From an uncultured Planctomycetota bacterium (GTDB taxonomy: Bacteria > Planctomycetota > Planctomycetia > Isosphaerales > Isosphaeraceae), in assembly GCA_963823665.1 (NCBI GenBank), contig CAWGMQ010000008.1, positions 1,312,001 through 1,376,000 of the forward strand: a stretch of 64,000 bases of DNA. The letters are read 5' to 3'. Position numbers and translations under genes: made by a program. This document shows positions 1 to 64,000 of this stretch, piece after piece. The stretch's first letter is position 1. The number at the start of each line of letters is the position of its first letter. The notes below the pieces were generated by a model. That model saw only the letters and a program-made list of their open reading frames with translations. It ran no database searches and was not told the origin of the DNA.

Positions 1-2
1 CC

Positions 3-695
3 GAGAACCTGGTTGCCCAGCAGTTTGGCCTGCGGCGTGACGCGGCTGCGCTGGCCAGGATCATCGCGGAAGGGCAGCCGCGGCGGGTGGATGTGGGTGC
101 GGCCGAGGGCCGGCGGTTCTTGCTGATGGTCGGTTTCGGGTTCGACGGCGACGTGGTTTCGCGCCATCATCGCACACGGCTGTCGCGGCTTGGCAGGATC
201 CGGCCAACCAACCGTCTGGCGTACGTCTGGCCGGTGCTGCAGTCGAGCTTTTCCTACAAGTTTCCGACGATCAACGTCCGGATCGAGAATGACGGTGTTC
301 CGGAAGTTCTGAGCGGCACGACCGTGTTCATTTTCAACGCGCCCCGATATGCGCTTGGCCTTCCGTTTGTGCCGGGGGCGCGCGACGACGATGGCTGGCT
401 AGACGTACTCATCTTCCGCGATCCCGGGCCGTTCCAGGCACTCTACTATCTCTGGAGGGTATTCCGTGGAACGCATCTGACCATGCCAAGCGTCTTCCAT
501 CGCCGGGTCAAATCGGCGTTCGTGACGGCGGAGGAGACGGTGCCGGTGCAGATCGACGGCGATCCGGGGGGCCTGCTGCAGAAGGGTCCTGGAGCCGACG
601 GATCAGCCGCGGGCTGGACGGTGGAAATTGTGCCGCAGGCGATCGAGGTTTTTGCGCCGGGCGACCGGGGCGAGCATGACAGGGCGGGGTTTTGA
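3..695 (+). CDS. Diacylglycerol/lipid kinase family protein (YegS/BmrU-like), 5'-truncated by window edge
   Basis: Frame is open from position 3 (ENLVAQQFG, tail of the GTxN motif). Motifs include MDVG, GFGFDG, N-x-PRYA-x-G, DDGWLDV and QIDGD. Confidence 0.85.
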   Translation, partial: ENLVAQQFGLRRDAAALARIIAEGQPRRVDVGAAEGRRFLLMVGFGFDGDVVSRHHRTRLSRLGRIRPTNRLAYVWPVLQSSFSYKFPTINVRIENDGVPEVLSGTTVFIFNAPRYALGLPFVPGARDDDGWLDVLIFRDPGPFQALYYLWRVFRGTHLTMPSVFHRRVKSAFVTAEETVPVQIDGDPGGLLQKGPGADGSAAGWTVEIVPQAIEVFAPGDRGEHDRAGF

Positions 696-701
696 CTCCG
701 G

Positions 702-1487
702 TCATTGGCGCAGCCCGACGGCTCGCAGATGTTCGTCCAGCCAGACCGTTGGTTCGGGTGAGAGTGGCACGTCGGGGGGTTTGGAGTAATCGATGATAAA
801 GCGGAAGCGATTCTCCTCGTAGACGGTTGTCAAAGCCTTTTGAAGATCCATCGCGGCGTCATCGTCGCCTTGTAGCAGCGGTACCTGAATCTCAGGCAGC
901 GGTTGTTCCAGCGTGATTGGCCAGATCTCTGTCAGCAGTCGAAGCTCGACGCGGCACACGAAGACGAAATACGGAACGGACGGGAGAGTGCCTCGCATCG
1001 GTTCTCGGCGTCCCTTCTGGAGCAAGTCAATCTCGATTAGATGGGCATTGCTCCGCAGGATTCGATCACGCTCGTTGAGATACTCCTTGTATCCGTCTCC
1101 GCGCTTGTTGGTGGGCGAGAGGACCTCGATCACGGTAACGAGCTGGCGGTGTTCCACGTCGCGGATTTCGACTGTCGTGTGAGGTATTGGGGTGCGGACG
1201 ATTGTTGCCATTCGGAGCGGAGGCGAAATCGTACCAGCCGTGCTGTGGGCCGGGACGCCGGGCCCGGAATTGGAACTAGCCACGGCGACATCGGGATATA
1301 CTTCGCCGATGACGACTTCTGACTCTTCGGGAGTGTCCATGACGAATCGGCGTGTGGTCAAGGCGACGTAGCGGGGACTGAGCCGCTGGTTCAACTGTCG
1401 GGCGATCTCCACGACAAGCGGCGTGCGGACGCTCATCCATAATGATCCTTCCAGGTAGGGGTCCATCCCCGGGAACGGTGACGGCAT
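702..1487 (-). CDS. DUF4058 family protein (PD-(D/E)xK nuclease-like fold)
   Basis: Signature N-terminus MPSPFPGMDPYLE, plus YPDV, VIEVLSPTNK, HLIEIDLL and IDYSKPP. Confidence 0.9.
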   Translation of the reverse strand: MPSPFPGMDPYLEGSLWMSVRTPLVVEIARQLNQRLSPRYVALTTRRFVMDTPEESEVVIGEVYPDVAVASSNSGPGVPAHSTAGTISPPLRMATIVRTPIPHTTVEIRDVEHRQLVTVIEVLSPTNKRGDGYKEYLNERDRILRSNAHLIEIDLLQKGRREPMRGTLPSVPYFVFVCRVELRLLTEIWPITLEQPLPEIQVPLLQGDDDAAMDLQKALTTVYEENRFRFIIDYSKPPDVPLSPEPTVWLDEHLRAVGLRQ

Positions 1488-1654
1488 GACGACAGGTCCT
1501 CAATGACTCACACGCGCGGGGAGATTTGGTTCTGGCTGATGAACTATCATAACGTTGGACCTTCGCCGTCCGCAGCGCGATCAGCCACTTGCGGGCGGGG
1601 GGAGTCAGGCTAGAGCCTGACCTACACAATGCAGAATCGCTTTTGCGGGTGCAT

Positions 1655-2893
1655 TCAGTTAGCGAGCCCGTAGTGGCAGATGATCGTGGCTGTGGCCACG
1701 ACGGCCAGGACGAAGGTTGTCACCAGCGCGACCAGGGCTGCCGACAAAGCGATCCCGATTCGGTTCTCGTAGTACCAGCGCGAGACTCGGTGGGAGCGAG
1801 ATAGCGGGTTAACCGAGATCGCGGCGCCGGCGCGCCAGCGCTCAAGATCGGCCGCCAGTGCCGCTGCGGATCGGTATCTGAGGCTCGGCTCCTTCTCCAG
1901 GCACTTCAGGCAGATTGCTTCCAGGTCGTGATCGACCCGAGGGTTGTGCTCTCGGGGCGGGTCCGGATCAAGGAACGGTGGCTGTCCGGTCAAGAGCTTG
2001 TAGAGTACGGCTCCCAGGCCATAGACGTCGACGGCCACGGTCATCTCCCGCCGCCGGCCGGTGACTTGTTCGGGAGCCATGTAAGCGGGCGTCCCCATTG
2101 TCTGGCCGGTCCGGGTCAAGCCGCTCTCGGTCCCGACGCATTTGGCCAGGCCGAAGTCGGTCACGTGAGGTACACCGTGGGGATCCAGCAGGATGTTCGA
2201 GGGTTTCAGGTCGCAATGGAGGATTCCGTGCAGGTGTGCATAGTGAACAGTCCGGGCGACCTTGGCCACCAAACGAGCCGCTGCGCGTGGGTTCCTGAAG
2301 AGGCGCGGCAGGTGGCGCTCGAGGTCGCCGCAGGGAACCAGCTTGAAGACGAGATAAGGGCATCCGCCCCGCTCGCCGATTTCATAGAGCGGGACGATAT
2401 TGGGATGGTCAAGAGCAGCGACCAGCTTCGCTTCCATGCGGAGCCGGCTAACCAAGTCGTCGGAGGGGTGCACGACGCCGGGCTCGAGCGTCTTCAAGGC
2501 GACGACGCGCTCGAGCGTTTTGTGTCTGGCCTTGTAGACGATTCCCATCCCGCCGCTGGCGATCTCATTCAAGAGCTCGAATTCACCGAAGGCACGCGGT
2601 GCCAAGCGTTCGGCCACGAGGTTGCGGCACGGCTTGAGTGACATGGCGCGCGATTGCGTGCCAACTGGCCGACTCCACAGCTCCGCCCGGCGTTTGAGAC
2701 TGTCTTCGCTGGCGAAAAACGAAAGCAGGCCGTCGGTCAAGTCCCAGTAGCGCTCGAGAAACTCGCGGCGGTCGGGCGCCCGACCGGCGTGGGCGGCCTG
2801 GAGATACTCGGCGATGACCGCGTTCAAGCGGCGCTCGCGGGGGCAGGAACCTGAACCTTCCCTGGAAACGGGCCGAGCGGCGAGTGCACACAT
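1655..2893 (-). CDS. Ser/Thr protein kinase with C-terminal TM helix (ECF-associated)
   Basis: IASGGMGIVY, VALK, HCDLKPSN, DFG, GTPAYMAPE, DVYGLG and a hydrophobic C-terminus. The start is placed at the ATG at 2893, just after the sigma-factor stop; the longer ORF-track start overlaps the sigma gene. Confidence 0.85.
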   Translation of the reverse strand: MCALAARPVSREGSGSCPRERRLNAVIAEYLQAAHAGRAPDRREFLERYWDLTDGLLSFFASEDSLKRRAELWSRPVGTQSRAMSLKPCRNLVAERLAPRAFGEFELLNEIASGGMGIVYKARHKTLERVVALKTLEPGVVHPSDDLVSRLRMEAKLVAALDHPNIVPLYEIGERGGCPYLVFKLVPCGDLERHLPRLFRNPRAAARLVAKVARTVHYAHLHGILHCDLKPSNILLDPHGVPHVTDFGLAKCVGTESGLTRTGQTMGTPAYMAPEQVTGRRREMTVAVDVYGLGAVLYKLLTGQPPFLDPDPPREHNPRVDHDLEAICLKCLEKEPSLRYRSAAALAADLERWRAGAAISVNPLSRSHRVSRWYYENRIGIALSAALVALVTTFVLAVVATATIICHYGLAN

Positions 2894-2916
2894 GTCATGC
2901 TCCAGTGACGATGCTT

Positions 2917-3483
2917 TCAGCCATTGGATTTGAGCTCCGCGCGGAGGCTTTTCAAGCCGCGCTTCAGGAGCCCGGCTACTGCGTCGGTGGTGCGATCGAG
3001 ATGCGCGGCGATCTCGGCCAACGAACAATCTTGCCAGTAGTGCAAGACCAAGGCCTGGCGCTGCGAATCCGGAAGCCGGGCCAAGGCGTTGGCGACGAGG
3101 ACGGCCTGCTCGTGCCGCGCGGCTTGCTGGCTGGGAGTTGACTGCTCGGCGGCCAGCCATGCTCCCAGGCGGGCCGACGAAGCCTCGAAATCGGCTTCGA
3201 GGGATCGCTCACGGGTGATGTCGCGTTTCTGCCGGCCCTGGGCCCGGATCGCGTCGGCGACGTTGCGGGCCAGGATCGCCCGCAGCCACGCGCCGCGCGC
3301 TGCATCGCCCGTGCCTCGAAACTGGTCGCGCTGGCGATAGGCTTCCAGCAGTGTCTGCTGGACGAGATCCGATGGATCGAGCCAGCCCTTCCACCGCGGA
3401 CCCAGTTGCATGCGCGTGAGCAGCCGCAGGTAATCGCGGAACTCTTCCAGACGCGGGGCATCGGGGAATTCATGCGTTGTCAT
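2917..3483 (-). CDS. ECF sigma-70 factor, planctomycete type (TIGR02984-like)
   Basis: Region 2 LEEFRDYLRLL...DPSDLVQQT...WLRAIL. Region 4 LARLPDSQRQALVLHYW...SLAEIA...AVAGLLKRG. Confidence 0.9.
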   Translation of the reverse strand: MTTHEFPDAPRLEEFRDYLRLLTRMQLGPRWKGWLDPSDLVQQTLLEAYRQRDQFRGTGDAARGAWLRAILARNVADAIRAQGRQKRDITRERSLEADFEASSARLGAWLAAEQSTPSQQAARHEQAVLVANALARLPDSQRQALVLHYWQDCSLAEIAAHLDRTTDAVAGLLKRGLKSLRAELKSNG

Positions 3484-3606
3484 CGGGACTCTTGAGCGAT
3501 CATAATGCTGCGGAGTCAGCGCGGACCACATACCCTTCAGGACTTGCTCGGTCGATTATCACTTCGGCCCGGTTCTGGCTCAAGACCCTGACAGACGAGA
3601 CAAAGA

Positions 3607-4455
3607 ATGCCTCCTCCCAATCCAGTGAAAATCGGGCGTCTCGAGGTTGGGCGCGAACGGCCGCTGGCGCTGATTGCGGGGCCGTGCGTCATGGAACCGG
3701 GCGACATGACCATGCGCATCGCGGATCGGCTGGTTGAAATCTGCGAGGATCTTTCGGTGCCGCTGGTTTTCAAGGCATCGTTCGACAAGGCCAACCGCAC
3801 GTCGCGAACGAGCTTTCGCGGGCCCGGGCTCGAGCAGGGGATGAGAATCTTCGAAGATGTCAAGGCCGAGACGGGGTTGCCGGTTACCACCGACCTCCAC
3901 GAAACGGGCCAGGCCCAGGCGATCGGGCAGGTCGTGGATCTGATTCAAATTCCCGCTTTTCTCGCCCGCCAGACCGACCTGCTGGAAGCCGCGGCGGCGA
4001 CAGGTCGACCCGTCAATGTCAAGAAGGGCCAGTTCATGGCTCCATGGGACATGAGCAACGTCGTCAACAAGCTGATGGAATCGGGAGCCGCAGGCGTGCT
4101 GCTCACCGAGCGCGGCACCACATTCGGCTACGGGCGGCTGGTCAACGACTTTCGCGCCATTCCACAAATGCAGGCCACCGGTGCGCCGGTCGTATTCGAT
4201 GCAACCCACTCGGTGCAGCTTCCCAGCGCCGGAGAAGGCGGGACCGTCTCGTCCGGCCAACGCGAGATGATTCCCACCCTGGCCCGTGCCGCGGTTGCCG
4301 CCGGCTGCGACGCCCTGTTCCTCGAAGTGCACCCGGACCCGGACCACGCGCTGTCGGACGGACCTAACTCCCTTCATATCAATGATTTGCAAGACTTGCT
4401 ACGCCTTTGCCTGCGCATTCGCGAAGCGATTTCGGCTCCTCTGGAGGCGGACTGA
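3607..4455 (+). CDS. kdsA: 3-deoxy-8-phosphooctulonate (KDO8P) synthase
   Basis: [50 protein letters not shown] and EVHPDP...SDG. Confidence 0.97.
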
Positions 4456-4744
4456 TCGTGGATGACCTGGCCGAGGACCGGATGGGTCGCCGGGCACAGC
4501 CGGCTCGTCGATACGAACTTTGCGGGTTGCCTGAGCGTATGAAAAGTGAGCCTGGCTGGCAAACGGTCTCGCCGTGCGCGAATTCATGCCTCACAATAGA
4601 CGAGAGAACATCCGCCTCCGACGCGAGTGCTCCCTTCGTGGAAGGGGTATCGGCCGGTCTTTCATTTCCGGCTCCGTTCGATGATCGCCAGGACCGTGCC
4701 GCAGTGCCCGATGGGCTCTGGGTTCACCACAGGAGAATAGCCGC

Positions 4745-6574
4745 TTGAGCCGTCGCACAATACACTGGGCAGGGTTTGGGGCCGCGATCTGTCTGGTGGC
4801 AACCACGATTCGCTGCAACTACTCGAAGCCCGAATCGGATGAGCCTATCGAGAGTATGCCGCCCGTGAGCTCTCTTCCGGCGCCACCGGGCGCGGCGAGC
4901 GCGAAAGCCGAGGCCGGGAACGTTGGGCGAAGACGTGATGATGAAACACGCAAGGCGCTGCTCGACAGTGCGATGACGTTGATTCAGCGTGCCGCGCTGC
5001 AGCCCGGCGGGGACAACTTCCGGCTGGCCGTTCAGAAGTTGAACCAGTACTTCGAGGGAACGAGGCAATCTGAGTACGCGCTTGAATCAGCGGCTCGCGA
5101 GTATTTGAAGACTCAGCTTCCGGCGGCAGTCGTTGAGAGTTTCAGCAATCGGAACTGGTCGGATAAGCACGATACGCGGCACATCGAAGACTGCATGATG
5201 TATTACCCGATCGCGAAGCGGGTTGCGGGCACGGGTGAGAATCTGGCCCGGGTGCGCCGGGTCTTTCAGTGGGTCGTTGAGCAGATTCAGCTTGTCCCGC
5301 CGGGTTCGCTGGCATTCGAGGGGCTACCCCAGGCGGTTGCGCGTCCGTACGACGTGCTGGTGCGCGGGATGGCGACGGAAGCCCAGGGAGTTTGGGCCGA
5401 GCGTTCCTGGCTGTTCATGGCGCTTTGCCGCCAGCTCGAGATCGACGCGGGCCTGATCACCTACAGTCACAGCCGATCGCTCGAGCCGCGGTTTCCGAGA
5501 TATGGGCTGGAATTCGAGCTGGAACCCGGGTTGCGTGGAATGCGGTTCGGGCCGAAGCCGCCGGTGGTCTGGATCTGCGCGGCGATCATCGACAACAAGG
5601 CGTATCTGTTCGACGCCCGGCTGGGACTCGAGATCCCGGGGCCCGACGGCACAGGGGTGGCGACACTCGACGACGCGCTCGCCGACGAGTCGGTTCTGGA
5701 ACGGATGAATTTGCCCGGGCAATCACCGTACGGAACGAGCCGCGCATCGCTGCTGGGCAGCCCGACCAAAATCGGGATCCTGATCGACTCGAGCCCGGGG
5801 TATTTTTCACCGAAGATGAAGCTGCTGCAGCGCGAGCTCACGGGCGAGCACCGGACGATTCTGTTTCGCGATCCGGCCGATGAGCGCGAGCAGTTCGCCC
5901 AGGCGATCGGCGAGCGATGTGGAGAAATCAAGCTGTGGAGCCTGCCAATCGAGGTGTACGGCCTCTTGTTCAGCGACGGGCAATTCGTGAGATCCGTCCA
6001 GAAATCAATGTATTTATTTACGCGCGAGTATCCACTGATTTATGCGAGGGTGAAGCACTTGCGCGGCGAGCTGGACGAAGCCGTCAAGGAGTATGTGGCG
6101 CTGCGATTCGCCGAGAACGCGCCGCTGCTGACGGACAAGAACAAGACGATCTCGGCGGATATTCAGGAGGGGCTGGACGCCTACGCCACGTATTACATGG
6201 CGCTTGCGCAACTGGAGAAGGCGCGGCTGGCGAACAAGCCGCCGGAGCGTGCGGCGAAGTTATTTCGAGACACGCTCGATCTGGTGCCGGAGCCTGGAAT
6301 CACGTACTACTTTCCGATGCTGCGCTGGGGGGCCAACGCGAACCTCGGGCGGATTTATGACGCGAGCAAGGACAACGCCCGCGCGATTGCGTATTACGCC
6401 CAGGTCGACCCGACGAGTCAGGGCCACGGCAATCTGCTTCGTGCTCGCGAAATGATCTGGCGCGATCCGATCGCCGGTAAGACGGTCGTGCTTCCGGCTG
6501 CTCCGGCGGCGAGGCCGATCGCACCCTCGCCGGCGACGCCCCCCCGAAACCTGGGACTCCGCGGCGACAATTGA
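4745..6574 (+). CDS. Exported/membrane-anchored protein with transglutaminase-like core and C-terminal TPR-like helices
   Basis: N-terminal hydrophobic segment, RRVFQWVVEQI...ERSWLFMALCRQLEIDAG...YLFD, and C-terminal NLGRIY...AIAYY. Confidence 0.6.
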   Translation: MSRRTIHWAGFGAAICLVATTIRCNYSKPESDEPIESMPPVSSLPAPPGAASAKAEAGNVGRRRDDETRKALLDSAMTLIQRAALQPGGDNFRLAVQKLNQYFEGTRQSEYALESAAREYLKTQLPAAVVESFSNRNWSDKHDTRHIEDCMMYYPIAKRVAGTGENLARVRRVFQWVVEQIQLVPPGSLAFEGLPQAVARPYDVLVRGMATEAQGVWAERSWLFMALCRQLEIDAGLITYSHSRSLEPRFPRYGLEFELEPGLRGMRFGPKPPVVWICAAIIDNKAYLFDARLGLEIPGPDGTGVATLDDALADESVLERMNLPGQSPYGTSRASLLGSPTKIGILIDSSPGYFSPKMKLLQRELTGEHRTILFRDPADEREQFAQAIGERCGEIKLWSLPIEVYGLLFSDGQFVRSVQKSMYLFTREYPLIYARVKHLRGELDEAVKEYVALRFAENAPLLTDKNKTISADIQEGLDAYATYYMALAQLEKARLANKPPERAAKLFRDTLDLVPEPGITYYFPMLRWGANANLGRIYDASKDNARAIAYYAQVDPTSQGHGNLLRAREMIWRDPIAGKTVVLPAAPAARPIAPSPATPPRNLGLRGDN

Positions 6575-6612
6575 TGCAGTCTTCCGCTTGAGAAGCCCTG
6601 GATGGAGCCGGC

Positions 6613-7770
6613 ATGCGGATCTTGCTCGCCAATTCGTTTCCGATCCCCGGTGAGTACGACGGCACGGCGATGCTGCCGATCAAGATCCTGCGGGCGCTCA
6701 AGCCGCGGGGCGTGGAGGTGGTGGTGGCGCATCTGCGTGCTCGGCCGCCGTGGGGACTCAAGGTTCAGCGCGGGGAGTTTGAAGAGACGCCGGTTTACAC
6801 CGTGCCGCCCTGCGGGTGGCTGGGCGGCTGGGGGCTCAAGACAATCGCCCGCGAGCATCCGTTCGAGCTGGTGCACGCCCAGCATTACGGCGGAGCCACC
6901 CGGGCGTCGTTTGCGTGCCTGCGGTATCGATGGCCGATGGTCTACGAGATTCACTCGCTGCTGGGCGACGAGCTGGAGCGAGACCGGCTGGGGCGCGGAT
7001 TGACGTTCCGGGCCTATCAGGCGCTCGAGCGAAGGGTGCTTCGGCACGCAGCCGAGGTGATCGCGCTGGGGGAGCCAGTCAAAGACGTGGTCGTGAATGA
7101 AAAAGGCGTGCCGGAAGATCGAGTGCACGTGATTTACCCGGGGATTGACCTGGCCGAGTATGAGGACCCGGGTGAGGCGGCCGAGATTCCGGGCGTCACT
7201 GCGGCGGACAAGGTGATCATGTACGTCGGCAGCATCGTGCATCCGAACCAGGGGGTGCCGCTCTTGATCGACGCGCTGCCGCGGGTTTTCGCGGCGGTGC
7301 CCGAGTCGCGCTGTGTGCTGGTTGGCGGACCTGCGGAAGCTGCGGCCGAGTACCGCGCCCGGCTGGGCTCGGACGCATCGAAGCTTGTTGTCCTGGCTGG
7401 TCAAACGCCGTCGCAGGTGGTTGCACTCACGCGGCGTGCGGACGTGCTGGTGCATTCCCGGCTGGCGTGCCGGGAGAACTATTCGGTGCAGAGCAAGCTG
7501 GCCGTTTACCTGGCCGCGGGGCGGCCGATCGTGGCGACGGATTTCGGCGATTACAAGAAGCTGTTGGGGGCGACGGGGGCAGGGCTTCTGGCGGCGGTGG
7601 CGCCCGAGCCTTTGGCGGATGCGATCGTCACGGTGCTGGGCGACCCGGCGCTGGCCGCACGCCTGGCTGCGGCGACCGGTGCGGTGGCTCGCGAGTATTT
7701 CGCGATGGACCGGAACATCGACCGATACCTTGATGTTTACTATCGGGCGCTGGTGGCGGGGCCGAGGTAG
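6613..7770 (+). CDS. Glycosyltransferase family 4 (GT-B)
   Basis: MRILL start, ELVHAQH, VHVIYPGID, MYVGS, ADVLV and SKLAVYLAAGRPIVATD. Confidence 0.9.
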   Translation: MRILLANSFPIPGEYDGTAMLPIKILRALKPRGVEVVVAHLRARPPWGLKVQRGEFEETPVYTVPPCGWLGGWGLKTIAREHPFELVHAQHYGGATRASFACLRYRWPMVYEIHSLLGDELERDRLGRGLTFRAYQALERRVLRHAAEVIALGEPVKDVVVNEKGVPEDRVHVIYPGIDLAEYEDPGEAAEIPGVTAADKVIMYVGSIVHPNQGVPLLIDALPRVFAAVPESRCVLVGGPAEAAAEYRARLGSDASKLVVLAGQTPSQVVALTRRADVLVHSRLACRENYSVQSKLAVYLAAGRPIVATDFGDYKKLLGATGAGLLAAVAPEPLADAIVTVLGDPALAARLAAATGAVAREYFAMDRNIDRYLDVYYRALVAGPR

Positions 7771-7784
7771 GTAGGGCCTCGACG

Positions 7785-7813
7785 TTGACAGCAAGGATGC
7801 GTGGCTTTAGTGT
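7785..7813 (+). promoter_or_regulatory. Sigma70-type promoter of tRNA-Thr
   Basis: Perfect TTGACA at 7785-7790, a 17-bp spacer, and TAGTGT at 7808-7813, 33 bp upstream of the tRNA. Confidence 0.75.
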
Positions 7814-7846
7814 AAATGCGGCGGATCCGGAGCACGCGCGCAGTGT

Positions 7847-7919
7847 GCCACCTTAGCTCAGTTGGTAGAGCACAGCTTTCGTAAAGCTGGGGTCCTGGGT
7901 TCGAGTCCCAGAGGTGGCT
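7847..7919 (+). tRNA. tRNA-Thr(CGT)
   Basis: Full cloverleaf: acceptor GCCACCT/AGGTGGC, D arm GCTC/GAGC, anticodon arm CAGCT-TTCGTAA-AGCTG, T arm CTGGG-TTCGAGT-CCCAG. CCA is not encoded. Confidence 0.97.
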
Positions 7920-7970
7920 TCTGTCTTCCTTGAGGAGAGCACCTTGATCAGTGGCCGATTCTTGCAGTCG

Positions 7971-9410
7971 ATGTTGGCAACCTGGTCGCGGGGGGTTCGG
8001 CGTGGAGTGACGACGGGGGCCCAGCGGCGCCGGCGTCGGCCCGGCGTCGAGCGGATGGAGTGGCGGGCGCTGCTCTCGACCATCACCCAGATCCCCGTCC
8101 CGACCCCCGATGCCCAACCCGAATCGATTGTGGTCGGTCCCGACGGCAATCTCTGGTTCACCGAAACTTCAAGCCCGTCGGCCGACAGCCCGTATGGCGA
8201 CAAGATCGGCATGATCAACCCCACGACCCACGCCGTCACGGAATTCACCGTGCCGACGCAGGGCGGCGAACCTTTCGGGATCACGGCGGGGCCCGATGGC
8301 AACATCTGGTTCACCGAGGAACGGGGCGACAAGATCGGCATGATCAACCCCGCGACCGATGCCATCTCGGAATTCGCCGTGCCGACGCCCAACGCACTGC
8401 CCGCCCGGATCGCGGTCGGCCCGGACGGCAACCTCTGGTTCACCGAGATGGGGGCGAAACAGATCGGGATGATCAACCCCGCGACTGACGCCATCAGCGA
8501 GTTCTCCGTCCCGTTCGAGCCGTTCGCGATCACAGCCGGCCCCGACGGCAACCTCTGGTTCACCGACGCCGGCTACGTGCAAACGGTCGGTCCCGACGGC
8601 ATGCTCATGATGACCCCTGACCAGGGCAATCTGATCGGGATGTTCAACCCCACGACCCACGCCGTCTCGGAGTTCGCCGTACCGACGCTGGACCCCCTGT
8701 TCGGGGCGATCACGACGGGCCCCGACGGCAACCTCTGGTTCACCGAGGCGGATGGGAACAAGATCGGCTCGATCAACCCCACGACCTATGACATCGTCGA
8801 AACGGAGCTGCCGACGCCAAACTCCGTGCCCATCGACATCACGACGGGCCCCGACGGCAACCTCTGGTTCACCGAGCAGGGCATCGGCCAGATCGGGACG
8901 ATCAACCCCGTGACGCGGAGCATCACCGAGACCGACATCCCTGGTTTCATCGTCCGCGGGATCACGACGGGCCCTGACGGGAATCTCTGGTTCACCGAGG
9001 CGTCCGCCGACGAGATCGGCGTCCTGACGCCGCCGCCCAGCCTTCCCTCGCTCGTCACCGAGAAGGCGATCGTCGCCGGCAAGGGGCCAAACCGGCACAT
9101 CGTCGGCTTCGAACTCGACTACAGCGGGGCGGTGGACCCGACCCAGGGAGTAAGCGCCGCCAGCTACACGGTGACGCAATTCCGGCGTCATGGACGACAG
9201 CTCGTCGCCCAGCCGGTTCGCTTCCGGGCGACGTATGACGCCACGGCCCACAGCGTGACGCTGACCCTGTCCGGACGGCCGAAGTTCGCGCAGGGTGGCC
9301 GGCTGGAAGTGACGGCCGGTCCGCCGGGAGCGACCACCGACGCCACGAGCGCGACGAGCGACGACCGGACCTTCGCCATCACGCCGAGATGGTCCGTCGT
9401 CGTACGATAA
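7971..9410 (+). CDS. Exported Vgb-like (virginiamycin B lyase fold) 7-bladed beta-propeller with basic C-terminal Ig-like domain
   Basis: N-terminal RRRRRPGVERMEWRALLS export motif and seven GPDGN(L/I)WFT repeats. The C-terminal domain is shared with the giant protein at 36824-43634. Confidence 0.85.
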   Translation: MLATWSRGVRRGVTTGAQRRRRRPGVERMEWRALLSTITQIPVPTPDAQPESIVVGPDGNLWFTETSSPSADSPYGDKIGMINPTTHAVTEFTVPTQGGEPFGITAGPDGNIWFTEERGDKIGMINPATDAISEFAVPTPNALPARIAVGPDGNLWFTEMGAKQIGMINPATDAISEFSVPFEPFAITAGPDGNLWFTDAGYVQTVGPDGMLMMTPDQGNLIGMFNPTTHAVSEFAVPTLDPLFGAITTGPDGNLWFTEADGNKIGSINPTTYDIVETELPTPNSVPIDITTGPDGNLWFTEQGIGQIGTINPVTRSITETDIPGFIVRGITTGPDGNLWFTEASADEIGVLTPPPSLPSLVTEKAIVAGKGPNRHIVGFELDYSGAVDPTQGVSAASYTVTQFRRHGRQLVAQPVRFRATYDATAHSVTLTLSGRPKFAQGGRLEVTAGPPGATTDATSATSDDRTFAITPRWSVVVR

Positions 9411-9433
9411 ACCTAAGACATTGGCGCACAACA

Positions 9434-9497
9434 GCGGAAAATGCTCGGACAGCTTTCGTAAAGCTGGGGTCCTGGGTTCGAGTCTCAGAGGTGGCTT
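9434..9497 (+). repeat. attR-like duplicate of tRNA-Thr 3' part, copy 2
   Basis: 9449-9497 matches 7872-7920 at 48/49 positions and is preceded by the non-tRNA motif GCGGAAAATGCT (9434-9445). Confidence 0.92.
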
Positions 9498-9504
9498 GAT
9501 CTGG

Positions 9505-9995
9505 TCAAGGGTGTCGACGTTCTCGCGGGAAGAGGAGCGACAACTGGACCCAACCCGTGATGCCGGCGTCTCTGCCGTCCATCACCTCGACCTTGGCCTT
9601 ACCGGAGATCTTGTCTGCTTCGAGAAGCTTGACCGTCGTGCCTGCATCATACGCTCTGATTTTCTCTGCTTTGGCTAGACGGGTGACACCTGCGCAGCGC
9701 CCGGGCCTTTTTTCCCGCTTTCGATCTGAGCGTCGACCATCTCGTCCCACGCGGATTCGTCGAGACAGATCCAGACGACAGACTCGCGGCGCCCGCCGGG
9801 GTAACCGAGGTTCGCAAGATCGCCGTCTCGGAGCTCGCGTCGAGCCTGATCTGGGAGGTCTGGTCGCGCGAGAACGTCTGCTGCCGGACGGGGGCCCGAC
9901 GGAGATCGGAGGAGCATCAGCCCAGCGCCGGCACAAACCAAGATCAATAACACGGCCGAAAAATCGCCACGACATCCGGAACGCGGTTCACTCAT
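9505..9995 (-). CDS. Small membrane-anchored hypothetical protein with SH3-like C-terminus; one frameshift near 9680
   Basis: MSEPRSG...AVLLILVCAGAGLMLL TM segment (ORF 9675-10166 frame) continues plausibly into LAKAEKIRAYDAGTTVKLLE...KVEVMDG...GWVQ (ORF 9505-9975 frame). Confidence 0.55.
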
Positions 9996-10220
9996 TGGCT
10001 CTCTCCGCGCACACGACCAGGCCGCAACCCGAATCGCTCCGTGTTGCCAGACGAAATCCAGTTTTATCCTCTCGAGAGATTTGCCGCCATGCATGCCGAT
10101 GCTGAGCGGATCGATCGGGCCGTGGGGGGGGAGATGCTCGGTCTCTCGCGGCGTGAGCGACTTCATCCGTCGATCACGCGCGATCGCGGGGGTGCGCGCG
10201 ACAACTGACTTGCCGACAGT

Positions 10221-10607
10221 TCAGCGAAACATCGACAGGAACAACACCAGCGTTCCCCCGACGCCGATCGAGGCGAGCGGCAGCAAAGCCAGCGCAAGAA
10301 CGGCGGTGCCCGCTCCGGCGTCACGTTGGCGGAACTTGCCGATCACGTGCTTGATCCCGAGTATTGTGGCCAGAAGCGCGGGATTGATGACCAGAAAGAA
10401 CCCGACCTCCGTTCCGAGCTCCTGCGGCGGGGTCAGGCGTGGACCGCTCCAGTTCACCAAAGTCGGACCTGCCTCCGGCACCCGCGGCTTCCAGCGCTCG
10501 ACAACGAGTGATGCACAATCGATGGCGACGGCCGCGGCGATTGTCCAAGCCGCGGTTTGCCACGGCCACCGCGCGAGCCCACGGGGCTTGTTCGGCAGGT
10601 CAGTCAT
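10221..10607 (-). CDS. Small hypothetical membrane protein (about 3 TM)
   Basis: MTDLPNKPRG start followed by three hydrophobic segments. Confidence 0.55.
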   Translation of the reverse strand: MTDLPNKPRGLARWPWQTAAWTIAAAVAIDCASLVVERWKPRVPEAGPTLVNWSGPRLTPPQELGTEVGFFLVINPALLATILGIKHVIGKFRQRDAGAGTAVLALALLPLASIGVGGTLVLFLSMFR

Positions 10608-10684
10608 CGGTTTTGAGGCGACGTGCAAGCTCGAGACTGCGATCAATGCTGAGTGAGCTCTCTCCGAGCAATTAACTGTTCATT

Positions 10685-11185
10685 TCACGACAGCGTGGTC
10701 GAGGTCTTCAGTTGTGGAACGGGGCGCGTGCTTCCCGGCGTGCGCGGCAGGCATTCCGGCTCCGCATCAAACCAGTAGGCAAGGGCAGTCCCGCAAACCA
10801 GGGCAAAGGCCACGATGATGAGGCAGACGCGTTCGGTCAATTGACATTCTTCGAGAACCCCTCGTACACGCGATGACTTCCTTGCGATCAAAGGTGCTGC
10901 TTCTTGTTCGCTTTTGAGCAGTTCCGCCCGATGCGTTCGATCGATGTTGAAGTTCTCGATTGCGTGCGCTGAACCCATCTGGCCGTCAGCATTCGGGGAA
11001 TTCTCTGGCTCTTGATGTTCACCAAATTCGCCCGCCAAGTTTAGCAGCGCACTCGAGCCTTTCGGCGCAGGTTGCGAGCTACTCGGGTGGCGCTGATGTG
11101 TTGTCACTGCTCGATTCCCCTCAAGCAAGTCTGGACATCGTTGGCCCCGGAAAACGTTGGCCGACTCGACGCATCGATCATGCAA
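10685..11185 (-). CDS. Hypothetical protein with a single C-terminal TM helix (start uncertain)
   Basis: 166-aa ORF containing VCLIIVAFALVCGTALAYWF; no recognisable family. Confidence 0.3.
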   Translation of the reverse strand: MHDRCVESANVFRGQRCPDLLEGNRAVTTHQRHPSSSQPAPKGSSALLNLAGEFGEHQEPENSPNADGQMGSAHAIENFNIDRTHRAELLKSEQEAAPLIARKSSRVRGVLEECQLTERVCLIIVAFALVCGTALAYWFDAEPECLPRTPGSTRPVPQLKTSTTLS

Positions 11186-11722
11186 AACCGAACCGGGCGC
11201 AACACGCTCATGAACTTTCAGAACATGAAAGCGTTATCGCCTGAACTGGTTGAGGCGGCCGGCTAATCCGCACTCAAACGTAGCTCAGGAATTCTGAACG
11301 GAAGTCTGCCCGCTCATCCCTGAGACCGAGTGGGCGCCGTCATCGTCGTGGACGGTTTGGGCGCGTCCGAGCTCCGGCATCAGGACCAGGTTCAGAACCA
11401 GCGGCGGCTTGACCGGAGCGCTCCAACCTGCTGGAATTCTGTTTCCGGTGACGCGGCATCTGACCAAATCGTTCGATTTCAGCGGTCATCTGGGAAACGT
11501 CGGGTAAGTGGATTGAGGATGGAGCCCCGATTGTGGGGGCGGCCGTCAACGCACTCGCTGTCTTATGCGTCCGCCGAATCTGGATCGGCCTGGTCCTCGT
11601 GGCTGGGTACTTTATCGCGGTTGTGCAGGTGATAGGGCCGTCCTATGAAACATGGGTTCACGGCCACTGACGAGGCCGCGGAGCCAGTGCCGCGTGCCAT
11701 CCAACCGGCAACTTCGGCGGAC

Positions 11723-11775
11723 GGCACACGGAGTGTGCCTGCTACACCGGACCACTGGCAATGCCGGTGCCACCC
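11723..11775 (-). repeat. Two tandem REP-like palindromes
   Basis: On the minus strand: GTAG-CA-GGCACAC-TCC-GTGTGCC (11723-11745) and GTGG-CACCGGCA-T-TGCCAGTG (11753-11773). Each is a tetranucleotide plus a hairpin. Confidence 0.65.
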
Positions 11776-12006
11776 ACCGCAGTCACATGATCCTGTAATG
11801 CTATTAGAGACGTATGTTGAGTCCAGCGAGTCGCTGGCTTGATCGCCTCGATCCGATGCAATTCGATGATGATGTAGCCCGCGGGATACCCCCAGATGCT
11901 AGAGACCTCGGCAGGCGGAGGATTACCCTTGGTGCTCTTCGTACCGGGTTCATCCTCTAACCGCAAGTCTTTGTCTGTAAGCACTCTTGAACGGTCGTGG
12001 ACGATG

Positions 12007-12070
12007 GCGGAAAATGCTTGAGAAGCTCTCGTAAAGCTTGTGTTCTGGGTTCGAGTCGCGCAGGCGGCTT
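12007..12070 (+). repeat. Degenerate attR-like duplicate of tRNA-Thr 3' part, copy 3
   Basis: 12024-12070 matches 7874-7920 at 39/47 positions. It has the same GCGGAAAATGCT motif (12007-12018) at the same 5-nt spacing as copy 2. Confidence 0.85.
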
Positions 12071-12126
12071 TCAGGCGGGACGAGTCACGTACGAGTGGGT
12101 TTCCTTCCGTCGAGAAGAAGAGCACC

Positions 12127-14616
12127 ATGCGGCGGGCATTCCGATTTCGGAAGGGCGTGCGGATTCCGGTTCAGTCAATCGGAGTGGGATTGGTTCTTGC
12201 GCTGGGGTTGGCGGCCGCGCGCACGGCCGGTGACGACGGGGGCGCCGCCGCGACGGATGCCAGAGAGCTTGCGGTGGGCACGGCGGTTGTGCCGGTTGAC
12301 GATCACGTGATGATTCACCGCGCGATGGTGCGCATGACGCCCGCGGTCGAATCCGAAGTAACAGATCCGGTGTTCCTCATTGCTGCGCGTAATTTGAGGA
12401 CGAGGACACAGCTACGACAGGTTCCTCTGCCGGGGCTCGAGACTCAGAAATTCGACGTTAACGCGGACGAGATTCTTCTGTTCCACATCTCGCGCGTGCG
12501 CCCAAAGCACGTCGAGGTGACCTCGCAAGACAAGAAGACGCGCGGTTGGCTTCGACTAGACCAGGTCATTCCGGTCAGGGAGGCTTTGGCGCGAGCCAGC
12601 CGTGCGATTGAAAACGATCCGGGCGATATCACCGCACTCGTCCGAAGGGCAAGGCTGCGTTGCGCGGAGCAGCAGTGCGAGAGCGCGCTGGCTGATCTGG
12701 ACGCGGCGATCCGGCGTGATCCCAAGAGTGCGGCGGCGTTCAAGGCGCGCTCGGATCTCTCCATTTCCATCGGTGATTTTGACGCCGCGATGGAGGACTT
12801 CGACCGGTATGTGAATTTACAATCCGCGAATGTAACGTTCTTCATCAGCCGAGCCCGACGATGGCTGGACAAGGACGAGAGTGGGCGTGGGGTTGTGGAC
12901 CTGGAGCGCGCACAAGGTATCGATCCCAATCATCCGGGGATTCCGCTGGTCTGGTTTGAGTACTGGTCGCTCAAAGGCGAGTCGGAGCGTGCGCTCGCGG
13001 AGCTTGATGCGGCGATTCGCCGCGATCCGGCGGCACTCAGTGCGTACGAACTGCGGGCGGAAGCCCTCGCAGCAAGCGGCGAGCTGGACAAGGCGGTCGC
13101 CGACTGGGACCAGGCGATCAAGCTCGAACCCGACGATCCCGAACTCTTTCGCGCTCGAGCGGCCCAGTGGATGGCGCTCGAAGACCCAGACAAGGCGATC
13201 GCCGATTATTCACGCGCGATCGCTCTTGATCCGGATGTGGTTGAGCCTTATCTCCGGCGTGCGGATGCGTGGTCAGCGAAGAATCGGCACGACAAGGCGA
13301 TCGCCGACGATTCCGCAGCGATCAAGCTCGACGCCAAGTGTCGCGAAGCATTCCTGAGCAGGGGCAAGGTGCGGCAGGCTAAAGGTGATCTCGACGGCGC
13401 CATCGCCGACTTCACCGAAGTGATTCGTTTGAGCCCCAAGCCCGCGCAGAGGCTCTCGCCGTTTGAGGCCGCCAGCTATGCCGATAGCTATCAGGCACTT
13501 CAATGCCGGGGCGATCTCCTGCTGCAGAGGAAGGAACCCGCGCGGGCGATTGCGGATTACGACCGTCTGATCGAGGCCAATCCAGCGGATTGCGAGGCGC
13601 TGTACAGGCGCAGATGCGCGAAGTTCGACCTGAAACAGCTCGATGAGGCGATGGCCGATCTGGACAGCGCGATCGAGCAAGGGCCGACACGAGACGATAT
13701 CTACTATACGCGCGGGTGCCTCTGGTTCGAGAAGAAGAACTACGACAAGGCGATCGCCGATTTTACCGAGGCGATCGTTCTCGACCCGGACGATGAACAA
13801 TTGTCCTGGCGATACGGGAACCGTGGGAGGTGTCTCCGCGCGAAGCACGAATTCGACGGCGCGATTGCCGACTTGACGCAAGCCATCAAGCTCGAGCCGC
13901 AGGACCCAGCGCTTTATGTGGAACGCGGGCGCGCCTGGACCGAGAAGACGGACTTTTCGCGAGCGATCGCGGATTTATCCGTGGCCGTGCGACTCGCTCC
14001 GAAAGCCGCAAACTACCGGATTACGAGAGGGATCTTATTCCGCCGGAACAAGGATTTTGCCAGGGCGCTTGACGACCTCAACGAGGCGATCCGACTCGAG
14101 CCACGGAGTCCGGGCCATTACGTGGAACGCAGCAATATTTGGCTCGACAAGAAAGAGTTCGCGCGAGCGATCGAGGATTTGTCGGCGGCGATCAAGCTGG
14201 CGCCTGATTTCGCGATGCTTTACGGGGCGCGGGGCAACGCGTTGCGCCGCAACAGGGATCATGCCCGGGCACTCGAGGACTTTGGCACGGCGGTTCGACT
14301 CGATAGCAAAACCTGGGGTTGGTATAGCCACAGTGCCTGGATTCGTGCGACTTGCCCAGACCCGGCTCTCCGGGACGGCAAGTCAGCGGTAGGCCTGGCA
14401 ACCCGAGGCTGCGAGCTCGTCGAGTGGAAGGCAGCTTTCGCGCTCGAAAGCCTCGCTGCTGCCTGCGCCGAAGCAGGCGACTTCAAGACCGCGGTTGAGT
14501 GGCAGAAGAAAGCGATCAAACTATCGCCGTCGGATGATCCGATGCGGGCGAAGAAGCTTGATCGCCTGGCGCAATTCGAGAAGAAGCAGCCTTACCGTGA
14601 GCAGGCCGATGATTGA
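12127..14616 (+). CDS. Exported tetratricopeptide-repeat protein
   Basis: Signal-like N-terminus, many AIAD(F/Y/L)xxAIxLxP TPR repeats, and a C-terminal AWIRATCPD...RDGKSAV...ATRGCEL...LAAACAEAGDF cap. Confidence 0.9.
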   Translation: MRRAFRFRKGVRIPVQSIGVGLVLALGLAAARTAGDDGGAAATDARELAVGTAVVPVDDHVMIHRAMVRMTPAVESEVTDPVFLIAARNLRTRTQLRQVPLPGLETQKFDVNADEILLFHISRVRPKHVEVTSQDKKTRGWLRLDQVIPVREALARASRAIENDPGDITALVRRARLRCAEQQCESALADLDAAIRRDPKSAAAFKARSDLSISIGDFDAAMEDFDRYVNLQSANVTFFISRARRWLDKDESGRGVVDLERAQGIDPNHPGIPLVWFEYWSLKGESERALAELDAAIRRDPAALSAYELRAEALAASGELDKAVADWDQAIKLEPDDPELFRARAAQWMALEDPDKAIADYSRAIALDPDVVEPYLRRADAWSAKNRHDKAIADDSAAIKLDAKCREAFLSRGKVRQAKGDLDGAIADFTEVIRLSPKPAQRLSPFEAASYADSYQALQCRGDLLLQRKEPARAIADYDRLIEANPADCEALYRRRCAKFDLKQLDEAMADLDSAIEQGPTRDDIYYTRGCLWFEKKNYDKAIADFTEAIVLDPDDEQLSWRYGNRGRCLRAKHEFDGAIADLTQAIKLEPQDPALYVERGRAWTEKTDFSRAIADLSVAVRLAPKAANYRITRGILFRRNKDFARALDDLNEAIRLEPRSPGHYVERSNIWLDKKEFARAIEDLSAAIKLAPDFAMLYGARGNALRRNRDHARALEDFGTAVRLDSKTWGWYSHSAWIRATCPDPALRDGKSAVGLATRGCELVEWKAAFALESLAAACAEAGDFKTAVEWQKKAIKLSPSDDPMRAKKLDRLAQFEKKQPYREQADD

Positions 14617-14721
14617 GAGGTTACCGCGCCTGGTGGCGACGGTGCTTGCTTCTGGGATAATACGGACCGGGGTGCGGCGATCTGCGATTGCAGAGCGCGG
14701 CGACCCCGGGAGAACGGTGCG

Positions 14722-17700
14722 ATGAACTCGGGCATCGAAGAAGATCTGCTGTTCGGGCTGATGGCGATTCAGAACGGGATGATCGATCAGGAACAGATGT
14801 TCGCCGCTTATGAGGATTGGAACCTCGATAAGTCGGTTACGCTGGCCGATCACATTGCTGCTCGCGGCGAACTCGAGTCAGGCGACCGCGCTCTGATCGA
14901 GGGGCTCGTCGAGCGGCACTTGAAGCGGCATGACGGCGACGCCGAGCAGAGCATGGCGGCCTTGATCGTCGGCCGAGCGAATCTCGAGCAACTGGCGCAG
15001 TACGAGGAATTCTCGGTCGGCACGACGCTGTCGTATTTCGCGTCGGGGTCGCGGAGCGGCGCGGACGGCAAGAGCGGAGGAGGCTTGCGACCCATCGTTC
15101 GCCCTGGCGTGCCGCCCGGGCAGCGATTTCAAGTGCTTCGACCCTATGCGAAGGGGGGACTGGGGTCGGTCTCGGTTGCGCTCGACACCGAGGTGCATCG
15201 CGAGGTGGCGCTCAAACAGATTCTCGAGAAGCACGCAGATGACCCGCTCAGCCGGCAGCGATTCCTGCTCGAGGCCGAGATCACGGGCGGACTGGAACAT
15301 CCGGGGATCGTGCCGGTGTACGGTCTGGGGGCGGACGCCCGGGGCCGGCCGTTTTACGCGATGCGGTTCATCCAGGGGGAGACTCTCAAAGAGACTGCCG
15401 AGCAGTTCCACCAGGACCGATCACTGAGCTGCGACGCGGGCCGCCGCTCGCTCGAGCTGCGGAAGCTGCTGCGGCGGTTCATCGACGTTTGCAATGCCGT
15501 CGATTATGCGCACGGCCGGGGCGTGCTGCACCGCGACATCAAGCCGGGCAACGTGATCCTGGGTAAACACGGGGAGACTCTGCTGGTCGACTGGGGGCTG
15601 GCCAAAGCGATGGGGCGTTCCGACCCGGCGGAGGGCGAGGGCACGCTGACACTGAGCGCTGCGAGCGGGGCTACTGAGACCTTGCCGGGCCGGGCGATGG
15701 GAACACCGGCCTTCATGAGCGCGGAGCAAGCCGCGGGGGACATCAAGCGGCTGGGGCCGCAGAGCGATGTTTACAGTCTGGGCGCGACGCTTTACTACAT
15801 TCTCGCGGGACGGCCACCGCTTGCAGGCAGTGTGGCCGATATTCTGCGCCGGACGCGAGAGGGGGATTTCCCGCCGCCGCGGCTGATCCAGCCGTCGGTT
15901 GAAAAGGCGCTCGAGGCCGTGTGCTTGAAGGCGATGGCTCTTCTACCGGAAGACCGGTACGCGACGGCGAGGGCGCTGGCGGATGACATCGAGCGCTGGC
16001 AAGCGGACGAGCCGGTCTCCGCGTGGCGTGAACCGCTCTGGGTGCGGTTGCGGCGGCGGGCGCGGAAGCACCGCGTGGCGGTGGCTGTTGCGGCGGCGCT
16101 CTTGATGGCAACGACGATAGGGCTGGGTGTGAGCACGGCGCTCATCGCGCGAGAGCGGAACGAGGCGGAGGCGCAGGGCGAGCAGGCGCGGCAGGCGATC
16201 CAACTCTTGACGGGGGCAGCGGATCTTGCGTTCGACGAACGGCTGGATCCGTTTCAGGTGGAATTCCTCAAGCAGGCACTTGGGTATTATCAAGGGTTCA
16301 CGGCGCGGGTCGCGGCGAATCCGAAGGTGCGAGTGGAGCACGGCCGCGCGTATCAGCAAATGGGAGACATCCAGCGCAAGCTTTACAAGGGAATCTCCGC
16401 AGCGGAGGGCTCATACCAGAAAGCGCTTCAGTTGCTCGAGCCGCTGGCGAGGGACGCCGGCCTGGGGAGGGCCGCACGTCAGTCGCTGGCCCGCACGGAG
16501 TGTCTGCTGGCCGACCTGCTGGTGCGCCAAGGCGACGCTGAGAAGAAGGCAGCAGCGCTTTATCACGAGTCGCTCGAAACGCAGCGAGCGCTGGTGAAAG
16601 AGGCGGGCGCTTCGACCGTCGACTGGCTGCGGCTGGGGCAGACGCTCAAGAGCCAGGCCGATCTGCTGTGGCTGAACGGGCAGCTCAAGCCTGCCAACCT
16701 CGACTACGACGAAGCAATCGCCGTCCTTGAAATGGTGCCCGCGAGCGACGAAAAGCGGAATGAAGCTCAAACCGCGCTGGCGCTGGCGATCGACTCGCGG
16801 GGCTGGATTCAGTTCGAGCAAGGCGACCTCGCCGGGGCGGAGAAAGATTACCGCCGCGCCCTGGAGTTGTTAGCCGGCCTGGTCAAGAAATTCCCCACGA
16901 TTCCACGTCACCGGGAGGCGCTTGCACGAGCCTGTAACAGCCTGGGGGTGATCGAAACGAGCACCGGGCGGCCGACCGAAGCCGAGGGGCACTTCCGGCG
17001 CGAGCTGCCGCTGGTCGAGCGATTGTCGGAGGATTTCCAGGACCAGGGCGAGTATCAGCGTCTGCTGGCCCGCACGCTGATGAATCTGGAAAAGGTGTTG
17101 TCGGAGCAGAACCGCGGCAGGGAAGCCGAGCCGTTCATTCGCCGCGCGATTGAGGTGAATTCACCAGTGGCAGACGGCTCGCCGGACGACGTTCAGATTC
17201 ACGTCGACCTGGCGCTGCAACACAACAACCTGGGTATGCTCTTGCGAGCGCGGGGGGCGAGCAGGCAGGCGATCGACTCGTTCCAGGAGGCGAGAGCGAT
17301 CAGCGAGAAGCTGATGGGCAAGTTTCCGGGGCAACCGCGATTTCGCGAGCATCTCGCGGGCGTGCTCACCAATCTGGCGGAGGCGCTTGCGAGTGTGGGC
17401 GATCCCGAGGGGAAGGATGTCTACAAGATCCTCATTCCGCTCTACGAGAATCTGGTGGCCGAGTATCCGGACAACATCAACTACAAGATCGGCCAGGCGA
17501 GCTGCCTTCGGAACTACGGGCCGCTCGTGGCCGCCCTTGGGCGGCCGCAGGAGGCGGAATCACTGTATCGAAAGGCGCTCGAGCTGCTGGAGACAAGGCC
17601 CGGGCAGATTCCGTCGACCGATCAGTTGCGTGTGCAGGCCGACGTGCTGAACAACCTGGGCGACTTGCAGCAAGGGAGCAACCGACCGCTGGCTGAAGCG

Positions 17701-18438
17701 ACTCTGCGGCGAGCGATCGAGATCTTCGAGATTCTGGTGGAGCGGAAGCCGCCGGCTCTGAAGGATCGCCACGGCCTGGCGATTGCTCGCAACAATCTTG
17801 GAGAGCTGATGGTCAAGCTGAAGCGGTTCGACGATGCCGGTCAACTCTACGAGAAGTCGGTGGCCAACTTTGAAGCGTTGATCGCTGAATCGCCGGGATC
17901 GACCGACTACCAGAGCCAGTTCGGCATCGTGCTGGCGAATGAGGGAAGCCGGCTTGAGCAGATCGACAAGGCCGCGCAAGCGCGAGCTCTTCTGGAACGA
18001 GCGGTCAAGCACGAGCGCCAGGCCGTGTTGCTGAGCAAGAACCGGGACGACATCCGGGGCGTGCTGGGGAGCCAGCTCATGCAACTGGCCACGATCGAGC
18101 TCAAGCTGAGAGAGTACGGAGGCGCGGCGACGACGGCGCTTGAGATTCCGGGCGCTTTGCCGGGTTCGGAACGGAGCCGGGGATGTCTCGACGCGGCCAG
18201 GATTCTGGCGAGAGTTTCGGCGCAGGCGAGAGCCGATGCGAAGCTCAAACCGAGTGAGCGGGAGGAGCTCGGGGCCAAGTACCTGCCGCGGACGGTGGTG
18301 TTGCTTCGCGAAGCGATCGACGGCGACCCGGGGCTGGGTGAGCGCATCAAGACCGAGACGGAATTCAGCGAGATCAGGTCGCGGCCGGAGTTCACGACGA
18401 TGCTCAATAGTTTGGTTGATGTGAAACGGGCGAAATGA
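14722..18438 (+). CDS. Ser/Thr protein kinase with TM helix and long TPR region
   Basis: YAKGGLGSV, VALK, HRDIKPGN, DWG, GTPAFMSAE, then TM VAVAVAAALLMA and NNLG-type TPR repeats. Confidence 0.93.
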   Translation: MNSGIEEDLLFGLMAIQNGMIDQEQMFAAYEDWNLDKSVTLADHIAARGELESGDRALIEGLVERHLKRHDGDAEQSMAALIVGRANLEQLAQYEEFSVGTTLSYFASGSRSGADGKSGGGLRPIVRPGVPPGQRFQVLRPYAKGGLGSVSVALDTEVHREVALKQILEKHADDPLSRQRFLLEAEITGGLEHPGIVPVYGLGADARGRPFYAMRFIQGETLKETAEQFHQDRSLSCDAGRRSLELRKLLRRFIDVCNAVDYAHGRGVLHRDIKPGNVILGKHGETLLVDWGLAKAMGRSDPAEGEGTLTLSAASGATETLPGRAMGTPAFMSAEQAAGDIKRLGPQSDVYSLGATLYYILAGRPPLAGSVADILRRTREGDFPPPRLIQPSVEKALEAVCLKAMALLPEDRYATARALADDIERWQADEPVSAWREPLWVRLRRRARKHRVAVAVAAALLMATTIGLGVSTALIARERNEAEAQGEQARQAIQLLTGAADLAFDERLDPFQVEFLKQALGYYQGFTARVAANPKVRVEHGRAYQQMGDIQRKLYKGISAAEGSYQKALQLLEPLARDAGLGRAARQSLARTECLLADLLVRQGDAEKKAAALYHESLETQRALVKEAGASTVDWLRLGQTLKSQADLLWLNGQLKPANLDYDEAIAVLEMVPASDEKRNEAQTALALAIDSRGWIQFEQGDLAGAEKDYRRALELLAGLVKKFPTIPRHREALARACNSLGVIETSTGRPTEAEGHFRRELPLVERLSEDFQDQGEYQRLLARTLMNLEKVLSEQNRGREAEPFIRRAIEVNSPVADGSPDDVQIHVDLALQHNNLGMLLRARGASRQAIDSFQEARAISEKLMGKFPGQPRFREHLAGVLTNLAEALASVGDPEGKDVYKILIPLYENLVAEYPDNINYKIGQASCLRNYGPLVAALGRPQEAESLYRKALELLETRPGQIPSTDQLRVQADVLNNLGDLQQGSNRPLAEATLRRAIEIFEILVERKPPALKDRHGLAIARNNLGELMVKLKRFDDAGQLYEKSVANFEALIAESPGSTDYQSQFGIVLANEGSRLEQIDKAAQARALLERAVKHERQAVLLSKNRDDIRGVLGSQLMQLATIELKLREYGGAATTALEIPGALPGSERSRGCLDAARILARVSAQARADAKLKPSEREELGAKYLPRTVVLLREAIDGDPGLGERIKTETEFSEIRSRPEFTTMLNSLVDVKRAK

Positions 18439-19094
18439 TGAGGAGTTTTTGGGAGAGGAGGCCCCGCATGTCAGCCGTGATGGGCGGCGCAGCAAGTGAG
18501 TCAAATTTGAGATCGCAGGGGTTACCACGACGATTTCGGCTTCTCGACGCGATGATCCTGGTGGCGGCGATGGGTCTGGCGTGTGGCATCACGCAGAGCT
18601 TGAGTTACGCGACTGGTGGGTCGATTTCGTGGACAGCGATTTTGGCGGCGATCTATAAAATGCCCAACGGGCTTCCGAAGTTCCTGGAGATTTCCGCGGG
18701 TTTATTGATCCTCGCACTTCCGTTCGCCGGGATGTTGTCGCTCGCCGTCATACCTGTGCGATTGATTGGACCCAGACCACGGTGTGCGCGAGTAGCCCGG
18801 CAGCCAGGGATCACGGCAATGTGGGCTGCAGGTTTGGGAATTGCGCTTTCGGCAGTGCAGATCGGAATTGCGGCTTCGATTGGAACAGGATTCGCGTCCG
18901 GTTACCGAGAAATCATCGCTCTTCATTCATGCCTTTCCTACCCCGGGATGGCGGTCCTCGGTACGTGGGCGTCGTTGGTTCTTGCAAGGCGCTGGCGCAG
19001 TGAAAAGAGCTGGGTCGATCGGATGGGTCGAGTGCTCGGGTTCTTCTGGATACTGGTTGGGGTTTTCGTGCCCATCATCATTCTGGTGGCGTGA
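18435..19094 (+). CDS. Hypothetical integral membrane protein
   Basis: ATGA overlap with the kinase stop, a RRFRLLDAMILVAA motif and about 5 TM segments. Confidence 0.7.
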   Translation: MMRSFWERRPRMSAVMGGAASESNLRSQGLPRRFRLLDAMILVAAMGLACGITQSLSYATGGSISWTAILAAIYKMPNGLPKFLEISAGLLILALPFAGMLSLAVIPVRLIGPRPRCARVARQPGITAMWAAGLGIALSAVQIGIAASIGTGFASGYREIIALHSCLSYPGMAVLGTWASLVLARRWRSEKSWVDRMGRVLGFFWILVGVFVPIIILVA

Positions 19095-19100
19095 GGTTTT

Positions 19101-19835
19101 TCAAATATGAGGCGAGGGAATCGAGGCGGTCACGAGGTGAGTCGAGACCCACGGTCCACCCCACCAGAGCCGGATGCCGAGGCCGCGACGGGTGACGTTG
19201 TTCATTCCTCGTTCGATAAGCCGTCTGTGATATCGGCGGGTGGCGAAGATGTCGACGATGAGGAGCCGGCCGCCGGGGCGGAGGACGCGGATCGCCTCGT
19301 CGATCGCTCGGTCACGACCGGCATTGCGTTTGATGTTATGGATCGCGAGGCTGGACACGACCACGTCGAAGGTGTCGTCAGCGAAGGGGAGGGCCGTCAT
19401 GTCTGCGGTGTGCAACTCGATCCGGTCGGCCACGCCTTCGGCGATTGCGTTGCGGCGCGTGGCTTCGGCGGCGTTTCCGGACTGGTCCTGCTTTCGCCAG
19501 ATGTCAACACCGACGGCTCGACCATCCGGCACGCACTGGGCTGCCATCAGCAAGACGGCGCCGCGGCCGCAACCGAGGTCGAGGATCTGCTCATCGCCGC
19601 GAAGCCCGAGGCCATCGAGTAGCTCTGCCCAGACGACGAATTTTCCCCTGAGCGACGCATAAAGGCCAAAGCCCGCACAGGCCGCCAGAAACACTGCGGC
19701 CAAGTAGGGCCACACGGAACCGGAGTGCCATCCCTCGAGGATGTTGACCAGGATGAAGAAACCGAAGAAAGGCAACAGGTATGGCGCGTCGATGCCGTAG
19801 AAACCTTTGCGACGAGCGCGAGCGGCTGGACGCAC
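19101..19835 (-). CDS. Class I SAM-dependent methyltransferase with N-terminal TM segments
   Basis: YGIDAP, ILDLGCGRG, GVDIW, ADMTALPFADDTFDVVVS and RVLRPGG. Confidence 0.92.
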   Translation of the reverse strand: MRPAARARRKGFYGIDAPYLLPFFGFFILVNILEGWHSGSVWPYLAAVFLAACAGFGLYASLRGKFVVWAELLDGLGLRGDEQILDLGCGRGAVLLMAAQCVPDGRAVGVDIWRKQDQSGNAAEATRRNAIAEGVADRIELHTADMTALPFADDTFDVVVSSLAIHNIKRNAGRDRAIDEAIRVLRPGGRLLIVDIFATRRYHRRLIERGMNNVTRRGLGIRLWWGGPWVSTHLVTASIPSPHI

Positions 19836-19942
19836 GTTGGAATCTCCGGAGGCCGGATTCTGTGGCTCGCGGGAGCGATTCTACGGTGCTATTCGCTGAG
19901 AACTCGGTGACATTTGGGAGTCGAGCCACGCTTGAACGGCTT

Positions 19943-20111
19943 TCATCTGAGGTGCATCTGGTCGCCGACGGCGTATGCTTCTCTCAAGAAGCTTTCAAAC
20001 TCCGCGTCGATCTCGGCGGGCGAAGTGAGGCGGAAGTGGTGGACTTCGATTGGCGAACGACCGGCGGCATTCCGGGCATTGCCAGAGTGGACGCTCTGAT
20101 CGCGGTGGCAT
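19943..20111 (-). pseudogene. Internally deleted DUF5655-like gene remnant
   Basis: N-terminus MPPRSERPLWQCPECRRSFANR is joined out of frame to the C-terminus VHHFRLTSPAEIDAEFESFLREAYAVGDQMHLR*. Confidence 0.65.
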
Positions 20112-20465
20112 CGATGTTGCACTTGTCATGCTGGTTGGGAGAAGCACTCTGGAAGCCGGGCGGAGGCGCGGCGAGTCTCATTCTATCGCGGACGTTTACT
20201 ACGAGCGCCCCACAACCCGACGAAGTGCCCGCGACGGTAGCTGCACAGATGTGCTATGCTAGAGGTTGCGGGTGCAATCACTGGAAAAGCCACACTTTCG
20301 GTCAAAATTTAGAACGGACGCGAAACGGGGAACGTAGGAAAGATCAACGGGAGCGCACGAGACCGCGGGCAGCACCAGGGCGGGAAGGCCTTGTCAACGC
20401 CGGATCAGAGCACGACCCACGACACTGAACCAACAGCATCCTGCGACGGGCAGCGGGAGGGAATC

Positions 20466-22493
20466 ATGAAACCGCGATTCTTCAGTTATGTGAGTGCGTT
20501 TGCGGCATGTCTTGCGCTCGCGGTGGGCGCGGGGCCCGTTTATGCCCGCCACGGTGGTGGAGGGCACGGCGGTGGCGGTGGGCATGGTGGCGGTGGTGGG
20601 CACATGGGCGGGGGCGGCGCCCATTTCGGCGGTGGTGGTGCACGGATGGGTGGCGGCGGCGGTTTTCGGGGCGGGGGTATGGCCGCGCCCCGGAGTTTCG
20701 GCGGGATGAACCGCGGGTACGCCGGTGCGCGATCGTTCGGAGCACCTTCGATGGGAATGGGCCGGATGCCGTCCATGGGCATGAACCGCGCGGGTTCCAC
20801 GGGGATGTCTCGCTCGTTTGCTGGCTCAGCGGCCGGCCGAGGATTTGGAGTCAATGCGGCGGGGCGCAACGCTTACGGCGTTGGAGCACGGGCGCCCATC
20901 AATATGGGAGCGCGATCGTTTGCTTCGTCGAGCTTCGGGCGCGGCGGGATGGGCGGAACGGGCTTTACGGGGGCGCGGGGCGGGTACGGTCTGGGTACAC
21001 GTGCGCCGATCAACGGCGGGGGACTGGGGGGTAACCGGTCTGGATCCGGGCTGACGGCGACGTCGTTCAATCGAGCTGGACTGGGCAACAGCTCGCTATC
21101 TGTCAATCGCGCCACGTCAATCAACAATTTCAACCGGACCAGCATCGGTGGCGTGGGGAACGGAGGCTTCGGACGCTATGGCCGCGGTTACGGGGGAGGA
21201 TACGGACGCGGTTATGGCTATGGCGGCTATGGTGGATATGGGCGCGGATACGGCTACGGAGGTCTTGGATACGGGGGTCTCGGGTACGGAGGTCTTGGAT
21301 ACGGAGGTCTCGGGTACGGGCTGGGAGGATTCGGGCTCGGATTCGGCCTCGGAAGCCTGCTGGGGTTCGGCCTTGGCGGGTACGGCGGATATGGTGGGTA
21401 CGGTGGATACGGTGGATACGGAGGTTACGGCGGGTACGGCGGATATGGGTACGGTGGATATGGCGGGTACGGTGGGTATGGTGGGTACGGTGGATATGGT
21501 GGGTACGGTGGGTATGGATATTCACCTTGGATGTACGGGCCGTCGCTTTACGATTGGGGTTACTCGAGCTATTACAACCCCTACTACAGCGGGGGATATG
21601 GCTTGAGCACCGGTCCGGCGGTCTACGACTATTCCCAACCGATCGCCAGCCAAAGTATCGCTCCGGAGCCGGCGGCGACCGACCCGGCGACGACGAGCTT
21701 CGACGCGGCGCGCGACTCGTTCAAGGCGGGGGATTACCCTCGAGCGCTCGATCTTGTGGACCAGGCGATCAAACAGATGCCGAATGAGTCGCCACTGCAC
21801 GAGTTTCGAGGAGTGACGCTTTTTGCCCTGGGCCGATACACCGACGCGGCTGTGCCGCTTTATTCGGTGCTTGCGGTTGGACCGGGGTGGGACTGGGCGA
21901 CGTTCATCAGTCTGTACCCGAACGTGTCGATTTATACCGATCAGCTACGGCAACTGGAAAGCTACTGCAGCACGAATCCGGCGTCGGCGCCGGCTCGGTT
22001 CGTCCTGGCGTATTTGTATCTGACCCAGGGAAGCACGAGCGCGGCGGTGCAGACGCTCAAGCGGGTGGTCGCTCTCCAGCCGAAGGACACGGTCTCGACG
22101 CAGCTCCTGAAGCGGATCGACCCGAGCTATGCACCGTCGGCGGAGAGAGCTGAACCGGCACCGCCGCCGGCGCCTGCTGGCCTGAAACCGACCTCTGGAA
22201 TTATCAAGGAAGGGCGATTTGAGGGTGCGTGGACAGCGCAGCCGGACGAAGACACGAAGATCAACCTGACGTTCCTGGATGCGGGGAAATTCCTCTGGAA
22301 AGTTGATCAGAAGGGGAAGAACCACGTCATTCAAGGCCGGATGACTTCGGGCAATGGTCTGTTGACCCTGGCGCAGGACCACGGGCCGCCGATAGTCGGC
22401 AACGTGACTTGGGCGGATGAGTCACACTTCCAGTTCAAGGTGCCGGGGGCGGCGGCCGAGGAGCCGGGCCTGACGTTCGCGAAGGCGCTGTGA
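20466..22493 (+). CDS. Secreted Gly/Tyr-rich low-complexity protein with TPR domain and C-terminal beta domain
   Basis: Signal peptide MKPRFF...GPVYA, about 330 aa of Gly/Arg then GGY repeats, and TPR segment FDAARDSFKAGDY...HEFRGVTLFALGRY...RFVLAYLYL. Confidence 0.85.
   Translation: MKPRFFSYVSAFAACLALAVGAGPVYARHGGGGHGGGGGHGGGGGHMGGGGAHFGGGGARMGGGGGFRGGGMAAPRSFGGMNRGYAGARSFGAPSMGMGRMPSMGMNRAGSTGMSRSFAGSAAGRGFGVNAAGRNAYGVGARAPINMGARSFASSSFGRGGMGGTGFTGARGGYGLGTRAPINGGGLGGNRSGSGLTATSFNRAGLGNSSLSVNRATSINNFNRTSIGGVGNGGFGRYGRGYGGGYGRGYGYGGYGGYGRGYGYGGLGYGGLGYGGLGYGGLGYGLGGFGLGFGLGSLLGFGLGGYGGYGGYGGYGGYGGYGGYGGYGYGGYGGYGGYGGYGGYGGYGGYGYSPWMYGPSLYDWGYSSYYNPYYSGGYGLSTGPAVYDYSQPIASQSIAPEPAATDPATTSFDAARDSFKAGDYPRALDLVDQAIKQMPNESPLHEFRGVTLFALGRYTDAAVPLYSVLAVGPGWDWATFISLYPNVSIYTDQLRQLESYCSTNPASAPARFVLAYLYLTQGSTSAAVQTLKRVVALQPKDTVSTQLLKRIDPSYAPSAERAEPAPPPAPAGLKPTSGIIKEGRFEGAWTAQPDEDTKINLTFLDAGKFLWKVDQKGKNHVIQGRMTSGNGLLTLAQDHGPPIVGNVTWADESHFQFKVPGAAAEEPGLTFAKAL
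21180..21520 (+). repeat. Degenerate 9- and 15-bp coding tandem repeats (GGY / GGLGY)
   Basis: Runs such as ggtggatac ggcgggtac ggtgggtat, with synonymous variation between units. Confidence 0.85.
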
Positions 22494-22521
22494 ACGAATA
22501 GATCGGATTGAAAGTCCGAGC

Positions 22522-22553
22522 AGCCGGGCCGCAAAACCGATGGCGGTCCGGCT
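22522..22553 (+). terminator. Hairpin downstream of the Gly-rich gene (possible terminator)
   Basis: AGCCGGGCCGC / GCGGTCCGGCT inverted repeat; no U-tract. Confidence 0.35.
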
Positions 22554-22660
22554 TGCACCGATAGAGGTGTGAAGCAGCCATTTTCACTCGATCTGGATCA
22601 AACCCGGACGGACGAAGCACTTCCAGCGGGCGGCCGCGGCGGCCGCGGCGCCTGCGCAGG

Positions 22661-24106
22661 GTGTTTCGCCTGGCGCAGGTGCGGCTGCGGGTGCCGATCG
22701 TGCTCATCTTCGCGGCCTTGATCGCCGGCGAGTGGGACGTGATCCGGAACTACTGGGGCCGGCTGACGCGGGTGTTCCATTCCGAGAGCATTGCCCGGCA
22801 GGCTGTCTCGAGCGACACCGAGTACTTCTGCCCGATGGACCCGGGGGTGGTCTCAGACTGGCCGAGCAAGTGTGGCGTCTGCAACATGGCGCTCGTGAGA
22901 CGGAAGCGAGGGGAAGCGCTGGCGCTGCCGGATGGGGTGGTGGCGCGGATGCAGCTTTCGCCCTACCGAATTCAACTGGCGGGCATTCAGACGGTGCCCG
23001 CGTCGTTCCGCGCGCTTGAGAGGGAGTACGAGCGCTCCGGGCTGGTGTCAATTGATCACGGAAAGGCGGTAATGGTCGTCGAGATTCCGGTGAGCCAGGC
23101 GTCGTGGGTCGGAGCAGGGCAGGGGGTTTCGCTCGAGTTCCCGGACCTGGCGGGTCTGGAACCCGTGGGCGGACTGGTGCGGAGTGTGACCGAAGAGACG
23201 GACGGGGGATGGAAGCGGCTGTGCGCGACGATCGAGATGGCGGCCCCAGCCGGCTCCGTGCGCGAGGGTTTGCCAGTCGTCGCGAGATTCAAGGCGCCGG
23301 TCTGCGGGATGGAGCCGTTTCGATCGATGCCGCAGGATCCGCCGCCCGTCGCTGCGTCAGAACCGCGCACCGTGTATATCTGCCGGGACCATCGTGGCAC
23401 GATCGCCCTCGTTCCGGGGAAATGCCCGATCGATCAGAACGCGAGGGAGGCGACGGCGCTTCTGGAATCCCAGCGCGTTCGGTACTGGTGTCCGATGCAC
23501 AAGGCGGTGACGGCGGATCGCGGTGGCGAGAAATGCAGTGCTTGCGGCGGCATGGAGCTAGAGCCGCGGGTTGTCTCGTTTCGGCCCGCGGGACAGGTTC
23601 TGGCCGTGCCTCGCTCGGCGGTCATCGACGGAGGCACGCAGAAAGTGGTTTTTGTCGAGAGCATGCCCGGGATGTTTGACGGCGTGGAGGTCGAGGTCGG
23701 GCCGCGGTGCGGCGAATTCTACCCGGTGGTGCGGGGTCTTGAAGCCGGTCAGCGAGTTTGCATCGCGGGCGCGTTTTTGCTCGATGCCGAGACGCGACTG
23801 AACCCGAGCCTGGCGGCGGCCTACTTCGGCGCGGGGCGGAGCGAGCATCATTCCGGGTCTGCGAGCAACGTGACGGCGCGGAGCAAGGACCAAACGGCGG
23901 ATGGGCTTGCCGGCCTGACGGCGGAGAATCGGACGATCGCGGAACGACAGAAGAATTGCCCTGTGACGGAGAAGCCGCTGGGCTCGATGGGAAAGCCGGA
24001 GCGCGCCGTTGCCGGAGGGCGGGTGGTGTTTCTGTGCTGCGATGGCTGCAAAGGCGCTCTCGAGCGTGATCCCGAGAAATACCTGGCGAAGCTTCCGAAA
24101 CCATGA
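22661..24106 (+). CDS. CusB-like heavy-metal RND periplasmic adaptor with multiple metal-binding domains
   Basis: YFCPMD...CGVCNM, YICRDH...CPID, YWCPMH...CSACGGM, LAVPRSAVID...GLEAGQRV...GAFLLDAE, and C-terminal CPVT..PLGSMG...FLCCDGC. Confidence 0.85.
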   Translation: MFRLAQVRLRVPIVLIFAALIAGEWDVIRNYWGRLTRVFHSESIARQAVSSDTEYFCPMDPGVVSDWPSKCGVCNMALVRRKRGEALALPDGVVARMQLSPYRIQLAGIQTVPASFRALEREYERSGLVSIDHGKAVMVVEIPVSQASWVGAGQGVSLEFPDLAGLEPVGGLVRSVTEETDGGWKRLCATIEMAAPAGSVREGLPVVARFKAPVCGMEPFRSMPQDPPPVAASEPRTVYICRDHRGTIALVPGKCPIDQNAREATALLESQRVRYWCPMHKAVTADRGGEKCSACGGMELEPRVVSFRPAGQVLAVPRSAVIDGGTQKVVFVESMPGMFDGVEVEVGPRCGEFYPVVRGLEAGQRVCIAGAFLLDAETRLNPSLAAAYFGAGRSEHHSGSASNVTARSKDQTADGLAGLTAENRTIAERQKNCPVTEKPLGSMGKPERAVAGGRVVFLCCDGCKGALERDPEKYLAKLPKP

Positions 24107-24177
24107 TTCCGCGACGGACGCGGCGCGAGCATTCAGTTTGCTTGGAGCGCACAGGGCCGGCGCATTAGAATGGCGAC

Positions 24178-27100
24178 ATGATCGACGCGATCATCACCTT
24201 TTCGATCCGGCACCGAGCTCTCGTGATCGGCGCGGGGCTTGTGCTTGCGCTGCTGGGAGCATTGGCGGCGCGGGAGACTCCGGTCGACGCGATTCCGGAC
24301 CTCTCGGAGAACCAGGTGATCGTCTTCACCGCGTGGAAGGGACACGGGCCGCGCGAGATTGAAGACCAGGTGACCTACCCATTGTCGCTGGGCCTCTCGG
24401 GACTGCGCGGGTGCGGGTGGTGCGGTCGTCGAGCGACGTCGGGTATTCGATGATCAGCGTGATCTTCGAGGACGGCATCAGCTCGGCGGAAGGGCGGCGG
24501 CGGGTTGGCGATCGGCTGGCGCGTGTGCAGGCGGAACTACCCGAAGACGCGCGTCCGGAGCTGGGACCGGACGCGCCTGCGACCGGTCAGATTTTCTGGT
24601 ACACGGTCGAGGGAGGGGGTCTGGACCTGGGCCGTCTGAGGGCGATCCAGGATTGGTATGTTCGCCCGCAGATTGCGTCGGTGCCGGGAGTGGCCGAGGT
24701 AGCGAGTGTGGGAGGGTTTCCGATCGAGTACCAGATCGCGCCCGACTTGAACCGGCTCGGGCTTTACGGGCTGACGACGCGGGACGTTGTCGAGGCCCTT
24801 TCGCGATCGAACGCCGCAGCCGCGGGGCACGTGATCCACAAGGGAAATGCCGAGTACGTGGTGCGAGGCGTTGGCTGGGTGGGAGCATCGAGCGAGCCTG
24901 GCGACGAATCATTCGACTCGAGCCGGGCGCTCGCGGACCTGGAAAACGTGGCGGTGGTGCGACCGGCCGGGGGCACGGTCCGGCTGGGCGACGTTGCGGA
25001 GATCGGGCTGGGGCCGGGGTTCCGGCGAGGCGTGCTGGAGAAGGACGGCAATGAAGTGACCGGGGGAGTGGTGCTCCTGGCCAACGGCGAGAATCCGCTT
25101 GAAGTCACGGGGCGGATCAAGGCCAAGATCCGGGAGCTCCAGACCGGCCTGCCTCGCGGCGTGCGGATCGTACCGTTCTATGATCGGACGCCGCTCATCG
25201 AAGGGGCGATCGGCACGGTCACCCGTACCGTCATCGAGGCGATTGTCTCGGCATCGCTCTGTGTGCTCCTGATCCTGTTGCACGTGCGTACGTCGCTGGT
25301 CATCGCCAGCACTATTCCGCTGGCTGCGCTCTCATCGTTTCTGATCATGGCGGTGCTGCGGAGACTCTCGATCGTGGACGTTCAGGCCAATGCGACGTCA
25401 CTCGCGGGTATCGCCATTTCGATCGGCGTACTGGTCGATTCCTCGGTGGTGATGGCCGAGAACGTGATGCACCGCCTGCGGGAGCAATTCGGGAACCGGG
25501 TGGTGCGTGGAGACGTGAGCGCCATCGTGCTGCAGGCCTGCCTGGCGGTGGGACGACCGATCGTGTTCTCGGTGGCGATCATGGTGCTCTCGTTCCTGCC
25601 CGTGTTTGCCCTGGGCGGGATCGAGGGAAAGATGTTTCACCCCATGGCCTACACCAAGACGTTTGCCCTGGGCGCTGTGGCGATCCTGGCGATCACGCTG
25701 GTGCCGGCCTTGTGCACGATCTTCATCCGGGGGAAGCTGCGCTCCGAGACGGATAATCCACTGATTCGCGGCGTGATCGAGGTGTATCGCCCGGTGCTTT
25801 CGTATCTGATTGACCAACCGGCGGCGCTGGCGTGGGTGCTGGGAGTGACGTTTCTGCTGGGGTTCATTCCTCTGGGCAGCCGGCCCCTGACGGTGGCGAT
25901 CCTCGTGGTGGCGATGGTGGCGACGGCGTTACTGGTCAGGGCGTGGGTCTGGGCGGTGGTTCTTCCGATGAGCCTGCTCACGGTGGCGCTCATCGCGGAC
26001 CAGTCGATGAAGCCGCTCGAGCGCGAGTTCATGGCGCCGCTCGATGAAGGGATGGTGATGGACATGCCGATCACGGTGCCGCGAGCCTCGGTGACGGAGT
26101 CGCTTGACGATTTGAAGGCGCGGGACATGGTGCTCTGCCGGTTTCCCGAAGTCGACATGGTGGTCGGCAAGGCCGGGCGGGCCGAGACGCCGACCGACCC
26201 GGCGCCCCTGGACATGATCGAGACCATGGTGAATTTCCGACCGCGAGAGCTCTGGCCACGGCGGAAGCTTGGCGTCGCCGACGCGCTCTCGCAAGGCCAT
26301 GCGGTCTACGACGCGCTCGTCACCCGCGGCGTGCTCGGTCCGCCGACAACGTCCGCGGCCGAGGACGAGCTGATCGAGCAGTCGGTATCAGCCGCGGTTG
26401 TGCTGTTCGACGCGGCGAGCCGCGAGTACGCCTACCATCGATATCAGGAGATGCTGCGTGAAACGGGGGGGGTTTCCCCGAGCTCGAGTGCATCCGTCGT
26501 CACCCGAGGAAGCGCGGGTAGTCGCGCCGTGGCAGCATCACGTGGAGCTGGTCGACGACGAGTTGATCACGCGGGCCGCGCCGCTCTTTACGCGGCTGGT
26601 GATGGAGCAGCTTCTCGACCACGGGCGAATCACCGACTCCGGAGTCGTGCTTCATCACAAAGAGGCGGCCCTAGTGCGCGCGGCAGGAATTGCGGCCGCT
26701 ACTCGCCACATGCAATCGCCGGGCGCAGGTGGCCATCATCATGGCGGGGAAGCGCCGTCTGCATCGCGGCCGATCCTCGAACCCCACCCGGTGCTGGACG
26801 CGGTTCAAGATACATTGTCGAAGCGATTCAGCCGGCGGCTGATGCTCTGGAAGGCCGATCGAACATCGCTGGCGGCCTTTGGCGGAGAGCTCGACTCGGC
26901 TGTTTCGATGCCGGGATGGACGAACGTCTGGACGATGCCGATCCAGAATCGCGTCGACATGCTTGCAACAGGTGTGAACACGCCGATCGGCATCCGCGTG
27001 CTGGGCCGAAACCTTGACGACGTGATCCGTGGCTCGGAAGAAGTCGCGCGTCTCGTCAAGCCGTTGCGAGGGGCGGCCGACGTGGTCGCCGACCCGATTC

Positions 27101-28173
27101 GAGGCAAGCCGTATATCGAAATCCGGATCGACCGCGCTCGCGCCGCTGCACTCGGTGTGAGCGTGGGCGAGATCAACGATGTGATCGAAACAGCACTGGC
27201 CGGCAAGGTGGTTGGAACCACGGTCGAGGGACGCGAACGGCATCCGATCGTCGTTCGATGCGGACGTCGCTGGCGTGAAGACGAGGAATCGATTCGCAAT
27301 CTGCCTGTGACGGCTCGAGGGCCGCTCGAATGAGCCGGGTGACCGAGCCCAGAGGGCTTCGATCTCCAAGGAGGTGCCACTGGGCGAGGTGGCGAAGGTA
27401 GAGGTGGTTCCTGGACCCGCGACCATCAAAAGCGAGAATGGACTCTTGAGGAATTACGTGCGGATGAACGTGAGCGGACGCGACGCTGCCGACTTGGTCG
27501 CGGAAGCGCGCCAGGTGGTGGCGCGAGAGGCCAAGAGGGCAAACTACCCGCCGGTGTTTTCATCGAGTTCACCGGACAGTTCGAACACACGGTCCGTGCG
27601 CGACGCACACTGCTCGTGGTCGTGCCGATCGTGGTTGCGCTGATTTTCCTCATCCTGTACTTCACGTACCACGACCTGGCCGACGCGGTGCTGATGATGC
27701 TGGCTGTGCCGGGCGCGATTGCCGGGGGGCTGTTCTTTCAGTGGCTACTGGGACTCAAGCTTTCGGTCACCGTGTGGGTGGGCTACATCGCGTGTTTTGG
27801 AATGGCCACGTCAACCGGAATTATCATGCTCGTGTATTTGCGTGAAGCGATCGCAAAGGCGGGGGGGCTGGACCGGATGAGCCTGCGCGAGCTGCGAGCG
27901 GCGGTGCTCGCCGGCGCGGTGCAGCGGCTGCGGCCCAAGCTGCTGACCGAGGGAACAGTCGTGCTGGGGCTGGCACCCTTGCTCTGGGCCAGCGGCGTTG
28001 CCTCCGAGATCATCCGTCCGATGGCGGCGCCGGTTCTGGGCGGTATTCTGGTGGCTGACGAGGTGATCGACCTGTTTCTACCGGTGCTCTTTTACTGGGT
28101 GCGCCGCCGGCGATGGCAGCGGCTGCACGCAGGGACGATCGTCGTGGAGACCGAAGTCGAGGTTGTCGCGTGA
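24178..28173 (+). CDS. cusA: CusA/CzcA-family heavy-metal RND permease, split by 4 frameshifts (about 24408, 26470-26500, 27330-27370, 27535)
   Basis: DAIPDLSENQVIVFT, EDQVTYPL, LGPDAPATGQIFWY, FYDRT, GIAISIGVLVD, PIQNRVDMLATG, IKSENG, VGYIACFG and RLRPKLLT, spread over five consecutive ORFs. Confidence 0.88.
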
Positions 28174-28206
28174 TCGAAACTCCTTTTGTGAGAAAGGTTT
28201 ACATTC

Positions 28207-28978
28207 GTGAGTAAACGCATCTTTGATCTTTCCGGCCGCGTGGCGCTCGTGACGGGCGGGAGCAAGGGCCTGGGCAAGGCGATGGCCCGCGGGCTTGCCG
28301 AGGCCGGAGCCGATATCATCATCTCCAGCCGGCACGAGGACGAACTGCAGGCCGCTGTCGCCGCGATCGGCGCGGGGCTGGGGGTGCGGGTCAAGTACGT
28401 GGTGGCGGACATGTCTCGCCGGACCGAGGCATCGCGCCTCGCCGGTCTTGCCACTGAAGCGATGGGTAAGGTCGACATTTTGATCAACAACGCCGGCACC
28501 AACAAGCCTCAGCCCATCGACCAGATCGAAGACGACCTCTGGGACGAGTTGCTCGAGCTGAACCTCAGCTCGTGCATGGCGCTCGCACGCGCGCTGGCGC
28601 CGGGCATGAAGGAACGGAAGTGGGGCCGGGTGATTCACATCTCGTCGATCATGGGCCACAGCTCGGCGGCTGGTCGCAACGCGTACTCTGCGACCAAGAC
28701 GGCACTGCTGGGTCTGGCTCGAGCCAGTGCGAACGACCTGGGCCCGTTCGGCATCACCGTCAACTGCATCGCGCCGGGGCCGTTCTTGACGGATCTTCCG
28801 GTGAGCCTGCTTTCGCAGGAGCAGCGAGACGACTTCGCCCGCCGAACGGCGCTCCTGACGGTGGGGACAGCCCGAGGAATTGATCGGTCCGGCGCTCCTG
28901 CTTGCGAGTGACGCCGGCAGCTACATCACCGGCACGTGCCTGACCGTCGACGGCGGATGCCTCGCAAAGATCTTCTGA
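28207..28978 (+). CDS. Short-chain dehydrogenase/reductase (SDR); frameshift near 28858
   Basis: [24 protein letters not shown]. The shifted frame continues [33 protein letters not shown]...IF*. Confidence 0.9.
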
Positions 28979-28992
28979 TTCGGATTCTGGCA

Positions 28993-30642
28993 GTGATTGA
29001 TTCCGCGGCCGCGAGCACGATCATCCGCCGCAGGCTCTCCACGCCCGCGCCGATCTGGCTCACCGTGGTGCTTGGCGCCGCGATCCTCGCCGCCCCTGCG
29101 TGGCTGCTCCGGGAAGACTTCCGTAACTATTCGCTATTGCATGACGACTTCGACTACATCGCGCAATCGCGCAACTGGCCGACGACCTGGGGTCATCTCT
29201 TTGAGCCTCACAACGCTCACGTTGTGCCGATCTTTCGCATATGGACGTGTCTTCTTGTGAGCATCTCCGGGGGGTTGGCGAATGTGCCGGCGGTCTTCGC
29301 ACGATCGTCGTATGCCGGGCTGATCGCAGCGATGCTGGCCCTGGCCTGGGTGGTGGCCCGGGAAACCCGACAGCCGGCGGCCGGGCTCTCGGCGATGGCC
29401 ATCCTGGGAATCTCGACGGTCATCCATCCGGCCGTGACCTGGTACTCGGCGAGCCAGGCCCTCTGGGCGGCGGCAGCGATCCTCGTGACGATCGCGCTCG
29501 CACAGGCCTGGGCAGAAAAGGGGGGTGCGCTCCGGCTCGCGGCGCTCGGTGGGGCAATCGTCCTGGCGCCAGCGGTCTGGTCTGGCGGCCTGCTTGCCGG
29601 CCCGGCGGCAATCGCCTATCTGTTCTTCAAGAAAGCGCGCCCTGTTGCCGGGCCAGCTCTACTCCTCGGCGGTATCACATTCTGTTCCGTCTTCCTCGTC
29701 CTGTTTCTCTCGCAGGGCCAGATCCGTGGCAACCCAATGCTGTGGGAAAAGCGGTTCGACGTCTGGCCGCGGCCTGTTCAGACTCTGCTGCACACGGCGC
29801 AGGTTCTCATTGAAGCATGTGTCTGTGGAAACTGCGGTCTCGATGTGATCACCACGCCACGTCAGGCCGCTGCACTTCTGATTGTGATCGCAGCGTTCTA
29901 CGCCTGGTCGCGACGGGGGGCCGGGCCGTGGAATTCGCTTGAGGCCACGGGCGCCGTCGTGGCGGTGGGGAGTTGCCTGCTGATCTATTTCTTTCGCGGG
30001 AATATGCCGTATACCAGCTTGCGGGCGCTCGGCTGGTACCACACGATTCCCCAGGTCGGCACGATCCTCTTCGGAGCGGGCTGGTGGACTGCGCTGCGCG
30101 CGCCGAGTGAGGAGCGGCCGCGGATGACTCTCGCCCACGCCGCAGGAGTGCTCGGGTTTGTGGTCGTATTCTGTTTGATTCAGATACCCCGCGCCGAGCA
30201 GCAATTGATCCAGACTGCGCCGGCGTTTTTACCCGGAGAAGCTGGCCTCTTCCCGAGCACCGGGCTTCTGGCGGGCAGGGCCCTCTACTTCAAGGGCGAG
30301 TTCCACGATCGCCAGCACCGGGCGCTTGTACGGCTTGATCGACTCGATCAACTTCTCTTCGATTTGAAGGCCAGCCCGGAATCACTCCGGGGCGTCTTCG
30401 GACGACTCAGCTTCCCGGGGATCTCGGAGAAGCAGCTCAGTTGCGATGCCTTCAGCCTACTCTATCCGCGAGCGCGGAACCCGGACACGCTCGCCGAGCT
30501 GGCGAGCCGCAGCATCGAGCTGGTCGAGCTCGTGCGCCCCGAGCGGGAGCCGGAGCGACCCTGGCTCGATGCAAAGCATTCCGCATCGAAGGCCGAAAGG
30601 CACACCGAGTCCGATTATCAGGAACGTCGTCAGACACCTTGA
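28993..30642 (+). CDS. Polytopic membrane protein, GT-C-like
   Basis: First TM followed by HDDFDY...HLFEPHNAHVVPIFR, then more than 10 hydrophobic segments. Confidence 0.6.
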   Translation: MIDSAAASTIIRRRLSTPAPIWLTVVLGAAILAAPAWLLREDFRNYSLLHDDFDYIAQSRNWPTTWGHLFEPHNAHVVPIFRIWTCLLVSISGGLANVPAVFARSSYAGLIAAMLALAWVVARETRQPAAGLSAMAILGISTVIHPAVTWYSASQALWAAAAILVTIALAQAWAEKGGALRLAALGGAIVLAPAVWSGGLLAGPAAIAYLFFKKARPVAGPALLLGGITFCSVFLVLFLSQGQIRGNPMLWEKRFDVWPRPVQTLLHTAQVLIEACVCGNCGLDVITTPRQAAALLIVIAAFYAWSRRGAGPWNSLEATGAVVAVGSCLLIYFFRGNMPYTSLRALGWYHTIPQVGTILFGAGWWTALRAPSEERPRMTLAHAAGVLGFVVVFCLIQIPRAEQQLIQTAPAFLPGEAGLFPSTGLLAGRALYFKGEFHDRQHRALVRLDRLDQLLFDLKASPESLRGVFGRLSFPGISEKQLSCDAFSLLYPRARNPDTLAELASRSIELVELVRPEREPERPWLDAKHSASKAERHTESDYQERRQTP

Positions 30643-30818
30643 TGGACGAGCAGCGGTGGTCGAATCGGCGAGGCGTAACTGTGCGTCGCGATCCGTCCCG
30701 CTTGACAGCGGGCTGTGTTTTGGCCGAGCCAGCGTGCGAGGGGTTGCCGAAGCCGAAGAAACGTGGCAACAATCCGTTGATGTTCGGGAACGCCTGTCCA
30801 AGTCCGAGGGAGTTCCGC

Positions 30819-31997
30819 ATGTCCTTCCTGCAATCCATCAAACTGAGCGGTCTGCTGTCCTTTCCGCCAGACTCGCCGTCGATCGAGCTTACTCCCCTCA
30901 ACGTGCTGATTGGGCCAAACGGTTCTGGGAAGTCGAATCTGATCGAAGCCATCGAGCTGCTTCATGCTACGCCCACCGCGTTTGCGGAAGCGATTCGCCA
31001 AGGCGGCGGTCCACAGGAATGGCTTTGGAAAGGAGACAAGATTCAACGTCCCGCGGACATTGAAGCGGTGACGCACGGAATAAACTCGATCCCGGACCTC
31101 CGGTATCGCATCAGCTTTGCGGCATCGGGAATGCGAACGGAGATCCTAGACGAAGCGATTGAGGAAACAGAGGCAGAAGATCCGAGTGGGGGCCCGGTTT
31201 TTTACTACAGGTTTCAGAACGGCCGACCAGCTCTCAGCGTCCGCAAGACTTCAGGGAAGTACGCCCGCCATGATCTAAAACGGGAGGAACTCGTCCCCGA
31301 CGAGTCCGTACTGTCCCAGCGCAAAGGTTCCGACGTCTATCCCGAGTTGACATGGCTTGGACAGCAATTTACGAGGATTCAGACTTTTCGCGAATGGAGC
31401 TTCGGCCGTTATTTCGCACTGCGCCAACCGCAGCCTGCCGACCTCCCGAACGATATTCTGCTGCAGGACGCACGCAATCTCGGTCTACTGCTCAACGAGC
31501 TCGAACACACCGATGCGAGCACAGAATTCAACGGCCTTTTAACCAAATTCCTACCGCGTTTCCAGCGATTCTCGACCCGCATCCAAGGTGGAACAGTACA
31601 GTTCTACCTCCATGAATCCGGACTGAAGGCTCCCGTTCCAGCCACCCGGCTTTCCGATGGCACAATCCGCTTCATGGCGATTCTGGCGCTACTGCTCTCG
31701 CCTTCACCTCCGCCACTCGTTTGTATTGAAGAGCCGGAGCTCGGTCTACATCCAGACGCGGTCGCGCTGCTGCCCGACCTGCTCATCAATGCGTCCGCAC
31801 GAATCCAGCTCATCGTGACCACGCATTCTCCCGAGTTGATCTCTGGCCTCAGCGAACACGCCGGTTCCGTTTTGATCTGTGAGCACCTCCGTGGAACTCG
31901 CGTAGAGCGCCTCGATCCCGACAAGCTGCAGCACTGGCTCGACAACTATCGGCTCGGCGAAGTTTGGCGCATCGGGGAGTTAGGAGGCAATCCGTGA
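30819..31997 (+). CDS. ABC-type (AAA_21/AbiEii-like) ATPase
   Basis: LNVLIGPNGSGKSNL (Walker A), LSDGT signature, IEEPELGLHP (Walker B/D-loop), TTHS and terminal LGEVW..GELGGNP. Confidence 0.92.
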   Translation: MSFLQSIKLSGLLSFPPDSPSIELTPLNVLIGPNGSGKSNLIEAIELLHATPTAFAEAIRQGGGPQEWLWKGDKIQRPADIEAVTHGINSIPDLRYRISFAASGMRTEILDEAIEETEAEDPSGGPVFYYRFQNGRPALSVRKTSGKYARHDLKREELVPDESVLSQRKGSDVYPELTWLGQQFTRIQTFREWSFGRYFALRQPQPADLPNDILLQDARNLGLLLNELEHTDASTEFNGLLTKFLPRFQRFSTRIQGGTVQFYLHESGLKAPVPATRLSDGTIRFMAILALLLSPSPPPLVCIEEPELGLHPDAVALLPDLLINASARIQLIVTTHSPELISGLSEHAGSVLICEHLRGTRVERLDPDKLQHWLDNYRLGEVWRIGELGGNP

Positions 31998-32659
31998 GGC
32001 GGATTGCCATTTACGTCGAAGGTGGCGGCGATACCGCTCAACAAAAAAGTGAACTTCGTGTCGGCTTGGATTGCCTACTCAATCCCCAAAAGCAGGCCGC
32101 GCGAGAGAAGCGCCTCCTCTGGCGACTCGTCCCGTCCGGTAGCCGCAACTTTGCTTTCGCGGCGTTTATCAACGCGATTCGGACTGACGACGGGCAGACC
32201 CTCTGCGTGTTACTGGTCGATTCCGAAAGCGCCGTGACCCTGGAGTCAAAAGGAAAGGACGACGAGAATGCTCGAGCCCGAAGAGATCACCTCAGCTACC
32301 GTGACAGTTGGGATCTCACGAACATTGATCCGTCGCGCGTGCATCTGATGGTCCAGTGCATGGAGGCGTGGCTCGCCGCTGATTCCGCCGCGTTGGCCCG
32401 TTACTACGGCAAAGGCTTTCATGCCAGAAGCCTCCCGCAACGAGAAAACCTCGAGGAGGAGTCGAAACTGGATCTCTACCTCAAGCTTGCGAAGGCCACA
32501 AAGGAAACCAGCAAGGGCGAGTACTCAGATAAGAAGCATGCGAAGATCAAACACGCCAGCAAGATCCTGGCGCTGATCGAGCCCAAGACTCTTGCCAGGC
32601 GCTGCCCGCGATTCGCTACCCTCACGAGCTGGCTCGACGACCAGATTCGAAGAGCGTGA
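31994..32659 (+). CDS. DUF4276-family TOPRIM-like protein
   Basis: GTGA overlap with the ATPase stop. Motifs IYVEGGGD, LLVDSE, HLMVQCMEAW, Y..K..H and CPRF. Confidence 0.82.
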   Translation: MRRIAIYVEGGGDTAQQKSELRVGLDCLLNPQKQAAREKRLLWRLVPSGSRNFAFAAFINAIRTDDGQTLCVLLVDSESAVTLESKGKDDENARARRDHLSYRDSWDLTNIDPSRVHLMVQCMEAWLAADSAALARYYGKGFHARSLPQRENLEEESKLDLYLKLAKATKETSKGEYSDKKHAKIKHASKILALIEPKTLARRCPRFATLTSWLDDQIRRA

Positions 32660-32692
32660 CACGGCCACGTCCGGACCGTCCAAACCAACCCC

Positions 32693-34985
32693 TCACTCGA
32701 AAACCACCATTGAATGCACTTCCAGCCGCGGCACGATGACCTCGACTCCATCCGCTGTTCGTTTGATCGGCAGCGGGCGATGTTCCGGCTCCTGGAATGC
32801 GCGGGTGACTTTCGGATTTGCAAACAAGACCTTGATGTCCGCAATCGGCAGGGTTTCCTCGCGTTCGGAAGGGTTGTTCTCGGGAATCGCGCGATTGGCC
32901 GTTGTGTTGACCTCGTTGAGCAAATGCACAATCGTCCGTTTGCCCGCTCCCTGACTGTAAAACGCCGCCTGCACGCAGAGGGGAGCGTTCACCTCGACCG
33001 GCGGCTTGTTCGCCGCCGCCGCCCAGCGCACGGCGTTACTGATCAGCTTTCGCTGATATTGATAGGGCGCGATGAAATAGGCCTGGCCGATGTCTTCCGC
33101 GAAATACACCGAGCGCCCTTTCGCGGTCTGGTTCAGCACCATGAACGGCCACTCCGGCGGAAGGCACAGCCTCCTCCCCAGCTTGGTTGCGCCCTTGTCA
33201 ACTTCAACGTTTGTCATCCAGCCGATGTATTGCAGGCGGTCGGAGCCACGGCGGTAATTCGAGCGTATCACCCGGTCATCACTGATCGGATGCAAGTCAG
33301 GCCCGGCGATTCCCAGATAGATCTCGGTCCATCTGGGATAGTTCGGCCACCGCGCCGAGTAGTCTTCGGTGCCCTTGAAATGGGCGCCGAAGAGATCTGC
33401 CAGGGCGAAGTCCGGCTGGCGGTCGCCGAACTCGTTGCAGAGCGAGCTTTCGTGCATCGCCACCAGGCCGCCTCCCTCGCGGACGAACTCACGAATCGTC
33501 TTGATCGCCTGCGCACTCAAACACGCGGCGTTGGGCAGGACCAGCACCTTGTATTGCTTCAACGTCTCGGCGCTTTCCACGTCGGGCTCGATGATGATGT
33601 CGACGGCCAGATGGTCTTCCATGAGCGCTCGGAAGACACCCACGGCAGATTCCATGTGCGCGGGCATCCTCCGCTCGCCGGGTGCCAGCTTGCCCCGGTC
33701 CGGCGTATCCACGCCGCTGCCGATCCACGCACCGAGCGGTACCTCGGTGCGCGCGCCCGTAAGCCCATAGAGAAGGCGGCTGCTCTCACCGACCAGCATG
33801 GCCGCCCACTTGAGCGATCTGGCTTCGCGCGTGAAGGGCTCGCGCTCTACGATCTGCTTGTTCAAGTGTGCAAGCGGCGTTTCGTCGTTCTGCTGCCAGA
33901 AGCCCTGGGCGACCAGGCAGCCGTTTGTGAGCACTGTCATTTCGCGCACGTCGCACTCGGCCCGAGGCGGCTGCATGTTAAACTGGCCCTGCTCGCAAAG
34001 GTAGGGCAAGATCCACGCGGGCCGGTCGCCCGTCAGTCCGCGGTAGTAGCGGCAGGTGAATGCCGGCAGCAGGTTGCTTCCCTGGTCGGGTGGGAAGTCC
34101 CAGAACAGCTCGAGGAACGGAGCATCGAGCACGCGATGCACCGCATCTGTTCCCTCGGCCGCCGGCGCGCCCATCCAGTGCCACCACCGGCCGGGGCCTG
34201 TCGTCCAGGGCGCCGCCACGAAGTCCGGGCTTCACGGCCTTGAGTGCGGCGGTCCACTTAAAGACGAATTTGGTGTAACGATCGAGCCGCCACTTCAAGT
34301 AGTGACGAAAGTCCGAGTTGTTGACGTCGCCAGTCGCTGGGATGTCCTTTCCCGTGTCTGCCTTGTAAGAGCCGGAGCAAGACGGGCAGAAGCACTGCGC
34401 CCAGCACCCGAACCCGTCCATGTTGTAGCCGTCCCAGTCCAGACGCTTCACCAGTGCCACCTGCGACTTGATGAACCACTCGCCATAGGGAGAGTTCCAG
34501 CAGCCCAGCACGTGCATATCTTTGAGCTGTGCGACAGAAATCGGCTTGGCCCCGGGCGAATTCAGCTCTTGCCAATCCGGATGCTCGGCCTGGAGCCACG
34601 GCGTCATGTAAAACCGGATCACTTCTCCCAACACCTTCGCACCCTTTGCATGTGCCCTGTCAACGCGAGCACGCAGCTCGACGAGCGCTTTCTCCGGAAC
34701 CGGTACGCCGCTGCGAATGTCGAGGATCTCGCCGTTCTTTCCGAGAATGAACGGGCCGCCTGCGAATCCGACGCCTGCCGCATTGGTGCCGCCGCAGATC
34801 ACGTTCGTCCCATCCCTGATCACGCTTTCCAGATTGGCGTCATCGACACCGAAGCACAGGCGCCCGAACGAAGGAAGCCACGTCGGCTCCGAGAACCGTG
34901 GAGGATACGTGACTGTCCAGTCATCGGCCCAAGTCACTCCTGAGAGGCCAAGGTGACAGATCACAACGCAAAAGAGAGTTTTCAT
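32693..34985 (-). CDS. Secreted putative glycoside hydrolase (TIM-barrel-like + beta-galactosidase trimerisation-like domain); frameshift near 34220
   Basis: Signal peptide MKTLFCVVIC...TWA, EHPDW, WDGYNMDG...CFCPSC...DTGKDIP, then YKVLVLPNAACLS...IREFVREGGGLVA...DFALADLFG and IVHLLN. Confidence 0.7.
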
Positions 34986-35021
34986 ACGAAGGCCCCAAAG
35001 AACACGTCCGTGGTGTGCCTG

Positions 35022-36149
35022 CTATCCCAGTCGCTTCAGCAGTTCGCGGACCCGCCCGACCAGGTGAGCTCGCGGTGCGTCTTCATTGACCCACGCTGCG
35101 CGGTCGGAGAGTTCTGCCAGTCGCTCGCGCAGCCGCGCGATGGCGGCCAGGCCGAGCGATCGGTGGTCTTGCATCTCGAGTGCGATTGCGTCAAGCCGGC
35201 GCGCGATCTCCTCGGCATCAACGCGATCGGGGAGGGACGAGAGCGGATGGGCGTCGGCTTCGCCGGCGTGGGGCTCGATCACGCCGGCAACCAGCGACCG
35301 AAGCGGCGCGATCTGCTCTTCGCGGTCCCACACGTAGCGGAACACCCAGAAATCCGAGACCCGTGCCGTCTTCCGCCCACACAACACGGCCGACGCCGCC
35401 ACGAGCTTGAGGATCTTCACGACCCGGCGGTCGGAAAGAGCGACGCCAAGGTCGCGCACCTTCGAGACCACTGCGGCGTAGCGATCGGAGATCTCTCGAA
35501 CGTCAACCTCGTAAATCCGCCGCGAAAGTGAGCGCAGATCTTCGGCGGAAATCGACGACTCGATCGCACTGCACCGCTCGAGCTCCCAGCCGGCCGAAAG
35601 CAGGCGCGGTAGTTCCTCAGGCTTCAGGTTCTCGACGTGGCTGCGCAGCAAGAACCGATCGAATAAGGCTCGCAGGGACTCATCTTCGGGCAGGTGATTC
35701 GAAGCCGCGAAGAGCGACAGGAGCGGCAGCCGGTGCACCTCGGCTCCGCGGCGGTAGATCCGTTCGTTGAGCACCGTCAGCAGGTTGTTCAGGATGGCGC
35801 TGTTGGCGTTGAAGAGCTCGTCCAGAAAGATGAATTCTGCCTCGGGAAGCATACCGTTTGTCACGGTAGCCACAGTCCCCTCGCGCAGCCGCACGAGGTC
35901 GATCGGCCCGAAGACTTCGTTGGGCTCGGAAAACCGCGTCAGCAGATACTCGAAGTACGTGCCGCGCACCGCGCTGGCGAACTGCCTGATGAGGGCAGAC
36001 TTGGCCGTTCCCGGCGGCCCGTGCAGCATCAGGTGTTCGCCCGCGGTCACCGCAAGTGCGATCAGGTCGACGATTTCATCGCGGTCGACAAAGCGCCGCT
36101 TGAGCGGCTCGACGACCTCGCGGCGCAGGCGGTCGACGGTGTCATTCAA
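35022..36149 (-). CDS. MoxR/RavA-family AAA+ ATPase
   Basis: GPPGTAKS, YLLTRFSEPNEVFGP, FLDELFNANSAILN, ASNHLP, ALFDRF and SDRR. The TTG start at 36149 overlaps the upstream stop. Confidence 0.9.
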   Translation of the reverse strand: MNDTVDRLRREVVEPLKRRFVDRDEIVDLIALAVTAGEHLMLHGPPGTAKSALIRQFASAVRGTYFEYLLTRFSEPNEVFGPIDLVRLREGTVATVTNGMLPEAEFIFLDELFNANSAILNNLLTVLNERIYRRGAEVHRLPLLSLFAASNHLPEDESLRALFDRFLLRSHVENLKPEELPRLLSAGWELERCSAIESSISAEDLRSLSRRIYEVDVREISDRYAAVVSKVRDLGVALSDRRVVKILKLVAASAVLCGRKTARVSDFWVFRYVWDREEQIAPLRSLVAGVIEPHAGEADAHPLSSLPDRVDAEEIARRLDAIALEMQDHRSLGLAAIARLRERLAELSDRAAWVNEDAPRAHLVGRVRELLKRLG

Positions 36150-36798
36150 CGTGAGCCCCTTTTCCTGCGCTCGAAGAGAACTCGGCGGGACTGGATTGCC
36201 CACGACGACGTTCGTCGCTCGCGAGCTCATAATAGGCACAGCCCGGCGCCCGCTGCGCGGGCCGCCACGCGTGGCGGTCGTTGGCCACAAGCCGTTCGGA
36301 GTACAAGAGCAACAGACCCGGGTGGCCCGCAAATTCGAGAGAGCCCAAAGGCGGCTCAATCACGTCCGAGAGCACCCCCGACAGCGGCCATCGTCGCAGC
36401 ACGTCTTCCAGCAGACCGATCAGCGGGTCGGACGGATCAAGCCCCCGAGCTCGTTTCAAGACCTGCGGCAGATAACGCAGCATCAAATCGGCCGAGAGGT
36501 GATGAGCCGGAGTCGCCGGCTGAATCGGCATCGAGAGGAGCTTCTTCAGTTGCGAGATCCGATCGTTGTGGTTCAGAAGTGCCCAGCTCGCCTGCCGCAG
36601 GACTTCGGCCGCGGAGTAGCCCACCGCCCCATCGAAGGGAATCGCCGGCCCCGCCACCGAAAGCTGGACGACTTCGAATCCCTTTTCCAGAAGGGCAATA
36701 TCCTCGGCAAGAGGCCGGTCTCGCGGGGCCTGAGCCGAGCGAAACACAACCTTCCCTTCTCGGAGCAGCTCAATCACGAATCGGCGAAACGAGGTCAT
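36142..36798 (-). CDS. bpX4-like protein of MoxR-vWA-beta-propeller ternary conflict systems
   Basis: LSVAGPAIPFD...AAEVL...AHHLSADLMLRYLP...RARGLDPSDPL...RRWPLSGV...HPGLLLLYSER, translationally coupled to the MoxR gene. Confidence 0.7.
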   Translation of the reverse strand: MTSFRRFVIELLREGKVVFRSAQAPRDRPLAEDIALLEKGFEVVQLSVAGPAIPFDGAVGYSAAEVLRQASWALLNHNDRISQLKKLLSMPIQPATPAHHLSADLMLRYLPQVLKRARGLDPSDPLIGLLEDVLRRWPLSGVLSDVIEPPLGSLEFAGHPGLLLLYSERLVANDRHAWRPAQRAPGCAYYELASDERRRGQSSPAEFSSSAGKGAHVE

Positions 36799-36823
36799 GA
36801 AATCAGAATAACCGAAGAAAGCC

Positions 36824-39800
36824 TTATCCAACTACGTTTCGCGCTTTGGGAAGCACGGTGAATACCGCGTTGCCACCGGGTATTCCGTCACCGTTGCCAT
36901 CGAGGGCGGTGCCGGAGGTGTCTAAAATCCCCCCCGGCCCAGCATTCACCACAATCTGGCCCCCGAGCGTAAACGCCGGCTTGCCGGCGAGCGAGAGGCT
37001 TACACTGTTCGACGAGGAATTGTACAAGGCCTGGGCACGCACCGGCTTCGCTTTGCTCTTGCGCCCGTGCTTCACGGTTTGGGTCACTGTGTAATTCGCG
37101 GCATTTTCCGCGGCGGCCGGGTCGAGCGCGGCGGTGAAGAAGAGCTGGAAACCGGCAAAGTGCTTGTGCTTACCCTTGCCAGTCGTAAGAATTTGCACGC
37201 GGCTGATGGAGGGAGGAGGCGTGACGGTGAACGCGCTTGAAACGGCCGCGCTCAAACCATCGCCGCTGATCGTGAGTCCGTATCCACCGGCCTTGTTGAG
37301 GGTCAGCCCCGTCAGCGTCGCAACCCCGTCGACAAACGGCGCCCCAGTCGCCCCGCCGAGCGCTCCCCCGATCCGCTTGCGATCGAGACCCGTCACGGAC
37401 CCTGTTTCCGAAGTGACCGTGTTGCCGAAACGATCCTCGGCTGTTACAGCCAGAGAAAACCCGCCCTCCGGTGCAACGTTCGCCGGCGGTTGGCTCGTCA
37501 CAACGAGCTGGTCGGCCGCCGCGGGCGTCACGTTGATTCCGTTCGTAATGGCCGCCGCAAGGCCCTCGCTACTCGCCCGGAGCGTGTCGCCGGCAGTGGC
37601 CTTGTCCAGGTTCAGGCCTGTGAACGAAGCCACGCCGTCGACCGCCGACACTGCGAGCGTCCCATTCAAGGTGTCTCCGTGCGGGTTGCTCGCCAGTGCG
37701 ACGACCACGCTTCCCGCGAACGCCGGCACGACGTTCCCGAAGGCGTCCTCGGCTGTCACCATAAACCCGAATCCGGCGCCGGCCGTGACGGACGACGGCG
37801 GCGGATCGCTCACGACAAGCGCGGCCAGCGCAGCGGGATCGATCGTGACTGGCGTCGCGGTCGTTGCCGCCAGGCTGCCGGTCGCGAACGTGAGCGAGAT
37901 GGTCTCCGCCTTGTCGTCCGCCAGATTCCTGAACGTCGCCGACCCGCCGGAGACTGTGGCCGTGGTTGTCCCCTCGAGCGGGCCGGCGCCGCTGGAAAGC
38001 GACGCGGTCACGATCGTGCTGTCGTCGCTTGTCTCGAGATTGCCGTATTGATCCTCTTCTTCGACCACGGGCTGACTTGCAAACGCCTGTCCGGCTGTCG
38101 CCGCGCTCGAGGGTTGCGTCTCCATGACCAACTGGTAGGGCGTTGCCGCGCTCACGGCGATCCCGCCCGACGTGGCGATTTGCAGGTTGCCGCTCTTGAA
38201 CGCGAGCGTGATGGTCTCTGCCTTGTCGTCGGCCAGGTTCGAGAAGACCGCCACGCCTCCGGATACGCTGGCGAAGACTGTCCCCCGCAGTGGCCCGACA
38301 CCGCTCTGGAGCGACGCAGTGACCACGGTGGTGTTATCGCTCGTCTCCAGGTTGCCGTATTGATCCTCTTCCTCGACGACCGGCTGAGTGGCGAAGGCCC
38401 GGCCGGCCGTCGCCGTCGATGAGACCTGAGTATGGATCACCAACTGGCTGGCCGGTGCCGGCGCGACGACGGTCGCGGCAGACACCGCCGGCAAAAGCTC
38501 ACCGCTCGAGAATAGCAGGCTGAGGCTCCCTGCTGTCTCGTCACTCAAGTCGGTGAACGCGGCCACCCCGCGCGAGACGGCGACCTGGCTCGTGCCTGCT
38601 AGCGAGCCCGCGCCACTATTCAAGGACACCGTCACGGGCGTGCTATTGTCGCCAGTCTCCACGTTGCCGTATTGATCCTCTTCCTCGATCACCGGCTGGG
38701 TCGCGAATTCAACACCGGCCGTGGCGGTCGAGGACTGCGGCGTGCGAATCACCAACTGGGTCGCCGCCGCCGGCGAAACAACGATCAGCCCGGAGTTGGC
38801 TGCAAGGAGCATGCCGCTCTCAAACGCCAGCGCAATCGAGCCGGCCAAGTCTTCGGCCAGGTTCGAGAAGACCGCAAGGCCGCCGGCGACCGTCGCAGCA
38901 GTCGTCCCCTCAAGCGGCCCGGCACCGCTAGAGAGCGACGCGGTCACGACCGTGCTGTTGTCGCTCGTCTCGAGGTTTCCGTATTGATCCTCCTCTTCGA
39001 TGACCGGCTGAGTGGCAAAGGCCTGTCCGGCCGTCGCCGCCCCAGAGGGTTTTGTCTGGATCACCAGCAGGCTGGGATTCGCCGGGCTTACCGTGATGTC
39101 GCTCGATGTCGCCACTTGCAGGGCGCCGCTTTCGAAAACAAGCGAGAAACTCTCCGCCCTGTCATCAGCCAAGTCTGCAAAACTCGCGACACCGCCCGAG
39201 ACGCTTACGGACGTCATGCCCTCGAGCGGCCCTGTCCCGCTGGCGAGCGCCGCGGTCACAACCGTGTTGTTATCACTCATCTCGATGTTGCCGTACCGGT
39301 CTTCTTCCTCGATGAACGGCTGAGTCGAGAACGCCTGCCCGGCCGTCGCCGCCCCGGAGGGTTGCGTCTGGATGACCAACTGGAAGGGCGCCGCGGCACG
39401 GACAGTAATCCCGCTCGAAGTGGCCGCCTTCAGGCTGCCGCTCTGGAAGACGAGCGCATTGCTCTCGGCCTTGTTATCCGCCAGACCTGCAAACCGCGCC
39501 ACGCCGTCCGAGACGGTGACGGTCGTCGTTCCCTCTAGCGGCCCTGGCCCGCTTGCCAGCGCCGCGGTCACCTCGGTGGTGTTGTCGCTCGCCTCGATGT
39601 TTCCGTACTGGTCCTCCTCTGCGATGACCGGCTCACTTGAGAATGGCTGCCCGGCCGTCGCGGTCGATGAGGGTTGCGTCTGGATGACCAACTGGAAGGG
39701 CGCCGCCGCGCTGACGGTCGTCTCGCTCGAAATCGCCGGTTTCAAGCTGCCGCTCTTGAAGATGAGCGTGATCGTCTCCGCTTTGTTGTCTGCCAGACCC

Positions 39801-42800
39801 GAGAAGCTCGCCACTCCGGCGGAGAGCGTGGCCGTGTTCGTTCCTTCCAGCGGCCCCGCGCCGCTCTCGAGCGACACGGAGACCACAGTGCCGTTATCGC
39901 TCGCCTCGATGTTTCCGTACTGGTCTTCCTCTGCGATGACCGGCTCAGTCGAGAATGGCTGCCCGGCCGTCGCAGTCGATGAGAGTTGCGTCTGGATCGC
40001 CAACTGGAAGGGCGCCGCCGCACTCACGTCGATTCCGTTCGAAGTGGCCGCCTTCAAGCTGCCGCTCTGGAAGAGAAGCGTGATGCTCTCTGCCTTGTTG
40101 TCAGCCAGGTTCGCAAAGTGCGCCACTCCACCGGCGAGGGTGGCCGTGTTCGTTCCCACCAGCGGCCCTGCGCCGCTCGAGAGCGATACAGAAACCGCGG
40201 TGCCGTTATCGCTCGTCTCGAGGTTGCCGAACTGATCCTCTTCCTCGACGACCGGCTGGGTCGAGAATGCCTGCCCGGCCGTCGCCGTCGTCGAAGGTTG
40301 CGTCTGGACGACCAACTGGAAGGGGGCAGCCGCACTGACGTTGATACTGCTCGAAATCGCCGGCTTCAAGCTGCCGCTCTTGAAGATGAGCGTGATTGCC
40401 TCCGCTTGGTTGTCCGCCAGATTCGAGAAGCTTGCCACTCCCGCAGAGACTGTGGCCGTGTTCGTTCCTTGCAGCGGCCCTACGCCGCTCTCAAGCGACA
40501 CAGAGACCACGGTGCTGTTGTCGCTTGTCTCGACGTTGCCGTACTGATCCTCTTCTTCGATAACCGGTTGGATTTCGAACGCCTGACCGGCCGTCGCGGC
40601 GCTTGAAGGTTTTGTCTCGATCACAAGCCGGTTCGCAGTGGCCGGGCTCACCGCGATCTCGCCGGACGCGGCCGACGTGAGGCCGCTCGATTTGAAGATG
40701 AGCGTGATGGTCTCGGCCTTGTTGTCCGCCAGATTCGCGAAGCTCGCCACTCCGTCCGAGACGGTGACTGACGCCGTTCCCTGGAGCGGCCCTGTCCCGC
40801 TCGAGAGCGACACGGTCACGACCGTGCTGTCGTCGGTCGTCTCGATGTTGCCGTACTGGTCCTCTTCGATGATGACCGGCTGGATGAGGAATGCCTGGCC
40901 GGCTGTCGCCGCGCTTGAGGGCTCTATCTCAATCACCAACTGGCTCGGGGTCGCCGCGCTCACCGTGATCGGGCTCGAAGTCGCGGATTGCAGGATTCCG
41001 CTCTTGAAAATGAGCGTGATGGTTTCCGCCGTGTCGTCGGCCAGGCTCGAGAACACCGCCACGCCTTTGGAGAGTCTCACCATGGCGGTGCCCTCGAGCG
41101 GGCCGACGCCGCTCTCGAGCGACGCCGTCACCACGGTGCTGTCATCGCTCGTCTCGATGTTTCCGTACTGATCTTCTTCCTCGATCACCGGCTGAGTCGA
41201 GAACGCCTGCCCGGCCGTCGCCGGTGCGGAGGGCTCGGTCGAGACCACGAGCCTGAAGGCAGCGGCGGGCGTTACATTGAAGGGGCTGGTGACCAAGCTC
41301 GCCAGGCCGCTGCTGCTGGCTCGGAGCGTATACCCGGTTCCGGCGGTATCCAGCGTCAAGTCGGAGAAACTTGCCATGCCATTCGTCACGGCGAGCGTCA
41401 ATGTCCCGCCCAACGTGCCTGAGCCCGGGTTGTTCGCCAGCGTGATCGTGACCTCGCCGCTGTAGCTCGAAAGCACATCGCCCGAGATGTTCTCAACCGA
41501 CACGGTGAGCCCGAATTCACTCCCGGCAGTAACATTCGAATTCGGCTCTGCGGTGATCACCAGTTGCATCGCTCCTGTGTCGTACGAAACGAGGTCTGGG
41601 ACCAGCAGATTGGCGATTGGCGACCCCAGGCCGGTGAGCTCGTCGTAGCCGGGTCCTGCAAACAAGCCGTTGTATCCGGAGGTGATTTCATGGAAATCGC
41701 TCGAGGGAAGGCTGTAGAGCGCCTCCAGGGTCTGCATTGGATCTGTTGTACTGTTGAAAACCGTGCCGCCACTGGCCACACGTCCCTGGTTGGCGATGGC
41801 GATGATGCCGGCCCAGCAAGGACTGGAGAGGCTCGTCCCGTAGTAGTCGTACTCGAGCCGGCCGTTCTGGTAGCACGTCACCCCGCTATTATCGCTTCCG
41901 TCGAAGCTCACGTCGGGTGTCATGCGGGATCCCGTGCTCTGCACCGGGAACTGGTATGCGGGCTCGGACTCGTACTGGCTTTCACCGCCCGCGGTGGCCC
42001 ATGCCGGCGCAATGCCGACCGCGTCGGCGACCACGCTGCCGTTCGCGGAATTCGCACTCAGCACGACGGTGATCGTGCCACTCTCTGGGTAGTAATCGCC
42101 CAGTTCCTGGAACTGCGTGTCACCGTCAACCGTGCCCTGCGGCGCCTTTGTCTGATCGACGGTCACTGTATCAAGCAATGTGCCGCTCGCCGCCGAGCCG
42201 TCGTAGATCTCGTAAGTCGCATTCGTCGCATTGCCGGGATCGGGTACCCAGGTCGCAGACACCTCGGTACCGCCCTCCCAGCCTTCATCCGACGAGCCAA
42301 TCGACGTGGTCCATTCCGCCGTGCTGTTACTCCCGCCTACCGCCGAGCTAAACGTGCCGCTGAAACCCCCCGACCCCGATGCCCAGGAGCCGAATTGCGA
42401 GTACGATCCGCTGCCGTTGTCGAGTGTGCGCGGCGTCGGGAAGCTCCAGGCGGTTTCGCTGCCGTAGCTGTCGCCGTTCATGGTCAGCTCAGTCGCGCCG
42501 ACCGCGACCACATTGGGCGAGAAAGCCGGATAGCCGCCGGGGGTTCCGCCATCTCCGGAGCTTGCCAGGAAAGTGACCCCCGGGTGGCCGCTCGGAGTCA
42601 CGAACGTGCTCGAATCATAGGCCATCTCGCGCGCTACCGTTGCTCCAGGTGGATTCGGAATAAATCCAGCTCATCGACACCACGGTGACCCCGGGCAGTT
42701 GCCCCGCCGTCGCCGCACCAGTGAAGAGGTCGGCTTCGTTGTTACATTCAATCAGGTCGATGTGAGCCCCCGGCGCAATCGCATGCGCCCATTCCACGTC

Positions 42801-43634
42801 GAGCGTTTCCTCGAGCTCCCAGCTACCGGTCGGGTCCGTTGCCGGCACGGCACCTTCGCCGCTGTCGCCCAACTCGCTCGTGATGTCGGTTCCGTACTCG
42901 TTGAACACGGTCAAGATCGACGACGCCGGCCCGTATGCTTGATACAGCGTCGGGCTCGTGTTCGTTGTCATGTTCATCGATTCGTCAAAGCCGTCCAGGT
43001 CCGTGATGATGTTTGGATCGTTGTACGCATCGACGATGCCGATCGTTTGCCCGGTGCCATCGGGTGTTTCGGCCTCGAAGTCGGGAATGCTGTCGATGCC
43101 GTAGGCCGCGCGAATCTGGGAGACCGAGTACGTCAGGTAACTCACCGCCGGTAACGCCGCCGTGAAGTTGAAGCTGATCGTGTTGTCGGCATAACTCGTC
43201 TCCGGCACGGACTGGTCCGGATCGACCGTGACCGTCACCTGGTTTTCACCGGGGGTCGCGATGAAGTAGCCACGGTAATAATACCAACCGACCGTCCCCG
43301 AGTTGCCGGCACCATAAGCAAGGTAACCGGAGTCAAGGGTCGTGCCGTTGACCGTATAGGCAACGCGAAAGGACGCATCACTCGGTAAGTTCTGGGTCGT
43401 GAAATCGACCCGGATGTCGACATCCTCGCCGGCGCTCACAGTGGAAAGGGGATTGTCACTCGTGTCAACCACAAGCGCATTCGTGACCGCGATGTTGCCG
43501 GTGAGCGCGATTCGCGCCTCCAGGAACTCCGGAATGAGCCCAGCGCCAAAGCGCCTGCACCGGCGGGGACGCCGTCGGGATGATTTAAAGCCACGTTGCC
43601 TCAGGGCGCGGAGACGAAGCGCAAACAAATTCAT
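36824..43634 (-). CDS. Giant exported S53 (sedolisin-like) protease with CARDB-like, golvesin-like and about 14 Ig-like repeats (about 2270 aa); frameshift near 42630
   Basis: N-terminal RRRPRR...EFLEARIALT; EETLDVEWAHAIAP, ASSGDGG, GTSLSSP and GYDELTGLGSP. Removing one base in agcgcgcgagatg joins ORFs 42615-43634 and 36824-42625. Confidence 0.88.
37850..41280 (-). repeat. 11 tandem 312-bp (104-aa) Ig-like repeats, flanked by 3 divergent units
   Basis: The EED(Q/R)(Y/F)GN motif recurs every 312 bp (e.g. at 41165 and 40853). Confidence 0.92.
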
Positions 43635-43874
43635 GCGACTTCTCAGGCAAAAGCCGTCGGTTGTCTTTCTGCACGGATCTCAAATCCCAGACCCGCAGAG
43701 CGCCGCAGACGGAAACGCGGAAGCACCATCACCCACCGCAATCGACCGTCTCATCCTCCTCGCGAGGTAGAGACTCATCAATCGAATCGCACTTTGGATT
43801 TTCATCCTACTCTCAGGGTGACTCGTACTCCTACTCCCAAGTCCATAAAAACCATCGATCGCACTCACAACACC

Positions 43875-46478
43875 TCAACGACCATCGACTCCCCCGCCCA
43901 CGGGCGCGGGCCTGTGAGGCTGGAGCCGCATCGCCTCTATCCCCGCTCCCCAGGTGAACCGGTGAAAACTCTTGTCCCAGCGCCGTTGATTCGTGAGTTC
44001 CCCCGCCTTCGTGATTCCGGGAACCGAAACCAGCGCGATCGAGACGAGCGCGGCGAAGTACCATGCCTGCCAGCGTGCCGGCCAGTCGAGCGCGCGATGC
44101 TCGTCCTCAAGGTGAACCGATCGCCGCGGAACGAACCAGAGCAAACCGAGCAGCGGAATTCCGCAGACGCTGATCCAGAGCCCAAGCCTCCAGCCGGCCG
44201 GGCTGTATTCGAAGACGACGGTGTGCTTCCCTCCGGGAAGATAGACGGCCCGGAACTGCGCAATACGCGGGATAAATCGTTGCCGCCTGGCCATCGACGG
44301 TAGCCGACCAGCCCGGGTCGAACGAGTCGGAAACGACGAGATAGCTTGGCGACGAAGCCTCCGTCTCCACCACGACTCGCTCGGGAATCTCGCTGGCGAT
44401 CCGCGCCGATCCGTTGACCTCGGCGTCAGGGGGAAGGGGACGCGCCGGGTCTTCCACGATCAGGCGGTCGCGCAGTTGATCAACCATCGTCAGGCGCTTG
44501 ATCAGGGCGATTGCCTCGGTCACGTCTTTGGCGTATGCAGGCTTACCCGCCAGCCGCACCCGCGGCAGCGCCGCGCATTTCGGTGGATGAACGCCTTGTC
44601 CGCTGGTTGCGCAGGCAACGGCAAGATCTTCCCTCGCCTCGCCCGCCCCGTGAGCACGTGCGTGACGCTCTCGATATCGAAACGCCCGCCGCCGATCAAG
44701 GCGTGGTCCGTATAATTCAGATGCCGCTGCGGGATGACCGGCGTCTCACCGCGTGATCCGTAAACGTTCCAGACGACCGGCAGGCTCCAGTCCAGTTGAT
44801 CGCGCACCCCGAGGAAATCGATCTCTTTCGAAACGTACCCGGGCTCCGCGGCTGACTTGTCGGCATTGCCGAAGACCCGGATCAAACCGGGATCGGCCTT
44901 CAACTTGACAACCGATTCCGGAGGCATAGTCCAGTAAGCTGGGTCAACCGTCGGCACGTCATACCAGTGCGAGCCCAAGAGGTCGGCGATGATCAGAAGT
45001 GGAAGAATGGCAACCCAGCGCGCACGAGAAAAGGGAGTGCGAGCCCGCCTTGCCCGGTGAGCCACGATCCAGGCCAATCCGCACAAGATCGCGGTGCGCG
45101 CGAAGGCGATCACAAGCTCGCGGCCCAACCAGTGGAATTGAAGCAGGTTTCGTGGCGGGACGGCGCCGCTCAACTGCTTCCACACCGGAGCGTACACAAC
45201 ACCCAGGATGGGGATCGAGAGCAAGATGAGCCAAACCGCGACGACCAATCCCGGCTTCAGCGATACTCCCGCATCGCGCTCGAGCCTCTCAACGCCCACG
45301 GCCGCAAGCGCTGCGGCCGCCATCGCGAGCCAGATGTGGAATCGCACCGGCTCGCGCGAACTGCCCACGATCGGAATCCTGTGCGCAAAGTCGAACACGA
45401 ACGTGAACTTCCCGAGCATGAGAAGCAGGGCGAGCCCCGACAACAAAACCCAGAAAGTCACCCAGCGGTCGCGTGCGGGCTGGCCGCCGGCCCCCGTGAT
45501 CGCCAGCACGATTGCGATCAGCCCCAGGTAGGTGTTCATCTCGTGATACGGATAGAATCCGTCCATCCAGTCGGTGTCGCGGGCGCGCGTGCCGTACGCC
45601 TCGCGAACGACCATTGTGGGCAGCAGCTCCGGATGCCACGAGCCGTAAGTCAAGTCCGACCAGGTGAGCCCCGCCGCGCGAGGCGATCGATCGAGCAGCT
45701 CCTTGGAGGGCACCCACTGCACGGCCGAAAGGAGCACGCCCAACCCGGCCAGCACGACGGCCATCCCGAGTGCGCGCACCCGCTGCGCCAAGCCTCGCTC
45801 AGTGGCAGCGCGGTAGAGGCCGTACAGACCGACCAGCCCTGCCGTGAAAAACACGTCCTGAAGGTGGCCGGCAAACGTTTGAAACGCCATCGCGGCCGCG
45901 CCAATGGCCACGCCGCGCCAGCGACCACTCGACCAAGAGTGCTCCAACCCCCAGATCACGAACGGCACGCTCGCAAGTGCGTTGATCATGCTCGTGTGCA
46001 CCACGTGCGCCCACGTGAAGCCGGAGAGCCCGAAGATCGACGCACCGGCAAGCGCTGCGATCGGCCCGACGTGCCGTCTCAGCCAGAGATAACTGCCCGC
46101 TCCGGTCAGCCAGATCGAAAGCACGGTGTCGAGGTTGAATGCCTTCCAGGTCTCCATCCAGGGATAGAACAAGTACTTGAACGGGTGCAAATACCCGGCC
46201 TGGCTCTCGCTAAAGAGCGGCAGCCCGCAATAAAGGCCGGGGCACCAGCGCGAGAACCGGCCCGCCTTGAGCTCCTGGGCGAAGAACGCGCGATAAGGAT
46301 AATTGATCTCCGTGATGTCGAAGTAGAAGAGGGCTCCGCGCAGAGTGACGGCGTCCCAGAAAAAAGCGACGATCGCGACGGTCCAGACCACGATCGCGAC
46401 CACATCCGTCCGGCCCCACGGGCGCGGCTGGAAGAAACCGGGCGAGCTGTTGCTTGTCGCGCTCGGTTCACTGGACAC
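43875..46478 (-). CDS. YfhO-family polytopic membrane glycosyltransferase (GT-C); frameshifts near 44555 and 44270
   Basis: FYFDITEINYPYR...WCPGLYCGLPLFSESQAGYLHP, AGHLQ, YLG, then the C-terminal YLVVSDSFDPGWSATVDG...RAVYLPGGKHTVVFEYSP. Confidence 0.85.
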
Positions 46479-46480
46479 GG

Positions 46481-48238
46481 CTACAACCCCATGCGATCGG
46501 CAGAAGGAATGACAACACGGATCCGATCCAGCTCGGCCGGATCACGCCCGTCGTTTCGCCAAACTGTGCCAAATGGCGCTCGCCAGTTGATTCGCGATGC
46601 TGGATCGTGGAGCTCTTCGATCCATCCTCTTCTCGATTTCCTCAAGCGCTCTGGACGGATATCACCTTCGATTCTCAGTCCCAGCACCAGCAACCTTCCT
46701 TGACTCGATCCCAGGCCGCGTGACCACCCCACGAAACGGTTCGGATAGATCGGGTACGGTATCCCGATCAACTTCTTGCCAGACAGAAACGACATTCGAT
46801 AGACGTCCCAATATCCGCCTAACACATGGGTGACGTCGGATGGAATCTCGTAAGTCGCAAAGCTCTCAAACCCGTGGTGACCGTATAACGCCCAGAGCCG
46901 CGGCTTCGACCATTCTTCGCGCGGGCTCGAGAGGAGTCGCCACGCATCGTCAAGGTAGTGGAGCTTATTTTGATACCATCGTGCCGCGGTGCCAGTCATC
47001 ACCTGCGCCAGCGTGACGGCAATCACAACCGCCGCTGCAATGCCGAGCGGCCCGCGTTTCAGCAAGGCGCCCATCATCAATCCAAATCCAAGCGACCAGG
47101 GAACGAGCAGGTAAATCAGGTATCGGTAGTTGTCCGAATTAAAGATGTTCCGATTGAGCAGGAACGCGCCGACGATCAAGACTGCCGAGACGCACGTCCC
47201 CGTCGCGATCGCCCTCCCGCGCGCGTCGACGGACCACAAAAACTCGAGCGACAACCGAGTAAGAGCAACCATGAAGCCGGCAAGCAACAGAACCGCAAGC
47301 CACTCCTGTCCCGATAGCACGCTCGAAGGATTGCCGAATCCGGGGAGCGACAGCAGCAGGTTTCCAGCGAGGCTTCCATCTCGCTGGACGAGACTATCAA
47401 ATGTGGTCAGCTCGGTGCCTGCGATCAATCGCGGCACGCATTTAAACGCCAGCAGCCGCCCGTGCTCCTTGATCGCCGCGCTGTCAAACGTCGCGACGAA
47501 CTGAGACGGATATGCGTCGTGCGGATCAACGATTCTGCCAATCTCGTGAGGCAAGAACCCGACGATTGCGGCGAGGCAAAACGACGCGATCATCCTCAAC
47601 TTCAAATGCCAACGTCCTCCACATAGCCAGCCCACGAGCGCCGCGGGCAACAATCCGAATAACGTGAACAGAAACATCATATCGAGATATAGCCCCAGCC
47701 CGCACCAGAGGCCCAGCGCCATGGCTCGCAGCGCGCCGCCCTTGCTCAGGCAGGCATGCAATCCCACGAACGCGAGAATGTGCCACGCCAGGGTGAGAAG
47801 ATGCCCCCCCGTGATCCGTCCCGACAGCCAGATCGTGCCCGTCGAGGAAAAGACCAGCGGCAGGATCGCCCAGCCGGCGACGGACGGTCCATACGCTTTC
47901 CAGGCCAGAGCGAAAGTGCCTGCGACGATCAGAACCCAAATCAACGTTCCGCCGCTCACGAGCGTGAACGCATTTGCTCCCCAGAGGAGCGCCTGTGGAT
48001 ACGAAAAGAACAACGGCAGGATACCCATGTGCGGCGTGCCGGGGTAATGCCATCGCCACTGGCCGCGCAAGGCGTCGATCAATGTCAGCCCGTCGACGGC
48101 CAGGTCGCTGTCGAGATGATTCTCGGCGTTGACGATCAAGGGCACGCGTAACAGGATCGTCCAGACGAGCCCGAGCCCCAGCACCACCCAGGGCCAGTGA
48201 GGATTTCGGTTGGTGGCGCTCGAGGATGTGTCGGTCAT
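46481..48238 (-). CDS. GT-C (ArnT/PMT-like) polytopic membrane protein
   Basis: TM1 followed by LDSDLAVDGL...HYPGTPHMG, many TMs, RYLIYL and GGYWDVYRMSFLSG. Confidence 0.7.
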   Translation of the reverse strand: MTDTSSSATNRNPHWPWVVLGLGLVWTILLRVPLIVNAENHLDSDLAVDGLTLIDALRGQWRWHYPGTPHMGILPLFFSYPQALLWGANAFTLVSGGTLIWVLIVAGTFALAWKAYGPSVAGWAILPLVFSSTGTIWLSGRITGGHLLTLAWHILAFVGLHACLSKGGALRAMALGLWCGLGLYLDMMFLFTLFGLLPAALVGWLCGGRWHLKLRMIASFCLAAIVGFLPHEIGRIVDPHDAYPSQFVATFDSAAIKEHGRLLAFKCVPRLIAGTELTTFDSLVQRDGSLAGNLLLSLPGFGNPSSVLSGQEWLAVLLLAGFMVALTRLSLEFLWSVDARGRAIATGTCVSAVLIVGAFLLNRNIFNSDNYRYLIYLLVPWSLGFGLMMGALLKRGPLGIAAAVVIAVTLAQVMTGTAARWYQNKLHYLDDAWRLLSSPREEWSKPRLWALYGHHGFESFATYEIPSDVTHVLGGYWDVYRMSFLSGKKLIGIPYPIYPNRFVGWSRGLGSSQGRLLVLGLRIEGDIRPERLRKSRRGWIEELHDPASRINWRAPFGTVWRNDGRDPAELDRIRVVIPSADRMGL

Positions 48239-48263
48239 GGCGAAGTGACGCGGGCTGGCAATC

Positions 48264-48824
48264 TCAGACGAAGAAGTCGCTCACGGTGCAACGAAATCCT
48301 GGCAGCTCTGGGAGATTCTGAATGACGTCTTTCTTCCGGAGAGTGATCGCATCGTCGTCGACAGCGCGAAAGATCATGACCTGACCTCGCTTTGGGAAAA
48401 CCACCCACACCAGCAAAACACCCGCTTGCAGGTATTCCGCGACCTTCTTCATGATTCCTCCGATTCGGTTTCCCGGAGAGACCACTTCGACGGCTAAATC
48501 CGGCGGCACCGGCGGCAACTTATTACCAACTTGAGCGCGAGGCCAGCGCGCTTCGCTGTAATAACAGACATCCGCCCCACGCACCGTGTCAGGGTCGTGC
48601 TCCGTCTGTACGGCCGAATCGTTCGACAAGGCGTAACCCAGCTTCGTCCGGCGCCCATAAGTTTCGAGCACAAAGAAGGCGTTACCGCAGACACGCCCGT
48701 GTTCCGGCATCGCAGGCGGCAATTGCTGAACTTCCCCTCGCACGAGCTCGAAGACCCCTTCGCCGAGATCGGCGGCCATGAACTCCTCGGCAGTCATCTG
48801 CTTGGTCTTGGTCGCAGCGGCCAT
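48264..48824 (-). CDS. Uma2 family (DUF820) endonuclease-like protein
   Basis: MTAEEF, FELVRGE, RGADVCY, PDLAVEVVSP, KVAEYLQAGV..VWVV and LPGF. Confidence 0.93.
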   Translation of the reverse strand: MAAATKTKQMTAEEFMAADLGEGVFELVRGEVQQLPPAMPEHGRVCGNAFFVLETYGRRTKLGYALSNDSAVQTEHDPDTVRGADVCYYSEARWPRAQVGNKLPPVPPDLAVEVVSPGNRIGGIMKKVAEYLQAGVLLVWVVFPKRGQVMIFRAVDDDAITLRKKDVIQNLPELPGFRCTVSDFFV

Positions 48825-48888
48825 GATTACAACTCCGGCGAGATCGGCTCGATCTCAGTTCAGCAGGCGGAATGCGTTTTCGTCAGGC

Positions 48889-50682
48889 CTACACCGCCCC
48901 CGCCATCTCCTCGAGCTGTGCAAAGGAGCGATTCTGTTCCTTTACGAGGAACTCGCGGCCGAAGCGGATGTGAATATGGTCCCAGGGAAGCACTTCATCG
49001 ATCGGCCGTTCGCGGTGGCTATAGAAGGGAACGTCGATCCCAAGATCCGCGAATGTGTCCCACCAGAGCCGCGGGTTGAAATACTCGCCCCAGGCATCAA
49101 GGCGGGCTCCGCGGCGCCAGGCGGCTTCCACGGCGGCGGCGACCCTCCGGTCTCCACGGGTCAAGATCCCCTCGAGCATGCTGCGCTCGATGTCGTGGGC
49201 CTTCACTGTCACCGAGCGGACACGCACTTTCGATTTGAGATACCGATGCGCCCAGTGAAGATAGTCGCGAGATTGCAATCCGTTCCACTGATACGCCGTG
49301 TGCGGCTTGGGGATGAAGTTCGACACGCTCGCTGTCACGTCGGCGTATCGGCCGGTCACATCCTTGCCGATCCGGGCGATCGTTTCAGCCATGTTCACGA
49401 TGCCGTCCAGATCAGCAGGCCGCTCGCCGGGCAGACCGCACATGAAATAGAGCTTCACCTTGCGCCAGCCGCGGCGAAACGCTTCGGCGCAGCCGTCGTA
49501 GAGGTCCTGGTTGTTGATCGGCTTGCGGATCTGCTGCCGCATGTCGTCGCGCGCCACCTCGGGTGCCAGCGTCAAGCCGCTGCGACGCCCTTCGGAAAGG
49601 AGCGCGGGAATCTTCTTGAGCGTCTCGGTGATGCGCAGGCTGGGAAGTGAGATCTTCACCCCCAGCGGCGTGAAGACCTCGCTCATGCGCGTCACCAGCT
49701 CCTCGAAGTCGGGGTAATCGCTGGTGGAAAGGGAGAGCAGGCTGATCTCGTCGTAGCCGGTCGAGCGATAGCTCTCGAGTGCGGCGGCCAGGATCGTTTC
49801 CACCGTGCGATGGCGCAGCGGCCGCTTGATCACGGTGCTCTGGCAGAACCGGCAGAGCCACGGGCAGCCGCGCATGATCTCGATGGCGATCCGGTCGTGG
49901 GCCGTCTCGACGAACGGGACGACCGGCCGCGTGGGCAGCGGAATGGAATCCAGGTCGCGGATCACGCACGGCTTGATTGCTTCCGGCACGTCGTCGCGCG
50001 TGCGCCGGATCTCGACGATCGTGCCGTCCTCCCCATAGATCGGCTCGTAAAATCTTGGCACGTACGCCCATTCGACGCTGCCGGCGATTCGCTGGAGCTT
50101 CTCCTCTCGCGAAAGGTCCGAGCCCTGCATCGACTTCCAAAGGTCGCACACAACCGGCAAGCTCGGCTCGCCGTCGCCAATGACGAACAGATCGATGAAC
50201 GGTGCGAGCAGCTCCGGATTCTGCGCCCCGGGCCCGCCCGCGATCACCAGCGTGTCATCCGGGCCGCGATCTTCCGCGTGAAGCGCCAGTCCCCCCAGAT
50301 CGAGCATCGTGAGCACGTTCGTGTAGCAGATCTCGTACTGGAGTGAAAACCCCAGGACGTCAAACCGGCAGAGCGGTGTGAACGTCTCGAGACTGTAGAG
50401 CGGCAGCCCCGCGTCCTTGAGCCCGAGCTCGAAGTCCGGTAGAGGCGTGAATACTCGCTCACACGCCCAGTCCGCCTCGTTCATGAGGCTGTACAACACC
50501 TGAAGACCGTGATGGCTCATTCCGAGCGAATAGGTGTCGGGGAACGCCAGGCAAACGCTTCCGCGGGTGGTGTTGTGGTCCTTGGCGATGCTGTTCAGCT
50601 CGCCGCCGACATACTGTGCGGGGGTTCGCACCCTGGGTAAGACCCGCGTGAATACCTCGTTTTTCAGATCCTGATTGAGCAT
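48889..50682 (-). CDS. B12-binding radical SAM protein (TIGR03960-like)
   Basis: PAQYVGGELNS, AFPDTYSLGMSH, EIMRGCPWLCRFCQ (CxxxCxxC), KLYFMCGLP and LPWDH. Confidence 0.93.
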   Translation of the reverse strand: MLNQDLKNEVFTRVLPRVRTPAQYVGGELNSIAKDHNTTRGSVCLAFPDTYSLGMSHHGLQVLYSLMNEADWACERVFTPLPDFELGLKDAGLPLYSLETFTPLCRFDVLGFSLQYEICYTNVLTMLDLGGLALHAEDRGPDDTLVIAGGPGAQNPELLAPFIDLFVIGDGEPSLPVVCDLWKSMQGSDLSREEKLQRIAGSVEWAYVPRFYEPIYGEDGTIVEIRRTRDDVPEAIKPCVIRDLDSIPLPTRPVVPFVETAHDRIAIEIMRGCPWLCRFCQSTVIKRPLRHRTVETILAAALESYRSTGYDEISLLSLSTSDYPDFEELVTRMSEVFTPLGVKISLPSLRITETLKKIPALLSEGRRSGLTLAPEVARDDMRQQIRKPINNQDLYDGCAEAFRRGWRKVKLYFMCGLPGERPADLDGIVNMAETIARIGKDVTGRYADVTASVSNFIPKPHTAYQWNGLQSRDYLHWAHRYLKSKVRVRSVTVKAHDIERSMLEGILTRGDRRVAAAVEAAWRRGARLDAWGEYFNPRLWWDTFADLGIDVPFYSHRERPIDEVLPWDHIHIRFGREFLVKEQNRSFAQLEEMAGAV

Positions 50683-50927
50683 GCTAGGGCCCACCCCGAT
50701 CGATGTTGGCAGCGCACAAACTGCATCTTACCCGGTCACGTGCTCTAAAAACAGTTGCGCCGCGAATTGAGCGCCCGGTGTGACACCCCGCAACGGACTG
50801 GCACGCGGCCAGCGCATCAGATATACCATCGCGATCGCCCGCTCGGGGCTTTGGCGAGCCCGCCTGCCGAGGCGTTCTGGTCGCTTGGCGACCGAAGTTC
50901 AAGAAATCCCTGAGCGAGGCTCCTTCC

Positions 50928-51749
50928 ATGGTCATGCCGCTGAGCGACGAACATCCGACGCGCATCGTCCCGGTCGTCAACTATGCGATCATCGCTCTCA
51001 ACGTCGTGGTTTTCCTCCTCCAACAATCCCGGCCAGAATCGTTCACGATCGCGTACTCGGCAACCCCATACGAGATCACGCACAACCTCGATATCGAGAA
51101 GCCGGTCGTCTTCAGCCGCGAGGTTGCGGAGCAGGATGCGATGGGGCGGATGCAGTTGCGGCCGGAGGATCAGACGATTCCGCAGGCTGCGATCCCGTTC
51201 CCCGTGTGGTTCACGCTCTTTACATCGATGTTCATGCACGGGGGGCTCGCCCACCTGGGCGGGAACATGCTCTACCTCTGGATCTTCGGAGACAACGTCG
51301 AGGAAGTGCTAGGCCGCGTGCGCTACTCGCTCGTGTATCTCGCGTGTGGGCTGTCAGCCAGCCTGGCGCACATTGCATTGGCTCCTGACTCGCTGATCCC
51401 TTCTCTGGGAGCTTCGGGGGCGATTGCCGGCGTGATGGGGATGTACCTCATCTGGTTCCCGCACAACCGGGTGCGCGTCCTGGCGCTGCGCACAATCACC
51501 TGGATGCCGGCGCTCCTGGTCATCGGTCTGTGGATCGTGATGCAACTGGTGCTGGGTATGGGCGAGCTGTCGAGCGCCGGCAAGCAGGGTGGGGTGGCCT
51601 ATGCCGCGCACGTTGGCGGTGCGGCGGCCGGCATCCTCTTCGGCCTGGTCTATCGGGACCGTGCCCGTGCTTTCGGCGAGCGCCCGTCCGACCTCGGCTG
51701 GGCCCCGCCCCGCCACCGCACGCCGTACAGCCCTTCCCCGTATCGCTAA
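50928..51749 (+). CDS. Rhomboid family intramembrane serine protease
   Basis: SMFMHGG..HLGGNMLYLWIFGDNVE, GASGA (catalytic Ser) and AHVGG (catalytic His). Confidence 0.95.
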   Translation: MVMPLSDEHPTRIVPVVNYAIIALNVVVFLLQQSRPESFTIAYSATPYEITHNLDIEKPVVFSREVAEQDAMGRMQLRPEDQTIPQAAIPFPVWFTLFTSMFMHGGLAHLGGNMLYLWIFGDNVEEVLGRVRYSLVYLACGLSASLAHIALAPDSLIPSLGASGAIAGVMGMYLIWFPHNRVRVLALRTITWMPALLVIGLWIVMQLVLGMGELSSAGKQGGVAYAAHVGGAAAGILFGLVYRDRARAFGERPSDLGWAPPRHRTPYSPSPYR

Positions 51750-51809
51750 ATGTGGGTCAACATCGGGACGATCGCGTACAATACCGTGTAGAACGACGGT
51801 CCGGAAAAG

Positions 51810-52934
51810 ATGAGGATCCCCGCCATCTCGATGAATGATCCACTCACTCGGCCACTGGTCGCCCTGACGATGGGCGACGTCGCCGGCATCGGTCCAGAAG
51901 TCATCGTCAAGGGCTGGGCTGATCCCCGCCTGCATGCGCTCGCGCGGCCGCTGGTCATCGGCGATCCAGGCGCAATCGAACGAGCGTTTGCGTTCCTGGG
52001 AACGCACTGCTCATTACGCATCCACACGATGGACAGGCCGGAACAGGCTGACCCGTCGCCGGGCGTGATTCCGTGCCTGCGCGTGGCTGATGTTCCACGC
52101 GACCTGGCTGATGTCACTCTCGGTCGAGTCGACGCCCGCGCCGGACGTGCAGCCCACCAATTTCTCACGGCGGCCGCTGGACTGGCGATGGCCGGCAAGA
52201 TCGACGCGATCACCACGCTGCCGCTCAACAAGCTGGCCCTGCATCAGGCTGGCGTGATTCACCCGGGCCACACCGAGATTCTGGCGGAGTATTGCAACGT
52301 CCCCGAGCACGCGATGATGCTTTACCTCGAAGATGACGAATCACGTGCGCACGCAGCCGCCGCGAAAACGGCGCGACGAGGCAGTGGCCTCGGCGTCGTG
52401 CACGTCACCTTGCACGTCGCGCTCAAGCAGGTCTTCGAGTTGATCACGGCCGAATCGGTTCTCTCCAAGATCCGCCTCGCCGATTCGGCGATGCGGCCGT
52501 TGACCGGGGGCTTGCCACCGCGCATCGCCGTCTCGTCGCTCAACCCGCACGCCGGCGAGGAAGGCCTCTTCGGCGATGAGGAGATGACGCTCATCGCACC
52601 GGCCGTTCTTGCAGCCCGAAACGAGGGGATCGACGTTCACGGTCCGTTCCCCAACGACACGCTCTTCTATCACGCCCTTGCGGGCGATTATGACGCTGTT
52701 GTGGCCATGTATCACGATCAGGGGCACATTGCGCTCAAGACCGTCGGCTTCGATCGCGCGGTCAATGTCACGCTCGGACTGCCGATCGTCCGCACCAGCG
52801 TGGCGCATGGGACGGCGTTTGACATCGCCGGCAAGGGGCTGGCCGATCCATCCAGCCTGATCGCGGCAGTGCGCGTGGCTGCCAGGATCGTCGCGGGCCG
52901 ATCGCCAGGGGGCTTTCAATCCGGCGCGAGCTGA
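51810..52934 (+). CDS. pdxA: 4-hydroxythreonine-4-phosphate dehydrogenase
   Basis: TMGDVAGIGPE, GHTE, LNPHAGE, AMYHDQGH and NVTLGLPIVRTSVAHGTAFDIAG. Confidence 0.95.
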   Translation: MRIPAISMNDPLTRPLVALTMGDVAGIGPEVIVKGWADPRLHALARPLVIGDPGAIERAFAFLGTHCSLRIHTMDRPEQADPSPGVIPCLRVADVPRDLADVTLGRVDARAGRAAHQFLTAAAGLAMAGKIDAITTLPLNKLALHQAGVIHPGHTEILAEYCNVPEHAMMLYLEDDESRAHAAAAKTARRGSGLGVVHVTLHVALKQVFELITAESVLSKIRLADSAMRPLTGGLPPRIAVSSLNPHAGEEGLFGDEEMTLIAPAVLAARNEGIDVHGPFPNDTLFYHALAGDYDAVVAMYHDQGHIALKTVGFDRAVNVTLGLPIVRTSVAHGTAFDIAGKGLADPSSLIAAVRVAARIVAGRSPGGFQSGAS

Positions 52935-53073
52935 AGCCGAATACGACCACGGACAAGGCGAACCGGGCGGCTACCGGCCGTATAGTGAATCAACTACAAT
53001 AACGAGCTGACGACGTGACGGACGGCGTCGCGCTACCCCGGGTAGAACCGAGAACAAATCGGCGAGACCGGCG

Positions 53074-54024
53074 ATGAACACAATTGATTACATTTATCGC
53101 TTTGATCCCAAGAACCCCAGCCTCAAGCCGGCGCCGCCGGATGCGGAAGCCGCGCGAAAAACGCTGGAGGACGGCAACCGCATGTTCGCCAACTGGATGG
53201 AAAGCTGCCGCACCAGCGACGTTTCCAACGGCGGTTCCCGTTACGTCGTCCAGTGCAATGGGCTCGAAGTCGGCATGAACCGAATGCAAGGCCAGATGCC
53301 CAAGCAGGCGCCGTTCGCGGTCGTCCTGGGATGCTCGGACGCTCGCGTGCCGACCGAGCTGCTCTTCGGCCAGGGTTTCAACGACCTCTTCATCATCCGC
53401 GTCGCCGGCAACGTGCTCGGCGATGTGTGCATGGGCAGCATCGAGTTTGCGCTGAACGCGCTCAGTGAAAGCGTCAAGGTCGTCGTCGTGCTCGGTCACC
53501 TCGGCTGTGGCGCCGTGACGGGCGCTGTCGACTCGTATCTCCAGCCGCTCAAATTCTGGTCAAAAGCAAACCCGCTCATGCTGCGCACGATCACGCAGCG
53601 GATTTTCGTCGCGGTTCGCGAGGCAGCCAATGGGCTCAAAGAATCGTGGGGCACTGAAGCGCACACCATCCCCGGGTATCGCGAGGCCCTGATCGACGTC
53701 GCCGTCTGCGTGAATGCGGCTCAGGCGGCGTTTGACCTACGACTCGAGGTCGAGCGTGCCGCGAAATGGGAAATCGAGGTCATGTACGGTGTGTTCAGCC
53801 TTCGCAATCACCAGGTGAGCATGCCGGTCGATCCGCAGGCCACAATTGATCCCGCGAACGTCAATCTGGCGTACGCGCCGACCAATCCTCGCGAGTTCAA
53901 CGCCATCGCCGTCCGCATGGCTGACCTGCTCAAGCCCGCCGTTGTGAAGCCGAACCGAACACTCGAGAATGTTGCGAGCCCACCGGGCGACGACGGGGAG
54001 GGCGTTGCCGGAATTTGCAACTGA
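53074..54024 (+). CDS. Beta-class carbonic anhydrase
   Basis: LEDGN, QAPFAVVLGCSDARVP, RVAGN and GHLGCGA (zinc ligands intact). Confidence 0.92.
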   Translation: MNTIDYIYRFDPKNPSLKPAPPDAEAARKTLEDGNRMFANWMESCRTSDVSNGGSRYVVQCNGLEVGMNRMQGQMPKQAPFAVVLGCSDARVPTELLFGQGFNDLFIIRVAGNVLGDVCMGSIEFALNALSESVKVVVVLGHLGCGAVTGAVDSYLQPLKFWSKANPLMLRTITQRIFVAVREAANGLKESWGTEAHTIPGYREALIDVAVCVNAAQAAFDLRLEVERAAKWEIEVMYGVFSLRNHQVSMPVDPQATIDPANVNLAYAPTNPREFNAIAVRMADLLKPAVVKPNRTLENVASPPGDDGEGVAGICN

Positions 54025-54094
54025 CGCGACCTGCATCGCGACGGTCATCTCGAGTTGAAGGGCGGAGATAGACGCCCGGCGACGGAACCGCGCG

Positions 54095-55330
54095 TCACCT
54101 CCGCACGATCTCGACCTCGACCCAGTTGGTCCGGGTGGCGCCCGGCCATATCGACCGGATTTCGGGGTCGGCCCAGCCGCGCTCGGGCACGGGCTCGAGC
54201 GCCAGGCGTACGCGCCGCCGCCCCGGCCGTTCGATCGAGCGGGCATCGATCGACACGATTTCGCCCAGCGGAATTCGCTCGACGGGGGTTGCCGGATCGT
54301 GAGCATCCCGCGGTCTCGTTCCCTGTCCGCTCAGGATGAGCATGCCTGCGGGTATGGCGTGCTCGGTGCCCTCGATTTCGAGCGAGATCGCGTGTGCGAG
54401 GTCGCTCGGCAGGGGCGTGGTCACGGCCAGGCGGGGCGGGTTGCGGATGGCAAACTCTGATCCCAGCGCCAGGAAGGTTGCCGGCTCGCCATCGCCGCCC
54501 TGCGCCGCTTCGAGTCTAATGGCCTGGGAGATCTGTGCATCGCGGTTCGAGTCGGGCACGGTGGTGATCGCCGTGAGCTCCAGCAAGGGGTCGAACTCCA
54601 GGTTAAACGGCACGTGTGGAAGCTCGAATTCCCACGAGCCGGTGAGGCCGGTTGTTCGCACTCTTGTCTGCAAGACCAGGCGATGCGGACCATTGGTCTC
54701 GAAGTCTCCCGGCACGATGGCGAATTGAGCGTGCCCCCGGCCGCCGGTCCAGGGAGAGAACTCTTCGAGAGTTGCTCGCCGCGTGCCCAGGACGCGGTGC
54801 GACCATTCCAGATTCTCGGGACGAATCCGGCCGGACTCGCCGTCAAGGAACGGGACTTCAAATTTCACGGCGATCGGTATCTCGGCCCGAAGCGCCCGTG
54901 GATAACGCCGGCGTGCGTTCCACGTGACGTTGTAGCCGCGGCGCACGATCGCTTGCTCTTCCTCGGCCACGAGCTGGTCCAGAAACCAGAGCCGCGCGAG
55001 CGCTTTGCCTGCGGCCTCGCGCAAAGGCTCGGAGCGGCTCGAGCTGAAGAGTCGCAGCAGCTCCCAGACGGCGGCACGTCCATGTTCAGCGGCCGCCAGG
55101 ACCTCCTCCGGTGTAACCTTGGGATCTTCGAGCCGCGCGACGGCCTTCCGGGCGCGCCACCCCGCTCGCAACTTGCGCCAGCCGCCGAGCGCGATGGCCG
55201 CTCCCAGAATCACCCAGACCGCTGTCTTGGGCTCGCGGAGCCAGTTGCGACCGCGGGATCCTCCTCGCGAGAGGATCTGCGGGCGGCGTGCCGCTGGAAC
55301 TTCCCGACCCGGCTGATTCACGTCTTGCAC
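54095..55330 (-). CDS. Hypothetical membrane-anchored protein (N-terminal TM, HEAT-like helices, beta-rich C-terminus)
   Basis: 411-aa ORF with TM AVWVILGAAIALGGW; co-oriented 5 bp after the upstream gene. Confidence 0.7.
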   Translation of the reverse strand: MQDVNQPGREVPAARRPQILSRGGSRGRNWLREPKTAVWVILGAAIALGGWRKLRAGWRARKAVARLEDPKVTPEEVLAAAEHGRAAVWELLRLFSSSRSEPLREAAGKALARLWFLDQLVAEEEQAIVRRGYNVTWNARRRYPRALRAEIPIAVKFEVPFLDGESGRIRPENLEWSHRVLGTRRATLEEFSPWTGGRGHAQFAIVPGDFETNGPHRLVLQTRVRTTGLTGSWEFELPHVPFNLEFDPLLELTAITTVPDSNRDAQISQAIRLEAAQGGDGEPATFLALGSEFAIRNPPRLAVTTPLPSDLAHAISLEIEGTEHAIPAGMLILSGQGTRPRDAHDPATPVERIPLGEIVSIDARSIERPGRRRVRLALEPVPERGWADPEIRSIWPGATRTNWVEVEIVRR

Positions 55331-55335
55331 TGTAG

Positions 55336-56121
55336 TCAGGCCCGCCCGATCGGTGCGACGATCGCCTTCCGTTTCATCAGCCCGCGCCGCGGCCCGTGCA
55401 GCGGAACCCGCGATGGTGCCGGACGCGTGCCGGCTGCCGGCGCATTCGCCCCCGGCTTCGGCCGTGGGTTTCCCGGCTGCTCCGGCACGACGATCGGCTT
55501 CTGACCGGGACCCTCGCCCTCGGGAAGCTCTTCAATGATCGTCGGCTTCCGCACCCGGCCGCCCTGCCGGTCGTCTCCCATCAAATCTCGCAGCTCATCG
55601 ACGTCATCTTGAAGAGCGTGCAAATCGCGATGCAGTGCCTGCAACTCGGTCAAGATCCGACTCGTGGGATCGTCCGATCCTTCAACGTCTGTGATGATCA
55701 TCAAGTTGTCTTCCGCCACGATGCGATACGTCAGCCCCACCTGGTCGAGCAGCAGCTTGAGGCCGGTCTTGAGCCGGACGCCATCGAGATCGAGCTGAAC
55801 CCGGTCCTCGGGTTCGACGTCTTGCCTGCCGAGTGCAGCCAGATCGAGCACCACCTCCGATTTGAGCGTCTGCTTCAGATGCGCGCAGACCTCGAAGAGC
55901 GGCGTCGGCTTTGCAAAGGGAAAGCGGTAGGGCCGGAGCAGAGCAACCTCGAGGGACGAGCCCTGTTTGGGCGCGTCGCCATCGGCGACTTCGGGCGCCG
56001 CAGGTCCGCCCCCTTTGGAAGTGCCCTGTTCGATCCTCGCCGCGCCGTCCGGGGCTCGCAATAAGAGCAGCAAGCCGCCGATCAATCCTGTGAAAACGAG
56101 CAGCCAGCGATTCCGAGTCAT
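55336..56121 (-). CDS. Exported hypothetical protein with STN-like domain and coiled coil
   Basis: Signal MTRNRWLLVFTGLIGGLLLLL; PLFEV...VVLD...VQLDLDGVRLKTGLKLLLDQVGLTY.I..DNLMIIT. Confidence 0.7.
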   Translation of the reverse strand: MTRNRWLLVFTGLIGGLLLLLRAPDGAARIEQGTSKGGGPAAPEVADGDAPKQGSSLEVALLRPYRFPFAKPTPLFEVCAHLKQTLKSEVVLDLAALGRQDVEPEDRVQLDLDGVRLKTGLKLLLDQVGLTYRIVAEDNLMIITDVEGSDDPTSRILTELQALHRDLHALQDDVDELRDLMGDDRQGGRVRKPTIIEELPEGEGPGQKPIVVPEQPGNPRPKPGANAPAAGTRPAPSRVPLHGPRRGLMKRKAIVAPIGRA

Positions 56122-56398
56122 GTTCCGGTCCCTTCGACTCAAGTCGATCGTGGCCAGGAAATCAAGCTGTTTTCCAGGGCGCAGGCCTTCCAGGCCCCGC
56201 CCTCCGTCAACCCGCATTCTACCCGCGAGAGGCTCAAACCGACTAGCGGAACCGAGTGCCCAGATCCAGTTCGGGCCTTCGGGATCGTGAACACCTTACC
56301 GTGACGATCGCCGCAAGACGTTCTGCAATCGTCTGGCTTCTGGTAAACTACGACAGAACGAAAGCTGACGCTCCGTAGCCTGGCAGGGCGCGGCTCCC

Positions 56399-56424
56399 GG
56401 GAGGGCGAGGCTCCTGGCGAGCCG
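56399..56424 (+). repeat. REP-like palindrome
   Basis: GGGAGGGCGA-GGCTC-CTGGC-GAGCC-G hairpin, with a degenerate copy immediately upstream (56383-56403). Confidence 0.55.
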
Positions 56425-56507
56425 AGCGGGCGTTCGCATTCCCGTTCGCGCGCTCACCGTTTTACGAATCGGCTTCCGGCGATCACGAAGGTGGGAACCA
56501 CGCGGTC

Positions 56508-57110
56508 ATGACGGCTAAGCCTCCCCAGCCGACGGTCTACGTCATCGCCGGGCCCAATGGTGCCGGCAAGACAACATTTGCGACCGAGTTCCTGCCGAAT
56601 TTCGTGAGTTGCCGCGAGTTCTTGAATGCCGACTTGATCGCCGCGGGCCTCTCACCGTTCGCTCCGGAGACCCAAAACATGCGTGCGGGCCGATTGCTGC
56701 TCGAACGCATTCGAGAACTTGCTAAGACAGGAAGGGACTTCGGGTTCGAGACGACGCTCGCGGGCCGGATACACGTCAAGCTGCTTACCGATCTGAGGAA
56801 ATGGGGTTACCGGATCAATCTCTTCTTCCTGTGGCTGCCCAGTGCGGATATGGCGATACGCCGCGTCCAGCAGCGTGTATCGGAAGGAGGGCACGGCGTG
56901 CCTGCTGACGACGTGAGGCGCCGCCATCGCCGAGGACTGCGAAACTTCTTCCGACTGTATGGTCCGCAAGTCGACTCATGGTGGCTTTACGACGCCTCCG
57001 CGACGCCTTGCACCCTCATCGCTCAGTTTGAAAATGGAACCCCGTTCGCCCTCGACCCCGAACGATTTCGCCAGATCCGCAAATCCACCGAGGAGAAGCG
57101 CGATGACTGA
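56508..57110 (+). CDS. Zeta-toxin-like P-loop ATPase/kinase
   Basis: VIAGPNGAGKTT, FLNADLIA, FETTLAG, RVQQRVSEGGHGVP and YDAS. Confidence 0.88.
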   Translation: MTAKPPQPTVYVIAGPNGAGKTTFATEFLPNFVSCREFLNADLIAAGLSPFAPETQNMRAGRLLLERIRELAKTGRDFGFETTLAGRIHVKLLTDLRKWGYRINLFFLWLPSADMAIRRVQQRVSEGGHGVPADDVRRRHRRGLRNFFRLYGPQVDSWWLYDASATPCTLIAQFENGTPFALDPERFRQIRKSTEEKRDD

Positions 57111-57300
57111 CAACCCCGAAACGTCGATGCGCGCGAAGGCAGACGCCGCCTTCCGTCAGGCGGCGGCCAAGGTCATCGCTCGCGCCAGACAGCACGGCAC
57201 ACGGATCATCCTCTACGAAGACGGCCAGATCGTTGAGCGCACCTGGCAAGAAATGGAAGAAGCTCTCGAGCGACAATCAATTCACCCGCGCGAAGAATGA
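57103..57300 (+). CDS. Small protein coupled to the zeta-like ATPase (putative antitoxin/partner)
   Basis: ATGACTGA overlap and an AGGAG RBS. 65 aa, AFRQAAAKVIARARQHGTRIILYEDGQIV. Confidence 0.75.
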   Translation: MTDNPETSMRAKADAAFRQAAAKVIARARQHGTRIILYEDGQIVERTWQEMEEALERQSIHPREE

Positions 57301-57451
57301 ACGTCGCCCGTGAGACTTGACGCCAGGTCGTGCATCCCCCGATGCTAGGCCAACGTGGGTTCGATCGAGTTCCTGTCAGTCCTTTCATCCCGGTGCAGTG
57401 ATGCGGACGTTTCTCACGGGGCTAATAGTGCGGTCAGGAACGATCGTTCGC

Positions 57452-60400
57452 CTAGGGCGGTCCGAAGACGTCGTCGGGCAGCTCGCCGATCGGCCCGGCC
57501 AGGACGGCCTCGGCCTCGGCGCGGAATGCTGCTAGCTCCTTGGTTTCGTTGGCCCTCAGCGACGATGCGTGGCTCGCCCAGTCGATCGCGCGATCGAGAC
57601 ATCGACGCGCGTCGACTCGGTGCCCCAGGCGGTGATGGGCCATGGCGAGGAAGAACAAGTCGAAGCCATCGAACTGGCCTTTTCCGGCTGCGAGGCTCTT
57701 CTCCAGGGTCGTCACGGACTCGGCATATTTACCCGCTCGAAAAAGGACGACTCCCCGGGTGTTGAGCGACACCTGCTGCCCAGGTTCCAGTTCGACGGCC
57801 CGGAGGCTCAACTCGAGCGCCCGTTTTAGATCCGCACTTGACTTTAGGTTCGCGCCCAGGTCCCAGGCGAGGTTATTACAGCAGGTGGCCAGCAGCTCGC
57901 GGACCGGCGACCGCGACGGATCGAGCTTCAGCACGGCTTCCAGGTCTGGGATCGCGGGCGCCCAGTTCCGGAAACTCGCGGCATTGATCTGGGCTCGGAT
58001 GTACAGGAGATGTCCATCATCGGGGCGAAGGCGGATGGCTCGGTTCAGGTCGTCGATGGCTGCCGCCGGGCGACCGAGCTTCGCCAAGGCATGGGCGCGA
58101 TGGTGGTAGGCGTCGAAGTCATCGGAATTCTGCCTGATTCGCCCGCTGTACCGCTCGACCCGCGTCCCGGGATCATCAATCATGTCGTGTTCGATGTAGG
58201 GCGTGAGATGTCCATAATCGACCTTGAGCGGGGGCAGTGGCGGCAGGTCGGGCCGGGCTGTGTCGACTGCGGGGAAGGCCGGCGCATCCCAGTCGAGGCC
58301 CATCTCCACGAGGCGTCGGCGAATGACTCTCAAGTCGATGACCTGCGTGGACGGCGGATCGTTGGTCGTCGCGACGAGCCGAGAGGCGTCGGGGCTGAAT
58401 GTGACCCAACCCAAGGTTTTCTGATCGGGCGTTTCAAGCCGCGCGAGGACGCGGCTGGTCTCGATCTCGACCACCCTGAGAACGCCGCTCTGATCTCGGA
58501 CGATTCCCAGCCGGCCGTCGGGCGAGAAGCCCAGAAAGATATCCTCGAATTGCCCGACCTCACGCCAGCTCCCGACCTGCCAGATCCGGCACGTTCCTTG
58601 CGGCGTAGCGACCAGCCATTTCCCATTGGGACTGAATTGCGCGCCACCCAGGTCGAATGGGAGATCGGGCACCCTGGCGCCGTCCGGAAGACTCCAGAGC
58701 ATCAGGCCGGTGTCCATGTGATTGCTGGTCAATAGCCATTTCCCGTCGGGGCTGAGCGAGAGGCTCCGGCAGTCATTTAGTGGCCCGATCTTGATGGGTC
58801 GGTTGCCGAGCAAAACCTGGGCCTCCCCGTGCGCGGCCACGGCGACGATCTGGCCCGTCTGGTCCGTGGCGATCTGGCAATATGTTCCCGACAATGGCAA
58901 GATGCGAGGTGGTCCGATCCGAACTTCGCCGCTCGTCGCATCAGTTTGAATCGCCCATCGCAAGACGCCGGCATCGCCGTTGGTGAGCAGGTCGCCCGAG
59001 GGCTCGAACATGCTGTGCCAGGCGTTCCCTATCGACAGGAAGCCGAGCTCCGTCTTGCGTGCCAGGTCCCAGAGGATGACCCCGCAGTCGGTGCCCACGG
59101 CCAGGATCCGACCGTCGCGATGAATCGACGCGCGTGCATGATTCAGTGCGCGGTTCGAGGCATACCGGAGCGTCGTGTATTCGACGGCCGGGTTGACCTG
59201 CCAGGGTCGAATACCAGATCGCAGGCTAACGAAGATCCGTCCGTCCTTCCTGAAGGCAAAGCCCCCGCCCGTCAGGCTGAGCCGCTCTCGGCCCGTGGCC
59301 GTATCCCAAATCCGCAGGCGACCCTCCCAGGTATTGCTGGCCAGTAACGTTCCGGCAGGGTGGAAGGAGAGATCGAGGCCGCCGTGGGCAAAAGGCAATT
59401 CCAGTGTTGCTCCTCGTTCGCCCCTCGTGGCGCTGAAAAGGGAGATCTTGCTCGCGTCGATTGCCGCGATCGCCAGCGTCGAGCCGTCGGGGCTCCACGC
59501 AACCGGTCCGCCGGGTGGGTTTGACACGGTCCTGAGCTGCCGGCCGGTTTCGGCATCGAGGATGAGGCACGCGGCTGGATTGCCGGCATAGACAACCGCA
59601 ATCGCCCCTCCATCGGGCCGGAATGACAGATAGTTCACTGGGCGCCGTCCGTTCCAAAGCCGGGACAGTCCAGTCGCCAGATCGTACACCTGGACCGTGC
59701 CGTCACGAGCGGCGACAGCGATCCGACGACTGTCGGGGCTGAATCTCGTCGCCCAGCCGTCGCAAACGCCCGGCGCGGTCCAGACGAGGGAGTTCCTGTC
59801 GACGTCCCAGACCGAGATGGAGTCACCATCCTTGGAGGCGAAATACTTCCCATCGGGGCTGAAGGTGAACACAGGAGAGTGCAGATCGTTCTTCGCAATG
59901 AACCGAGCGATCTCCTGTTCGTCGCCGATCCGCCGGACCAAGATGGTCCCATCGATTTGCCGAAATGCAAAACGAGTCACGCCACTGTCCAAGGCGAAAT
60001 TCGTGCTCGAACTGGGCGGTTGGAACGATGGGCCCGCCGGCTTCATGTCGGGCAGCATCATGCTGGCAATCGCCTCGTCGCGGAGCCGGTCGAATCTCTC
60101 GGCGGGAAATCCGAGCTCGCGGCCGATCTTCACCGCTTCCGTAATGGCATCCAGGCTGTCGAACCGCTGGCCGGGCTGACGGCTGAAGCGGCTGGCGCGG
60201 GCCTGGGAGGTCTTGGCTTCGAACAGCTTTTTGCGCCCCTCGATTTCCGATACTTCCAGGTCCTTGGCGTAGGCGGCGTACCGTTCCCGGCTGTCGCGAT
60301 AGAATTTGGCCATGATCGTCGCACCGATGGCCAGGGCGATCGTCGTCGTGGCGGCGGTGATACTGGCTGTGGCCAGCAAGGGATTTCGTTTGCACCAGCG

Positions 60401-61779
60401 CCCGAACCGCTCGGCGGGTGAGATGGGACGCGACCGGGTTGGAAGGCCTTGGGCGCAGCGTTGCAATTCGTCGGCCAGCTCGCGAGCCGAGCCGAAGCGA
60501 TCCTTGGCATCCTTGGCCAGAGCTTTCAGAATGATGGTTTCCAGGTCGCGAGGGACGTGGTGGTCGATGAGCCTGGGACGCTGCGGCGGTTCATGTACAA
60601 TCTGGTCGATCAACCTGACCTGGTCCGTCCCGTCGAACGCGGGCCGCAGCGTGACCAGCTCGTAGAGGGTTGCACCCAGGGCATAAATGTCGCCGCTTCG
60701 ACCCGAGCGTCCTCGGAATCGCTCGGGAGCCATGTACCGAAGCGTGCCCACCATATCCTGCGATTTCGAAACGTCCTCGCCTCCCTCCATCTTGGCCAGG
60801 CCGAAGTCAGTCACCCAGACGTTGCCCTGGACGTCGAGCAGCAGGTTGGAAGGCTTGATGTCGCGATGGAGGACGCCCGCGCGGTGGGCATGCTCCAAGG
60901 CATCAGCCACCTGGCGCAAACCCTGGCGACCTGCCGGTAATACCGGCCCTCGACCGAACCACCCAGCGATGAAGCGGTGAACGACGGCACCTCGCGAGGC
61001 ATCTCCGGTTCCTCGTCGAGCACATCCTCGACGATCGGAGCGGATTCGGCATCGCTCGCGTCGGAAGGCCCGGTCACCGTCGGGGCCAAATCCGGTGTCT
61101 CGCCGATCGCGAACTGGCCGGTCAAAAGCCCTTCGGCAGCAGAGCGCGGCCTGACGATGGCTGGCGCAGCGCCCGAGCCACGAAATTCGCGGGTGAACGT
61201 CATCTCCTCTGGCGAGCCATCCTCTCTGAGTCGACGGAGGTCCTTGAGGACACTGTCGAGCGGCTGCCCCTTGATGTACTGCATCGCATAGTAGCAAACG
61301 CCGCCTTGCTCGCCAAAATCGAAGACGCTGACGATGTTCGTATGGTGCAGCCCCGCCGCCGCTCGGGCCTCGAGGTTGAACCGGCGCAGGAACTTCTTGT
61401 CGTTCCGGATGCGCGGATGCATCACCTTGAGCGCCACCCGGCTCTTGAGCGAGCTGTGCTCGGCCTCGTAGACCACTCCCATGCCCCCGCCGCCGATCTG
61501 GCGGACGATCCGGTAGTCGCCCAGGCTCTCCGGATGGTTAAGGGTCATCGAGCCGGAGCCGTGCGCTGGAGAACCTCGTAGCGAGCCGGTGGAACCACCG
61601 AGTTGCTCCAGCTCCAGCAGAGCTGGGATGATTTCCTCTAGCTCCTCGGCCAGATGGGGATGGCGAGCGACCAATTCGGGGAGCGAGGGTCGCTCGCCTT
61701 TCCGGAACCGATCCAGGAAAGCTTCCACCACGGGCCCGACGCCATCGTCGGCCGAACTCGATGTGCCTCGATGGTTCAT
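57452..61779 (-). CDS. Ser/Thr kinase - TM - WD40 repeats - TPR; frameshift near 60920
   Basis: IGGGGMGVVY and VALK (ORF 60811-61953 frame), then HRDIKPSN, DFG, GTLRYMAPE, TM, many FSPDG WD repeats and NNLAW TPR (ORF 57452 frame). The ATG overlaps the sigma stop (ATGA). Confidence 0.9.
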
Positions 61780-62446
61780 TGCCAGAATCCTGTTCCCGTT
61801 CCGGAGAGTGCGGTGAGGATTTGCTTGAGACGTTTCAACGCCCGAATATAACGCTTCGTGGCCGCCGATTCGCCGAGGCCGAGCACTCGCGCCACTCGCC
61901 GTTGGAGAGCTGCTCGAAATGCCGCAGGACAAGGACCTCGCGGTCGATGTCATCCATCGTATTGAGTGCGTCTTGCAGCCTCAGCTTCCGTTCGGCCCGG
62001 ATGGCCACCTCGCTCACCCGGGTCTCCCGGCCCAGGAGCTGGGCCGCGATCGCGGCCGAGGATGCCACGGGCGACGCCACGCCGTGAATCGAGATCTCTC
62101 GACCCGCGTTCCTCGCTTCCGTCCCGAGGTGGTGCCGGTGCGCGATCTGGAGCCGCTGAAGGGTGAGGAACCGCAACCAGAGGAAAGGAGGCATCGGCTC
62201 CGGTTCGCGCTCGTAATCCGCCTTGCGCTCGGTCGCCTCGAGAAACGCTTCCTGAATCACGTCGGAGGGATCGATCCGGCCTAACAAGCGTTCATCAAGC
62301 CGGAGCGCGACCATCCGGCGCAGGCGGTCGCGGTGGCCGGCCAGGAATCCGCCCCAGTCCGTCTGTTGCGGCCGCCTGGGATGATCGGAATCCTGATCGC
62401 AGCCCCCTCGCGCTCCTTCGTCCGGGGGGGGTTTGTCGATGTCCAT
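61776..62446 (-). CDS. ECF sigma-70 factor, planctomycete type; frameshift near 61895
   Basis: HRDRLRRMVALRLD...DPSDVIQE...FLWLR...DREVLVLRHFEQLSNGE. The shifted frame continues ARVLGLGESAATKRYIRALKRLKQIL...FWQ*. Confidence 0.88.
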
Positions 62447-62708
62447 ACTCCAAGACTGCGCCGGGAGAGTTTCGGGACAAGAAATTATCCAGAATTCGAA
62501 TTGGAGAGCGTTACACCGAAATCCACGGTTACACCGAGACCAACTTCGTGGAATTCGCGGTGCTGGGGGCTCTCGGGGAGTTTGGCAGAAATTCTGGGCC
62601 GCGGATTTTGTTCGGAAAGGATGACCCGAACAGCACGACACGCGCAGTCCTTTTGATGGTCGGCTTCAAGACGTCATGCTAAAGTCGAGAGGGTGGGGGA
62701 GCATTTCC

Positions 62709-64000
62709 ATGCCGGACACGAAAACATGTCCTCGCTGCGGCGCGAGCCTCGCCACGGACGATCCCCACGGCCCGTGTCCGTCGTGCCTGATCCGGGCCGG
62801 CCTGATCGAGGAAGCCGTGCCCGAAACATGCGGTCCTTCAGGCTTGACCGGACCTCTTCCGAAGGAACGAGCCGGAGAACGCCGGACGGCGCCATCGGTT
62901 GGAAACGCGGCCGGTGCGCCGTCGATCAACACCACCGTCCCTTCAGTTGACGACCAGGCGACCACCGGACTCAACGGCGCCTCAAGCGGCGGCGCGGCTG
63001 ACGGCGTCAGCCCCTGCTTCGGCGACTATGAGCTCCAGGGTGAGATCGCCCGAGGCGGCATGGGCGTCGTGTACCGGGCCCGCCAGATCAGCCTGAACCG
63101 GACTGTCGCCTTGAAGCTGATTCTTGGCTCGCAGCTCGCCAACGAAACGGACGTGAGGCGGTTCCATGGCGAGGCCGAGGCCGCCGCGAACCTCGACCAT
63201 CCCAACATTGTGCCGATTTATGAAGTAGGTGTGCACCAGGGGCAGCATTACTTCAGCATGAAGCTCATCGAGGGCGGGAGCCTGACCCGCCAGATCGGCG
63301 AGCTGGTCCACAAGCCACGAAGCGCGGCGGCGCTCCTGGCCACCGTCGCGCGGGCTGTGCATCGAGCCCATCAGCGGGGCATCATCCACCGCGACCTCAA
63401 GCCCTCCAACATCCTGATCGATCGAGACGGCGAGCCCCACGTCACCGACTTTGGGCTGGCCAAGCGGATTGAAGCCGACGGGGACAGCGGGCTCACCCAG
63501 TCCGGTGCCATCATGGGGACGCCGAGCTACATGCCACCCGAGCAAGCCGGCGGACGAGTCAGGCAGCTCACGACGGCGGTCGATGTCTATGCCTTGGGCG
63601 CGGTCCTCTTCGAGCTCTTGGCCGGCCGGCCGCCGTTTCAGGCTGAGTCGGTGATGGAGACGCTCATGCAGGTGCTCGAGAATGAGCCGCGCCGGCCGCG
63701 CTCGCTGAATCCGCGGGCTGACCGCGATCTGGAAACGATCGCACTCAAGTGCCTGGAGAAAGATCCAGCGCGGCGGTACGGCTCGGCCGAGGCGCTGGCG
63801 GAAGACCTCGAGCGGTGGTTGAACCATGAGCCCATCCGGGCGCGTCCGGTTTCGGTGTTCGAGCGGGTGGCCAAGTGGGTCACGCGGCGGCCGGCGATCG
63901 CGGCGCTGTGCCTGACGATCGTGGTCCTCGCCATCGCAGGTGCAACCGGTGTGCTTTTCCAGTGGCAAAGATCGGTGACCGCGCGCAATGAGGCGATCCG
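62709..64000 (+). CDS. Ser/Thr protein kinase with N-terminal Zn-ribbon-like motif and TM helix, 3'-truncated by window edge
   Basis: MPDTKTCPRCG...CPSCL, FGDYEL..EIARGGMGVVY, HRDLKPSN, DFG, GTPSYMPPE and TM. It is absent from the ORF track because it has no stop in the window. Confidence 0.92.
   Translation, partial: MPDTKTCPRCGASLATDDPHGPCPSCLIRAGLIEEAVPETCGPSGLTGPLPKERAGERRTAPSVGNAAGAPSINTTVPSVDDQATTGLNGASSGGAADGVSPCFGDYELQGEIARGGMGVVYRARQISLNRTVALKLILGSQLANETDVRRFHGEAEAAANLDHPNIVPIYEVGVHQGQHYFSMKLIEGGSLTRQIGELVHKPRSAAALLATVARAVHRAHQRGIIHRDLKPSNILIDRDGEPHVTDFGLAKRIEADGDSGLTQSGAIMGTPSYMPPEQAGGRVRQLTTAVDVYALGAVLFELLAGRPPFQAESVMETLMQVLENEPRRPRSLNPRADRDLETIALKCLEKDPARRYGSAEALAEDLERWLNHEPIRARPVSVFERVAKWVTRRPAIAALCLTIVVLAIAGATGVLFQWQRSVTARNEAI

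Follow-up and report, generated by a model that had tools for sequence, protein, structure and literature searches.

Downstream of an intact tRNA-Thr(CGT) gene, an Isosphaeraceae genome of 16.46 Mb (G000, the genome under study) carries two short integrase-free modules bounded by copies of the tRNA 3' part, and these are probably what remains, after decay, of two related tyrosine-integrase elements that inserted in tandem, the second following the first. The locus lies in a 64-kb stretch of DNA, hereafter the window, and its features are listed in Table 1. The repeats, the arm motif shared by both fragments and the lack of an integrase or integrase remnant are read directly from the DNA; equally direct is the observation that integrase-bearing islands use exactly this att in relatives, where small integrase-free relics are found as well. 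Given the islands at the same att, decayed relics are the most likely content of the G000 locus, and we infer that integration occurred twice, in what order it did so, and that deletions brought the modules to their present size.

Table 1. Features of the tRNA-Thr(CGT) array and its downstream neighbour (positions in the window)
Feature	Position	Strand	Basis or property
tRNA-Thr(CGT), intact; read as regenerated target (attL)	7847..7919	+	ARAGORN; Rfam tRNA, 69.1 bits; alignment
Vgb-lyase-family beta-propeller gene with C-terminal domain, sole module 1 gene	7944..9410	+	Pfam PF24684, 3.7e-75
12-mer GCGGAAAATGCT, read as element-derived P-arm motif of inner attR	9434..9445	+	
Copy 2, displaced tRNA-Thr 3' fragment, read as inner attR core	9449..9497	+	48/49 identical to tRNA
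Module 2, mostly eroded block	9498..12006		GC 0.56-0.65; weak GC3
Small membrane-protein gene, 128 aa, probably intact	10221..10607	-	GC3 0.77
Orphan copy of conserved ~115-nt element	11386..11507	+	comparison with relatives
Host-wide REP-like palindrome GGCACACGGAGTGTGCC, one copy	11723..11739		182 genomic copies; reversed control 0
12-mer GCGGAAAATGCT, read as P-arm motif of outer attR	12007..12018	+	
Copy 3, displaced tRNA-Thr 3' fragment, read as outer attR core	12024..12070	+	39/47 identical to tRNA (83%)
TPR-repeat gene just outside the array	12127..14616	+	Pfam

Organisation of the tRNA-Thr(CGT) locus

One tRNA, Thr(CGT), was called by both ARAGORN and Rfam, and Rfam reported nothing besides it between positions 7000 and 13000. 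A repeat search placed this gene and two downstream fragments in a single repeat family, its members spaced 1577 and 2573 bp apart, which together with alignment confirms the preliminary description of a tRNA 3' part recurring twice. The junction repeats are colinear with tRNA-Thr positions 26–74, their identity with the tRNA beginning at positions 26–28, i.e. in the anticodon stem-loop, and the part of the tRNA common to both copies begins at about 7872. The intact tRNA and its cognate displaced fragments lie on the forward strand of one replicon, and each module has an attL and an attR, one end being the tRNA or a fragment and the opposite end a fragment with an arm motif. Decay is greater at the outer site, as had been proposed (83% vs 98% identity), and the T-stem there is broken. 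No further copy of the site was recovered by a local-alignment scan of the window, in which other scores reached at most 24 against 22–25 for shuffled sequence. The P' sides, following the tRNA and copy 2 respectively, show no similarity to each other; no promoter-like sites were found between 7600 and 12300, and terminator-like sites there were as frequent as in shuffled sequence.

Both fragments are preceded by the same non-tRNA 12-mer, GCGGAAAATGCT, each copy of which ends 5 nt ahead of the shared AGCT, exactly as first reported. The 5-nt spacer beside it differs at four of five positions between the two sites, and the 12-mer itself is fully conserved. In the whole 16.46-Mb genome GCGGAAAATGCT occurs five times (twice for the reversed control), the remaining three copies lying within coding repeats that are not accompanied by a tRNA fragment; its presence at the same offset in two sites is thus not attributable to chance. 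As the P-arm 12-mer is common to both sites, one element family appears to have acted twice, which agrees with the earlier proposal of a recombinase family acting repeatedly.

The arm-plus-core site was found in one of 121 family genomes, G000 itself, using a pattern search that allowed up to three mismatches, and exact scans of the genome-contig and viral-contig collections gave no matches. Two metagenome matches were attributed to chance because both run on as non-tRNA sequence. An arm in the relative G008 (CATGGAAACATGCC...) bears a weak resemblance to the 12-mer arm and was dropped, the three-mismatch pattern search not having recovered it. A parent element with this arm-plus-core was not found in the 121 family genomes or in the genome, viral and metagenome collections.

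Content of the modules

Module 1 retains one intact Vgb-lyase-like gene and, as previously described, is a single ORF plus a site. The gene starts at ATG 7971 or at the in-frame TTG 7944 and stops at 9408–9410, leaving 24–51 nt before the gene and 23 nt from the stop to the 12-mer, and its GC3 is 0.88. The encoded protein is a member of a large paralogue family (61 matches in its own genome); the closest matches in other genomes are at most 60% identical, and the tRNA fragment was found at none of 80 loci holding homologues of the gene. The tidiness of this module, with one intact gene and an almost undecayed attR, counts against an origin by deletion, as random deletion would seldom yield such an arrangement.

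Module 2, by comparison, looks eroded, as indicated by low GC, weak GC3, a leader lacking its gene, and a copy of the host REP sequence. Its ORFs matched no Pfam family apart from one weak sub-threshold match, eight of them searched against PHROGs matched no family, and no copy of the module was found in 120 other family genomes, in which just two short repeat or leader segments match. The small membrane protein has five metagenome homologues with 64–79% identity and no relative in viral contigs. The ~115-nt element is located immediately upstream of secreted-hydrolase-type genes in relatives; in G000 the gene behind it appears to have decayed, because the only ORF downstream encodes 45 aa.

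Eight soil-metagenome runs were available (shares ≤0.14, none of them RNA), of which five were examined. These five give exact contigs of 150–310 nt from both modules and their flanks. The three att junctions are spanned by none of these contigs, and neither a module-skipping joint nor a circle closure occurs among them.

Search for an integrase

The preliminary description had noted that no integrase is visible in the window, and our searches bear this out: PF00589 had no match there, and Pfam identified no recombinase among 33 of the 35 long ORFs. No integrase, relaxase or other recombinase family was found among the module ORFs with Pfam, PHROGs or tblastn. Remnants were sought by tblastn with 14 integrases, six from islands of relatives and eight from G000, at cut-offs of E=10 (12 queries) and E=1 (the remaining two), and none was found in 7800–14800. 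Matches reported near the array proved to be artefacts of a stop-to-stop frame overlapping the tRNA fragment. With no remnant in this interval, deletion is deduced and not seen. No integrase linked to a tRNA-Thr att, and no helper integrase for the site, was found in the G000 assembly; the nearest G000 homologues of the tRNA-Thr integrases of relatives are 37% identical and reside at tRNA-Pro and tRNA-Met.

The same attachment site in related genomes

In 12 other family genomes the 3' part of this tRNA likewise recurs as a second copy on the same contig and strand, 2.9–87 kb from the tRNA (31428 bp in G001, 87154 in G010, 12258 in G021, 24156 in G022, 21259 in G126, 35700 in G117, 36467 in G128, 17877 in G020, 23201 in G136, 3607 in G050, 2903 in G064 and 4282 in G073). 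In the ten of these 12 relatives that were read directly, the second copy starts at tRNA positions 27–32, again in the anticodon stem-loop. Five genomes (G001, G010, G021, G117 and G128) have a PF00589 integrase at an att end, and a truncated PF00589 integrase occurs in G008. The occurrence of full-size integrase islands at this att supports the earlier interpretation of the repeats as att scars left by integrases that target tRNA genes. Integrases of at least three groups are represented, namely those of G001/G117/G128, which share 37–46% identity with one another, that of G010 and that of G021, making tRNA-Thr(CGT) a frequently used hot spot for integration within one planctomycete family. 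The regenerated tRNA of G001 has a foreign T-stem variant and the displaced fragment has the variant of G000 and G012, a swap that constitutes a signature of site-specific integration.

Integrase-free blocks are also found at this att. G022 has a 24-kb att-bounded block encoding a PKS and an ABC transporter with no integrase, and small integrase-free att-bounded modules of 2.9–4.3 kb are present in G050, G064 and G073, their arms being unrelated to the G000 12-mer. The G064 block contains a 187-aa piece of a phage tail tape-measure protein, and because of this truncated gene it is a clear deletion relic.

Cargo at the locus is variable. G001, which belongs to the same genus, shares the upstream flank with G000 at 81–87% identity, and between this flank and the shared downstream gene it has an island of 31 kb together with 8.6 kb of other sequence; the TPR-repeat gene bordering the G000 array is not syntenic in G001, synteny returning at ~14633. 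Other family genomes carry unrelated cargo at the tRNA-Thr att, and tblastx matched the G000 modules to the islands of relatives at the att cores only.

Origin of the array

We posit the following sequence of events for two decayed elements. The attP of a first element would have contained a tRNA copy that began at the anticodon stem and continued through the 3' end. Recombination of this attP with the tRNA gene, at or close to the anticodon loop, would have restored a complete tRNA and shifted the original 3' part away from it; the shifted part would now be copy 3, with the 12-mer arm of the element just ahead of it. A second, related element may have used the restored tRNA likewise, leaving copy 2 behind an identical arm motif and pushing the first element outward. 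Integrases and most of the cargo may then have been removed by deletions. That the outer site is more decayed agrees with new insertions taking place at the tRNA itself. The preliminary description had offered deleted island relics as one of two possibilities, and this fits better than cassettes, although no integrase fragment was found within the modules themselves.

The other possibility, an integron-like array of trans-mobilised cassettes, fares less well. We consider it unlikely that the modules are small integrase-free elements, each comprising a gene block and a ~65-nt attP (the 12-mer arm plus the tRNA copy), that were inserted in trans by an integrase encoded elsewhere as part of a cassette system anchored at the tRNA and comparable to integrons or additive flexible islands. 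Several observations would suit such a system: module 1 is one intact gene and a site with almost no spare DNA, its attR matches the tRNA at 48/49 positions, the 12-mer is conserved next to a divergent spacer as expected of a putative binding site, integrase remnants are absent, and three other genomes have small blocks without an integrase at this att. Against it, the arm-plus-core was found in a single family genome and had no true match in public collections, module 2 was found nowhere else, and module 1 is represented elsewhere by genes of at most 60% identity, with no tRNA fragment at any of the 80 homologue loci. Moreover, the other small modules have arms that bear no relation to the 12-mer, the comparable G064 block is a truncated prophage and hence a deletion relic, and the assembly has no tRNA-Thr-att integrase, its nearest candidates being the distant homologues at tRNA-Pro and tRNA-Met. 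The more specific proposal that the 12-mer is a recombinase-binding site and that mini-elements with a 65-nt attP were inserted in trans at tRNA-Thr, as a cassette capture parallel to that of integrons in very large planctomycete genomes, is quite unlikely.

It is likewise quite improbable that the present content derives mainly from homologous recombination, whereby a relative whose copy of this tRNA carried an att array supplied DNA that took the place of blocks or added new ones, with the tRNA and att repeats as homology arms. The repeats do offer up to 49 nt of near-perfect homology, the upstream flank is conserved in G001, an integrase is absent, and double-crossover replacement of island content has been described for flexible islands (PMC7771536); nevertheless, this leaves the origin of the arm-plus-core sites unexplained, so that integrase events are still needed, and a donor-like copy was found for neither module. 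That the copies are pseudo-tRNAs left by tandem tRNA gene duplication and not att sites, as might be suggested by G041 and G042, each with a pair of complete tRNA-Thr(CGT) genes separated by 1643 bp, is highly improbable, since both copies begin in the anticodon stem like the att fragments of relatives, the shared non-tRNA 12-mer precedes both, and neither ARAGORN nor Rfam detected any trace of a 5' half.

As probable relics of two successive insertions, the G000 modules represent an ordinary kind of genome scar and imply no new mechanism. They illustrate the usual fate of such insertions, namely decay to small att-bounded blocks in which a useful gene may persist, and recognising them helps in annotating very large genomes and in delimiting flexible regions. 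They would bear on the spread of integrase-less cassettes only if small blocks are mobile without an integrase of their own.

Comparison with known systems

Integrons are defined by the IntI integrase, and CALINs are integrase-less arrays with attC hairpin sites between the cassettes. The G000 array is similar in consisting of short integrase-free gene units split by a repeated recombination site. It differs in that the repeat is a colinear tRNA 3' fragment and not an attC hairpin or palindrome, and in having neither intI nor attI, two units only, and no common cassette pool.

Closer parallels are found among elements that target tRNA genes. Islander (PMC4383910) describes anticodon-centred attP sites and tandem islands at tRNA genes, and the G000 locus shares with these the intact tRNA accompanied by a directly oriented cognate 3' fragment, the onset of identity at the anticodon stem-loop, and the tandem arrangement at one tRNA. 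Islander demands an integrase for each island, whereas the G000 modules have none, and at 1.6 and 2.6 kb they are far smaller than the 12–87 kb islands of relatives. Additive flexible genomic islands with direct repeats of tRNA parts, described for Alteromonas (PMC4898812) and 'Ca. Actinomarinales' (PMC7771536), are alike in these repeats and in content that varies between related genomes; there, near-identical cassettes are common to strains, species or genera, in contrast to the G000 modules, which were found nowhere else.

CIMEs and the tandem accretion of integrative elements are treated in section 2.3 of PMC5704250, which cites Pavlovic 2004 and Bellanger 2011 for them. Like the CIMEs described there, the G000 modules are att-bounded blocks lacking integration and transfer genes and arranged in tandem at the 3' part of the target gene, and a model of integration, decay and further integration fits both. 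CIMEs were defined for decayed streptococcal ICEs and IMEs with known parents and demonstrated cis-mobilisation (PMC5704250), whereas for the G000 modules neither a parent element nor conjugation genes were found. Taken together, the modules look like CIMEs or like an additive flexible genomic island of small size. By itself the array would be inert; homologous recombination between the repeats that match at 48/49 positions could delete or rearrange it and, by analogy with CIMEs, it could be moved in cis should a compatible element arrive.

Repeats at the tRNA-Thr(CGT) gene

The sole tRNA gene of the window according to ARAGORN and Rfam, tRNA-Thr(CGT), forms one 64-nt repeat family with two displaced copies of its 3' part, here called copy 2 (inner) and copy 3 (outer), which a repeat search places at spacings of 1577 bp (module 1) and 2573 bp (module 2). 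Both copies are preceded by the 12-mer GCGGAAAATGCT, which the 16.46-Mb genome contains five times, versus twice for its reversed control. The remaining three occurrences, of which two fall in adjacent repeats of a TPR-like gene, lie within coding sequence with no tRNA fragment nearby, so that the sharing of the 12-mer at one offset by copies 2 and 3 reflects homology rather than chance. Similarity between the two arms upstream of the 12-mer is gone within ~10 nt, and the 5-nt spacers between 12-mer and AGCT differ at four of five positions. No further site was found in the window by a local-alignment scan (other scores ≤24, shuffled controls 22–25), nor a second arm-plus-core site (12-mer as P arm, tRNA fragment as core) elsewhere in the genome. 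ARAGORN, Rfam, the repeat search and the genome counts thus confirm the repeats and shared 12-mer noted in the preliminary description.

Features of the tRNA-Thr(CGT) locus and of other parts of the window
Feature	Position	Strand	Remarks
tRNA-Thr(CGT)	7847–7919	+	ARAGORN; Rfam 69.1 bits
Module 1, single gene	7971 (or in-frame TTG 7944) to 9410		Vgb-lyase-family beta-propeller protein (PF24684, 3.7e-75)
N-terminus of module-1 protein	7944–8060		arginine run, then PGVERMEWRALLS
12-mer GCGGAAAATGCT	9434–9445 and 12007–12018		before copies 2 and 3, 5 nt ahead of shared AGCT
Copy 2, tRNA-Thr 3' part	9449–9497	direct orientation	48/49 identical
Module 2	9498–12006		lower GC, 0.56–0.65; codon-position signal mostly weak
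Small membrane-protein gene	10221–10607	-	looks intact; 5 metagenome homologues, 64–79% identity
~115-nt conserved element, orphan copy	11386–11507	+	followed only by a 45-aa ORF
REP-like palindrome GGCACACGGAGTGTGCC	11723–11739		182 copies across the genome, reversed control 0
Copy 3, tRNA-Thr 3' part	12024–12070	direct orientation	83% over 47 nt
AcrB-family transporter, two ORFs	24411–28173		868 aa (profile 76–540) and 185 aa (867–1020)
MoxR-type AAA ATPase	35022–36359	-	'MoxR-vWA-beta-propeller ternary system' family (PF20030, 4.2e-91)
Four large ORFs	36824–48238	-	1933, 339, 652, 585 aa; adjoin MoxR-type ATPase; no Pfam family at 1e-5

Elsewhere in the window, the AcrB-family gene appears split in two and may be disrupted, or its middle part may have been missed in ORF picking.

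The same tRNA in related genomes

The 3'-part pattern of tRNA-Thr(CGT) was matched in 110 of 121 family genomes, with at least two matches in 27 (including G000, the genome studied here) and two copies on the same contig and strand in 14 besides G000. The pairs of G041 (L161) and G042 (L162), two species of one genus, were rejected as att sites: both copies are complete tRNA-Thr(CGT) genes 1643 bp apart, a gene duplication. The remaining 12 pairs have 2.9–87 kb between copies, and in all ten inspected directly (every pair but those of G117 and G136) the distal copy is a fragment beginning at tRNA positions 27–32 with unrelated sequence ahead. Integrase genes lie at an att end, diverging from the distal fragment, in G001, G010, G117 and G128; that of G021 adjoins the tRNA instead, and G008 has a truncated integrase next to a fragment. 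Mutual identity is 37–46% among the integrases of G001, G117 and G128, and BLAST comparisons gave no match of those of G010 and G021 to the others. The fragments and integrases thus show tRNA-Thr(CGT) to be an anticodon-centred att site that has been used many times in the family. Anticodon-centred attP sites are well known, with 2083 such islands in Islander according to PMC4383910.

The locus is variable even within the genus, as the shared flanks enclose, in G001, a 31-kb island and a further 8.6 kb of DNA; the parts common to it and G000 are the upstream flank (81–87% identity) and the downstream gene from ~14633. The G001 island is prophage-like because it contains a terminase large subunit. 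The T-stem of its regenerated tRNA is of a variant typical of other genera and its displaced fragment keeps the G000/G012 variant, as expected where a foreign element has integrated site-specifically. ARAGORN called the displaced fragment plus P arm (L057 4465–4536) a 72-nt tRNA-Thr(cgt), so this P arm resembles a tRNA closely enough to give a pseudo-tRNA call.

Integrase-free blocks also occur at this att. Neither an integrase nor a remnant of one was found in the blocks of G050 (3607 bp; DDE transposase and HIRAN-domain protein), G064 (2903 bp; 187-aa piece of a tail tape-measure protein) and G073 (4282 bp; ankyrin/globin protein and ECF sigma factor). With its truncated phage gene, G064 is direct evidence that elements inserted here can be cut down by deletion to a few kilobases. 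G022 (L060/L061) has no tyrosine integrase between its att sites, which enclose 24 kb with a 2223-aa polyketide synthase (PKS), a thioesterase, ABC/HlyD/MacB transport genes, a resolvase and an IS66 piece. The sequence right before the G022 fragment resembles the T-arm of a different tRNA read from the other strand. G126 (L166), a member of that genus, shares this arm and has the same ABC/HlyD genes adjoining its fragment, 21 kb from the tRNA.

Contents of the modules

What stands out in module 1 is its tidiness: it consists of one gene plus a site. This gene has very high GC3 (0.88) and belongs to a large paralogue family (61 matches within its own genome); its best relatives elsewhere, in Planctomycetota or Isosphaeraceae genomes, are only 52–60% identical, which makes a planctomycete host probable. 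The peptide pattern PGVERMEW was among those that fetched loci of module-1 homologues, and R-rich 'LEDRxLLS' N-termini similar to that of the module-1 protein are common in planctomycete proteins.

Module 2 looks eroded and long resident, as evidenced by its low GC, weak codon signal, orphan ~115-nt element and host REP copy, and its ORFs yield neither an above-threshold Pfam match nor a PHROG family. In other genomes the same element stands directly upstream of hydrolase genes. It is 74–86% identical in at least nine other family genomes (also L172, L173, L175–L180) and, in the loci inspected, lies 25–80 nt upstream of a same-strand gene, five of these genes being named by Pfam (3-keto-disaccharide hydrolase in three cases, an esterase and a trypsin-like protease). 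Rfam gives no match to the element, whose consensus fold is weak (−12.3 kcal/mol, four covarying pairs); it may be a 5' leader or a promoter module not described before. The REP-like palindrome is sometimes tandem (e.g., C6:557351–557610), has related copies in G001, and forms short contigs of high depth in soil metagenomes.

Mobile cassettes or decayed islands

No integrase, resolvase or transposase was identified by Pfam in 33 of the 35 long ORFs of the window, and none of 20 whole-genome PF00589 matches falls inside it. A tblastn search of 7800–14800 with 14 integrases (six from tRNA-Thr islands of relatives, eight from G000) recovered no integrase remnant; the sole hits were artefacts of a stop-to-stop frame overlapping a tRNA fragment.

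The earlier suggestion that the modules are integron-like cassettes mobilised in trans is not supported: the arm-plus-core site occurs in only one of 121 family genomes with three mismatches allowed, and the modules were not found elsewhere. Exact scans of genome and viral collections gave no match to the site, and its two metagenome matches are attributable to chance. The fragment is absent from 80 of 80 loci encoding module-1 relatives, and any tRNA from all 11 best such loci, while module 2 has no copy in the 120 other family genomes, REP and leader segments excepted. The arms of the small G050, G064 and G073 modules are unrelated to the 12-mer, and in G000 the closest homologues of the tRNA-Thr integrases from relatives share 37% identity with them and lie beside tRNA-Pro(GGG) and tRNA-Met. 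Public reads favour neither reading: in five soil-metagenome runs, both modules and the flanks are present as short contigs that match exactly, none of which crosses an att junction or has a skipping or circular joint.

Tandem integration of two elements at tRNA-Thr(CGT) followed by decay is the most likely history. The two elements, related and homologous in their P arm, would have integrated successively, each remaking the tRNA and displacing the previous 3' part outward, which accounts for the older site (copy 3, 83%) lying further out than the younger (copy 2, 98%). Both would later have lost their integrase and most genes; as module 1 is so tidy and no integrase debris was found, deletion is inferred, not seen. 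Repeated integrase action at this tRNA, as originally proposed, is supported by the shared P arm and by the integrase islands at the same att in relatives. We conclude that modules 1 and 2 are most likely the decayed relics of two islands in tandem at a tRNA hot spot, an ordinary arrangement of known kind. Such a history follows the path of integration, decay and accretion described for CIMEs in section 2.3 of PMC5704250, and what it left is akin to a small additive flexible genomic island as presented in PMC4898812 and PMC7771536.
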